Position numbers and translations under genes: made by a program. The notes under the pieces were generated by a model. That model did no database searches. It saw nothing but the letters and a program-made list of their open reading frames with translations, and was not told the DNA's origin. From Okamejei kenojei (Eukaryota), in NCBI GenBank assembly GCA_035221665.1, contig CM069160.1, forward strand, positions 30,628,001 to 30,692,000: a stretch of 64,000 nucleotides of DNA, written 5' to 3'. Shown here in pieces: positions 1 to 64,000 of the stretch. Within the stretch, counting starts at the first letter, position 1. Each line of letters starts with the position of its first letter.

Positions 1-78
1 CGAGGCCTCGTGGCGACCATGTTGCGAGTATGAGTCAAGGGCAAAATCGGCAGAGGTCGTGAACGTGGGACAGGCCCA
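1..78. mobile_element. Right end of a PIF/Harbinger-like MITE (TIR GGGCCTGTCCCACT family)
   Basis: gtgggacaggccca at 65-78 followed by TTA; same TIR as the elements at 5164-5388 and 33421-34593. Confidence 0.6.
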
Positions 79-122
79 TTATATCTCTAAACTCTAACAT
101 TGAAACAATGTCTCTGTTCCAG

Positions 123-246
123 TTTAGTCAACGGACTGGACATCAGCTGCTTCACGTACAGAAACTTTGGAAAAAGACTTCCCCAAAAAACATGGCATAG
201 CCCGGACTGTTTGTACAGATGGCCCTTCAGTTGTCCCTTACTTCAG
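123..246 (+). CDS. CRAT-like: Carnitine O-acetyltransferase-like gene, internal exon A (frameshifted as assembled)
   Basis: AG at 121-122, GT at 247-248. After small indel corrections reads LVNGLDISCFTYRNFGKDFPKKHG.SPDC.VQMALQLSYFR, matching CRAT [38 protein letters not shown]. Confidence 0.85.
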
Positions 247-260
247 GTATGTACTCTGAG

Positions 261-760
261 AAGGGTTTCCAACTCCCTTCACTCCAAATAAGGGACAAAT
301 GGTCAAAATAAGGGACAAAATTCCCACACGGCAATTCGTTGACCGACTCGGCCGTGGCTGGGTGGATGATGGGTTGGCCCGGGTGCTGGACTGCACACAA
401 AGCCCAGCCGGGGGCCAGCTGAGGGGGTTTGGCCTGCGCGCAAGTCCAGCGCCTCGCCAGACTCATGAAACGATGATTGGCCGTGGAGAAGGAGGGATGG
501 TGGGGGTTTGTCCGCGGTAAGCGAAGGTTCGGGACAGCTGGCCGGGCTGCCGACCGACGGGGGGACACGGGTGAGGCGCTGCTGCTGCTGCACTCCATGG
601 GCTGCACCACGTCGGGACGGGTGTGAGGCGGGGGCCGGACGAGATGCTCCAACCCGGACAGTCCCCTCGATCCGAGTAGTGAGTAGCAGCCAAATATGCG
701 ACAAGGGAGGTCTCGTAATGGACAATCCAATTTAGCCCAATATTACGGGATGTCCAGGCT
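261..760. mobile_element. Degraded GC-rich non-autonomous DNA transposon (hAT-like, TAGGGTTGCCA-type terminus)
   Basis: aagggtttccaact...aaataagggaca subterminal repeats at the left, gcccaatattacgggatgtcc at the right; right TIR missing. Confidence 0.4.
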
Positions 761-1089
761 TTGTTTTATAATATTTGTCCCCTTCAGTTTGTAAATTCTT
801 TATTATCCAGACTTAACAAACCTTTCCAAGGTTTCACACCAATCTGTGAAAATAAAGTTCTACGCAGCACAGTTTTAAAATGAATGGTCCTAAATAGGTT
901 TGTAGATCAACGGTATTGGCTCTTTGGATCCGTGTATGGTTTTTGCTGCCTACGGCCTGATCCATAATCCATGTTCACGTTTCCCACACCACTGCCAGCT
1001 CGTGCATGCGGGCAGCCACGTGGAGTTTTAAATTTAACTTATGATTCGGAGCCTCCAGTACTCATCTTGATGGTCTGGTATGTATATAT

Positions 1090-1600
1090 TCTTGGTATAG
1101 AGGGAGTGCAGCGTAGTTCACAAGGTTAATTCCCAGGATGGCGGAACTGTCATAAGCTGAGAGAATGGAGCGGTGGGCTTGTGCACTCTGGAGTTTAGAA
1201 GGATGAGAGGGCATCTTATTGAAACATAGAAGATCATTAAGAGTTTTTGGACACGCTGGAGGCAGGGAACATGTTCCAATGTTGGGGGAGTCCAGAACCA
1301 GGGGCCAGGTTAGTTTAAGAATAAGGGGATATCCATTTATAACGGAGATTTAGGAAACCCTTTTTCACAGAGAGTTGTGGGTTCTATGAAATTCTCTGCC
1401 TCGGAGGGCGGTGGAGGCGGTTCTCTGGATACTTTCGAGAGAGAGCTAGATGGGGCTCTTAAAGATAGTGGAGTCGGGGGATATGGGGAGAAGGCAGGAA
1501 CGGGGCGGTACTGATTGGGGATGATCAGCCATGATCACATTGAATGGTGGTGCTGGCTTGAAGGGCCGAATGGCCTACTCCTGCACTATTGCCTATTGTG
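1090..1600 (+). mobile_element. CR1/HER1-type LINE 3' fragment
   Basis: Degraded RT C-terminus (..LEFRRMRG..), then ggccgaatggcctactcctgca 3' end and (tattgtc)n-like tail. Confidence 0.85.
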
Positions 1601-1730
1601 TACAAAATTAAATACTTTTGAGTTGTGTACAAATTAAAGTACTTTGAGTGAAGCTGGGATCACTGCCTTATGGCCCTTTTATTGTCATTTTCCCCTATTA
1701 TATTATTTTTCTCTTTGTGACCACTTTTAG

Positions 1731-1865
1731 AATGTATAAGGAGCTGTGTTCGCTTGCGAGACTGTTTCACGAGGATCTTTCATTTGGGGCGCACAGATGT
1801 GGTACGATCCTCGTCCACAGATTCCTTGGAGTTTGTGGAAAGCATGGACAATGAAAAAAATTGAG
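1731..1865 (+). CDS. CRAT-like: Carnitine O-acetyltransferase-like gene, exon B (frameshifted as assembled)
   Basis: Polypyrimidine tract plus AG at 1729-1730, GT at 1866-1867. Reads MYKELCS.CETVS.RIFHLGRTDVVRSSSTDSLEFVESMDNEKIE vs CRAT IYGQACATYESASLRMFHLGRTDTIRSASMDSLTFVKAMDD. Confidence 0.88.
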
Positions 1866-1924
1866 GTTAATTCTCCCTTGGAAGTTCACAAAAAATAGAA
1901 CTCTCTCCCACAACTAACTTTATG

Positions 1925-2525
1925 AGGATGTTGCCAGGATTCAAAGGTTGAGCTACAGGGAGAGGTTGAGCAGGCTGGGGACTCTATTCCTGGAGCGCAG
2001 GAGGATGAGGGGTGATCTTATAGCGGTGTGTATAAAAATCATGAGAAGAATAGATCGTGTTGACGCACACAGTCTCTTGTCCAGAGCAGGGGGGGAATCG
2101 AGGACAGAGGGACATGCAGTACCTTTAAGGTGAAGGGGGGAAAGATTAATAGGAATCTGAGGGGTGACTTTTTACACAAAGGGTGGTGGGGTGTGTGGAA
2201 CAAGCTGCCAGAGGAGGTAGTTGAGTGCTGGGGACTATTTCAAACTTTTAAGAAAGGATTATAAAGGTACATGGATAGAACAGGTAGACAAAATGCTGGA
2301 AGTAACTCAGCGGGGGGAGGCCGGCAGGCAGCATCTCTGGAGAGAAGGGATGGGTGACGTTTCGGGTCGAGACCCATCTTCAGAACTGAGGTTTGGATAG
2401 GACAGGTTTGGAGGGATATGGGGCAAAACACAGGCGGGTGAGACTAGTGTAGATGGGGGCATGTAGATCATCGTGGGCCAGTTGGGCGAATGAGCCTGTT
2501 TCCACCTGTACGACTCGATGACTAA
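1925..2525 (+). mobile_element. CR1-type LINE 3' fragment with an inserted Penelope-derived short element (~2283-2390, minus strand)
   Basis: SYRERLSRLG..LERRRMRGDL motif; interrupted by gtagacaaaatgctgg...gacgtttcgggtcgagacccatcttcag. Confidence 0.8.
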
Positions 2526-2552
2526 CAGTGTGTATTTTTTTAAGTTATTGAC

Positions 2553-2866
2553 CGCAGTGGCACAGTTGTGCAGCAGTAGAGGTTGGCTCACAGCGCCAGA
2601 AACCGGGTTCGATCCTGACCTCGGGTGCTGTGTGTGCAGAGTTTGCACGTTCTCCCCGTGACCGGGTGGGTTTTCTCCGGGTGCTTCGGTTTCCTCCCAC
2701 ATCCCGAAGATGTGTGGGTTTGTAGGTTAATTGTCTAATTTAAATTTCCCCATGTGTGTAAGATGCGGAACTGGGATAACGTAGAACTAGTGTGAATCGA
2801 TGGTCAGCGTGGGCTTGGTGGGCCGAAGGGCCTGTTTCCATGCTGTATCTCTAAACTGAACTAAAT
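2553..2866 (+). mobile_element. HE1-like V-SINE (tRNA-derived)
   Basis: B-box-like gggttcgatcct, V-domain ggtgcttcggtttcctcccacatccc, CR1-type 3' end gggccgaagggcctgtttcc and (taaac)n tail. Confidence 0.85.
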
Positions 2867-2884
2867 GAGGCCAGCATTTAGTCC

Positions 2885-3490
2885 GGTAGAACAGGCCCAA
2901 CAGAGGATGTACTTCCTGTGGTAGTGAGGGAAGCACAAATCTGCCACAGAGGTCCAATTCTATACGGCCATCGTAGAGTCTGTCCTCACTTCTCCATCAT
3001 GGTTGGTTTGGCTCAGCCACCCCAAGTACGACACCGGAGGCTTGCAGCGAATCGTCGATATCAGCAGAGAAGGTTATTGGCTGCAACCTTCCCTCCATTG
3101 ATGAACAGTACACTTCAAGGGCCAGGAAGCGAGCGGGGTTAAAATCACCTCTGACCCCTCTTCTCACTCTGGCCACAAACCCTTTGAATCACTTCCCTCT
3201 GGAAGGCGACTCCGGACTGTCAAAGCTGCCACAGCCAGACATAAAAACAGCTTTTTTCCACGAGTAGTAGCTTTACTCAAGAACCAAAAATCTGTAGCCT
3301 CCTTTTGCTCTGGTGTTATATTTAATTTCACATGTTTAATCGATTAATGTTTTATTATTAATGTTTATGTTTTTATGTGTTCATTCTTAATTGTCACTGT
3401 ATGTCATGTTGTCACTTGCGGGCAGAGCACCGAGGCAAATTCCTTGTATGTGAATACTTGGCCAATAAACCTATTCAATCATTCATAAAC
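2885..3490 (+). mobile_element. Rex1/Babar-type LINE 3' fragment
   Basis: Degraded FY.AIVESVLTFSI.VWFGS..LQRIV-type RT C-terminus, aataaa and (attc)n tail. Confidence 0.7.
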
Positions 3491-3802
3491 TTATTCATTC
3501 ATCCCAAAGACGTGTGGGTTTGTAGGTGAATTGTCTGATGTACATTTCCCCTGGTGTGTCGGATGCGAAACTGGGATAACGCAGAACTAGTGTGAATGGG
3601 TGTGAAGGGCCTGCCTCCATACTGTATCTGTAAACTAAACTAAAGAGGCCAGCATTACTGCTCTGATCAGCTTTTACAGTCAGCAACGAGACATTTAGTT
3701 CTAAAACAAATAATAGCAAATATTTTTTTCCCAAACAGTATTGCGTTTCACTATAATTAACACAGTGTATCCTTCCATCCCCCCCCCCCTCCACCCTCTC
3801 AG

Positions 3803-3865
3803 GCAAACCAGAAGGTTGCGGCGTTGAGGAGAGCTATTGACTGCCACAGCGCATACACCGACATG
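3803..3865 (+). CDS. CRAT-like: Carnitine O-acetyltransferase-like gene, exon C (63 nt, intact)
   Basis: AG at 3801-3802, GTAAG at 3866. Reads ANQKVAALRRAIDCHSAYTDM vs CRAT EHQKVELLRKAVQAHRGYTDR. Confidence 0.9.
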
Positions 3866-3934
3866 GTAAGAAAAGATCAGGGTGACCTGCACAAAGTGCT
3901 GGAGTAACACAGCGGATCCGGCAGCATCTCTCGA

Positions 3935-4922
3935 GTAGGGTTACAATGTTAATTCCCGGGATGGCGGGACTGTCATATGCTGAGAGAATGGAGTGGCTGG
4001 GCTTGTACACTCTGAAGTTTAGAAGGGTGAGCGGGAATCTTATTGAAACACATAAGATTATTAAGGGTTTGGACACGCTAGAGGCAGGAAATGTTTACTA
4101 GAATGTTGCCAGGGTTCCAGCAACTATGTTACAGAGAAAGGTTGAACAAGTTAGGTCTTTATTCTTTGGAGCGCAGAAGGTTAAGGGGGTCTTTAAATGA
4201 TGAAAGGGATAGACAGAGTTGACGTGGATACGTTTTTCCCATTGAGGGTAGGGAAGATTCAAACAAGAGGGCATGACATGAGAATTAAGGGACAGAGGTT
4301 TTGGGGGGGGGGGAACGTGAGGGGGGGGAATTCTTTACTCAGAGGGTTGTGGCTGTGTGGAATCAGCTTCCAGCAGAAGTGGTGGAGGCAGGATCGATTT
4401 TAACATTTAAGAGTAAAGTGGATAGGTATATGGACGTGAAGGGAATGGAGGGGTATGGTCTGAGTGCAGGTAGATGGGACTAGGGGAAAACAAATGGTCG
4501 GCACGGACTGGAAGGGCCGAGAGGGCCTGTTTCCGTGCTGTAATTTTTATGGTTATATGGTTATAAATGTGTTCTCGTTGTTGGGGGAGTCCAGAACCAG
4601 GGGAATGTGAGGAGGGAAAGATTTAATGTGAACCTGTGTATAATTAAGAATAAGGGGTAAGCCTTTTAGAATGGAGATGAGAAAACACTTTTTCACACAG
4701 AGAGTTGTGAGTGTGGAATTCTCTGCCTCAAAGGCCAGTTCTCTGGATACTTTCAAGAGAGAGCTATATAGGGCTCTTAAAGATAGCGGAGTCAGGGGCT
4801 ATGGGGAGAAGGCAGGAACGGGGTACTGATTGGGATTGATCAGCCATGATGTGACATTGACGGGCTGTGTTGCTTGAAGGGCCGAATGGCCTACTCCTGC
4901 ACCTATTGTCTATTGCCTATTG
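3935..4922 (+). mobile_element. Nested CR1 fragments: a young subfamily with (GGTTATAT)n tail at ~4093-4565 inside an older CR1
   Basis: Two CR1 3' ends with different tails; host element resumes after the insert. Confidence 0.8.
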
Positions 4923-4991
4923 TCAAAATCTTGTATCAAACCCGCATCTGCGGCTCTCAAAATAAACCTGTTGTTTTGTTCTGCTTCCCAG

Positions 4992-5133
4992 ACACTGAAA
5001 GGATTGGCAATTGGACAGGCACCTGTTGGGCCTGAAGAGCTGCAGGCTATCCGAGGAAGGCCTCAGGTGCCAGAAATCTTCATGGACTCAATCGTTCGCC
5101 GTGGCCACTCACTGGAGGCTATCGACGGGACAG
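4992..5133 (+). CDS. CRAT-like: Carnitine O-acetyltransferase-like gene, exon D (frameshifted as assembled)
   Basis: AG at 4990-4991. After indel correction reads TLKGLAIDRHLLGLKLQAIEEGL.VPEIFMDSSFAVATHWRLSTGQ vs CRAT GEAFDRHLLGLKLQAIEDLVSMPDIFMDTSYAIAMHFHLSTSQ. Confidence 0.9.
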
Positions 5134-5163
5134 GGTGTAAAGTCAACTTTTATTTGTCACTGA

Positions 5164-5388
5164 AGGGCCTGTCCCACTTGCGATTTATTTCGGCAACTGC
5201 GGCGTCCATTATCAGCGTCGTTTTGAACATTTCAAAATCCAGCGGCGACAAAAAAACATTGCAAACGCTTAAAAAAACAACAGACGCCCGTCCATTCGTC
5301 ATCACGGCCGCAGATTTTTCACGTGACCTGATACATCAGTCAATAATGCCGGCATTCGCCAAAAAAATCGCCAAGTGAGACAGGCCCT
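5164..5388. mobile_element. PIF/Harbinger-like MITE
   Basis: TIRs agggcctgtcccactt / aagtgagacaggccct with further subterminal inverted matches (cgattt..tcggc / gcc..aaaatcg). Confidence 0.75.
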
Positions 5389-5571
5389 TTGCACGTTCAA
5401 GATGTACAGTGAGTGAAATGAAACAATGAAGATGTGCTGCTGGCTCGAAAGGTTTCGAATGGCCCTACTCCTTGCACCTATTGTCTATTGATTGTGCAAA
5501 ACAGCAGAACAGAACAGTAGCTGAAGGGAACCAGTATTTACATTTAAAAAAAATGCAAACAGTAAATTACT

Positions 5572-5915
5572 TCCTGGTGAGATCAGAGTTTACCAGTCCT
5601 GATGGCCTGTGGGAAGAAAAACTCCGTCTCATCCTCTCTGTTTTCACAGCGTGACAGTGGAGGCGTTTGGCCTGACCGCAGCAGCTGCAAACAGTCCGTT
5701 ATGGTGGGGGGTGGTAGTGGTCCATCATGATCTTGCTGGTGCTCTGGATTCTGCACCTCCTTGGGGGGGTGGGGGAGTGTGTAGTTTCCCGTGGTGCGCT
5801 CGGTCCGAACGCACTACTCTCTGCAGAGCCTTCCTGTCCTGGGCCTAAGCTGTTCCCAAACCACAGATTGTGATGTTTGCCGGACAAGATGCTTTCTACG
5901 CACCCGAGTAGAAGG
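5572..5915 (-). mobile_element. Rex1/Babar-type LINE 3' fragment
   Basis: Minus-strand ..CVESILSG..ITIWFGN..ALQRVVR..RCR.RA.KI..D.HHP motifs. Confidence 0.65.
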
Positions 5916-6139
5916 ATTGAAGGATCCTCAGAGATGGTTCTGAAACTCCCCCAATATTGGGAATCATGCTTTCCTGACTCTAGCTTTTCCATATCCATAA
6001 TACGGTACATATATCTCCAAAACTTGTCATTTGCATCTCCAGTTTTCATTGCACTTTGGTAAAAAAAGTGGTGCATGAATTCACGTGCGGTACCTATTGA
6101 ATGTTGCAGTTGCTATAGGTACCTAGTGGAGACCGCATT

Positions 6140-6680
6140 GAAGTATTGGTAGTTGCAGTTTTGTTCCCTATTTGGAAGGACATTCTTGGCTATTGTGGGA
6201 GGCAGCGTAGGTTTACAAGATAATTCCTGGGATGGCGGGACTGTCATATGCTGAAGAGAATGGAGCAGCTGGGCTTGTATACTCTGGAATTAGAGGATGA
6301 GAGGGGACTTATTGAAACATAAAATTATTAAGGGTTTGGACACGCCCAGGAAAACATGTTCCCGAAGTTCGTTAGTGGTGTCCAGAACCAGGGGCCACAC
6401 AGAATACGGGGTAACCCATTTATAACGGAGATGAGGATACACTTTTTTCTCACAGAGAGTTGCTGAGTCTGGTGGAATTCTCTGCCTCGGAGGTGGTGGA
6501 GGCCGGTTCTCTGGATGCTTTCAGGAGAGAGCTGATAGGGCTCTTAAAGATAGCGGGAGTCAGGGGATATGGGGAGAGGCAGACTGGGGTACTGAATTGG
6601 GGATGATCAGCCATGATCACCATTGAATTGGTGGTGCTGGCTCGAAGGGCTGAATGGCCTTCCTGCACTATTGTCTATTG
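6140..6680 (+). mobile_element. CR1/HER1-type LINE 3' fragment (indel-rich)
   Basis: Same CR1 3' sequence as the other copies, with frequent 1-nt indels. Confidence 0.8.
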
Positions 6681-6714
6681 ATTGTTCTAAATGTGAGACC
6701 CTTTCCTTTCACAG

Positions 6715-6977
6715 GTCTCTGCCGAGAGCTGACTGCGTGATGTGCTTCGGCCCAATGGCAAGCCAGAACGGATATGGGGTCTGGTACATCCCTTTGGAGG
6801 ATCACATCAATTTCTCCGTCTCTGCTTCAACTGCTGTGAGGAACGAATGCGGAATGGTTCTCCAAGTCGCTGGAGACTGCCCTTCTCGACATGCACAGCT
6901 TGGTCCTGGGAGCAACCGGTCAGACGCGTAGGGGGACCGGTCAGGAAGAGGCGTCCGCTATACAAAGGGAGCAATGA
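6715..6977 (+). CDS. CRAT-like: Carnitine O-acetyltransferase-like gene, terminal coding exon (frameshifted as assembled)
   Basis: AG at 6713-6714. Reads VS.RADCVMCFGPMASQNGYGVWYIPLEDHINFSVSA(F)NCCEE(T)NAEWFSKSLETALLDMHSLVLG...; TGA at 6975-6977 in the corrected frame; matches CRAT DCVMFFGPVVPDGYGVCYNPMEAHINFSLSAYNSCAETNA. Confidence 0.88.
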
Positions 6978-8751
6978 TCCTTCCTCTGAGAGGGTCTCCT
7001 CTGCATTGAACTGATATGATAGTCAGGCTGTTGGATGTTAGTTCTAGATGATCCTGCAACTGAACTGATAGTTGGTGAGCACACACACACACTACGCACA
7101 ATGCAGGAAGAAGTTTACAACTACAAATCTGCTTTCAAAGGTCAAAGTGTAATACATTTGTTCCCCCAATTATGATTCTTCCTCTTGCGAATGGCATGCA
7201 CAGCCTAAAGTTATTGGACAACTTAGAAACATAGAGAAATAGAAAATTAGGTGCAGGAGCAGGCATTCGGCCCTTCGAGCCTGTACCGCCATTCAATATG
7301 AATCATGGTGTAATCCAACTCAGTATCCTGTACCTGCTTCTCTCCATACCCCTCCTGATCCCTTCAGCCACAAGGGCCACATCCAAACTCCTCTTACCTA
7401 TGGCCAACGAATGGCCTCAACTACCTTCTGTGGCAGAGAATTCCACAGATTCACCACTTGTCTATTTTAGTTCTAAACTTGTTCTATTTGACCTTTTGAT
7501 TGAGCCTGCACGCCAGGTGTTTCCTCCCCCCACCCCCCACGCCACAAACTTCGTCAAAACAGGGGCGGACCACATGAGGGTTGCAATCGCCCCCCCTCCA
7601 TAAAGACCCCCATATGATTGTGAGCCCCTAAGTCATCAAAGAAGAAAGACAGTTTCCCTTAACCAGTATCTGTGCGTGCTACCCCCCCCCCCCCCCCCCA
7701 AAACACACATTACTCGAGGTGTTGCTCGTACACCGAGGTTGCCATGAGAGATTTATTAATTGGATAGGACGCGCTCCGTTCCTCCGTTCATAAGGTCAAC
7801 TTTCTCCAGCAACTCGCCTGTTTCCACTGCATAGGACAATACAGCGGGATGCAATAAACCTGTTACAACCATGCATTAGCTGCTAATTATTTGCGATTTA
7901 GCGTCCTTTGCACAGCATTTTCGCATTCTCTAATGGCCTCTTTCATTCAGAGTCCAGTGAAGGTCTAATTTAGCATTGTTCCCCAATCAAACCACTCATA
8001 TCTTAAATCATTTCTATCTCTATCACACCCCTCACTCCAAAGATCTGGTCTGTTTTCCCATATTACTCATTTTCATATCTTGAACTATTTGTCACTCATG
8101 TTTTCACATCTGCCCTTTCTATATCTCTGGCTTCCCTTCCCCGGGACTCTCTTTCTGAAGAAGGGTCTCGAACCCGAAACGTCGCCCGTTCCTTCTTATC
8201 CAGAGATGCCGCCTGTCCCGCTGAGTAACTCCAGCGTTTTTTGTATGTCTTTAGTTCGATTTTAATCAGCATCTGTAGTTCCTTCCTACACATTTGTTCT
8301 GGAGGGATAAGGAATGGGTAACGTTTCTGTTCGAGACCTTCAGACTAGCTCTCAGGGTTCCGGACCCGAATTGTCACCTATTCCTTCTCTCCAGTGATCG
8401 TGCCTGACCCACTGAGTTACTCCAGCATTTTATGTCTATCTGCCCCAAGCAGAGCTGAGAGCTGGCCATGGGAGAGAAAAGATGGAATGCTTGGTGCGAC
8501 GGGCCACAGTGCACTAGTCTGGTCCCCCTGAGTTACTCCAGCATTTTGTGTCTATCTTCAGCGGGGTAAACCAGCATCTGCAGTTCCTGCCTCCTTACTT
8601 CAAAGATCTAGTGTGTTCCCAAATAAATATTGTTTATATCTTGAAGATTTGATATCCATCGCTAATCACCACCCATTGTTCATCCCTTATAGGATCTGGT
8701 CTGTTCCCTAATTAATAATGCTCATCTCTTGATTCATTTCTATGTCTACCA

Positions 8752-9083
8752 ACACTGTGTGTGCAGCGGTAGAGCTATTGCCTTGCAGCATCAGAGGACC
8801 GGGTTCGATCCTGACTACGGGGCTTTGGAGCTGTCTGTACGGAGTTTATACGTTCTCCCCGTGACCTGTGTGGGTGTTCTCTGAAGATCTTGGTTTCCTA
8901 ACCACACTCCAACAGACGTCCAGGGCTTGTAGGTTAATTGGCTCGGCAGTATTTTAAATGGTCCCTGGAGTGTGTAGGGGTAGTGTTAATGTGCAGGGAT
9001 TCAGGCAAGTCCGTGCGGATTTGGTGGGCCGAATAGGGCCTGTTTTCTGCACTGCATCTCTAAATTGAAACTAAGCTAAACTA
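8752..9083 (+). mobile_element. HE1-like V-SINE
   Basis: gggttcgatcctgact, ggagtttatacgttctccccgtgacc, ggtgggccgaa..gggcctgttt, (aaact)n tail. Confidence 0.8.
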
Positions 9084-10499
9084 CCACCAAACCATTGTTC
9101 ACCCCTTGGTATAAAGATCTGGGATTGTCCAAATCGGTACAAATCCCTTGGTATAAAGATCGGTGAGCACAAATGTCACAATCCCTTGATAAGGAGCTGT
9201 TGTCACAATGTTACTGTTGGAGATTAAGCGGTTTCCAATATTCATCTTGTGCATCTTGGCTTAGATTTTCAAAGTTCCCCCCCCCCATCTCAAAGATGGT
9301 GAAAATAGTCGCCATTCGCAAAGATAAAATCTTTCATTTACTCTGCTTGTTGGAGATTTCCTGCAAATATTCTAGTTAAATGCCAGATCGATCTCTCTTT
9401 GTCTTTAAGGTTTGTGAATTTTATTAACAAGAAATGGTGAGATGTAACAACTGTTTACATGACCCAAAAAAATAATTTCATGTAACTGATCTTTTATTGG
9501 CCCTACTAATTTCAACAATTTTCTTAAAAAATTAAGGTTTTGCTGCTTGTTAGCATTAATATGCAGAGGGATTTGGGGGGTCCAAATCCATAACTCCTGA
9601 AAGTGACGACTTTGAGATTCAGTTGGGGAGGGTGCAGAGAAGATTTCCGAGGATGTTGCTGGCACTCGAATTCCTGAGCTACAGGCAGAGGTTGAGCATA
9701 CAGGACTTTGTTCTTGGAGTGCAGGAGGAAGAGGGGTGATCTTATAGAGGTGAGGGGGAATAGATGTTTATTTTTGGGACGCGCTAGAGGCAGGAAATAT
9801 GTTCCTGATGTTGGGGCAGTCCAAAACCAGGAGGTACAGTTTAAGAATAAGTGGTAAGCGATTTAGAACGGAGATGAGGAAACGGACTTTTTCTCGCAGA
9901 GTTGTTGGAGTGGAAGCAGTGGCGGGTGTTGTGGCGAGGGGGCAGGGTTGCCTGGCAGGCAAGTGTGCCCCTGATGAAGTGGGCTCCCTTTTTCTCCTGG
10001 CAACCAATATTTTTAGACCCAGTCCGCCACTGGTTGTGAGTCTATCAAATTCTCTGCCTCAGAGGGCAGTGGAGGCTGATTCTTTGGATGCTTTCAAGAG
10101 AGAGCTAGATAGGGCTCTTAAAGACAGCGGAGTCAGGGGATATGGGGAGAAGGCAGGAAAGGGGTACTGATTGTGGATGATCAGCCATGATCACATTGAA
10201 TGGCGGTGCTGGCTCGAAGGGCCGAATGGCCTACTCCTGCACCTATTGTCTATTGAATCTGAGAGGTCGCTTTTTCCACACAAAGCTGCCAGAGGGGGTA
10301 GTTGAGGCTGGGACTATCGCAAAGTTTAAGAAAGAGATAGGTGCATGGCTAGGACAGGTTTGGAGGGATATGGACCCAAGCTCCGCTCTGAGATGTTTGA
10401 TATGGACTAGGTGGTGGGACTAGTGTAGCTGGGACATGTTGGCCGGTGTGGGCAAGTTGGATTCCGCGGACCCTTAATCTTTCTAACCTTGAATCTCTT

Positions 10500-10900
10500 T
10501 TTTTAGTTTCACTCTCTCCGCTCCGCCCATGCATGCTCCATTTTGGCGGAAACGCAACTCTGTGTTAATCTCCTCTCCCGACGGTCGTCCTTCTCGTTCC
10601 GTGAGTGGTCTTAATACGACGAATTGAAGAAAGAAAGCGGTGTCTCAGAGCCCGGTTACTCCGCGCTGTTTGCTGGGCGCCGGTTACAGACTTGGTGGGG
10701 CAGGAGGGTCCCCTGGACGAGGGAGGAGCTGAAGCGGCCGCGCCGGGGGATTGACCAAAGAAATGACCAGGTGAGCGGCGCTCAGGGACAGATCCCTGTT
10801 TGCCAGCGGTTCAAGGGACCCCCTCCCCCCCCCCTGTTGCCCCTTCCAGGCCCACAGCCTCCGCGGGGTGCGCCTCGGGTCGTTGCCCCTTGAGAGAATC
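10500..10900 (+). promoter_or_regulatory. CpG-rich unique segment with a strong donor CAG|GTGAG at 10770/10771; candidate promoter and non-coding first exon of the butyrophilin-like gene
   Basis: High CpG density outside any recognised repeat; ccattttggcggaaa (YY1/E2F-like) near 10538-10552; the coding exon at 17364 has an acceptor, so an upstream exon must exist. Confidence 0.45.
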
Positions 10901-10959
10901 TGGAGAGACACAAGGAACTTGGTTTACAACTTGCCAACAAGTCCCAGCTACAGTAGTTA

Positions 10960-11475
10960 GAGGATTGTCGGAAAGGGTCTCGAAGACACGTCGCTAAATC
11001 TCCTTCGCTCCTTAGATGCTGCTGCACCGCTGGAGTTTCTTCCAGCTTGTTTGTGTACTCCAGCTCCAAGTTTTAACGAAGGAAATGAGATGCTGGAGAA
11101 TCGAGGGTACACAAAAAGCTGGAGAAACTCAGCGGGTGCAGCAGCATCTAAGGAGCGAAGGAGATAGGCGACGTTTCGGGTCGAGACCCTTCTTCAGACT
11201 GCTCGTTTCGGGTCGAGACCCTTCTTCAGACTGGTCTGAAGAAGGGTCTCGACCCGAAACGTCGCCTATCTCCTTCGCTCCTTAGATGCTGCTGCACCCG
11301 CTGAGTTTCTCCAGCTTTTTGTGTACCCCAGCTACAGTAGTCCCACCTGCCTGCGCTTGGTCCATATCCCTCCAAACCTGTCCTGTCCAAGGGTCTCGAC
11401 CCGAAACGTCGCCTATCGCCTTCGCCTCCTAGATGCTGCTGCACCCGCTGAGTTTCTCCAGCTTTTTGTGTAACC
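10960..11475. mobile_element. Cluster of Penelope-derived short (pLTR-like) elements, including a near-perfect inverted pair at 11106-11328
   Basis: gggtacacaaaaagctggagaaactcagcggg...cttcttcagac followed by its reverse complement; same sequence terminates the Penelope elements at 39360-39470 and 57578-57690. Confidence 0.8.
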
Positions 11476-11679
11476 CCCTGTCCATGTACCTGTCTGTTTC
11501 TTAAACGTTGAGATATAGTCCCAGCCTCAACTACCTCCCCAACTGTCACAATGAATGGCGGTGCAGGCTCGAAGGGCCAAATGGCCTCCTCCTGCGCCTA
11601 TTTTCTGTGTTTCACCCAAGTTCCATATCTATACACTGACTGAGGACTCCAGCACTCTGTCTTTTCCTGGCAGGTGACA

Positions 11680-12321
11680 GGAGGTGGGGGGTGAGGATGG
11701 GGGTGGGGATGGAGGTGGGGGGGGTGGGGATGGAGTGTGGGGGAGGGGCTGAGGATGGGGTGAGGATTGGGGGTGGGTATGGAGGATGGGATGTGGGGGT
11801 GAGGATGGGGGTGGGGCTGGGAGTGAGGGTGAGGATGAGGATGGGTGTGGGGCTGGGGTGGGGGGCCTTTATGAGGATAGGGGTGGGGGTGGGGCTGGGA
11901 GTGACGGTGGGGATGGGTGTGGGGGCTGGGGTAGGTGGGGATGAGGGATAGAGGGTGGGGCTGGAGTGACGGTGGGGCTGGGTGTGGGCTGGGGGTGAGG
12001 GTGGGGGTGAGAGGTGGGGGTGGGGGTGAGGATGCGTGTGGGGCTGGGGGTGAGGATGGGTGTGGGGCTGGCAATGAGGGTGGGGGTGAGGATGAGTGTG
12101 GGGCTGGGGGTGGGGGTGAGGATAGGGGTGGGGGTGAGGATGGGGGTGGGGATGGGTGAGGATAGGGGATGGGGGTGAGGAAGGTGTGGGGATGGGTATG
12201 GGGGTGAGGATAGGAGATGGGGGGTGAGGATGGGAGTTGAGGGTGAGGATAGGGGATGGGTGGGGGATGGGGGTGAGGATGGGTGTTGGGATGGGGGTGA
12301 GGGTGGGGGTGGGGGGGGGGA
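11680..12321 (+). repeat. G-rich low-complexity minisatellite (GGGGTGAGGAT/GGGGCT units)
   Basis: Directly visible G-tract repeats. Confidence 0.95.
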
Positions 12322-12679
12322 GTTAATTAATAAATGGTAAGGAGAAAGGCCAGAAATGAAAAAGACATAAAGTGTGAGTTAAGATGTTAAGGGAAGAAGG
12401 CATATTGTGAAGCCAGCGAGAGTCAAGTCAAGTTAAGTCAAGTCACCATTATTTGTCACATACGCATACAAGATGTACAGCGAAAAAATACCGCACGTCA
12501 ATACGTCATCACGGCGAAAAATTTTCCGTGAACTGATACGTCAGTCAATTATCAGAGCTCACAGTCCTGATGGCCTGTGGGAAGAAACTCGGTCTCATCC
12601 TCTCTGTTTTCACAGCGTGAGAGCGGAGCGCTTGCCTGACCGTAGCAGCAGCAACAGTCCGTTGCTGCCTGACCCACTA

Positions 12680-13544
12680 GTTACTCAGCGGGTCAGGCTG
12701 CATCTCTGGAGAAAAGGAATCGGTGAGGTTTCAGGTCGGAATCCTTCCTCACACTGCAACCATTTTTCCCCAGTGCGGACCCGAAACATCAGCTATTCCT
12801 TTTCTCCAAGTCTGTGGAATTCTCTGCCGTCTGTGGAACTCCCTGCCTCAGAGGGCGGTGGAGGCAGGTTCTCTGGATGCTTTCAAGAGAGAGCTGGATA
12901 GGGCTCTTAAAGATAGCGGTCAGGGGATATGAGGAGAAGGCAGGAACGGGGTACTGATTGGGGATGATCAGCCATTATCACAATGAATGGCGGTGCTGGC
13001 TCGAAGGGCCGAGTGACCTACTCCTGCACCTCTTGTCTATTGTCCAGAGATGCTGCCTGACACACTGAGATATCCCAGCACATGATGCCTGGCACTTGGT
13101 GTCTATCTATGAAAGGCAAAGATTAAGTGGATGTGGAAAGGATGTGTCCACTGGTGGGAGAGTCTTGGACCAGAGACCATAGCCTCAGATTTAAAGGGCA
13201 CTCCTTTAGAAAGGATGCGAGCAGGGCCGTCTTAAAGCATTGGCACGCTGGGCAGTTGCCCCGGGCCCCACGAATATAGGGGCCGCACGCTAATCTATGT
13301 ATTGTAGAATGTTATTGTAGAACAAGAAACCGGAGAAGAACATCGCAAGTGCATGATGCAGTATTTGAAGGCATGTAGTAGCCATTTAGCTTAACTCAGT
13401 ATGTTAGAACTATAAGTTCTGAAGAAGGGTTTCAGTCCAAAACGTTGCCTATTTCCTTCGCTCCATAGATGCTGCCTCACCGCTGAGTTTCTCCAGCATT
13501 TTTGTTTCCGATTTTATAGCATTTGCAGTTCCTTCTTAAGCATG
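12680..13544 (-). repeat. Inverted segmental duplication, copy 1 (reverse complement of 25379-26324)
   Basis: Colinear reverse-complement match across several unrelated TE junctions, e.g. catgatgcctggcacttggtgtctatctatgaaaggcaaag vs ctttgcctttcatagatagacaccaagtgccaggcatcatg. Confidence 0.95.
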
Positions 13545-13865
13545 ATCACATAAAAAACATCATAATTTATATATTTTAAAAAAAAACCCACAATACTTAA
13601 GTTAAAAATACAGAGTAAAAAATGATCAATGTCGTACAACGAGACAACGATACCAGTGTCTCCACAACTGGGATTCGTAGCGTGTAGTGCTAACCCTTAT
13701 GTTTGTCAAGGCCACAATAAGCACATTTTTAGAGTCATTTATCCTGCAAATGAATTTATACATGTGGTGTCTTAGGATAGCTTCTAAAGTACTGACTCCT
13801 GCAGCAACAAACATATTACTGGCACTACACAACTTTGGTTGCCTTAGCAGTGTTCTCATGGCTGC
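13545..13865 (-). mobile_element. RTE-X-like LINE 3' fragment
   Basis: [45 protein letters not shown]...SQLWRHWYRCL resembles the RTE-X ORF C-terminus. Confidence 0.6.
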
Positions 13866-14828
13866 AATAATCTTGATGAGGGAATTGAATGCAACTTCTC
13901 CAAGTTTGCGGATGACACGAAGCTGGGGGGCAGTGTTAGCTGTGAGGAGGATGCTAGGAGACTGCAAGGTGACTTAGATAGGGTGGGCAAATCCATGGCA
14001 GATGCAGTATAATGTGGATAAATGTGAGGTTATCCACGTTGGTGGCAAAAACAGGAAAGTAGACTATTATCTGAATGGTGGCCGATTAGGAAAAGGGGAG
14101 ATGCAACGAGACCTGGGTGTCATGGTACACCAGTCATTGACAGTAGGCATGCAGGTGCAGCAGGCTGTGAAGAAAGTGAATGGTATGTTAGCTTTCATAG
14201 CAAAAGGATTTGAGTATAGGGGCAGGGAGGTCCTACTGCAGTTGTACAGGGTCTTGGTGAGGCCACACCTGGAGTATTGCGTACAGTTTTGGTCTCCTAA
14301 TCTGAGGAAAGACATTCTTGCCATAGAGGGAGTACAGAGAAGGTTCACCAGACTGATTCCTGGGATGCCAGGACTTTCATATGAAGAAAGACTGGATAGA
14401 CTCGGCTTGTACTCGCTAGAATTTAGAAGATTGAGGGGGGAGCTTATAGAAACTTACAAACATTTTAAGGGGTTGGACAGGCTGGATACAGGAAGATTAT
14501 TCCCGATGTTGGGGAAGTCGAGAACAAAGGGTCACAGTCTAAGGATAAGGGGGAAGTCTTTTAGGACCGAGATGAGAAAAACATTTTTCACACAGACAGT
14601 GGTGAGTCTGTGGAATTCTCTGCCACAGTAGGTAGTTGAGGCCATTTAATTGGATATAGTTAAGAGGGAGTTAGATGTGGCCCTTGTGGCTAAAGGGATC
14701 AGGAGGTATGGAGAGAAGGCAGGTACAGGATACTGAGTTGGACGATCAGCCATGATCATATTGAATGGTGGTACAGGCTCGAAGGGCCGAATGGCCTACT
14801 CCTGCACCTATTTTCTATGTTTCTATGT
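13866..14828 (+). mobile_element. CR1/HER1 LINE RT C-terminal half, largely intact
   Basis: KFADDTKL; [14 protein letters not shown]; LYRVLVRPHLEYCVQFWSP; WNSLP; (ttctatg)n tail. Confidence 0.95.
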
Positions 14829-15361
14829 GCATTTGACAAATAGACTTGACTTGTCTTGACCGCCACTGGACCATCCCCATCCCCTCCGCAGTGCTATCCC
14901 CCCCACCCACCCCAGTGCTATCTCCCCCCCCCCCCCCCATCGGTCAGGGGGCGGCCAGAGATGTCGGGAGTCAGACGGGAGCCGTATCCCCAGGCCCACA
15001 GGCAACGGGGAGAAGCAGCGCTAAATCCAGCTCAACTCTGCCTGTCTCACCGGGTTAACCTACAGCCCTGCTTGGACTGACGGGAACGGAAGGCCCAGCC
15101 TTACAGCCCATGGCTGCCGAGAGTTCTTATCGCTAGTGACCTTTGACAAATCCCATGATTCCTTGTGTTTTTCGGAATACCCGACTCGCTTATTGGAGGA
15201 ACAGCACCTCATATTTCATATGGGTAGCTTACAATGTTGAATTCCCCAAGGTTATGTAACTTCTCCTGTACCCCCCTCTCCCGTTTTCCCCCTCCCTCCT
15301 CCCTTGTCACTTAACCCATTCCACACTTGACCACATTGCATCCTGCATTGTCTCATTGTTT

Positions 15362-15466
15362 GTAAGGTAGACTAAAGTGCTGGAGAAACTCTGCGGGTGC
15401 AGCAGCATCTCTGGCGAGAAGGAAACAGGCAACGTGTCGGGCCAAAACCCTTCTTCAGACTGATGT

Positions 15467-15501
<35 letters not shown>

Positions 15502-16125
15502 GGGGGAGGAGGGTGGGAAGAAGAAAGGAAGAGGAGGAGCCAGAGGGCTGAGGGAGATCTGAGAAGGGGAGGAGACAGCAAGGGCTACCGGAACTTGGAG
15601 GTCAATGTTTATGCCCTCAGGGTGCAGACTGCCCAAGCGGAATATGAGGCGCTGCTCCTCCAATTTCCGGTGGTGCTCACTCTGGCCATGGAGGAGGCCC
15701 AGGACAGAAAGGTCAGATTCGGAATGGGAGGGGGAGTTGAAGTGCTGAGCCACCGGGAGGTATTCGGCGAAACGATCGCCGAGCCTACGCTTAGCCTCAC
15801 CGATTTTGATCAGCTGACACCTAGAGCAGCGGATGCAATAGATGAGATTGGAGGAAATGCAGGTGAACCTCTGTCGCACCTGGAACGGCTGCTTGGGTCT
15901 TTGAATGGAGTGGAGGGGGGAGGTAAAGCGACAAGTGTAGCATCTCTTGCGGTTGCAAGGGAAAGTGCCTGGGGAGGGGGTGGTGCGGGAGGAAAGGGAA
16001 TAATTGACGAGGGAGCGGTCTTTGCGGAAAGCAGAGGGGGGAGATGGGAAGATGTGGCGAGTGGTGGGGTCACGTTGGAGGTGGCGATAATGACGGAGGA
16101 CTATTTGTTGTATGTGACGGGTCTG
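15362..16125 (-). mobile_element. Penelope-like element 3' part (GIY-YIG endonuclease and pLTR)
   Basis: PCNRKRCYTC..FTCISSNLIYCIRCSRC..IGEAKRRLGDRFAE..VAQHFN..RKLEEQRLIFRLGSLHPEGIN. Confidence 0.9.
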
Positions 16126-16344
16126 TAACTTGTTTACACCTTGGCCACAGCTGACAATGGCCTGTGTGGGAAGGAACCGCAGATGCTGGTTTAAACCGAA
16201 GATAGACACAAAATGCTGGAGTAAATGCTGATGCTGCAGTAACTCAGAGGGTCAGGCAGCATCTCTGGAGAGAAGGAATGGGTGACGTTTCAGGTCGAGA
16301 CCCTCCTTCAGACACTTCAGAACCAGTCTGAAGAAGGGTCACCT

Positions 16345-17090
16345 GCCTCACCCGCTGAGTTGCTCCAGCACTCTGTGAAACGTCACCCATCCATGTTCTC
16401 CACAGATGCTGCCTGACCCACTGAGTTACTCCAGCACTCTGTGAAACGTCACCTATCCATGTTCTCCACAGATGCTGCCTGACCCACCGAGTTACTCCAG
16501 CACTCTGTGAAACGTCACCTATCCATGTTCTCCACAGATGCAAACTTACAAAATTCTTAAGAGGTTGGATAGGCTAGATGCAGGAAGATTATTCCTGATG
16601 TTGGGGGAGTCCAGAACAAGGGGTCACAGTCTAAGGATAAGGGGGAATTCCTTTAGGACCGAGATGAGGAAAACATTCTTTACACAGAGAGTGGTGAGTC
16701 TCTGGAATTCTCTGCCACAGAAGGTCATTGAGGCCAGTTCATTGGCTATATTCAAGAGGGAGTTGGATGTGGCTCTTGTGGCAAAAGGGATCAGGGGGTA
16801 TGGAGAGAAGGCAGGTACAGGATACTGGGTTGGATGATCCGCCATGATTGTATTGAATGGCGGTGCAGGCTAGAAGGGCCGAATGGCTTACCCCCTGCAC
16901 TTATTTTTATATGTTTCTATGTATCTATGCTGCCTGACCCACTGAGTTACTCCAGCACTCTGTGAAATGTCACCTATCCATGTTCTCCACAGATGCTGCC
17001 TGACCCACCGAGTTACTCCAGCACTCTGTGAAACGTCACCTATCCATGTTCTCCACAGAAGCTGCCTGTCCCGCTGAGTCACTCCAGCAT
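16345..17090 (+). repeat. 66-bp tandem repeat derived from the Penelope pLTR, split by a CR1 insertion (~16540-16926)
   Basis: Unit agatgctgcctgacccactgagttactccagcactctgtgaaacgtcacctatccatgttctccac recurs at 16404, 16470 and 16536 and resumes at ~16927. Confidence 0.85.
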
Positions 17091-17365
17091 TTTTTCTCTA
17101 CCTACACTAACAATGGCCTATTCCCTTCATCATCTTTACTTTTTTGCATATCTTTCATCCATTTGTTCTTTATATCTCTCTCGATATCGATTTCCCTGTC
17201 CCGAGTTTGAAGAAGGGCCTCTTCCTATCCTCCAGAGATGCTGTTCTGACCCGCTGAGTTACTCCAGCTGTTTGTGTCTATCTTCCAACAACAGATATGT
17301 AAACATATTACTCTGGAGACAATATTATCTCGACAAATCGACCTCTAACTATTTTCCTTACAGTG

Positions 17366-17423
17366 ATGGATGGAAGTCACATCAGTATTTTATTCCTACT
17401 CTGTGTTCATCCAGCGTTATCAG
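17366..17423 (+). CDS. Butyrophilin-like gene, signal-peptide exon
   Basis: Acceptor AG at 17362-17363, ATG at 17366, MDGSHISILFLLCVHPALS-G, phase-1 donor GTAAG at 17424 compatible with the IgV exon. Confidence 0.8.
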
Positions 17424-17574
17424 GTAAGATCTTTCTCGTGCCTTAATCTTTAATTGTATTTTTAAATGAAGCATATTAAATATGTGTCTCTGGAGCAGAT
17501 TAAAACACTTGGTGCCAAAAGACTTTTATGTGGCTGTGCAGTAAAATCATATTGGATAAATGAAAGGGTTCAGA

Positions 17575-19220
17575 AATGATTTACGAGGATCTTGCCAGGA
17601 CTAGAGGGTGTGAGCTACAGGGAGAGGTTGAGTAGGCTGGGTCTCTATTCCATGGAGCGCAGGAGGATGAGGGGAGATCTTATAGAGGTGTACAAAATCA
17701 TGAGAGGAATAGATCGGGTAGTGTAACCAGAGTAGGGTAATCGAGGACCTAGGTTCACAGTGAAAGGGAAAACATTTGATAGGAAACAGAGGGGTAACTT
17801 TTTCACACAGTGGGTGGTGGGTGTATGAACAAGATGCCAGAGGAGGTAGTTGAGGCTGGGACTATCCCATTGTTTAAGAAACAGTTGAACAGGTACATGG
17901 ATAGGACAGGTTTGGAGGGTTATGGACCAAGCGCAGGCAGGTGGGACTAGTGTAGCTGGGACATTGTTGGCCGGTGTGGGCGAGTTGGGACGAAGGACCT
18001 GTTTCCACACTGTATCACTCCATGACTTTTAGGCTTGTATTCACTGGAGTTTAGAAGGATGAGGGGAATCTTAGAGAAACATATAACCATATAACAATTA
18101 CGGCACGGAAACAGGCCCTCTCGGCCCTTCCAGTCCGTGCCGACCATTTGTTTTCCCCTAGTCCCATCTACCTGCACTCAGACCATACCCCTCCATTCCC
18201 TTCCTGTCCATGTACCTATCCACTTTACTTTTAAATGTTAAAATCGATCCTGCCTCCACCACTTCTGCTGGAAGCTCATTCCACACAGCCACCACCCTCT
18301 GAGTAAAGATGTTCCCCCTCACGTTACCCCTAAACTTCTGTCCCTTAATTCTCATGTCCTGCCCTCTTGTTTGAATCTTCCCTACCCTCAATGGGAAAAG
18401 CTTATCCACGTCAACTCTGTCTATCCCTTTCATCATTTTAAAGACCTCAATCAAGTTCCCCCTTAACCTTCTGCGCTTCAAAGAATAAAGACCTAACTTG
18501 TTCAACCTTTCTCTGTAACATAGTTACTGGAACCCAGGCAACATTCTAGTAAATCTCCTCTGTACTCTCTCTATTTTGATGAATCTCTCTATTTTGTTGA
18601 CGAAACATATTAAATTATAAAAGGACGGGACAAGCTAGATGCAGGAAAAATGTTCCCAATGTTGGGCAACTCCAGAACCAGGGGCCACAGTTAGAATAAA
18701 GAGGAGGCTATTTAAGACTGAGGTGAGAAAAACCGTTTTCACCCAGAGAGTTGTGAATTTGTGGAATTCCCTGCCACCGAGGGCAGTGGAGGCCAAATCA
18801 CTGGATGGATTTCAGAGGGAGTTAGATGGAACTCTAGGGGCTAGTGGAGTCAAGGGATATGGTTTGAAGGCGGGCATGGGTTATTGATTGGGGACAATCA
18901 ATGTTCACGATGTTGAGGGAGTCCAGAACCAGGGGCCACAGTTTGAAAATAAGGGGCAATCCATTTAGAACGGAGATGAGGAAACAATTTTTCATCCAGA
19001 GAGTTGTGAGTGTGGATTCTCTGCCTCAGAGGGCGGTGGAGGCCGGTTCTCTGGATACTTTCAAGAGAGAGCTAGATAGGGCTCTTAAAGATAGCGGAGT
19101 CAGGGAATATGGGTAGAAGGCAGGAACCGGGTACTGATTGGGGATGATCAGCCATGATCACAGTGAATGGCGGTGCTGGCTCGAAGGGCCGAATGGCCAA
19201 CTCTTGCACATAATGTCTAT
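17575..19220. mobile_element. Stack of CR1 3' fragments, including a young minus-strand copy (~18085-18601) flanked by the duplication GAAACATAT
   Basis: CR1 RT/3' motifs; gaaacatat at 18076-18084 and 18602-18610. Confidence 0.85.
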
Positions 19221-19221
19221 T

Positions 19222-20514
19222 GTCAAGAGAGTTTTATTGTCATGTGTCCCAGATTGAACAATGAAATTCTTACTTGCTGCAGCACAACAGAATATGTAAA
19301 CACAGTACAAACGAGGGAAAACAAAAGTTCAGTGTGTACACATGCACACATACTCACAAAACATTATAGTCCAATAATAATAATAATAGTCTGTTGTAGT
19401 TCAGAGCTTATTTGTTGTCGTGTTCAATAGCCTGATGGCTGTAGGGAAGAACCTGGGCGTTACATTTTTCAGGCTCCTGTACCTTCTTCCCGATGGCAGT
19501 GGTGAAATGAATGTGTGGCCAGGGTCTTGTGGGTCTCTGATGATGTTGGCTGCCTTTTTGAGGCAGCGACTCTGATAGATCCCTTCGACAATGGGGAGGT
19601 CAGAGCCGGTGATGGGCTGGGCAGTGGTCACAACGTTTTGTGGCCTTTTCCCCCTCCTGGCGAAGTTGTTCTCAGCAATTTCACGCGGTCTTGGATGGAT
19701 CTCAAGAGTCAAGAGAGTTTTATTGTCATGTGTCCCAGAATGGACAATGAAATTCTTGCTTGCTGCAGCACAACAGAATATGTAAACATAATACAGAACA
19801 GGAGATAAAAGTTCAGTATGTCTATAGACCATAGACCATATAAATACACAATAAATAGACAGATAAAGTGCAATAGTAATAATAGACTGTTATTGTTCAG
19901 AGTTTGTTTGATGTTATGTTTAATAGCCTGATGGCTGTGCAGAAGAAGCTGTTCCTGAACCTGGATGTTCCAGATTTCAAGCTCCTGTACCTTCTTCCCG
20001 ATGGCAACGGAGAGATATTTCCGAAGATCTCTCCTGGTCCCAGAACACGGTTGCAACCATAAAGAAAGCACATCAGCGCCTCTACTTCCTGAGAAGATTA
20101 CAGAGAGTCGGTATGACCAGGAGGATTCTCTTGAACATCCACAGGTGCACAGTAGAGAGCTTGCTGACCGGTTGCATCGTGGCTTGGTCCGGCAACTTGT
20201 GCGTCCAGGAGCAGAAAAGGCTGCAGAAAGTTGTAAACACTGCCCAGTCCATCACCGGCTCTGGCCTCCCTACCATCGAGGGGATTTATCGTAGCCGCTG
20301 CCTCAAAAAGGCTGGCAGCATCATCAAGGACCCACGCCATCCTGGCTACACACTCGTCTCCCCGCTGCCTTCAGGCGGAAGGTACAGCAACCTGAAATCT
20401 GCAACATCCAGGTTCAGGAACAGCTACTTCCCCACAGCCATCAGGCTATTAAACTCAACTAAAACAAACTCTGAACTATAACAGCCTATTGCACTTTATC
20501 TGTTTATTGATATG

Positions 20515-20547
<33 letters not shown>

Positions 20548-20680
20548 TCTATGGTACATGGACACACTGAATAGTTCTGTATTATGCTTACAATATTCTG
20601 TTGTGCTGCAGCAAGCAAGAATTTCATTGTCCTATCTGGGACTCATGACAATAAACTCTCTTGACTTGATTTGACTTGAG
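19222..20680. mobile_element. Three Rex1/Babar-type LINE 3' fragments (two on minus, one on plus)
   Basis: RCTVESLLTGCIVAWSGN..RLQKVVNTAQSITG..RCLKKA..IIKDP.HP..PLPSG.RY..FRNSYFPTAIRLLN; (cttga)n tails. Confidence 0.85.
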
Positions 20681-20764
20681 ATGAGTGTGTTCACAAACCA
20701 AGCTGTGATGCATCCAGATAAAATACCTCTGTCGTGATGTGTGAATTTTGTTCGATTTCACCAG

Positions 20765-21112
20765 GGAAGTTCCGGATTTTTGGTCCAAAGATCGACCCGG
20801 TGGTCTCGGTGGGTAAAGATGCTGTGCTGGAGTGCCAGACGGAACCAAAAACCGCCCTGAATGACTTGGAGGTCCGATGGTTCAAAGACGACTTTTCGTC
20901 GCCAGTGCATCTGTACACCAATGGACATGACCTGCTGACCGCTCAGGACAGTGCTTTTCATGGCAGGACAGAGCTCTTTAACAAAGAGTTTTCCAGCGGA
21001 AATGCCTCACTTAAATTGAAGAACACAAATGCCTTCGATGATGGGGTGTACACCTGTTTCATCGATTTCAAACAGGACTACGAGGAAGTGAAGATCCGGC
21101 TGTATGTGGGAG
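20765..21112 (+). CDS. Butyrophilin-like gene, IgV exon (348 nt)
   Basis: AG/GT boundaries in phase 1-1; VGKDAVLEC..LEVRWFK..VHLY..Q..F.GRTELF..GNASLKL..DDGVYTCF is the B7/BTN IgV signature. Confidence 0.95.
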
Positions 21113-21164
21113 GTCAGACCATCTGATTACGATATTTCAAACTGCTTTTACAATCACCATCATA

Positions 21165-22515
21165 CTTTAGAAGGATGAGAGGGGATCTTATGGGAAAGGG
21201 GGAAGTACAACGGGATCTGGTGGTCCTTGATCGTCAGTCAATGAAAGTAAGCATGCAAGTACAGCAGGCAGTGAAGAAAGTGAATGGCATGTTGGCCTTT
21301 ATAACAAGAAGAGTTGAGTATAGGAGCAAAGAGGTCCTTCTGCAGTTGTACAGAGCCCTAGTGAGTCCACACCTGGAGTATTGTGTGCAGTTTTGGTCCC
21401 CTAATTTGAGGAAGGACATTCTTGCTATTGAGGGAGTGTGGCGGAGGTTAATTCCCGGGATGGCGGGACTTTCATATGCTGAGAGAATGGAGCGGCTGGG
21501 CTTTTATACTCTGGATTTTAGAAGGGGATCTTATTGAAACATAAGATTATTAAGGGTTTGGACATGCTAGAGGCAGGAAACATGTTCCTGGTGTTGGAGG
21601 AGACCAGAACTAGCGGCCACAGTTTAAGAATAAGGGGTAAGGCATTGAGAACGGAGATGAGGAAACACTTTTTCACACAGAGTTGTGAGTCTGTGGAATT
21701 CTCTGCCTCAGAGGGCAGTGCAGGCCAGTTCACTAGATACTTTCAAGAGAGAGCTAGATAGGGCTCTTAAAGATAGTGGAGTCAGGGGATATGGGGAGAA
21801 GGCAGGAACGGGGTACTGATTGTGAATGGTAGACAAAATTGCTGGAGAAACTCAGCGGGTGCGGCAGCTACAGAGAAAGGTTGAACAAGTTAGGTCTTTA
21901 TTCTTTGGAGCGCAGAAGGTTAAGGGGGGACTTGATTGAGGTCTTTAAAATGATGAAAGGGATAGACAGAGTTGACGTGGATACGTTTTTCCCATTGAGG
22001 GTAGGGAAGATTCAAACAAGAGGGCATGACATGAGAATTAAGGGACAGAATTTTCGGGGTAACGTGAGGGGGAACTTCTTTACTCGGAGGGTGGTGGCTG
22101 TGTGGAATGAGCTTCCAGCAGAAGTGGTGGAGGCAGGATCGATTTTAACATTTAAAAGTAAAGTGGATAGGTATATGGATGGGAAGGGAATGGAGGGGTA
22201 TGGTCTGAGTGCAGGTAGATGGGACTAGGGGAGAACAAATGGTCGGCACGGACTGGAAGGGCCGAGAGGGCCTGTTTCCGTGCTGTAATGGTTATATGGT
22301 TATCTATGGAGTGAAGGAATTGATTTCCTTCGCTCCAGAGAGGATGCCGCACCCGCTGAGTTTCTCCAGCAATTTTGTCTACCTTCGATTCTCCAGCATC
22401 TGCAGTTCCTTCTTGAACATACTGATTGTGGATGATCGGTCATGATCACAGTTAATGGCGTTGCTGGCTCGAAGGGCCGGATGGCCTACTCCTGCGCCTA
22501 TTGTCCATTGTCTAT
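21165..22515 (+). mobile_element. Nested CR1 fragments and a Penelope-derived short element
   Basis: LYRALVSPHLEYCVQFWSP; young CR1 copy at ~21868-22300 inside a pLTR-like element. Confidence 0.85.
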
Positions 22516-22561
22516 TGATCATGCATGCAATCCTGTTTTGATGTTTACACTTGCTTTGCAG

Positions 22562-22846
22562 GAATTGGGCGGCAGCCTTGGGTTGAGCTGGAAGGAGTCG
22601 GTCAGAAGGGCATTCGAGTCGGGTGCAGGTCTGATGGCTGGTACCCTGAGCCTCACGTTCTCTGGATGAATGGGGACAGAGCAAACTTAACAGGACAATC
22701 TGTGACAATGGAGAAAGATAAGACCACTGGCCTCTTTACTGTATTGAACCAAGTTGAAGTAACAAGTGATGCTGTGAACAGATTTTCTTGCCTAATGCAG
22801 AACAATGTATTGAAGAAAGAGGAGGAGGCTCACTTTGAAATATCAG
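22562..22846 (+). CDS. Butyrophilin-like gene, IgC exon (285 nt)
   Basis: AG/GT boundaries in phase 1-1; G.QP..GIRVGCRSDGWYPEPHVLW..GLFTV..FSCLMQN. Confidence 0.95.
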
Positions 22847-22879
22847 GTGCGTGCCCAACTTTGCAACCAATAGTTATTC

Positions 22880-23335
22880 CCAAACATCTACCAAAAATAC
22901 ATCTCTGATCTTCTGCTACATTATGAACCATCCAGACCTCTAAGGTCACCTGGGTCAGGTCTGCTTTCTGTCACCAGAGTCAGAACTAAACGTGGAGAAG
23001 CAGCGTTTATTTTTTATGTACCACATATATGGAACAAACCAGAAAAATGCAGGTCCGAGCCAACTCTCAGTTCTTTTAAATCGGGGCTGAAGACTTTTCT
23101 TTTTGATGCTGCTTTTCATTTTAATTAAATTAAATAATTATTCATTTCTAACACTGCAGTGTAACTTTTATTATTGTATTTTATACTTGTCTTAAACTAT
23201 TTTAGCTTGCTTTTATTTTCTATTCTTTTTAATAACCATTTTTAATTGCTTTTAATTGCTTTTTAATGCTTTGTGTGGAGAACTTTGAGTTGCCTTGTTC
23301 CTGAAATGTGCCATATAAACAAATGTGCATGCTTT
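22880..23335 (+). mobile_element. L2-clade LINE 3' end
   Basis: PKYISDLL..YEPSRPLRS.G.GLLSV.RVRTK.GEAAF..WN..FKS.LKT.LF; tail tgccttgttcctgaaatgtgccatataaacaaa; (ttgc)n tail resumes at ~23718. Confidence 0.75.
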
Positions 23336-23700
23336 TTTAACCCTTGCTGTCTCCTCCCCTTCCCACCTCTCCCTCAGCCCTCGGGCAATGGCATTCCCTC
23401 TATCTCTATCTCCCTCCCCCACCCCAGTCGCACCAGCTTCTCATTTTCACACCACAAACAGCTTACAATGGCTTGTTCCCTTTATCATCGATACTTTTTT
23501 GCATATCTTTCATTCATTGTTCCTTATCTCTCCACATCACCGTCTATATCTCTCGTTTCCCTGATCCCTGACCAGTCTGAAGAAGGGTCTTGACCCGAAA
23601 CGTCGCCTATCTCCTTCGCTCCTTAGATGCTGCTGCACCTGCTGAGTTTCTCCAGCTTTTTGTGTACCCTCGATTCTCCAGCATCTGCAGTTCCTTCTTT
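23335..23700 (+). mobile_element. Penelope pLTR solo fragment
   Basis: Matches the 3' end of the Penelope copies at 39120-39470 and 57578-57945; contains ctgaagaagggtcttgacccgaaacgtc. Confidence 0.85.
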
Positions 23701-24299
23701 AAAAAAAAAAAAAAATGTGCTTGCTTGCTTGCTCACGTTTGGCAGGTAACTGCTGTTTCGGGGATTATGGTTCCAAGTTGTCTTTCCTTCTGCAGATGGC
23801 TTTCACAACTTTACCCGATGATGATAGACAAGTTCGCAAGTTATAGGAGTTGAATCAGGCCATTCGGCCCATCGAGTCCACTCCACCATTCAATCATGGT
23901 CGATCTCTGCCTCCGAATCCCATTTTCCTGCCTTAGACAATAGGCGCAGGAGTAGGCCGTTAGGCCCTTCAAGCCAGCAGCGCCATTCAATGTGATCATG
24001 GCTGATCATCCCCAATCATCCCCAACCCGTTCCTGCCTCCTTCCCATTTCTCCTGACACCGCTATCTTTAAGAGCTCTATCTAACTCTCTTGAAAGCATC
24101 CAGAGAACTGGCCTTTGTCGCCTTCTGAGGCAGAGAATTTCACAGACTCACAACTCTCTGTGTCAAAAAGTTTTTCCTCGTCTCCGTTCTAAATGGCTTA
24201 CCCCTTATTCTTAAACTGTAGCCCCTGGTTCTGGACTCCCCCCAACATCGGGAACATGTTTCCTGCCTCTAGCATGTCCAAACCCATTAATAATTCTCC

Positions 24300-24870
24300 C
24301 CATGATCCCTTGACGGTTTGTCAAGGAGGACTCTCTCTAACTTCTGCAAGTACACAGTAGAGAGCTTGCTGACCGGTTGCATCGTGGCTTGGTTCGGCAA
24401 CTTGAGCGCGCTGGAGAGGAAAAGACTACAAAAAGTAGTAAGCACTGCCCAGTCCATCATCGGCTCTGACCTTCCTTCCATCGAGGGGATTTATCGCAGT
24501 CGCTGCCTCAAAAAGGCTGGCAGCATCAGCAAGGACCCACACCATCCTGGTCCACACACTCTACTCCTTCAGGTAGAAAGTACAGGAGCCTGAAGACTGC
24601 AATGACCAGGTTCAGGAATAGATACTTCCCCACAGACATCAGGCTATTAAACCTGGCTCGGACAAAACTCTGATCATTCATAACCCATTATCTGTTATTT
24701 GCACTTTATCAGTTTATTTATTCATGTGTGTATGTATTTATATAATGATATATGGACACACTGATCTGTTTTGTAGTAAATGCCTACTATGTTCTGTTGT
24801 GCTGATGCAAAGCAAGAATTTAATTGTCCTATCAGGGACACAGGACAATAAACTCACTTGAACTTGAAAC
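24300..24870 (+). mobile_element. Rex1/Babar-type LINE 3' fragment
   Basis: YTVESLLTGCIVAWFGNLS..RLQKVV..RCLKKA; (cttgaa)n tail. Confidence 0.85.
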
Positions 24871-24975
24871 CTGTTCTAATTAAGAATTTGTCTATCTCTG
24901 CCTTAAAAATATCCACTGTCTTGGCAATGAGTTCCACAGATTAACTACCCTCTGACAAAATAAGTCCCTCCTTGC

Positions 24976-25553
24976 TGTAGTGACATATTGTTATTTCCTT
25001 TCACTTTAAGTCACTTTAATTGAAGACATGGGATCAGAAGATAATCAATACACACTCCCGAGCTCTCCACGAGACATGCAATGTCGTAGAAAGATAAATC
25101 TTCCAAACACGGTCTTTTGATTGATAGTTCCTTTATTATAATAGTAAAAACAGTAAGATCCAAGCTTCTTTTTGTCTAAGTGCATTTTAATCTTTCTCGT
25201 GGTCATACTCGTGCATGGTTGAAAGCTATGACCTCTCCCCCATGCTTCTTCAAACTAAACTAACTTCTAGCGAGTCTGCGCGAGAATCCCAGCCGCAAAC
25301 ATGCCTCGGACCACGTATAAACCCCACCCACATCATTTCAGGCAGATAAAATTTAAAGGTAACTGGTTATAGTTCTAACATGTTTAAGAAGGAACTGCAG
25401 ATGCTGTAAAATCACAGGGAAACAAAAATGCTGGAGAAACTCAGCGGTGAGGCAGCATCTATCGAGCGAAGGAAATGGGCAACGTTTTGGACTGAAACCC
25501 TTCTTCGGAACTTATAGTTCTAACATACTGAGTTAAGCTAAATGGCTACTACA
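24976..25553 (-). mobile_element. Solo LTR (TGTAGT...ACTACA) with 5-bp TSD CTTGC, carrying a Penelope-derived insertion
   Basis: cttgc at 24971-24975 and 25554-25558; inverted termini; tttatt (minus-strand AATAAA) near 25133. Confidence 0.8.
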
Positions 25554-26324
25554 CTTGCATCCAGGGTTGCCTTAACAAAGTAGTGCGCTGGGGCCCCCAC
25601 ACTTCCAGTTTCTTCATGCCTTCAAATACTGCATCATGCACTTGCGATGTTCTTCTCCGGTTTCTTGGTCTACAATAACATTCTACAATACATAGATTAG
25701 CGTGCGGCCCCTATATTCGTGGGGCCCGGGGCAACTGCCCAGCGTGCCAATGCTTTAAGACGGCCCTGCTCGCATCCTTTCTAAAGGAGTGCCCTTTAAA
25801 TCAGAGGCTATGGTCTCTGGTCCAAGACTCTCCCACCAGTGGAAACATCCTTTCCACATCCACTTAATCTTTGCCTTTCATAGATAGACACCAAGTGCCA
25901 GGCATCATGTGCTGGGATATCTCAGTCTGTCAGGCAGCATCTCTGGACAATAGACAATAGGTGCAGGAGTAGGACATTCGGCCCTTCAAGCCAGCACCGC
26001 CATTCAATGTGATAATGGCTGGTCATCCCCAATCAGTACCCCGTTCCTGCCTTCTCCTCATATCCCCTGACTCTGCTATCTTTAAGAGCCCTATCCAGCT
26101 CTCTCTTGAAAGCATCCAGAGAACCTGCCTCCACCGCCCTCTGAGGCAGAGAGTTCCACAGATGGCAGAGAATTCCACAGACTTGGAGAAAAGGAATAGC
26201 TGACGTTTCGGGTCCGAACCTTTCTTCACACTGGGGAAAAAAGGTTGCAGTGTGAGGAAGGGTTCCGACCTGAAACCTCACCGATTCCTTTTCTCCAGAG
26301 ATGCTGCCTGACCCGCTGAGTAAC
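25379..26324 (+). repeat. Inverted segmental duplication, copy 2 (longer, ancestral-like)
   Basis: Reverse complement of 12680-13544, plus ~62-bp and ~12-bp segments missing from copy 1. Confidence 0.95.
25562..25768. mobile_element. hAT-type MITE
   Basis: TIRs cagggttgccttaa / ttaagacggccctg; 8-bp TSD cttgcatc (25554-25561) / ctcgcatc (25769-25776). Confidence 0.8.
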
Positions 26325-26722
26325 TCTAGCATTTTATGTCTATCTTCAGTAGAAGCCAGCATCTGTTCAAGGTCAAGAGTTCAAGAGAGTTTTAATGTCA
26401 TGTGTCCCTGATAGGACAATGATTCTTGCTTTGCTTTGCACACCAGAACATAGTAGGCATGAATACAGAACAGATCAGTGTGTCCATATACCATTGTATA
26501 AATATATACACACATGAATAAATAAACTGATAAAGTGCAAATAAACAGGTAATGGGCTATTAATGTTCAGAGTTTGTCCGAGCCAAGTGGGCATTTCATT
26601 CCTACATATTCTCTATACTCAGTACTCTGACTGATGACCAAAGCCGTTTTGACAACCTTATCTACCTGTGAAGCCACTTTCAGGGAACAATGTGCTTGAT
26701 TCTTTTTAATTGTATTTTGCAG

Positions 26723-26842
26723 GTGTTTTTTTCCCCGAGACCAACATATGGATGGTCCTTTTCTCGTTAGTTTTTATTCTCGTCATCACTGTGATCATTT
26801 GTGAAATATTTCACCACAGGAAAAAACATCAAAAGGTTAAAG
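26723..26842 (+). CDS. Butyrophilin-like gene, transmembrane exon (120 nt)
   Basis: AG/GT boundaries in phase 1-1; GVFFPETNIWMVLFSLVFILVITVIICEIFHHRKKHQKVK, with the BTN-type FFP..W motif, a hydrophobic helix and a basic stop-transfer stretch. Confidence 0.9.
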
Positions 26843-27339
26843 GTAGGTTAAAAAAAAAGTAACAGTTGAGCGAAATTTCACGAAAGAACTGAAAAATCCT
26901 GTGAGCAAAATAATCTATTGGTTGAAGATAGACATAAAGTGCTGGAGTAACTCAGCGGGACAGGCAGCATCTCAGGGGCCACAGTCTTAGAATAAAGGGG
27001 AGGCCATTTAGGACTGAGGTGAGAAAAAACCTTTTCACCCAGAGAGTTGTGAATTTGTGGAATTCCCTGCCACAGAGGGCAGTGGAGGCTAAATCACTGG
27101 ATGGATTTAAGAGAGAGTTAGATAGAGCTCTAGGGGCTAGTGGAATCAAGGGATATGGGGAGAAGGCAGGCACGAGTTATTGATTGGGGACGATCAGCCA
27201 TGATCACAATGAATGGTGATGCTGGCGCAAAGGGCCGAATGGCCTCCTCCTGCACCAATTTTATATGTTTCTATGCTTCTGTGAGAATGGTGATGTTTTG
27301 GTTCGAGACCCTTCTTCGGACTTCAGTTTCAAAACTGGG

Positions 27340-28282
27340 TGTGATAAGGCTGAGCTTATATTTAGTCTCAAATCAGGCTTTTCTCCAGTAAATTAATACA
27401 GAAAGGCTTGCCTCAGGTTACTGTTTAGTGCGATAATGAATGACTTAAAATGCGTTTAGCATTTGGCGAGAAAGGAAGCCCAGATTAATCCCAGTAAGAG
27501 GTCTTGGGACAAATGTCCGATGTTTAGGAGGGAGGAGGTGACGAGAGAGGAAGTTAGGTTGATTCCAGTAAGGGGTTGAAGCCAGTAAGGGGTTGAAGCC
27601 TTTGATGTAAGGAGATCATGCAGGCGCATCCCGTAGTGATCTTTATTCTCTGTACCTCTGACCATAGCTAATGTCTGTGGAATGTGCTAAGGTGACAAAA
27701 AAAAACACTATAAAATACGATGTAATTCTGTTGTTCGGAGAAGTGGACTGAGGACAGTGGAGTGTCTGTATTGCTCACTTGACTAGAGTTCTCCCTCCCT
27801 TCCATCGGCCGATAATAAGTAAAGTTTTGAACTGGTCTACCAAACAGTTTGTGTGTTGTCTGTTTATTTATCGGGGCTACAGATGGCGCAATGGACTAAG
27901 AGTTTGGCTGGCGACCGGAAGGTAGCTGGTTTGAATCCCGCTTGGAGTGCATACTGTCGTTGTGTCCTTGGGAAAGACATTTCACCCACCCTTGTCTGTA
28001 TGTGAATGTGTGTGAGCGATTGGTGGTGGTCGGAGGGGCCGTAGGCGCTGACTAGCTGCTTAGCTACCGCTGATTAACTGATTAGCAACCATGCTTCCGT
28101 CAGTCTGCCTCAGGGCAGCTGTGGCTACAAAAAGTAGCTCACCACCACCGAGTGTGACTGAGGAGTGAATGAATAATGCGATGTAAAGTGCTTTGAGTAT
28201 CAGAAAAAGTGCTATATAAATCCAATCCATGATTATTATTATTATTAAGAAGCGAACCTGTTTAGTTGTTATTTAAGTAACA
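27340..28282 (+). mobile_element. Possible solo LTR (TG...CA) interrupted by a SINE
   Basis: TATA-like ctataaaa at ~27708, aataagtaaa at ~27813, terminal gtaaca at 28277-28282; no TSD found. Confidence 0.35.
27873..28247 (+). mobile_element. tRNA-derived SINE with CORE-like block and L2-type tail
   Basis: tggcgcaatgg (A box), ggtttgaatccc (B box), gtgtccttgggaaagacatttcacc, tail gtaaagtgctttgag..gctatataaatcc(att)n. Confidence 0.75.
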
Positions 28283-28524
28283 TTTTTTCATGTGTTATTG
28301 GGAATGTTCTACACATTAGAATTTGTGCCTGATCAACATTTCTATTAGGAGTAGGAAGGAAAAAGGGTCTCGACCCGAGACATCACCTATTCGTTTTCTC
28401 CAGAGATGCTGCCTGACCCACTGAGTTACTCTAGCTTTTTGTGTCTAACATTTCTATTGACCTCCATATAAATTGAGATTCGGCACACCAAAAATTAGTT
28501 GATAAATGGGATGCACCGACACCA

Positions 28525-30160
28525 TGTATAAAATCATGAGAGGAATAGATCGGGTAGATGCACAGAATCTCTTGCCCAGAGTAGGGGAATGATGGAACGG
28601 GGTACTGATTGGGTATGATCAGCCATGATCACATTGAATGGTGGTGCTGGCTTGAAGGGCCGAATGGCCTACTCCTGCACCTATTGTCTATTGACCAGCG
28701 GACGTAGGTTTAAGGTGAAGGGGAAAAGATTTAATAGGAATCTGAGGGGTAATATTTTCACACAAAGGGTTTAAGAAGGAACTGCAGATGCTGGAAAATC
28801 GAAGGTAGACAAAAATGCTGGAGAAACTCAGTGGGTGCAGCAGCATCTAAGAAGGAAATAGGCAACATTTCAGGCCGAAACCCTTCTTCAGACTTTTGTC
28901 TACCTTCACACAAAGGGTGGTGGGTGTATGGAACAAGCTACCAGAGGAGGTAGTTGAGGCTGGGACTATCCCAACGATAAATAAACAGTTAGACAGGTAC
29001 ATGGATAGGACAGGTTTGGAAGGACATTCTTGCTATTGAGGGAGTGCAGCATAGATTTACTGTCATATGTTGATAGAATGGAGAGGCTGGGCTTGTATAC
29101 ACTGGAATTTAGAAGGATGAGAGGGATTCTTATTGAAACAAATAAGATTATCAAGAGATTAGACACGCTGGAGGCAGGAAACATGTTGGGGGAGTCCAGA
29201 ACCAGGGTCCACAGTTTAAGAATAAGGCGTACGTCATTTAGAATGGAGAACGGGAACAACCTTTTCACCCAGAGATTTGTGAATCGGTGGAATTCTCTGC
29301 CTCAGAAGGCAGTGGAGGCTCTCGCTTTCAAGAAAGAGTTAGATCTCTTAAAGATAACGGAGTCAAGGGATATGGGGAGAAGGCAGAAACGGGGTACTGA
29401 TTGTGCCATGATCTGTATTGCATACAGTTTTGGTCCCCAAATCTGAGAAAATATATTCTTGCCATAGAGGTGGTACAGAGAAGGTTCACCAGACTGATTC
29501 CTAGGATGTCAGGACTTTCATATGAGGAAAGACTGGATGACTTGGTTTGTACTCACTAGAATTTAGAAGACCGAGGGGGGATCTTATAGAAACTTACAAA
29601 ATTCTTAAGGGGTTGGACAGGCTAGATGCAGGAAGATTGTTCCCAATGTTGGGGAGGTCCAGAACAAGGGGTCACAGTCTAAGGATAAGGGGGAATTCCT
29701 TTAGGACCGAGATGAGGAAAACATTTTTCACACAGAGAGTGGTGAGTCTCTGGAATTCTCTGCCACAGAAGGTAGTTGAGGCCAGTTAATTGGCTATATC
29801 TAAGAGGGAGTTAGATGTGGCCCTTGTGGCTAAAGGGATCAGGGGGTATGGAGAGAAGGCAGGAACAGGATACTGAGTTGGATGATCAGCCATGATCATA
29901 TTGAATGGCGGTGCAGGCTCGAAGGGCCGAATGGCCTACTCCTGCACCTTTATTCTATTGTCTGTTTCTATGTTTCTATGTAAATGGCGGTGCAGGCTCG
30001 AAGGGCCGAATGGCCTACTCCTGCACCTTTATTCTATTGTCTGTTATTATGGGGAGAAGGCAGGAGAATGAGGATGGGAGGGTAAAATAGGCCAGCCATG
30101 ACTGAATGGCAGAGTAGACGAATGGCCTAATTGTGCTCCTATAACATATGATTAGTAATT
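28525..30160 (+). mobile_element. Stack of CR1 3' fragments with a Penelope-derived insertion (duplicated ttcacacaaagggt flanks)
   Basis: Multiple CR1 RT/3' ends; ttcacacaaagggt at ~28757 and ~28905. Confidence 0.85.
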
Positions 30161-30290
30161 TATGAACACCATCACCCCCCCCCCCCCCCACCCCCTTCCC
30201 ATGGTCAGTTATAATTAGTGTTTACAGTATGTGGCATTAGCTGTAGAATCTCCCTCACTAATATAACTAATATAATGTTCTTGATTTCAG

Positions 30291-30317
30291 GACTGAAGTT
30301 GTTTTGCACTTTGGAAG
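30291..30317 (+). CDS. Butyrophilin-like gene, 27-nt juxtamembrane mini-exon 1
   Basis: ttgatttcag|...|gtgagt, phase 1-1, GLKLFCTLE; located in a short non-repeat island. Confidence 0.75.
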
Positions 30318-31032
30318 GTGAGTAGCTTCGGAACTGAGTCCATTTTGTACAATCAGTGACATACAATTTTTAAATGCATAGACGGACTTCAGTTTTTGCA
30401 CAGATATGTTTGCCTAATATTTGTTATTTATTTAGTGTATTAAGAATAAGGGGTAAGGCATTTAGAATGAAGATGAGGAAACACTTTTTCACCCGGAGAG
30501 TTGTGAGTCTGTGGAATTCTCTGCCTCCGCGGGTAGTGAAGGCCGGTTCTCTGGATATTTTCAAGAGAGCTACATAGGGCTCTTAAAGATAGCAGTCGGG
30601 GGATATGGGGAGAAGGCAAGAACGGGGTACTGATTGTGGATGATCAGCCATGATCACATCGAATGGCAGTGCTGGCTCGAAGGGCAGAATCTAGCTCTCT
30701 ATCTAGCTCTCTCTTGAAAGTATCCAGAGAACCAATCTCCACCGCCCTCTGAGGCAGAGAATTCCACAGACTCACAACTCTCCGAGTGAAAAAGTGTTTC
30801 CTCGTCTCAATTCTAAATGGCTTACCCCTTATTCTTAAACTGCGGACCCTGGTTCTGGACTCCCCCAACATCGGGAACATGTTTCCTGCCGCTAGCGTTC
30901 CCAAACCCTTAATAATCTTATATGTTTCAATAAGATTCCCTCTCATCCTTCAAAATTCCAGAGTCTACAAGCACATGACAATAAAACACTCTTGACTGTT
31001 GACTAATTTTAAACTTTTATTTTTCTTTACAG

Positions 31033-31059
31033 GTTATCAAGATCATAAAATAAACGAAG
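31033..31059 (+). CDS. Butyrophilin-like gene, 27-nt mini-exon 2
   Basis: ttttctttacag|...|gtaaat, phase 1-1, GYQDHKINE; a 27-nt pre-B30.2 exon is typical of BTN genes. Confidence 0.75.
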
Positions 31060-31557
31060 GTAAATTGAGAACTCAAATGCAAACCAACTGACAACACCGT
31101 TATTTATCTAAAGGTTTTTATAGTCATATAGACTCACACCGTGTGGAAACAGTCCCTTTGGCCCAACCTGCCCACACCGACCAACGTGTCCCATCTACAC
31201 TAGTCCCACTTGCCTGCATTTGCCCCATTTCCCTCTGAACCTGTCCTATCCATGTACCTGTCTAATTTCTTCTTAAAATGTTGCAATAGTTGCAGCCTCA
31301 GCACTACCTCCTCCGACACCTCATTCCATACACCCACCACCCTTTGTGTGAAAATGTTACCCTTCAGATTTAAATAAAATCTTTCCCCTTACACGTTAAA
31401 CCTATGCCCTCTAGATCTTTATTCCCCTACTCTAGCCAAGAGACTCTGTGCGTCTGTCTACCTGAATAATTGAAATGAGAGTGTGGCCAGTGTTGTGTAG
31501 GTCTCTGATGATGCCAGCCGCCTTTTTGAGGCAGCGACTCCTTTTACTTCAGTTTAG

Positions 31558-31589
<32 letters not shown>

Positions 31590-31682
31590 CCTCCCCACCC
31601 AAGTCGCACCAGCTTCTTGTTTTCACCCTACGAACAGCTTACAATGGCCTGTTTCCTTTATCATCATTACTTTTTTGCATAT

Positions 31683-32256
31683 AGACAATAGGTGCAGGAG
31701 TAGGCCATTTGGCCCTGCGAGCCAGCACCGCCATTCAATGTGAACATGGCTGATCATCCCCAATCAGTAACCCGTTCCTGCCTTCTCCCCATATCCCCTG
31801 ACTCCGCTATCTTTAAGAGCCCTATCTAGCTCTCTCTTGAAATTATCCAGAGAACCGCCTCCACCGGCCTCTGATGCAGAGAATTCCACAGACTCGAAAC
31901 TCTCTGTGTGAAAAAGTGTTTCCTCATCTCCGTTCTAAATGGCTTACCCCTTATTCTTAAACTTAAAGGATCCCCTCTCATCCTTCTAAACTCCAAAGTA
32001 TACAAGCCCAGCTGCTCCATTCTCTCGGCATATGACAGTCCCGCCATCCTGGGAATTAACTTTGTGAACCTACGCTCAATAGCAAGAATGTCCTTCCTCA
32101 AATTATGGGACCAAAACTGCACACAATACTCCAGGTGTAGTCTCACTAGGGCCCTGTACAACTGCAGAAGGACCTCTGTGCTCCTATACTCAGCCCCTCT
32201 TGTTATGAAGGCCAACATGCCATTCGCTTTCCTCACTGCCTGCTGTACCTGCATGC
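31683..32256 (-). mobile_element. CR1 LINE 3' fragment
   Basis: QVQQAVRKANGMLAFI..HLEYCVQFWS..WNSL. Confidence 0.9.
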
Positions 32257-32741
32257 TTAAGGGTATATTACAGTAAATTTTGGAAATATCCTACTACTTA
32301 GTTAGTTAGATAGAGCTCTAGGGGCTAGTGGAGTCAAGGGATATGGGAGAAGGCAGGCACGGGTTATTGATAGGGGACAATCAGCCATGATCACAATGAA
32401 TGGCGGTGCTGGGTCGAATGGCCTCCTCCTGCACCTATTTTCTCTGTTTCTATGTTACTTTGAAATTAGAAAACCATAGGTAGAGAGACAAAAACGTATT
32501 ACATTTCCAGCTCCACTGCCATTAAAACCAATAAGTGCTTACTAACCACTTTTTTTGACAATGCTTTTTTTAAGTATAGAAAAAAAAAAATATCTGAATA
32601 AATTAAGTACCCTTAATAGATTATTCACTCTTCATTCACCCCTCGTGTTTCATTCACCAGAAAATAATTTCATTCGCCCTTGGGTGAACCATTCACCAGT
32701 TTAAGAAGCACTGCTCTAACCTACTGCCTTCTTCACCCTAG

Positions 32742-33340
32742 TTTCCGTGACCCTGGACGAGAAAACTGCGCATCCAAAGCTGGAGTTGAAAAATCTTAAT
32801 CGTATGCGGCTGACTGAGTGCGAAAAGACCCGACAGGAGAGCGGGGACTGCTTTACAGATCTGGAATCGGTGCTGGGGTCGAACGCATTCAGTGCGGGGC
32901 GACATTACTGGGTGGTGGAGGTGGCCATGAATCAGGACTGGAGCCTGGGAGTGGTCTCCGAGTCGGCCGAGAGGAGAGAGAAGGTGGAGTTGCTGCCGGA
33001 GAATAAATTCTGGACCATCCAACGTGTTGGGGCTGACTGCTACACCAACGACGCCACTCGCTCTGTCCTTGATGCCAAACCTAGCCCCGAGAAGGTGGGG
33101 GTTTACCTCAGTTACGAGTCCGGGACGGTCTCGTTCTACAACGTGGCCACCAAGTCCCATCTCCACTCCTTCACCGGGAATAAATTCGAGGAGAAACTTT
33201 ATCCTTTCCTCCAGAGCCGAGACGTCGACAAGTGGGTGAAGGTTTCCGCTTGTTCCGTTCTGGAGCTGCACAAAGAGCCTCGATCCCGGGCGTCGGGCAA
33301 GCGGAGGTTTCGGAAGCTGTGTGTTGGAGCACCCTACTGA
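32742..33340 (+). CDS. Butyrophilin-like gene, B30.2 (PRY-SPRY) terminal exon
   Basis: AG at 32740-32741, phase 1; VSVTLDEKTAHPKL..VLG..F.AGRHYWVVEV..WSLGV..FW..KVGVYLSYESGTVSFYN..HLHSF..F.EKLYPF; TGA ends at 33340. Spliced CDS is 1464 nt, i.e. 487 aa plus stop. Confidence 0.95.
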
Positions 33341-33420
33341 CAGCCGGTGAACGGCTCGCATTTCATCCCAAATATCGGCCTGAAAAATACGAGAAACCTC
33401 TTTGACTCTTTTGAGTGTTA

Positions 33421-34593
33421 TGGGCCTGTCCCGCTTTGATCATTTTTCAGGCGACTGCCGACTCGCCGGCAGTTGCCTGAAAATCCTGCAACTGGAACGG
33501 CGACTGTCAGAGTGGAGGACAGACAGACAGACAGCGCTTCCTTCACCAGCCCGTTATGCAGGTGGGGGACAGGGCAAGTGGGGGGAGCGCTGTCTGAGTG
33601 AAATTCACACGGTGCAAAACCAATGTGATACAGACACACCGCATGAGCAGGAAGGGTGGCGCTGTAATTAAGATGGCTAAAGCACAGTGTACGGTAAGTC
33701 ATTTAAAAGAGGGGGGGAGAAGGAGTGGAGACAACTTTTAAGAAGCCAGAGATACACGGCTGTGAAGCTCAGCGGACATTTACCATTACCGGTTAACCGG
33801 TCGGTTATCCTTGGCTCTGAAAACTACTGCTTACGTTTTTTTCCCCAATGAACCAATGAAATTCACCGGTCAGCTCTGGGCTACAACCTAAGAGAACCTT
33901 CGACCTCCTGGCAACCCACTAGGAACTCCAGCCGACCCACCTACGGCACGAGAATTCTCACTACTCTCCATGGCAGCTTCATTCTACTCGCCGCTAATTT
34001 TTCAGCATGTTGAAAAATTCACGGCGACCGTAATGAGGCCGCGACTGGTTTCCAGAATGCGGGAATGGCCTGTCCCACTTAGGTGATTTTTTAGACGACT
34101 AGGATGTCGCCACATGGTCTTGCCTGTATGGTCCTGAGTCATCTCAAGTCGCCCAAAGAGTCACGGTGTTTGCTGGTCGCCGCTAGATGTTCAAATGTTC
34201 GAAACTTTTAGGCGACAGTCTGCATGACGCCAATGATCGTAGCTTGACTTCTCCTGACGTAGGTGCTGTCGTAGGTTGTCGCCAGGTGGCGTAGGTTATT
34301 GCCCGTGCTGACTTCGGTGAATTCCATTGGCGACTACCTACGTCAACCGGCGGCAGGTACCAGCGACTGAATTGTCTTAAGTTGTCTCAGCTTGTCGTAG
34401 CTTGTCGCAGGTGGACGTAGGTGTGGTCGTAGGTGGACGTCCTAATGGGTCGCCGGTTGTCGGTAGCTTGCCGTAGCTTGATGTCGACTAGATGGTAGGT
34501 TTTCGTAGACACTGTTGTAGACATTGTCGTAAGGAGGTCCAGTCGCCGGTTATGACAGTCGCCAAAAAAATCGGCCTAAGTGGGACAGGCCCA
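33421..34593. mobile_element. PIF/Harbinger-like non-autonomous element(s); composite, with an internal TIR at ~34066
   Basis: TTA|tgggcctgtcccgct ... agtgggacaggccca|TAA; internal gtcgtag/gtcgcc repeats. Confidence 0.75.
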
Positions 34594-35199
34594 TAAGGGT
34601 GATGACCTGAAATGTTGTCCATGCATTCCCTCCGCAAGCACTACCTGACACACTGAGTTTCTCCAGCACTTGGGATATAGAAGCCATGGGCGGGCGAAAA
34701 TATTTTTACTTAAAAAAGAAAGAAAAAGAAAATTGTCAAAAATGACCAGGCAGAGTGTTCTTCCCCATTGACAGCCAAGGACAATGCATGAATTAATTTC
34801 TCCCATCACACGAGAATCAAGTTTGTGATGGACTAGAAATGCTGATTGAAATTACATTCTTACCTGTTGCAATACCCAGTGCCAAATGAGACATTCATGT
34901 ACAAAGTTATTACAAGCTTGAACGAGAATTTGATTAAAATTTGTTTCATTTACACCCTGTAGTTTAAGTTCAAGTTCACATTTATTGTCACATGCACCAA
35001 TTAAGATAAAGTGATATTTGAGTTATCATACAGCTATACAAAATTATTACGTATTATGTTCCTTTTTAACATAATACACAATAATTTTAACATAAACATC
35101 CACCACAGTGGAATCCACATTCCTCACTATGATGGAAGGTAATTCAGTCATCTTCCTCCTTTCTTCATCCGTGGTCGAGGCTTTTGAACCCTTCATGCT

Positions 35200-35480
35200 C
35201 CCTTCCTCTCCATCTCCCCTCCCTCTCCTCTCTCTACCTCTCCCCTCTCTACCTCTCCTCTCTCTACCTCTCCTCTCTTTACCTCTCCTCTCTCTCCCTC
35301 TCTTCTCTCTCCTCTCTCTCCCTCCCCTCCCTCCCTCCCCCTCTTCCTCCCTCCCCCCCTCTTCCTCCCTCTGTCTCCCTCCTTCTCCCTCTCCTCTCTC
35401 TTCCTCTCCCTCTCCTCTCTCTTCCTCTCCCCCTCCTTCTATCTCCCCTCCCTCTCTCTCCCCTCCCTCTGTCTCCTCTT
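35200..35480 (+). repeat. Polypyrimidine (CT-rich) low-complexity tract
   Basis: Directly visible. Confidence 0.95.
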
Positions 35481-36539
35481 GAGTCACCGCTGTCGACAGT
35501 CCGTGTTCAAGCCCTCTCGTCTGGAAGCTGGAAACTCTGGCGTCGGGACAGATCGGAACCCTCCATAGCATGGAGCTCCCGAGTCGGCCTCTTCTTACCG
35601 TAGTCAGCGGCTTCACGGTGTTAAAGTCCACAGGTTCCCTCCGCGTCGGGGCAATAAAGCTCCTGCATCGGGGGGGGGTCTCAGCTTCCCCGCGCCGGGC
35701 GATCTGACCCCGGGTCGGGGCAATCAAACTCCCCCACCTCCTCTCCTGTGCCCACCAAATACCCAAGACTGACACAAAAACCTGGAGTAACTCAGCGGGA
35801 CAGGCAGCATCTCTGGAGAGGAGGAATGGTTGATGTTTCGGGTCGAGACCCTTCTCAGGCTGCAAATCACGGGAAAGGAAAACGAGAGATATAGACGATG
35901 TAGAGAGAAAGAACAAATGAATGAAAGATATGCAAAAAAGTAATGATGATAAAGGAAACAGGCCATTCTTAGCAGTGCTAGGTGAGAAGGAGAAGCTGGT
36001 GTGACTTGGGTGGGGGAGGGATGGAAAGAATGGAATGCAGGATTACTTGACGTTAGAGAATTTAATATTAATACCCCTGGGGTGTAAGCTGCCCGAGCGA
36101 AATATGAGATACTGTTCCTCCAATTTGCGTTTAGCCTCACTCTTGACAATGGAGGAGGCCCAGGACAGAAAGGTCAGTGTGGGTAAGAATGAACTGCAGA
36201 TGCTGGTTTAAACTGAAGATAGACACAAAAAGCTGGAGTAACTCAGCAGGACAGGCAGCATCTCTGGAGAGAAGGAAAGGGTGACATTTTGGGTCGAGAC
36301 CCTTCTTTCGAGGTCAATGGGAGATATGGGAAGCGGAATTAAAGTGTTTAGTCACCGGGTCATCAAGATAGATCCAGGCATTGTCCGGCGTCTCCCCTCT
36401 TCCGGCTTTCTTCAACCCCGACCCCCCCCCCCAATCAGTCCCATCCATGTTCTCCAGAGATGCTGTCCTGAGTTACAGCACTCTGGAAACCTCTCCGCAG
36501 ATGCTGCTTGATCCGCTGAGTTACTCCAGCACTCATGTG

Positions 36540-37360
36540 AAACATAGAAATTAGGTGCAGGAGCAGGCCATTCGGCCCTTCGAGCCTGCACCTCCATTCA
36601 ATATGATCATGGCTGATCATCCAACTCAGTATCCTGTACCTGCCTTCTCTCCATACCATCTGATCCCTTCAGCCACAAGGGCCACATCCAACTCCCTCTT
36701 AAATATGGGCAACAAACTGCCCTCAACTACCTTCTGTGGCAGAGAATTCCACAGATTCACAACACAGATGTGTGAAAAACGATTTTCCTCATCTCGGTCC
36801 TAAAAGACTTCCCCCTTATCCTTAAACCTGTGACCCCTTGTCCTGGACTTCCCCAACATCGGAACAATCTTCCTCCTGCATCTAGCCTGTCCCAACCCCT
36901 TAAGAATTTTGTAAGTCTCTATAATGAGATCACCACCTCAATCTTCTAAATTCCAGCGAGTACAAGCCGAGTCTATCCAGTCTTTCTTCATATGGAAGTC
37001 GTGCCAATCCCAGGAATCAGTCCAGTGTTGTACCTTCCTCTGTACTCCCTCTATGGCAAGAATGTCTTCCTCAGATTAGAGACCAAAACTGTACGCAATA
37101 CTCCAAGGTGTGGCCTCACCAAAACCGCTGTACAACTGCAGTAGAACCTCCCTGCTCTTGTACTCAAATCCTTTTGCTAAGAATGCCAACATACCATTTG
37201 CTTTTCTTCACAGCCTCTGCACCTGCCATGCCCTACTTTCAATGACTGGTGGTACCATCGACATCCTAGGTCTCGCTGCATCTCCCCTTTTCCTAATCGG
37301 TCACCATTCAAATAATAGTCTACCTTCCTGTTTTTGCCACCAACAGTGGATAACCTCACA
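36540..37360 (-). mobile_element. CR1 LINE 3' fragment (indel-rich)
   Basis: Reverse complement of the 14040-14828 family sequence. Confidence 0.9.
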
Positions 37361-37444
37361 AATCGGAATGGTCACCTATCCATGTTCTCCACAGATTGCT
37401 TTCCTGATCCCTGGTTACTCCCAGCACTCCTGTGAAATCATCCA

Positions 37445-39470
37445 CCAATCCACGGCCTAGAGTGACAACAAATACCGCAAGCTGGAGGAACAGCACCTCA
37501 ATCCTTGACGCCATCCTATCCCCCTTTGTTAAATCCCCTCCCCACCCTATGTTCAAGACACCTCCGACACTCTCCGTCTGCTCCATGCCATTCCATTCTC
37601 CAGGCCCCATACCTCTCATCTTTATACCATGACGTCCAGTCACTTCCACCCTACACCTCCATTTCCCCACCAGGACGGTCTCAAAGCCCTCCCTGTTCTT
37701 CCTCGACCAGAGGAGCAACCCATACCCGTCCACGACACCCTCCTTCCCGCCTAGCAGAAGGTTTGGTCCCACCCTCAATAACTTCTCTTTTGATTCCTCC
37801 TCATTATCCTCCAAACACAAGGCTAGCTATGGGCACACGCATGGGGCCCCAGCCTACGCTGCCTCTTTGTTGGGTACGTCGAACATCCTGTTCTCTCGAC
37901 TACCAGGGCCCCCATCCCCGTACCTCTACCTCCGTTACATCGTCGACTGCTTTGGTGTCCCGTCCTGCACCCACGACACAACTGACCTGACTTCATTCAT
38001 TTCACCACCAACTCCATCCGCACTCAATACACTTGGACCCATTTCGCGACACCCTCCCAAACCATTCCTTTGACCTCAGCCATACTCTATAGCAGGTGAT
38101 ACGCTCCTGACCGACACCCACTATAAACCACTGACTCACCCCAGCTACCTGGACTACTACTTCCTCACACCCACCCTGCTTCCTGTAAGGACTCCATCCC
38201 CTATTCCAATTCCTCTCCTCCGTCTACCACTAACGCCGCATCTGCTCCCATGATGAGGTGTTCCACACCAGGTCATCACAAATGTCCTCATTCTTCAGAA
38301 ACGGGGATTCCCCCTCCCCCACTATTGATGAGGCTCCGCACCAGGGTCCTCCTCCATACCGCTGCAACAAAAACACTGCCTCGCTCCCCCATTCCCCCAC
38401 TACAGACCCGCAAACAGGCAGAGTCCCCCTGTCCCTCACCTTTCACCCACCAGCCGGCAAATACACATATAGTCACTACGCGCTCAGTTTCAGCTACCTC
38501 CAACGTGACCCCTCCACCCCGCCACATCTTCCCATCTCCCTCACACACTCTCACATACCAGCGCACCACCGCCCCACACGACCCCCCTGTCTGCCTTCAG
38601 CAAAGACCGCTCCCTCCGCAACTCCTTGGTCCATTCTTCCCTCCCCTCCACTCTACTACCACCTACCACTACCCCTTCCCCGGCGCACTTACCCCTTGCA
38701 ACCGCAAGAAATGCAACACATGTCCCTTCACCTCCCCCCTCAACTTATCAGGGACCCAAGCAGTCCCTTTCCAGGTCCGACAGAGGTCACCTGCACCTCC
38801 TCCAACCTCACATACTGCATCCGCCTGCTTTACCAATGCCAGAAGATCTATATCGGTGAACCAAGCGGAGGCTTGGCGATCGCTTCGCCGAACACCTCTG
38901 CTCGGTCCCGCAAATAACCAACCCGACCTCCACCCTCCTCCGGTGGCTCAGCACTTCACTCCCCCCCCCCCCCATTCCACAATTTCCGACCTCTCGGTCC
39001 TGGGCCTCCTCCTCCGGCCAGAGTGAAGCAACAACCGCAAGCTGGAGAAACAGCCACCTCATATTTCCGCTTGGGAGTCTGTCAACCTTTGGGCTGTATA
39101 TTGAATTTTCTCAATTCTGTTAACCCTTGCTGTCTCAATCCCCCTCCCACCTCTCCCTCAGCCCTTCGGGCCCTGCATGTCCCTCTATCTCTTCTCTCCT
39201 CCCCCCACCACAGTCGCACCAGCTCTCATTTTCACACCACAAACAGCTTAAATGGCTTGATCCCTTTTATCACACGAACTGACTTTTTTGCATATCTTTC
39301 ACTCATTTGTTTCCTTATCTCTCCACATCACCGTCTATATCTCTAGTTCCCCAGATACCTGACCAGATCAGAAGAAGGGTCTCCGACCCGAAAAAAACCG
39401 TCGCCTATCTCCTTACGCGTCCTTAGATTGCTGCTGCACACCACTGAAGTTTCCTCGGCTTTTGTGTACC
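37445..39470 (+). mobile_element. Penelope-like retroelement (RT, GIY-YIG, pLTR), frameshifted
   Basis: G.AMGTRMGP, YLRYIVDCFG (YIDD-like), H.KPT..YLDY, PCNRKKCNTC, TCTSSNLTYCI, IYIGE, VAQHF; terminal pLTR. Confidence 0.9.
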
Positions 39471-40299
39471 ATCACCAATCCATGTTCCTCCACAGATGCT
39501 GCCTGAACACGCTGAGTTACTCCAGCACTGTGTGAAACGTCACCAATGCATGTTCTCCACAGATGCTGCCTGACCCGCTGAGTTACTCCAGCACATTTTG
39601 TCTTGGTCTCTGTGTGAAGGTCGGTGCAGCTTCACGGCGCAGCACCCCCACCTGCTGCTGGCAAGCGGTACTACGGAGAGAACAGGGACACCAAACTTCT
39701 TCTGAGGCAGAGAATTCCACAGATTCACAACTCTCTGGGTGAACAGGTTTTCCTCGTCTCCGTTCGAAATGGCTTTCCCCTCAATCTTAAACTTTGTGGC
39801 CCCGTGCTTCTGGACGCCCCCAACATCGGGAACATGTTCCCTGCCTCTAGCGTGTCCAAACCCTTAAGAATTTTATATGTTTGATATGTTTCTTAGAATA
39901 AAGGGGAAGTCATTTAAGACTGAGGTGAGAAAAAACTTTTTCATCCAGAGAGTTGCGAATTTATGGAATTCCCTGCCACAGAGGGCAGTGGAGGCCAAGT
40001 CAATGGATGGATTTAAGAGAGAGTTAGATAGAGCTCTTGGGGCTAGTGGAATCAAGGGATATGGGGATAAGGCAGGCACGGTTATTGATTGGGGACGATC
40101 AGCCAGGATCACAATGAATGGCGGTGCTGGCTCGAAGGGCCGAATGGCCTCCTGCACCTATTTTTCTATGTTTCAACGTCACCCATTCCTTATTTCCAAA
40201 GATGCTGCCTGTCCCGCTGAGTTACTCCAGCATCTTGAGAAATGCAGCGCGTTTTACGCATAACCTGTGAATTGCAGGAATCTGAAGCTGATTTTTTAA

Positions 40300-43200
40300 A
40301 ACTCTCCCTCCCTCTCATCATCTCTCCCTCCTTCTCCCTCTTCCCTCCGCCCCTCTCTCTCTCCTCTCTCCCCTCCCTCTCCTCTTGAGTAATGCAGCCG
40401 TTTAGCGCGATACCGCGAATTGCAGGAATCTGGAACTGATTTGGTTTACGTCATTCTCTCCTCCCTCTCCCTCCTCTTTCCTCCCTCCCTCCCTCCGCCC
40501 TCCCTCTTTCTCGCCCTCTCATCCCCTCCCTCTTTCCTCTTTCCTCCCTCTTTTTCCTCCTCCCTCCCCATCCCCCTTTCTCTCCCCCTTTCTCTCCTTC
40601 CTCCTCTCCCCCCTTTCTCTCCTCCCTCCCTCATTTCTTCCCCTCTCTTCCTCCCTCCCTCTTTCTCGTCCTCCCTCCCTCATTACTCCCCTCTCTTCCC
40701 CTCCCACTATTTCTCTCCTCCCTCTTTCTCCCCTCCCCTCCCTCTTTCTCTCCCCCTCCCTCCCCCTCTTTCTCTTCTGCTCCCTCCCACTTTCTCTCCT
40801 CCCTCCCCCCTCTTTCTCCCCCCCCTCACCTCCTTTCTTTCCCCTCGCCCCCCTCCCTCCTTTCACGTCTCTCACCCCCCTCCCTCTTTCTCCCCTCCCT
40901 CCCCTCCCTCTTTCCTTCCCCTCCCTCCCTCTCCCTCCCTCCCTCTTTCTCCCCTCCCTCCCTCTTTCTCCCCTCCCTCAGCCTCAGCGCCTCCCTCCCT
41001 CCATTACTCAACCTCCCTGCCCCCCCTCCCGTCCCTCTTTCTCACCTCCCACCCCTCCCTCCCTATTCTCCCCACCCTTCCCTCTTTCTCCCATCCCTCC
41101 CCCCTCGCCCCCTATTTCTCCCCCTCCCCTAGCCCCTCCTTCCTCCTCCCCTCCCTCCCCTCCCTTGTTTCCTCCCCTCNNNNNNNNNNNNNNNNNNNNN
41201 NNNNNNNNNNNNNNNNNNNNNNNNNNNNNNNNNNNNNNNNNNNNNNNNNNNNNNNNNNNNNNNNNNNNNNNNNNNNNNNNNNNNNNNNNNNNNNNNNNNN
41301 NNNNNNNNNNNNNNNNNNNNNNNNNNNNNNNNNNNNNNNNNNNNNNNNNNNNNNNNNNNNNNNNNNNCTCTTCCCCTCCCCCCAACCCTCTTCCTCCCCT
41401 CCCTCCCTCCCTCTTCCTCCCCTCCCCTCCCTCTTCCTCCCCTCCCTCCCTCCCTCTTCCCTCCCCTCCCTCGCTCCTCTTCCTCACCCTCCCTCCCCCC
41501 TCTTCCTCCCCCCCCCCTCCCTCTTCCTCCCCTCCCACCCCTCCCTCTTCCTCCCCTCCCTCCCTCGCCTCCCTCTTCCTTCCCCTCCCTCCCCCCCCAC
41601 CCTCTTCCTCCGCCTCCCTCCCCCCCTCTTCCTCCCCTCCCTCCCTACCTCACCCCCCCTCTTCCTCCTCTCCCTCCCTCTTCCTCCCCTCCCTCCCCCT
41701 CTCCTCCCCTCCCTCCCCCCTCTTCCTCCCCCTCCCTCCCCCCCCTCTTCCTCCCTCTCCCTCCCCTCCCTCCCTCCCCTCCCCTCCTCCCATCCCTACC
41801 CCCTCCCTCCCCTCCCTCCTTACCTCGTTCCTCCCTCCCTCCCCGCCCCCTCTTCCTCTTCCTCCCCTCCCTCCCTCCCTCCCCCCTCTTCCTCTTCTCC
41901 CTCCCATCCCTCCCTCTNNNNNNNNNNNNNNNNNNNNNNNNNNNNNNNNNNNNNNNNNNNNNNNNNNNNNNNNNNNNNNNNNNNNNNNNNNNNNNNNNNN
42001 NNNNNNNNNNNNNNNNNNNNNNNNNNNNNNNNNNNNNNNNNNNNNNNNNNNCCATCCTTACCTCCCCCTCCCTCCCTCCCTCTTCCTCCCCTCCCCCCTC
42101 CTCTTTCCTCCCCTCCCTCCCTCCCTCTTCCTCCCCCCCCTTCCCCCCCCCCCCCCCTCCCTCCCTCTTTCCTCCCTCTCACCTCCCTCTTCCTCCCCTC
42201 CCTCCCTCCCTCTCTTCAGAACCCCCTCCCTCACCANNNNNNNNNNNNNNNNNNNNNNNNNNNNNNNNNNNNNNNNNNNNNNNNNNNNNNNNNNNNNNNN
42301 NNNNNNNNNNNNNNNNNNNNNNNNNNNNNNNNNNNNNNNNNNNNNNNNNNNNNNNNNNNNNNNNNNNNNNNNNNNNNNNNNNNNNNNNNNNNNNNNNNNN
42401 NNNNNNNNNNNNNNNNNNNNNNNNNNNNNNNNNNNNNNNNNNNNNNNNNNNNNNNNNNNNNNNNNNNNNNNNNAATGCCTACCCTCCCTCCTCCCTCCCT
42501 CTTCCCCTCCCATCCCTACCTCTTCCTCCCCTCCCTCCCTCTTCTCCCCTCACCCTCCCTCCCTCTTCCCTCCCCTCCCTCCCTCCCTCGTTCCTCCCCT
42601 CACCCTCCCTCCCTCTCCATCCCCTCACTCCCACCCACTTCCTCCCCTCCCTCCTAACACCCCTCCCTCTTCCTCCCCCTCGCCTCCCTCTTCCTCCCCC
42701 TTCCTCCCTCCGCTTCCTCCCTCTCGACTCCCTCCCTCCCTCTTCCTCCCTCTTCCTCCCCACCTCTTCCTACCCCTCCCCCCTCCCATCTTCCTCCCCT
42801 CTCCAATCACACTCTATTTTTCTCTCTTCTCCCACTCCTCCCCTCATTCTCTCGTCCTCCCCTCTCTCGCTCTCTAAACCCCTCTCTCCATCACCCTCCC
42901 CCTTTCTCTCCCCCGCTCCCTCCCTCCCGCTCCCTCAACCCCACTCTTTCCTCCCTCCCTTCTTTCTCCCTCTCCTTCGTTCCCTGTCTCCTCCACTCAG
43001 TAATTTCTCCCGCCCTCTCCCCCCCCCCGTCTCCTTCTCACCACCTCTCCCTCCCCCTCCCACATTCACTCCTCCCCCTCCCTCCTCTTGAGAAATGCAG
43101 CGCTTTTAGCGAGCATAACCGGTGAATTGCAGGAATCTGAAGAGTAGAATTTGTTTTACTCTCTCCTCCTCCTTTCTCCCTCATCCGTCCTTCTTTCTTC

Positions 43201-46140
43201 CCCCCTCGCCCTCCCTCTTTCTCACCCTCCCTCCCATCGTTCTCCAATTCTCCCTCCCCTCTCTCCCTCCCCTTCCCCCTCGCCCCTCTTTCCTCCCCTT
43301 CCTCTCCTCTCCCTCACCCTTCCCTCTTTCTTTTCCGATCCCTTACTCCCCTCCATATCACAATCCCCCCTCCCTCTTCTCCCACTTTCTCTCCGTTTCC
43401 CCCCTCTCCCTCCCTTCCCCCTCTCCTCATCCCTCCCTTCCCTCTCTCTCCCTCCCCTTCCCTCCCTCTTTCTTCTCGATCCCTCTCTTCTCTCCATATC
43501 TCCATTCCCCCTCCCTCCCTCTCCCCACATTCTCCCCCTACCCCTCTCCCGCTTTCCCCCCTCCCCCTCCCAACTTCTCCCCTCCCCCTCCCCTTTCTCC
43601 CCCCCTCCCTCTCCCACATTTCTCTCCCTCCCTCTCCCACATTCTCCCCTCCCTCCTACTTTCTCCCACATTCTCCCCTCCCTCTCCCGCTCTCTCCCAC
43701 GTTCCCCCCTCCCTCTCTCACATTCTCCCTCTCCCTCTCCCCACGTTTCTCCCCCTCCCTCCCCTCCACCCACATTCTCCCCCTCCCCCTCCGCACATTC
43801 TCCCACCCACTCCCTCCCTCCCGACATTCTCGCCCCTCGCCACATTTCTCCCCCCCCTCTCACCACATTCTCCCCCTCCCTCTCCCACTTTCTCCCCCCC
43901 CCGTCCCTCTCCCACATTCTCCCCTCCCTCTTCCCACTTTCTTTCCCTCCCCTCCCTCTCCCACATTCTCCCCCCTCCCTCTCCACATTCTCCCCCACCC
44001 CCTCCCACATTCTCCCCTCTCCCTCTCCCACATTCTCCCCTCCCCCGTCCCTCTCCCACATTCTCCCCTCCCTCCTCCCACATTCTCCCCCTGCGTCTCC
44101 CACAGTTCTCTCTTCCCCCCTCCCTCTCCCACATTCTCCCCGTCCCACCTCCACTTCTCCCACATTACTCCCCCTCCCACTCTCCCACATTCTCCCCCTC
44201 CCCCTCCCACATCTCCCTCTCCCACATTCCCCCCTCCCTCTCCTCGACCTTCTCCTCCGTCCGACCCCTCCCTCTCCAACATATCTCCCCTCCCTCCTCC
44301 CACATTCTCACATTCCCCCCGTCCCATCTCCCACATTCACCCCCTTCCACCCCTCCGCACATTCTCCCGTCCTCTCCCACATATCTCCCCCCCTCCCCCT
44401 CCCCCCCTCCCACATTCTCCCCCTCCCACATTATCCCCCTCCCCTCTCCCACCATTCTCCCCCTCCCTCTCCCACTTAACCCCCCTCCACCCCTCCCACA
44501 TTCTCCCCCTCACCAACATTATCCCCTCCCTATCCCACATTCCTTCCCCTCCCTCTCACCACTGTTCTCCCCCCTCCCCTCCCTCTCCCACATTCCCTAC
44601 CCCTCCCTCTCATCACATTCCCCCTCCCTCTCCCAACCCCCAAAATCTCCCGTCCCTCTCCACATTCTCCCTCCCTCTCCCACCATTCTCTTCTCCCCTC
44701 CCCCCCCCCGTCCCACATTCTCCCCCATCCCCTCTCCCCATTCTCCCCCTCCCCACCCTCATCCCACATTCTCCCTCTCCCCCCCCTCTCACCAGCATTC
44801 TCCCCCTGCGTACTCCCACATTCTCCCCTCCCTCACATCACTCCACATTCTATACTCTCTCTCCCCCCTCCCTGCCTACTTCTCCCACATTCTCTCTCCC
44901 CTCCCTCTCCACATTCCCCCCTCCCACTCCCACATTCTCCCCCTCCACATTCTCCCTCTCCCATATTCTCCCCCCTCCCTCTCTCACATTCTCTCTCCCC
45001 CCGTCCACCTCTCCCACATTCTCCACCCCGTCCTCTCCCCATTCTCCCCCCTACCCCCTCCCACATTCTCACCCTCCCTCTCCCACATTCTCCCCCTCCC
45101 CCTACACCATTCTCCCCCTGCACCACATTATCCCCCCTCCCTCTCTCCACATTCTCCCCCCGTCCCTCTCCCACATTATCCCCCTCCCCTCCCCCCTCCC
45201 CTGCAACCCACATATCCCCCCCCTCTCACCAACATTCTTCCCTCCCTCTCCCGATTTCTCCCCTCCCCTCCCTCTCTCCCACATTCTCCCCCTCCCTCTA
45301 CCCACATTCTCCCCCTCCCTCTCCCACATCTCCCCCTTCCTCTTACTTTCAACTTTTCTCACCACATCTCCCCCTCCCTCATCACCAACATTCTCCTACC
45401 GTCCCTCTCCCACATTCTTCCCACGACCCTCTCCCCACAATCTCCCCGTCCTCTCCCCATTCTCCCCCTCCCCCTCCCACATCCTCCACCCCTCCCCCTC
45501 CCACATCCTCCCCCTCCACATTCTCCCCCTCCCCTCGCCACATTCTCCCCTCCCCCTCCCACATATCCCCCTCCCCTCCCCACATTCTCCCTTCCTCCCC
45601 CTCCCTCTCCCACATTCTCCCCTGCGTCTCCCTACATTCTCCCCCTGCCTCCCACATTCTCGCCCATCCCTCTCCCCACATTCTCCCCCTCCCTCTCCAC
45701 ATTCTCCCCCTCCCTCATCCCGACATTCTCCCCCTCCCTCTCCCCTCTCGCCACATTCTTCTCCCCCCTACCCCCCTCCCACTTTCTCCCTCCTCTCCCC
45801 CTCCCCCCTCCCCCTCCCCCCCCCCTCCCCCTCCCCCCCTCACCCCTCCCCCTCCCCCTCCCACCTTTCTCACCCTCCCTCTCCTCTCCTCGTCCACACA
45901 TTCTCCTTCTCCCCCTCCCTCCCCACTTTCTTTTCTCTCTTTCTCCCCCTCCCTCCCCACTTTCCTCTTCTCCCCCTCCCTCCCCACATTCATCTCCCCA
46001 CTATTCCTCTTCCTCCCCCCTCCCTCCCACCACTTTCTCCCCTCCCTCCCCCACTTCTCAACCCTCGCCTCTCCTACATTCATCCCCCTCCCTCTCCCAC
46101 CCCCCTGCTCCGACCTTTTCTCCCATTCCCTCTCCCTCCC
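40300..46140 (+). repeat. ~5.8 kb polypyrimidine tract / minisatellite (CCCTCTCCCACATTCTCCCCCT-like units at ~43600-45800) with three N-gaps (41180-41367, 41918-42051, 42237-42473)
   Basis: Directly visible. Confidence 0.95.
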
Positions 46141-46229
46141 TCCAACCAGTGAATTGCAGGAATCTGCAGCTGATTTTTTTTTCACTCTTGAGTCACCAGA
46201 TCCTTTGGTCACAAGTACTGAAGATAAAC

Positions 46230-46652
46230 ATGGCTTCGGCCCAGCCGGATGATAGTTTGACAGAGTATCTAAGTTGCCCCCTCTGCCTGAACTTCTTCAC
46301 CGACCCCGTCTCACTCGAGTGCGGCCACAATTTCTGCCGCTCCTGCATCATGGATGGCTGGAAGGAGAAAGAGACCAACTACTGCCCAGAGTGCAGGGAG
46401 GAATTTCAAGGGAGGAATCTCATAGCCAGTCGGGCCTTGGCTAACTTGGCGAACAAAGCACGAAAATTGAACCTGATGTCCAAAGAAAAAGGGAACAAAA
46501 TACTCTGCGAGGAGCACTGGGAGGAACTGAAGCTGTTTTGTGAAACGGACAAGAAGTTGATATGTTATACTTGCAGGGACGCTCCCCTTTTCCCCGGAGA
46601 ACACAGAGACCATCGCTTCATGCCGGTCAATGAAGCTGTAGAAATCTACAAG
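46230..46652 (+). CDS. TRIM gene first coding exon: C3HC4 RING plus B-box 2 (A33/NF7/TRIM39-TRIM69-like type expanded in cartilaginous fish)
   Basis: aacATGG Kozak context; CPLC..DPVSLECGHNFCRSC..CPECR; CEEH.EELKLFCETDKKLIC..C.D..EHRDH..EAVEIYK; phase-0 donor GTAAC at 46653; 141 codons. Confidence 0.95.
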
Positions 46653-46694
46653 GTAACGCCAGATTTTGTTAATTATGATTTTCACGCTCATTGA

Positions 46695-46707
46695 TGTGTG
46701 TATGTGT

Positions 46708-46747
<40 letters not shown>

Positions 46748-47829
46748 ACGTATGTATATATAGCGTTTATGTATGTGTGGAAAAAAATGTGTGTATGTTT
46801 GTGTGTGTTATATGTGTGAGTGTTAAGTGTATATATATGTATGTGTGTAAAATGAATGTGGTGTTTTTATCGTGTGATGTGTGTGTATTTGTAATGTGTT
46901 TTATGTGTTGAATGTGTATGTACGTGTGTGTTTATGTGGGTGTGTATGTTTCTATATTTTCGAGTGTGTGTATTATCTGTGTTTTCTGTGTATGTATGTG
47001 TGTATATAATGTATGTGTTTATGTAAGTGTGAAAATGTGTATGTGTTTATAAAAGTGTTTGTGTGTGTGTTTATATATGTGTGATGCATGTGTATATAGA
47101 AACGTAAGAAATTAGGTTTCAGTAGCAAGGCCATTCGGCCCTTCGAGCCTGCACCGCCATCGATGTGGATCATGGCTGATCATCCAACTCCGTAACCCTG
47201 TACCTGGCCTTCCTCTCCATACCACCCCTGATCCCTTCAGCCACAAGGGCCGACATCAACTTTCCACTTAAATATGGCCAACAAACTGGCCTCAATACCT
47301 TCTGTTGCTGAGAATTCCACAGATTCACCACGTCTCTGTTTGAAAAACGATTTTCTCCATTCTCGTCCTAAAGAACTTCTTCCCCCCTTATCGCATCAAC
47401 TGTGACCACCTTGTCCTGGACTTTTCCAAACATCGGAACAATCTTCCTGCATCGTAGCCAAGTCCAACCCCTTAAGAATTTTGTAAGTCTCTATGAGATC
47501 ACCCCTCAATCTTCTAAATTCCAGCAAGTACAAGCGAGTATGTAAGTGTGTATAAAGTATGAGTGTATTTGTATGTGTTTATGTGTGTGTGTGTGTGGTA
47601 AATATGGTGTGTGTATATAAGTGCGTGTGTTTATGTATTTGTGTATATATGTGTGTGCCTCTATATTTGTATGTGCGTGTGTGTGTATTTATGTATGCGT
47701 GTATATATATAAAAGATAGACACAAAATGCTAGAGTAACAGCTAGAGTAACAGCGGGACAGGCATCATCTCTGTATAGAAGATATGTGTGTGTGGAGAGA
47801 ATGTGTGTGTGTGTGTGTGTGAGAGAGAA

Positions 47830-47861
<32 letters not shown>

Positions 47862-47870
47862 CACACACTG
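46695..47870 (+). repeat. (TG/TA)n-rich low-complexity region with a minus-strand CR1 fragment at ~47097-47540
   Basis: Directly visible. Confidence 0.9.
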
Positions 47871-47929
47871 AACTTTTTTGTTGTTTATTATATTGTTTAC
47901 AGTGTGTACTATGTTTACATATTACAGCA

Positions 47930-49146
47930 GTGCTTTGGCAGGATAGATTAGAGGGTTCGTCTAGGGAGGCTATTTGGGTTGAACTGAGAAGTGGGAACGG
48001 TGTAGCAACACTTTTAGGGGTGTACTACAGACCGCCAAATGGGGAGCGAGAATTGGAAGAGCAAATATGTAAGGAGATAGCAGATATTAGTAGTAAGCAC
48101 AAGGTAGTGATTGTGGGAGATTTCAATTTCCCAAAAATAGACGAGGAAACACATTCTGTAAATGGGCTGGATGTTTGGATTTTTGTAAAATGATTGCATG
48201 ATAGTTTTTTCAGCAGTACATAGAGGAACCGACCAGAGGAAGAGTCAGTGCTGGACCAATCGCTGTTGAGCAAATGAGGCAGGACAGGTTACTGGAGGTA
48301 TTCTTGTGAGCACTTTCGGAACCAGGATCACAATACAATAGTTACAATAAAATTATGGAGCGAGTCAGAACAGAGACCGTAGAAGTGGAGATTTTTTGAT
48401 TGGAGAAAGGTCTAACATTGAGGGCAAGCGTGAAGGATTTTAAAGGGAGTGTAATTGGGACCTTTGTTTCATGTAAAGGATGTAAGAAGAGAAATGGAGG
48501 ACAATTAAAAGGGGAAATTGTAAGAGTACAGGAATCTTTATGTCCCTGATTAGGTGAAAGGAAATAGTAAAAATGGGAAAGAGCCATGGTTATCCAAGGG
48601 AAAATTAGACACTTGTTTTTCGAGAAAAAAAAAAAAAAAAAAATAAACAAAAAAAAAAAAAAAAGAGAATATCGTACAATAACTATAGGAGCATGGAAGT
48701 AAATGAGGTGCAAGATGAGTATAAAGAATGTAAAAAGAATCTGTAAGAAAGAAATTAGGAAGGCTAAAAGAAGATAGAGGTGCTTTGGCAAGAAAGGGTG
48801 GAAAGTAAATCCAAAGGGTATCTACAGCAATATTAATAGCAAAAAGGATAACGAGGATAAAATTGGACCATTCGTAGAGAACCATAAAGGACAGCTATCT
48901 CAGACCAAAAGAGATGGGGGAGATATTGAACAATTTCTTTTTCTTTTCGGTATACACCAAGGAGAAGAACATTGCACTCTGTTAGGTAAGGGAAAAAAGT
49001 AGAGTAGCTATGGAAACTATGAATTCAAAGTAGAGAAGTACTGACATCTATTTTGAAAAATATGTAAGGTGTGGATAAGTCACCTCCAGGTCCTGACAGG
49101 ATATTCCCTAGGACATTTGAGGGAAGTAGTGTAGAAATAGCAGGAG
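47930..49146 (+). mobile_element. CR1 LINE ORF2 5' part (APE endonuclease and linker), degraded
   Basis: EAIWVEL..LLGVYYRPPN..VVIVGDFNFP.ID; KSPGPD.IFPR. Confidence 0.9.
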
Positions 49147-49646
49147 NNNNNNNNNNNNNNNNNNNNNNNNNNNNNNNNNNNNNNNNNNNNNNNNNNNNNN
49201 NNNNNNNNNNNNNNNNNNNNNNNNNNNNNNNNNNNNNNNNNNNNNNNNNNNNNNNNNNNNNNNNNNNNNNNNNNNNNNNNNNNNNNNNNNNNNNNNNNNN
49301 NNNNNNNNNNNNNNNNNNNNNNNNNNNNNNNNNNNNNNNNNNNNNNNNNNNNNNNNNNNNNNNNNNNNNNNNNNNNNNNNNNNNNNNNNNNNNNNNNNNN
49401 NNNNNNNNNNNNNNNNNNNNNNNNNNNNNNNNNNNNNNNNNNNNNNNNNNNNNNNNNNNNNNNNNNNNNNNNNNNNNNNNNNNNNNNNNNNNNNNNNNNN
49501 NNNNNNNNNNNNNNNNNNNNNNNNNNNNNNNNNNNNNNNNNNNNNNNNNNNNNNNNNNNNNNNNNNNNNNNNNNNNNNNNNNNNNNNNNNNNNNNNNNNN
49601 NNNNNNNNNNNNNNNNNNNNNNNNNNNNNNNNNNNNNNNNNNNNNN
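49147..49646. other. 500-N scaffold gap
   Basis: Exactly 500 N; the flanks (CR1 on plus, DIRS on minus) do not continue into each other. Confidence 0.98.
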
Positions 49647-52600
49647 TTGTCATTGTGGCGATCTACCACACGTTTTATTGTGAACTTTGATAAAAGTTGC
49701 TTGTTTACCACACCTGCGTTGAAAATTCTAATTACTGGCAGAGCCGTTACGTCCACGCTCCTTTGCCGCGGAAGTAGTGCTGCCCGGGTGGAGTGAGATT
49801 TGAATCTCCTCAGTGTCTTACTCCTGCTATCTGTTTTCACCTGTTTCAACCTTTGAGTTTGTGTGGACTGAAGCTTTTAGTGTGTGTTGTTTTATTGCGT
49901 AATCTTTTTCGTTATTTATTTCCTCGAGTGTTTTGGTTAAGTTTTATATATTGGTCTCAAATGGATAGCCACCTCATAAGTAGGATTCAATAGGATAAGC
50001 TTGAAGATTACCTTTGCTCTGTTTCTTCCTGGTCTGCTTTGTTTGATAGTTCGTAAATAAACCAATGTTATCTGTAGATCAATGCATAGCAGTCTTAAAA
50101 GCACATTTGTAAAGTTTGCACTCTCTGAAGCTGGAAACCATGATTTTAACATTATAATTTTGAATGTATTTCTTTCCAATGACAATCCTTCAATTGGAGT
50201 CCACTGTACTAAGTAAGGTATGTAATGCTCTCATCACTATTCTCTGTGTTTATTGGTTTGGGTGGATTAATGTTAAAGATTCCTTTCTTGAATCTAGATA
50301 TTAGTGGCATGTGATCCAATTGTTTTATGCGTATGACATAATTACTAAATGATGATAAGGCTCTGCGTGCAGTGTTAGTGGCACTTAACTTATAATGTTG
50401 CTCAAAATGCAATTTAGCAAGGAGTTTTCCCAATACATTTTTCATTTGCTATTTCACAGTATCTCAATATCCAAACATGCATGTTCACAGTATCATAAGA
50501 ATTATTTGACTGTGTGCAAATTATTCCTTTTTCTTAATATATGTCATATATTGTTTTTGTTGTGTTATCCCGCCATGATGCGTCTATAACTTCCATAGTT
50601 TTGTCCGATCAATCCCTGCTCTGTAGTGGTCTGGTCAAAACATGCAGATTAATAAATTCATTATGCATTAAGGGATAAATTTCTTTGGTTACTGGTATAA
50701 TCAAAATTTCACTATACAGTTAGGGAATTTGACATTATATGGCTTCTTTAATCATATTCTGCATTAATGGGAAACCAAGGTTGTGTTAGCCAATTTGGTA
50801 CTAACCACCAATCCTGTGGCAGAATTTTGTTCTATTTACTTCAGGACTTTGCTGAACCAAAGCAAATGGTGGAAAAAGATAAAAGTACATATTCCCCCAG
50901 TTCAATGAAAAAGAATCTACTGTACTGCCATCTGGATCGTGTTCCAAAGACCAATATTTAGGCAATTGATGACTTAAAGCCTTGATGCTGACAAATCAAT
51001 TTTGGTATAACCAAATTGGTTTACTATATCTTAAATATTGCAGTTTACGCATCCCATTCTGGGTTATCTTTAAATATATCCTGTTTTTTTTTTTTTTTAT
51101 TCTTTTATCTGCCACCACATAGTCTTTACCTGGGTAGTAGTTTGCTGAAATCCAATTTTGGCGTTCTTTACACCAGTGCCTTATTTCATTGACCCAGACA
51201 ATCACATGATACTGATCTGATCCCCCCATGTTGGAATAATATATGCAACATCCGTTTTATTGTATAGCTGTATTAATACATGTTGACCCTTTTTTGACAG
51301 CAATAGCTTTTAGACCATAGAAAGCACCCAATAACTCTATATAGTTAATACCATAGTTTGAAGTAACGTTTCTTCTTGGACTTTCCATCTACCCCACAAC
51401 TGGAGGATGAATCTGTTAAACCCCCCCCCCCACCCACCCCCATCCGAGAGCTTAGATCTATTTATAAAACAATTTTCCATGATGTTTATTATGAATGTTT
51501 TTAGCAGCTTGTGGACATTTTTATCCACCATGGTAATTCCTACAAAACTTCTTTTGTTAATTGCATAGGCCTATCAAAGTGGCCTGCCCTCTCTTTGAGA
51601 GCTTCTATTTTGTCCCTTTGATGATTTTGATAATGTAATGGACATAATTCTACTGCAGGAAATGCTGATATTAGTGTACAATAGTTTCGATTCTTCTCGG
51701 ATGGAAGGATTAGTTGTGAATGAGATTATTTACAAGTCACCAAATAATTATTCAACTTTATCTTTGTTGGTAAAGTATTAACATAGTTTATGAGTTTATT
51801 ACAAACTCCTAATAGTTAATTGATTGGTGCTGGCTGCAGCTGGGATTTTAATTGGATGAATCAAGAACCCTAGGTTTAACTAAGCCTTGTACTTGAAACT
51901 AATTCTCAGCTGGGATCTTGATTGCCATTAATATTAGAATGTCATCGAGATAAGCCCATAGCGATTGTGTTTTTTGTCTCTTAAATTGGGATAATAACTG
52001 GGTTTCAATGTTTTGTAAAGAGTGGGGAGCTGATACTCAAACCCTTTGGCAAAGCTTTTTAAACTGCCATTATTGGTCCCAGCCAATTAAATTTTAAAGT
52101 ACCTCAGAAAACTGATTGTATTGGTTACAGAATAATAGGCGGTTTTTTTTTTCAAAAAAAAAAAATCATTCGAGCCATATTAACAACCCTGTGTGATATT
52201 AAATATTTTTTTTCTTTGCAGTATTTAAATGTTTCATTTTAAAAAAGTTTGTATTCTACACAAATTTTATGATCTGTAAGGTCAGAATAAATTCTGCTAA
52301 ATCCCACCATTCTTTTTATTGTCTTTTGAATAAAAAAAAAAAAAAATTTTATCTTTAGACACCAATTTGATGCTGTTTTGTTCATAAGTTTTTTCCAATA
52401 ACACCTTTAAAGATAATTTTGTCAAATTACCACATTAATCTTTGCTTTTCCATTGCAGTAAAACGGAAAGCATAGGGCGGTTTATCTGTATGGAGGGTTA
52501 ACCCTTCTTTAAAATGTAATAGTGGCTTTCCTGAAACTGCTTGTAAAAATAAAAAAACCGTTCGGAAGTATAGTAAGCCAGTCTTTATTAAAAACTTTTT

Positions 52601-53400
52601 GTATTCTCCCTTCCAAACTGGAGATTTATTTCCGCCGTTTCTTTAAGGATAGAACAAGTCTTTAAATACCTTCTCATATGAAGCGTTTGGGGGGGGGGGT
52701 GGGAGGTGAATCTCCTTTCCCCGAATACGGGTAAGTATTGGGCCTTGTGCAGTAACTATAATATTTCCTTGACATAATTTCTTGCCTTCTATTTCCAAAA
52801 AAAAATCAAAATACCCTTTCTGGGCGAAAAATTACCTTTTTTAGTCCTAAGACGAAGGTTTTCTGCAGCCTAAAAATTTTTTTAGTTCTTCAATCAATTT
52901 TCTAATAATTTAGGGCAGAATTTACTCCAAAAGATAACCAGGAGCTTGACACACCCCTTGGCTCGGGACACAGGCTTGCAAACCTTGGGTGAATATGGGC
53001 CGATAGCCATTTTACCTTCATACAAAAATTTCATAGAAAGAATTTGCACATAAGCCCCCTTTTCCTATACTTATCCAATACCCCATAAAGGCCTAATGCA
53101 AGCAGAATAAATGGTGAGGGATTTTTGAACCCTCATTCCTTGAGCTCTTCTATTTGGGGTCCATGGATTGCCCAATTCACGGAATAATAAACCGTATGGC
53201 ACTTCCAATGAGGGCCCAATTTCTGTTCGGTTTGATTCTGTTGTTTTCAATCCTCACAAAATCATGAAGTTTGGTGGATAACCCATATATTAATGTTTGG
53301 GAGCTAGGTTTTTCTTCCCAAAGCCTCACCTTAACCTTTTTCATTATATAGCAATTTTTTGCTTATCCCCAGGCACATTTTAGCGCCTTTATTTTATTTT
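49647..53400 (-). mobile_element. DIRS1-like tyrosine-recombinase retrotransposon, degraded
   Basis: Minus strand: LPKGL..SP.LFTK (~52050), AYLDD (~51941-51955), AFPAVE, RNase H MGG..WC.ER.NWISA.Y.PGK..VAD (~51100-51230), VPNWLTQPWFP (~50768-50800), FNINPPKP, tyrosine-recombinase HSTRAA (~49778-49795). Confidence 0.85.
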
Positions 53401-54104
53401 TGTGGTGTGTTTTCAAATGCCAAAAAATCCCACCATCAACAGGGTCTTGCCTTCTTGCAGCCCTAAAATTCAATTGGGATGTTCATACCTTGGAGGGACT
53501 TCTTCGGCCCAATTTCTGGGTACGGAGTTCCAAACTCCCAATTAGGCCCCAAAGCCTTATTTTCAGAATACTATTTTAAACCCCTCGGGTTTTTTGGGAA
53601 ACCTTATGGATCTGGTGGACCCTAAGTTCTCATTAAAATTATTTTTTTTTTTTTTTTTTTTTTTTTTGGGGGGGGGGTGGGGGGGTAAAACTTTTCTCCA
53701 TATGCTCTTTATTTATTCCACATAGTTTAATTATCTGGTGGACTTTCAGTATTTTCAAGGGGGGGGGGGAGGTTCATCAGAAACCACAGGCCTCTCAGAT
53801 TTCTTTTACATTTTTAGGAGATTGCTCTCCGTGGTTAATACTTCCGGGGAAGAATCTAGAAATCGCTAAAGGGTATTATCAGCGGGCCTAACGGTAATCG
53901 GAACCTGAATCAATCTCCGCACTAGCTTTTTTTTCCCGTATTTTTTTCTTTTTCACCCCCGGGAAGCTCTCTTTTTTTACCGCGAATTTTTCTTTGCCGA
54001 TTTCTCCTTCATTAATCTGTGCTAAACAGAACTTTAAAAAACGTGGGGGACTCGACTTTTATTTTACTTTACGCCGTTTGCCAGCGTTGAGGCGGGGATC
54101 CTTC

Positions 54105-54805
54105 ACGTAGTCACTTCACGTGACTCCGAAGTAAAATGTTGGATTGTATGATGAATTTCCCCTGCAACCACAAGGGAGATTGCACCAACTGTCCCCTTTA
54201 CCTCCCCCTTGGACTCCAAATCCAAGAACCTCATCAGGTCTCTTACAGGTGAGGGCAGAGGTTCGCTGCACTCCTCCAAAACTTCATTTCCTTGCATCGC
54301 TGTTCCAGGTGTTCAAACTTCCTCTACATCGGGCGGGACCCAACAAAAGGCAAACAGGCTCGGCGAATTGGTTTTCCGCTGCTGTAACACCTCCGCTCAG
54401 TCCGTCTTAACCAACCTGATCTCCCAGTGCCCCAAGCAAACCCTTCCAAATCCCCTTCATTTCCAATCTGATCTTTTCTGTTCATGGGCCTCCTCCATTG
54501 TCAGAGTGGGGCCCCCAAAGCGCAATTGGAAGGACAGGCATCAATTATTTCGTTGGGGTAGTTCATTACTGCTGTGGTCATGAACCATTTGACCTTCTCC
54601 AACTTCAGATAGCCCTTTGCTTTTCTCTTCTACTTTCTCTTCCCCTTCCAGATATACCACTAGGTCATACTGTCTCTGCCTAACCATTCTATTCTTGTCC
54701 CGCCCCCCTGGCCTGATGTTAGTCTGAAGCAGGGGTCTCGACAGAAATAAAAACGTCGCCCCATTCCCGTCGTCCATGATGCTGCTCACAGCGGCGTTAC
54801 TCTAG
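54105..54805 (+). mobile_element. Penelope-like 3' fragment, degraded
   Basis: FPCNHK.DCTNCPF..; HFQS..LGLLHCQS..; degenerate pLTR. Confidence 0.7.
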
Positions 54806-57577
54806 CATTTTTTTTTTTTTTTTGTTAAGTATTTTTTATTATTGAAACTATATTAATAAAAAAATATATGTATATTACATAATTGAAAAAAATACAATTG
54901 ATAATAATATATTTACTTTTCATACTATTAATACATAATATTGTATATTATCATTAATATTAAAATAAAAGATTATATGTTTTTTTATAATTGAAAATAC
55001 ATGATATTAATAATACATTCATGATAAATAAAATATTTTTATTTTATTATTAATATTAAAAAAATTTAAGGACTATATGTTTCTATACACCTTTTTCTAA
55101 ATTTTTTTTTTAAAGTTTAGAAGAAAAGGTAGTGAAAGAGAGTATAAGAAATATGAAAGTGAATGGCAGTGTTAGTCATTAATCGTCCTTGGAGATTTAG
55201 GCATGAATTTATTTATATATATTTCTTCATCCATTCTAATATTTTTTCAGCAGGCCTCAGTCAAGCCCTCGTTTATACCGAGCCATTATGGACCCTGTTG
55301 TAAATATTGAATATATGAAGGGCACCATATCTCTCTGAAGGGGGGTAGGGGGGAAAATCTAAACCTGTCCATTAGGGACAAGCCTTCAATCTCTTCAGAT
55401 GAAAGTGTCTCCGACTTTTGTGTTCCCATTTTGATTGTTGGGGATGTAGGCCTTTCCAAAATTTTAATATTAATTTTTTTTCCCATTATTAAACCATAAT
55501 CAATAAAGATTCTTGATTCGTTGTTATTAATTGGTCTGTTTCAGGTATTCCTAGTATTATTAAAAACTTTGAATTCAGGAGTCAAAATTGTATTGGACAA
55601 CATTTTCGAAATTATCCTAAATATTTCTTCCAGAATTTTGTAATTTTTTATACAGTTTGTAAATGAATGTGACAAATTTGCTTCTAAATGTTGAATTTAT
55701 CACATATGGGGGATTACTTTTGGAAAGATGTTATGTAATTTAGATTTTGAATAATGTTGTCTATGTAGTATTTTAAAAACTGTAATAAGAGAGTGTTTAG
55801 CAATTTAAAAATCAATGATGTGTGTGTTGTAAACTTTCATCCCATACTTCTTGGTCTTATAATTTGGCCTAGTACATTTTCCCAAGACTGTCTATATATT
55901 TCTGTTGATGGAACAATCACTTTCCAATAAAGATATTGTTATATATATGAATCATTTCTTCTGTATTCGGATGTTTATTTAAGCATTCATCTAAAAATTT
56001 CTATCTTTCTATTTCTAAGTTCCTGAGTATTTGCTGTAAAAAAAAAAAAAAAAAAAAAAAAAAACACCCCCCATAGTCTCTGATTTGTAAATATATAAAT
56101 AATCTTTAGTATGTAGTCCATAAATTTGTTGTATACTATTGAAATGAAAGGAAAGAGTTTTTCCTTATAAAGATCACCCATCTTAGTAAATTTTTCCCTT
56201 ATTTTTCCTTTGTAAAAAAAAGCTTTATCCATCATTGAAGGTTTAAACATAAACATATTTACAAATGGTTATAAGAGATAATGGTATAGATTTTAGTTTT
56301 AATGTTTTCTTTATTTGTTTCCAAACTACGTATTCACTTTATTATCGGGTTTTCACTATAAAAATTTTCTTAGCTAAATTAATATTAGCAAATATTATAG
56401 AACGAATTTCAAAGGGAATGAGCAATCTTCTTTTTCCATATTTAACCCAGTTGGTTGGTTATCTGTTTCTTTCTAGCCCAAAAATTCATATTTTTCATAA
56501 TGTTGACTGCCCAGTAATAAAAACATTAAAATTTGGTAATGCTAATCCTCCATTTATTTTAGATTTGCATAAATGTTTTTTATTTATTCTATGACTCTTA
56601 TAATCCCAAATGAAGTTAGTGATTAGGGTCTCTACCTTTTTAAAGAAATTTTTTAGGGAGATATATCGGAATTAAATTGGAAAAGATATAAAAATTGTGG
56701 AAGAAAGATCATTTTTATTGTATTAATTTTACCTAACATTGAAATAGGTAAGCTTTTCCAATATAAATATTCTTATTTAATTTATTCAATAATGGTGGGA
56801 AGTTAGATTTAATAAAAGAAACGAATCTTTTTGTTACGAAAATTCCAAGATATTTTAATTTTTTCATTTGTTATCTTATAAAGGGAATTGTTGTATATGT
56901 GTAAATTATTCACGTTATTGGCATAAGTTCACTTTTATTCCAATTGATTCTATATCCTGAGAGGGAATCCAAATTCAGTTATTAATTTTAACAAATTTCG
57001 GATACTAGTTTCTGGTTTTGTGATGTAAAGTAATCATTCATCCGCGTATAAGGAGATTTTATTTTTAGTGTCTCTAGTATCATATCCCATATATTTCCGG
57101 ATGTAATCTCACCCTCTGGGCTAGGGGTTCTATTGCAAGTGCAAACATAGAGGGGATAAAAGGGCTTCCTTGTCTAACAAACCTCGAGATAAAATTGAAT
57201 TTAGTTGATAACATTCGGTTTGTTGTTATTTCTAGCTGTCGGATTTGTATATAAACACAATTTAATCCAGTGATAAAAAATTCTCTCTCCCAATTTGAAA
57301 GCTTCCATAACGAAAATAGATAAGGCCATTCACTTGATCGAAGGCTTTCTCTGCATCTAGCGAAAATGACTACTAGATCTTTTTTAATACTTCTTTTCGA
57401 ATATATAATATTAAAATAACCATCTTCTTAGATTATATGAGGAATATCGTTTTGGTATAAATCCTGTTTGATCGGGATGAATTAATTCGTTAACAACTGT
57501 ACTTAAGCCTTTGTGCTAAATATTTTTCGGTTAATATCTTTTGATCAGTATTTTTTAAAAGAGCTATTGCTCTAAAT

Positions 57578-59645
57578 GAGGGTACACAAAAAGCTGGAGA
57601 GAAGGAGAAACTCAGAGGGTGCTGCAGCATCTAAGGAGTGCGAAGGAGATAGGCGACGTTTCGGGTCGAGACCCTTCTTCGACTGGTCAGGGATCAGGGA
57701 AACGAGAGATATAGACGGTGATGTGGAGAGAGATAAGGAACACAATGAGTGAAAGATATGCAAAAAAGTATCGGTGATAAAGGGAACAAGCCCATTGTAA
57801 AGCTGTTTGTGGTTGTGAAAATGAGAAGCTGGTGCGGGGGGGGGGGACTTGGGTGGGGGAGGGAGATAGAGATAGAGGGAATGCCAGGGCCCGAGGGCTG
57901 TAGGGAGAGGTGGGGAAGGGGGTGGAGGAGACAGCAAGGTTAACAGAATTGAAAGAAAAATTCAATAATTCAAGCCCAAAGGGATGCAGACTCCCCCAAG
58001 CGGAATATGAGGTGCCTGTTCCTCCAGCTTGCGGTGTTGTCTCACTCTGGCCGTGGAGGAGGCCCAGGACCGAGAGGTCGGATGTGGAATGGGAGGGGGA
58101 GTTGAAGTGCTGAGCCACCGGGAGGTCGGGTTGGTTATTGCGGACCGAGCGGAAAGGTGTTCGGCGAAAGCGATCGCCAAAGCCTCCGCTTGGTCTCACC
58201 GATATTAGATCATCTGGCATCTGGAGCAACGGATGCAGTAGATGAGGTTGGAGGAGGTGCAGGTGAACCTCTGTCGGACCTGGAAGGACTGCTTGGGTCC
58301 CTGAAAAGGAGTGGAGGGGGGAGAGGTGAAGGACAAGTGTTGCATTTCTTGCGGTTGCAAGGGAAAGTGCCCGGGGAAGGGGTAGAGTGGGAGGGGAGGG
58401 AAGTAATTGGACAAGGGAGTTGCGGAGGGAGCGGTCTTTGCGGAAGGCAGGACAGGGGGGGAGGATGGGAAGATGTGGCGGGTGGAGGGGTCACGTTGGA
58501 GGTGGCGAAAACTGGCGGAGGACTATATGTTGTATTTGCCGGCTGGTGGGGTGAAAGGGTGAGGACCAGGGGGACTTGCCCTGTTTGCGAGTGGGGGAAT
58601 GGGGGCGAGGGCAGTGTTGCGGGGTATGGAGGAGACCCTGGTGCGAGCCTCATCAATAGTGGGGGAGGGGAATCCCCGTTTCTCTGAAGAATGAGAGGCC
58701 ATTTGTGATGACCTGGTGTGGAAACACCTCATCCTGGGAGCAGATGCGGCGTAGACGGGAGGAATTGGGAATAGGGGATGGAGTAGTCCTTACAGGAGGC
58801 AGGGGTGGGAGGAGGAGTAGTCCAGGTAGCTGTGGGAGTCAGTAGGTTTGTAGTGGATGTCGGTCAGGAGTGTATCACCTGCAATAGAGATAGTGAGGTC
58901 AAGGAATGGTATGGGAAGTGTCGGAAATGGTCCAAGTGTATTTGAGTGCCGGATGGAAGTTGGGTGGTGAAAATGAATGAAGTCAGTCAGTTGTGTGTGG
59001 GTGCAGGAGGTGGACACCAAAGCAAGTCGTCGATGTAACGGAGGTAGAGGTCGGGGATGGGGCCCTGGTATGCCGAGAACAAGGATTGTTCGACATTACC
59101 AACAAAAGAGGCAAGCGTAGCTGGGGCCCATGCGTGTCCCCATAGCCTACGCCTTGTGTTTGGAGGGAAATGGGAGGGGAATCAAAAGAGAAGTTAATTG
59201 AGGGTGAGGACCAACTCTGCTAGGCGGGAGGAGGGTTGTCATGTGGACGGGTTATTGGGTTGCTCCTCTGGTCGAGGAAGAAAACCGGAGGGCTTTGAGA
59301 CCGTCCTGGTGGGGGATGGAGGTGAGAGTGACCTGGAAAGTCCATGGTAAAGATGAGAGGATGGGGGCCTGGGGAATGGAATGCACGGAGGCCGACGGAG
59401 AGTGTCTGAGGTGTCTTGAACATAGGTGGGGAGGGATTTAACAAAGGGGATAGGATGGCGTCAAGGTATGTGGAAAAATGTGTTCGGTGGGGCACGAACA
59501 GGCAGAGACAATGGGTCTGCCAGGGCAGTCGGGTTTGTGGATTTTTGGGGAGAAGGTAAAATCGGGGCCACCGTGCGGGGCTGGGAAACGATTGAGGTCG
59601 GAGGCTCGGGGGGGTTGGGAGCCGGAGCTGATTGAAGTCAGTTTA
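57578..59645 (-). mobile_element. Penelope-like retroelement (RT, GIY-YIG, pLTR) inserted in the L1
   Basis: AMGTRMGPSYA, YLRYIDD, PFLDL..TDIHYKPTDSHSYLDY.SSHP, PCNRKKCNTC, FTCTSSNLIYCIRCSRC. Confidence 0.92.
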
Positions 59646-60327
59646 TGGTGCTTCTAAATGATCCTGGTTCATTCCAAGTCTTTATTTATTTTAGGGTATA
59701 AAGTGTTATATAATAGATTTATGCATTCAACGTTTCTGGTAATTTCTGCTGTGTATATTATCTGTTTCATATAATGATTTCAGACGTGTGAACCATCTGA
59801 TCATAAAATATTTTATAAAATTCCAAACCAATACCATCTGGTCCCGGTGTTTTACCATTTTTTAATGATCTAATAGATTCTTGGATTTCTTTTATTGAGA
59901 TATCAAGCCATTTAATAATTCTCTATTTTGTAAATCCAACCCTTTCAGGTTACATTTTTTTTAGAAATGCTTCTATTTCTGTTTTATTTTCTGTTGTTTT
60001 TGGCAGTGTATAAGTTTTTTTATAATATTGCATAAATCTTTCATTAATATCTTTAGGTTGTATTAGCAATTCGCCGTTTATGTGAATTTAATCCTATGGA
60101 TTATTTTTTCGGCTTTCCATTTTCCTTAATTGACGAGCCAATTAATTTTTGGGGTTTATCTCCGAATTCAAACTGTAATTGTTTAGTATGTTGATAAAGT
60201 TTTACAACTTGATCTGTATATATTTTATTTAATTTATATTTCAATGCTGCAATTTTATTGTGTAATATTATAGCTGGATTCGTTGCATTCTGTATATCTA
60301 ATTGTTTAATCTCCCTTTCCAAATATA

Positions 60328-60612
60328 ACATATAACCATATAACCATATAACAATTACAGCACGGAAACAGGCCCTCTCGGCCCTTCCAGTCCGTGCCGA
60401 CCATTTGTTTTCCCCCAGTCCCATCTACCTGCACTCAGACCATACCCCTCCATTCCCGTCCATTATACCTATCCACTTTACTCTTAAATGTTAAAAATCG
60501 ATCCTGCCTCCACCACTTCTGCTGGAAACTGATTCCACACAGCCACCACCCTCTGAGTAAAGAAGTTCCCCCTCACGTTACCCCAAAACCTCTGTCCATA
60601 ATTCTCATGTCA
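60328..60612 (-). mobile_element. Young CR1 3' fragment with (GGTTATAT)n tail, inserted in the L1
   Basis: Near-identical to 18085-18365. Confidence 0.9.
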
Positions 60613-62314
60613 AATCTTGTTGTTCCTTGCAATTCTTTTTATTATAAAATGCTTGGGAGGAGATCATGATTCCCCGGAGATATGCTTTAAATGTTTCCAT
60701 AATAAGGAGCAAGATATTTCCGGTTGATCATTTATTTCGAAAAAAATAAATTTGTGCTGTGATATATTCCTGAGTAGTTTTATTTTTTTTTAATTTGTGG
60801 GTTAAATCTCCACTGTCCTGATTTTTTCTGTTTTACCATTTATTTTGATCTTAAATGTTAATGGTGCATGATCTGAAATTATAATATTGTGATATTTGGA
60901 TTCATAAGTAAGTGAGATACGTTTTGCATCCACAAAAAAAATAGTCTACTCTTGAGTAGGTTTTATGTACTGGCGAATAAAAGGAGTATTCTCGTCCAGT
61001 AGGGTTTTCTATTCTCCAAACATCTTTAATATTAGTAGTTTCCATGTATGCGTTTAATAAGTCACTGGAATGTGATTTAGTTTTCCTTTGCCTTGTAGAT
61101 CTGTCTAAATAGGGGTCTAGTGTACAATTAAAATCTCCTCCAATTATTAAATTGTATTGTGTTAGTTCCGGAATATTGTTAAATACTTTCTTGAAAAACA
61201 ATGGGCTATCAAAAGTTGGTCCATATATATTAACAAAAATCATTTTTTGTGTGTTTAATTCTCCTATCACAATAATGTATCTGCCATCTTTATCAGTTAT
61301 AGTTGATGTATGCTTAAATAAAGTACCTTTACGAAGTAATATTGCTACGCCTCTTGATTTTATGCGTGAAAGAAGAGTGATACATTTTATCTATCCATTA
61401 GCTTTCAACCTATGTTCAGCATCTTTTTTTAAGTGAGTTTTCTTGAATGAAAATTACGTCAGCTTTAATTGCCTTTAAATGTGCAATACTTTTCCTCTTT
61501 TAATCGGTTCATTAATACCTTTAACATTCCAACTACAGAATGTTATTCCCTCATTCCCCGTATTCATTTTTGAGTCTTGCATCTTTTGTTTATGGAGGTC
61601 TACGATTAGAGTCTATGGTTCAGCCCGACAGACCCGACCTTACACCCGAAACATCGAATAGATGAATTTTAAGTCTCGTGTATGTCTCTCACGAAATATT
61701 ATCTCATTTGGTCCAATGTATAACTCCATTCAAACTGAAAAACACAATTAGATTATATAAAGAAAAGGCAAAAAGTTTAAAGTGGTGGTATACTAGGTTG
61801 AGAGATTAGTGTTGTGCATAAAGAAAGAAAAAAAAATCTACATCTAGAATTGTTTGCAGTTGTTTACTATAGCATTTTGTGCCTAATTTTCGATGATTAC
61901 CAGCATCTTGCAGTTCCTTCTTACACATGATAAAATATCGTTATCTGATTCAGGAATATGTATGATGTACAGCAAACAAAGCCATCTCCGATAATAAAAA
62001 AAAGATTCAATTCCTGTAAATGGTTTGTTATTTTCAATAGGCAAACGTTTTCCTTTATGAGAAACAAATGAGACACAGGAGAAGTGATAATGGGAATAAA
62101 GAAATTGGCAGAGGAAGAATGAAGAACTTTTGTTGCAACAGCCTTCACAGTGGATGGACAACAGCAACGTGCCTGAAATTTCAAGAGAGTCAGGGCGTGG
62201 GAAGTTAGTGGAGTGGCTCTGACCAAGGAGATAAAAAAAAAAAAATTTTCTGTGTGGGGGGCGGGGGGGGGGGGGGGGGAGACCTTATTAAAACATCCCC
62301 ATATGAAAGATTTG

Positions 62315-62665
62315 GATAGTGGATGTGGAGACATGTTTCCACAGTGGGAGAGTCCAGGACAGAGGTCATAGCCTCAGAATTAAAGGACGTTTCTTTAGGA
62401 AGGAGATGAGGAGGAATTTCCTCACTCAGGGCTGTGAATCTGTAGATTTCTTCACACAGAAGGCTGTGGAGGCCAAGTCGATGGATATTTTTAGGCGGAG
62501 ATAGATAGATTCTTGATTAGTACGGGTGTCAAGAGTTATGGGGAGAAGGCAGGAGAAAGGGGTTTAGAGAGAGAGATAGATCAGCCATGATTGGATAGCG
62601 AAGTAGATTTGATGGGCCGAATGGCTTAATTCTGTATCTATCACTTATGCCCTTATGACCTTATA
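62315..62665 (+). mobile_element. CR1 3' fragment
   Basis: GHSLRIKGR.FRKEMRRNF; gatgggccgaatggc end; (ttatgacc)n tail. Confidence 0.85.
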
Positions 62666-64000
62666 ACACATTTAAGTTACTAAGTGGGCCAGGCAACATC
62701 TCTGGAGAACATGGACACTTCTGGAGATCCATCTTCTCCAGAGATGCTGCCTGACTCGCTGAGTCACTCCAGCACTTTGTGGATTTTTGTAAACAAGCAT
62801 CTGCTGTTTCTCGTGTCTATATAGCTTCCTTTTGGTTTTTTTCAGAAATCGATTCACGGAGCAACGACGCCGTCTGATGGTCACAAAAATGCGGGGAATA
62901 ACTCAGCGGAACAGGCAGCATCTCTGGATGGAAGGAATGCGTGACGTATCTCGTCAGGACCCTTCTTCAGACTGAAATTCAAGGAACGAGGGGGACGTAA
63001 ACGTTTTTGGAAGGGTAAGGTGTGAAAACAAGAGATCAAAGGGGACCCAAGTAGACGCCTCTCCACATTCAATCGGCGTCTTCACGTATTTGATCTCATG
63101 CTCTTTATTCTTTGTTTCTATTTGTTCTATTTGGTGCATCATCCAGGGCACCGCCGCCCACCACCTCGCCAACCACCGCGTTGTGAATCTGTGGAATTCT
63201 CAGTTATACAATAGACAATCTGTACGATTACCCAATGTCTCATTCTGACCACTTCCTGTCGACGTTGTAAATACATTTTAGAAAAAAAAACGCTACGCTA
63301 TATTGCGATGATTTTTCGCCATGTTACTCACCGTCCCCCTCTCCTCCAACCGCCCTAATGATTTTTCCGATTGGTGAAATAATTAAAAAGTTATGAATGT
63401 TTACAAAAACGTGAGATTAGCAGATTGGTCTTCTCGCCTGTCCGTCACCATTATGAAGGTAACGCCCCTTCCGCGGGAAGGGGCAGAAGAATAAAGCCCT
63501 GGAGGCCTGAAGTGAGTCAGTCACCCTGGAAAACAGTGAGTGAGAGTCGAGTCCAGAACTGTGAGTCTACGCCGTGAGTGAACTCAACTGTGAGTCTGCA
63601 CTGTGCATGAAGTGAATGGTTGGTCTGAACCGTCAAAGTAAACTTTATTGTCAATTCAAATAATGCAACAAGTAGTTACACAGAGGATTGAAATTGCGTT
63701 TCCCCATACTCCAAATGTGCAAGTAATATTTATTTATAACACAGACAGACAATCTACCATTAAAAATACCATTAAAAAAATACCATTAAAAATAGACATT
63801 ATATAGTGTGCCAGAGTCTAGTAACATTTTGAGGTATGTTATTAAAGTGCAATAATAAAAGGTACAGTATAGAAAAGTGCAAATAGCAAACTGCAGACAT
63901 TGAGTTAAAGTTATTTGACAGTCAGTTGATCTTTGTTTGTGTAATGTTCATGGAATTTTCTTGAGTGAGTTGAGTAGCCTGATGGCGCTGAGGGAAAAGC

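Follow-up and report, generated by a model that had tools for sequence, protein, structure and literature searches.

A minimal type I hammerhead motif in the terminal repeat of a probable Neptune-type Penelope-like element of the skate Okamejei kenojei

A 64-kb stretch of the genome of the skate Okamejei kenojei (assembly GCA_035221665.1, contig CM069160.1, forward-strand positions 30,628,001 to 30,692,000; hereafter the window) contains a 28-nt motif resembling the minimal hammerhead ribozymes of Penelope-like elements (PLEs). The sequence-only reading of this DNA proposed a very high-copy, non-autonomous, retrozyme-like family, of which some copies in sense orientation might affect the pre-mRNA of a butyrophilin (BTN) gene. 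This raises the question of what the motif belongs to and what it might cut. We are fairly confident that it is the minimal type I hammerhead fold carried by the terminal repeat (pLTR) of a Neptune-type PLE, and that the scattered copies of 95–365 bp probably arose by 5'-truncated insertion of this element rather than as a ribozyme family in its own right.

The focal core and its copies

The 28-nt motif is present exactly as it was first written down. It lies in one arm of a larger inverted structure, the parts of which are:

11236–11263, plus strand: focal minimal type I hammerhead core (sequence, pattern scan and copy alignment)
11236–11242: CUGAAGA of the focal core, followed by an extra A
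11244–11247 with 11252–11255: helix II of the focal core, followed by GAAA
11259–11262: ACGU of the focal core
11076–11329, both strands: whole focal insertion, a head-to-head inverted repeat of two 5'-truncated pLTR ends
11170–11197, minus strand: intact hammerhead core in the left arm of the insertion (pattern scan)
11202–11233, minus strand: 5' part of the core duplicated in tandem over 32 nt, without the GUC triplet

In the focal core, cleavage is predicted after the C at 11263, with helix I formed by 11233–11235 and 11264–11266. The left arm of the insertion (minus strand) carries a tail of about 30 nt, the right arm (plus strand, 11232–11329) ends at the short end, and the focal copy is thus the tail-less arm of a perfect inverted repeat of about 95 bp. 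Folding of 11130–11340 predicted a hairpin of −164.1 kcal/mol (z −20.7). In a transcript through the focal copy, this hairpin of about 95 bp is predicted to take up the core. Rfam gave no hammerhead match in the whole window at the gathering score, nor in 7800–11700 at E ≤ 10, as expected for a motif lacking helix III. The miRNA matches which Rfam returned in 7800–11700 merely reflect the inverted repeat and were discarded.

The pattern CTGANGA-N8..25-GAAAC matched six times in the window as compared with 0.73 ± 0.90 times in shuffled sequence, and none of 100 shuffles reached six. All five copies that had been singled out as good were found, at 2356–2383 (minus), 8155–8183 (plus, with one additional loop base), 11170–11197 (minus), 11236–11263 (plus) and 23577–23604 (plus). 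The 11 copies listed as degenerate were all recovered by BLAST and profile search at, or a few bases from, the positions given for them. A sixth near-copy, at 11202–11229 (minus), was not on the list and lacks GUC. Beyond these 16 listed copies, the profile search brought the total to 55 related pieces in 64 kb, in agreement with the very high abundance that had been claimed for the core.

The Penelope-like element and the ends of the short copies

The motif stands at the end of both long PLE copies, as had been noted, and also at the end of ORF-bearing pieces at 15431, 35832 and 54724. The closest proteins to the 15616–16251 frame are RT/GIY-YIG proteins of sharks and rays (56–60% identity). 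Tblastn with these homologues mapped five decayed copies of the ORF, at 15595–16113 (minus), 36046–36175 (minus), 37542–39117 (plus), 54154–54609 (plus) and 57837–59451 (minus), and all five have the motif downstream on the same strand. The homologues contain a GIY-YIG domain (E about 3e-4, just under the cut-off of Pfam) and a weak RVT_1 match; the decayed PLE frames of the window itself had no Pfam match.

The 15307–16251 frame encodes a C-X4-C-X2-C linker finger. A CX2-5CxxC linker is a mark of Neptune and Nematis elements and is missing from Penelope and Poseidon (Craig et al., 2021, PMC8557442). We therefore regard the element as probably a Neptune-type PLE, a name given by the linker and by the RT and GIY-YIG homologues. 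Compared with the Neptune-clade PLEs of that study, the window holds no full-length or intact copy, and the linker finger is also found in Nematis. Three subfamilies (A, A2 and B) were distinguished, each with ORF-bearing copies. Penelope has been noted in the whale shark (PMC8455134). A literature search for Penelope or hammerheads in skate, Leucoraja and cartilaginous fish found no paper on this PLE family, and published supplements may list elasmobranch examples. The main copies in the window are:

23336–23700, plus strand: solo 365-bp pLTR of subfamily A, from ORF stop codon to tail, with an A run
57580–59648, minus strand: 5'-truncated, frameshifted Neptune-type PLE (RT, CX4CX2C linker, GIY-YIG) with pLTR
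37540–39472, plus strand: second long decayed PLE copy, core at about 39368–39403 with indels
15357–16113, minus strand: 3' part of the PLE ORF (linker zinc finger, GIY-YIG region) with subfamily A2 pLTR
35758–36335, minus strand: subfamily B pieces in partial tandem (a short tailed copy, an ORF end fragment and a pLTR that has the short end)
2282–2393, minus strand: short subfamily B insertion, intact core at 2356–2383, 14-bp duplication 2272/2394 with one mismatch
8039–8591, both strands: composite insertion, intact core at 8155–8183 (plus), inverted pair at about 8349/8354
25382–25511, minus strand: short A2 insertion, exact 15-bp target duplication, two core changes
28772–28904, minus strand: short A2 insertion, exact 14-bp target duplication, inverted stub of about 10 bp at the 5' end
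28347–28446, plus strand: short decayed B insertion, exact 12-bp target duplication
26184–26366, both strands: head-to-head inverted pair of short copies, C3 changed to G in both
16160–16342: head-to-head inverted pair, B copy with tail (minus) and 5' half core (plus)
16343–17089, plus strand: 66-bp tandem array of the pLTR part 3' of helix II, split by another repeat

The solo pLTR, which sits in the BTN intron that separates the IgC exon from the transmembrane exon, has an intact core at 23577–23604 and a 14-bp target duplication (23321/23713, one mismatch). The core of the long minus-strand copy, at 57655–57681, has one base missing, and that of the 15357–16113 copy, at 15431–15458, has a GUU triplet and one core change. 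The composite insertion is flanked by a 13-bp duplication (8034/8597, one mismatch), and the inverted pair at 26184–26366 is duplicated in part at 12679–12808.

Several observations concern the surroundings of these copies. The element at 57580–59648 interrupts an AT-rich LINE ORF (endonuclease domain 60905–61390), with a duplication of about 12 bp containing a one-base indel. A further short divergent PLE ORF end, at 15184–15320 (plus), lies tail to tail with the 15357–16113 copy. A local inverted duplication, 12679–13538 / 25385–26325 (95.5% over 714 bp), doubles several repeat copies. One-base indels are frequent even in young repeats at 36000–39600 and 57500–60400; they suggest uncorrected long-read assembly errors, and some apparent decay may be sequencing error.

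The ends of the copies were measured on 46 pieces (the 55 rows minus five extra tandem units, one stub, one duplicate and one upstream-only row, with two rows merged). Counted from the first core base, 26 of the 46 3' ends fall at +76 to +99 and 13 at +119 to +134; none falls at +100 to +118, and seven are shorter. These two 3' ends, about 35 nt apart, match the two reverse transcription start sites and the 30–40 bp tail reported for PLEs (PMC11167929, PMC8557442), a two-site signature which has been explained by internal initiation of reverse transcription (PMC11167929). Each falls shortly after one of two CCAGC-containing repeats. The segment AGATGCTG (within 23625–23686) can pair with either of these downstream repeats, a pairing that shows no covariation. 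Eleven copies conserve a hairpin further downstream, closed by AGAUGCUG/CAGCAUCU, but it shows no two-sided changes and so lacks support from covariation.

Target duplications of 12–15 bp were found at six insertions (31 intervals tried), and random pairs reached at least 12 bp in five of 300 cases. The two duplications reported earlier, 15 bp at 25367/25512 and 14 bp at 28757/28905, are exact. Two 16-bp candidates, 11050/11318 and 47671/47801, were discounted as element-internal sequence and microsatellite, respectively. Head-to-head pairs occur at about 8350, 11233, 16318 and 26240; such pairs are known for PLEs (PMC8557442, PMC3846280). With 5' truncation, an inverted 5' copy, an optional tail and a target duplication, the short copies look like ordinary truncated PLE insertions.

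The 5' ends also show a sharp boundary. Nineteen of the 46 pieces start at −7 to +6 of the first core base (two of them duplicates from a local duplication of 0.7–0.9 kb), two at −14 to −12, none at −106 to −15, and eight further upstream. The remaining 17 start at +14 or beyond, 11 of these at +32 to +47, where alignment ends are uncertain. For eight insertion events, a target duplication or an inversion junction gives independent confirmation of where the boundary lies. Three families of metagenome loci show a softer excess of starts 11–24 nt upstream, and two of these have two groups of 3' ends. Nearly all short copies reaching the cut site extend across it, and at most two to three pieces start near it (+28), which indicates that uncut RNA is the usual template.

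The sharp boundary at the ribozyme edge suggests a fixed RNA 5' end at this place and copying from uncut RNA. As the cause of the boundary, the 5' end of the RNA is the foremost candidate, which we put forward tentatively. The CCAGTCT context at the boundary fits the initiator consensus. Alternatively, reverse transcriptase may stop at a folded or protein-bound ribozyme, or snap back at the near-palindromic CAGTCTG. The Penelope element of D. virilis has an internal promoter within its pLTR (PMC2377424), and our literature search found no report of a fixed 5' boundary at a PLE ribozyme. More speculatively still, the RNA may start at the 5' edge of the ribozyme, and the copies of 95–130 bp would then be 'strong-stop' cDNAs, begun at the two internal RT start sites closest to the 5' end of the RNA and run off at the transcription start.

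These ends can be compared with those of the Poseidon element PAc of the green anole (Frangieh et al., 2024, PMC11167929). PAc likewise has two 3' ends past the hammerhead and copies that span an uncut ribozyme. Unlike the skate element, PAc belongs to another clade and its ORF starts in helix II, whereas no shared ORF start was found in the skate copies. A fixed 5' boundary at the ribozyme is described for the skate copies only, as far as the parts of the PAc study used here extend.

Fold and conservation of the core

The focal motif shows the layout of the PLE minimal type I hammerhead that had been ascribed to it: an extra base between A9 and G10.1, a G10.1–C11.1 pair, and, where helix III would be, an ACGU palindrome that 18 of the 27 aligned copies retain. 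It resembles the minimal hammerheads of Cervera and de la Pena (2014, PMC4209133) in being type I without a true helix III and with a palindromic C15.2–G16.2, in the extra base between 9 and 10.1, in G10.1–C11.1 and in its pLTR location; many single copies from truncated elements and opposite-strand pairs are also common to both. It differs from them in a helix I of 2 bp as against 4–5 bp and a helix II of 4 bp as against 7–8 bp (Schistosoma type). The host differs too, since that study, in the text used here, names no cartilaginous fish. The abundance in skate is probably far above the 4,000–9,000 copies of coelacanth and Xenopus given there, although the comparison is rough. In run X20, which carries another organism label, the repeat bins reached a summed depth of 1.7–1.8 million as against about 11 on single exons, an order-of-magnitude hint and no copy number.

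The caution first attached to helix I, that it is short, was justified. Helix I has 2 bp in 20 of the 27 aligned copies and 0–1 bp in six; one, the focal copy, has 3 bp, the third pair being supplied by the inversion junction. The helix cannot be extended because both flanks are pyrimidine-rich. ViennaRNA gave the hammerhead helices a probability of at most 0.05, even without the inverted arm. The forced active dimer has −6.7 kcal/mol for skate and −14.7 kcal/mol for the metagenome locus L005, and neither is the lowest-energy dimer. In view of the short helix I and the poor predicted fold, a constant core might also reflect a promoter or protein-binding role.

Support for the fold comes from related sequences. 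A metagenome scan with the core pattern yielded 121 loci, of which 19 also match a PLE protein, in most cases 5' of the core and in the same orientation; one includes a near-complete PLE frame 48% identical to a shark protein. At L002:1061–3608, a near-complete Neptune-like element carries this core 3'-terminally and an inverted copy 5'-terminally, and is a candidate for an element with a longer helix I. Core-pattern scans of viral contigs and prokaryote genomes gave no match. In the related loci, helix I averages 2.8 bp as compared with 1.2 bp for shuffled flanks (64 distinct flank pairs; maximum in 1000 shuffles 1.6); the 2 bp of the skate copies fall short of this mean. We aligned five window copies with 26 loci hand-picked to span the families. 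In this 31-row alignment, 83.5% of cells pair, as against 64.2% in shuffles (reached by none of 500) and 18–53% for slid controls. Helix I of the related loci, 2–4 bp long, covaries, with two-sided changes at all four pairs. Helix II is paired in 92.7% of cells, three of its pairs being fixed by the search pattern. As the loci were chosen by a pattern taken from the motif itself, only helix I and the inner helix II pairs count as independent evidence. On the covariation of helix I, the shuffles and the slid controls, we judge from these alignments that the hammerhead fold is real as a family.

A core no better conserved than the rest of the pLTR had been named as a ground for refutation. The core passes this check between subfamilies and fails it within copies. 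The three subfamily consensuses differ at none of 13 core positions as against 21 of 61 downstream (Fisher p = 0.008). They rest on five, three and eight copies, and the p value is optimistic because copies are few, assembly indel errors are many and some downstream 'fixed differences' are alignment offsets. CUGANGA, GAAA and the NUH triplet are present in all three consensuses, and the single changes in helix I and helix II are both U–A to U–G and keep the pairing. Within copies, private changes are as frequent in the core (23 of 208, 11.1%) as downstream (108 of 968, 11.2%; 16 copies). An intact catalytic core remains in six of 27 aligned copies (2383, 8155, 11197, 11236, 23577 and 28891). 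The 11229 row, an alignment artefact from a copy without GUC, was counted neither as intact nor as ACGU-bearing. From these figures the inserted copies likely decay neutrally, with no indication of selection after insertion. We infer selection on the core in the active master elements.

In such master elements, the selected core would, rather probably, cut after GUC or GUU, only as a dimer joined through the ACGU palindrome and probably with the protein of the element; dimer and protein are invoked since helix I is just 2 bp. Published minimal hammerheads cleave weakly and as dimers only (PMC4209133), and the anole hammerhead cleaves only with its protein (PMC11167929). On the model of the anole element, reverse transcription would be primed at nicked DNA on uncut RNA, starting at either of two internal positions in the RNA that lie about 90 and about 125 nt 3' of the first core base. 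It would often end at the 5' edge of the ribozyme, producing short copies, often as head-to-head pairs with a tail on one arm. After insertion, the copies would decay neutrally and be unlikely to cut host RNA.

The reading that competes best with a selected ribozyme is that the ribozyme is vestigial, its helix I eroded in skates and its sequence retained as a core promoter, a protein-binding site or a site of RT pausing. It would account for the 2-bp helix I, which the pyrimidine-rich flanks prevent from being extended, for an A at N7, and for downstream blocks that are nearly as conserved over aligned copies as the core (89.9% versus 91.7%). Moreover, mutating the hammerhead of the anole element left its insertion in vitro unaffected, and reads ending at the cut site were absent (PMC11167929). 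We nevertheless consider it unlikely, though not remotely so: all catalytic positions are constant across subfamilies, changes in helices I and II keep the pairing, and the D. virilis Penelope, which also has a 2-bp helix I, cleaves at a low level in a helix III-extended form (PMC4209133).

Retrozymes, splicing and the butyrophilin gene

PLE hammerheads are treated as established in reviews (PMC6765202, PMC6155905). In animal non-LTR retrozymes, every unit of a tandem repeat carries its own hammerhead (Cervera and de la Pena, 2020, PMC7229834; Li et al., 2026, 10.64898/2026.07.22.740005), and the skate copies resemble them in being non-coding, hammerhead-bearing, derived from a PLE pLTR and of similar size. 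Retrozymes have been reported from one chondrichthyan, with a mean of 363 bp (Li et al., 2026). The skate copies could accordingly be a non-autonomous retrozyme- or SINE-like family, in which a short RNA of about 125 or 365 nt is transcribed alone, may be cut and made circular, and moves with the help of the PLE protein. The sharp 5' boundary of the short copies, the solo 365-bp unit with its A run and target duplication, the chondrichthyan consensus average of 363 bp and the very high abundance in read data would all suit such a family.

The classification as a retrozyme-like family is not borne out in the window, where no tandem array has a hammerhead in every unit. Unlike retrozymes, which are tandem and give circular RNA (PMC7229834), the skate copies stand alone or in inverted pairs, and the catalytic 5' half is missing from the arrays. 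The 66-bp units derive from the pLTR segment that runs from GAAAC, with which they begin, to the short 3' end, and have no CUGANGA; similar units are present at 39472–39603 and single ones near 36491 and 37370. Colinearity breaks 8 nt upstream of the cut site and not at it, and an origin of the 66-bp arrays from ribozyme circles was rejected; they may arise by repeated re-initiation of reverse transcription. With these units and with the 32-bp duplicate lacking GUC, no two consecutive units in the window hold a complete hammerhead. Nor is there a canonical type I hammerhead with a 6-bp helix I and loop contacts: the core is minimal, with helix I of 2 bp and no Rfam hammerhead match. ORF-bearing members exist in all three subfamilies, and no end-to-start joint was found among the best 15 of 6073 joints (contigs only). 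A retrozyme- or SINE-like family is thus improbable, and the short copies appear as ordinary truncated PLE insertions. In a tree, short and long copies mix inside the subfamilies with no short-copy group; only one of 16 branches is well supported, and because of this poor resolution a non-autonomous short lineage may still exist. Arrays of complete units may occur elsewhere in the genome, since the 365-bp solo pLTR is close to the chondrichthyan retrozyme mean.

Splicing could in principle complete the ribozyme: a pyrimidine tract and YAG before the core would serve as a 3' splice site, and a spliced-in 5' strand would lengthen helix I. The upstream tract is indeed rich in pyrimidines, most copies have AG ahead of the U preceding the core (17–20 of 21 per position), and D. 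virilis Penelope offers a precedent (PMC4209133). This is nonetheless highly improbable. The solo pLTR, read by eye, has no GTRAG donor, no purine-rich exon end able to pair with the 3' strand was seen, and the AG retained in the short copies points to unspliced RNA as their source. No such joint was present among the best 15 of 6073 joints in RNA contigs, and a protein search for exonised copies was negative, which is weak evidence.

There remains the suggestion that sense copies cut the transcript of the BTN gene, which has the following structure:

17366–17424, 20764–21114, 22561–22848, 26724–26843, 30293–30319, about 31032–31058 and 32741–33340, plus strand: coding exons of the butyrophilin-like host gene

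Its IgV domain is closest to a little skate protein (90%), followed by another skate (86%). A splice acceptor precedes the ATG by 2 nt, and a donor-like site at 10770 ends a CpG-rich stretch, 10500–10780, which is likely the BTN promoter and an untranslated first exon; the focal copy would therefore lie in predicted intron 1. Contigs of runs X1 and X19 (1783 and 1780 nt; Logan) join IgV to IgC and continue 890–986 nt beyond IgC, so that a spliced BTN mRNA exists. Downstream of BTN, a TRIM gene RING and B-box exon (46227–46691) lies after some 6 kb of CT-rich simple repeats that include assembly gaps.

That intronic sense copies cut the BTN pre-mRNA and tune its expression can scarcely be credited, although the transcription unit does contain two sense cores that are intact, at 23577 (mapped intron) and 11236 (predicted first intron). 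With eight sense and nine antisense copies, the unit shows no strand bias. The focal copy is paired in its predicted hairpin of about 95 bp; the 12 kb or so downstream of it hold no other intact sense core, and the copy at 8155, which lies 3 kb upstream, falls outside the predicted transcript. The cores decay neutrally, and the spliced contigs run past IgC. The case for an effect on BTN pre-mRNA is accordingly weak, and we see no sign of a host function for the hammerhead copies.

The link between hammerheads and PLEs was established before; what the skate copies add is a new host lineage and an unusually reduced helix I. The ribozyme was dispensable for insertion in vitro in the one PLE tested, and the sharp 5' boundary and the two 3' ends of such abundant copies offer a cheap handle on its role in the PLE life cycle. 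If the RNA does start at the ribozyme edge, this would also explain why helix I is cut to 2 bp, and the strong-stop copies would constitute a genome-wide fossil map of PLE transcription and of priming on uncut RNA. The skate element would then present a protein-dependent hammerhead under selection, its core possibly in 10^5 or more copies per genome.
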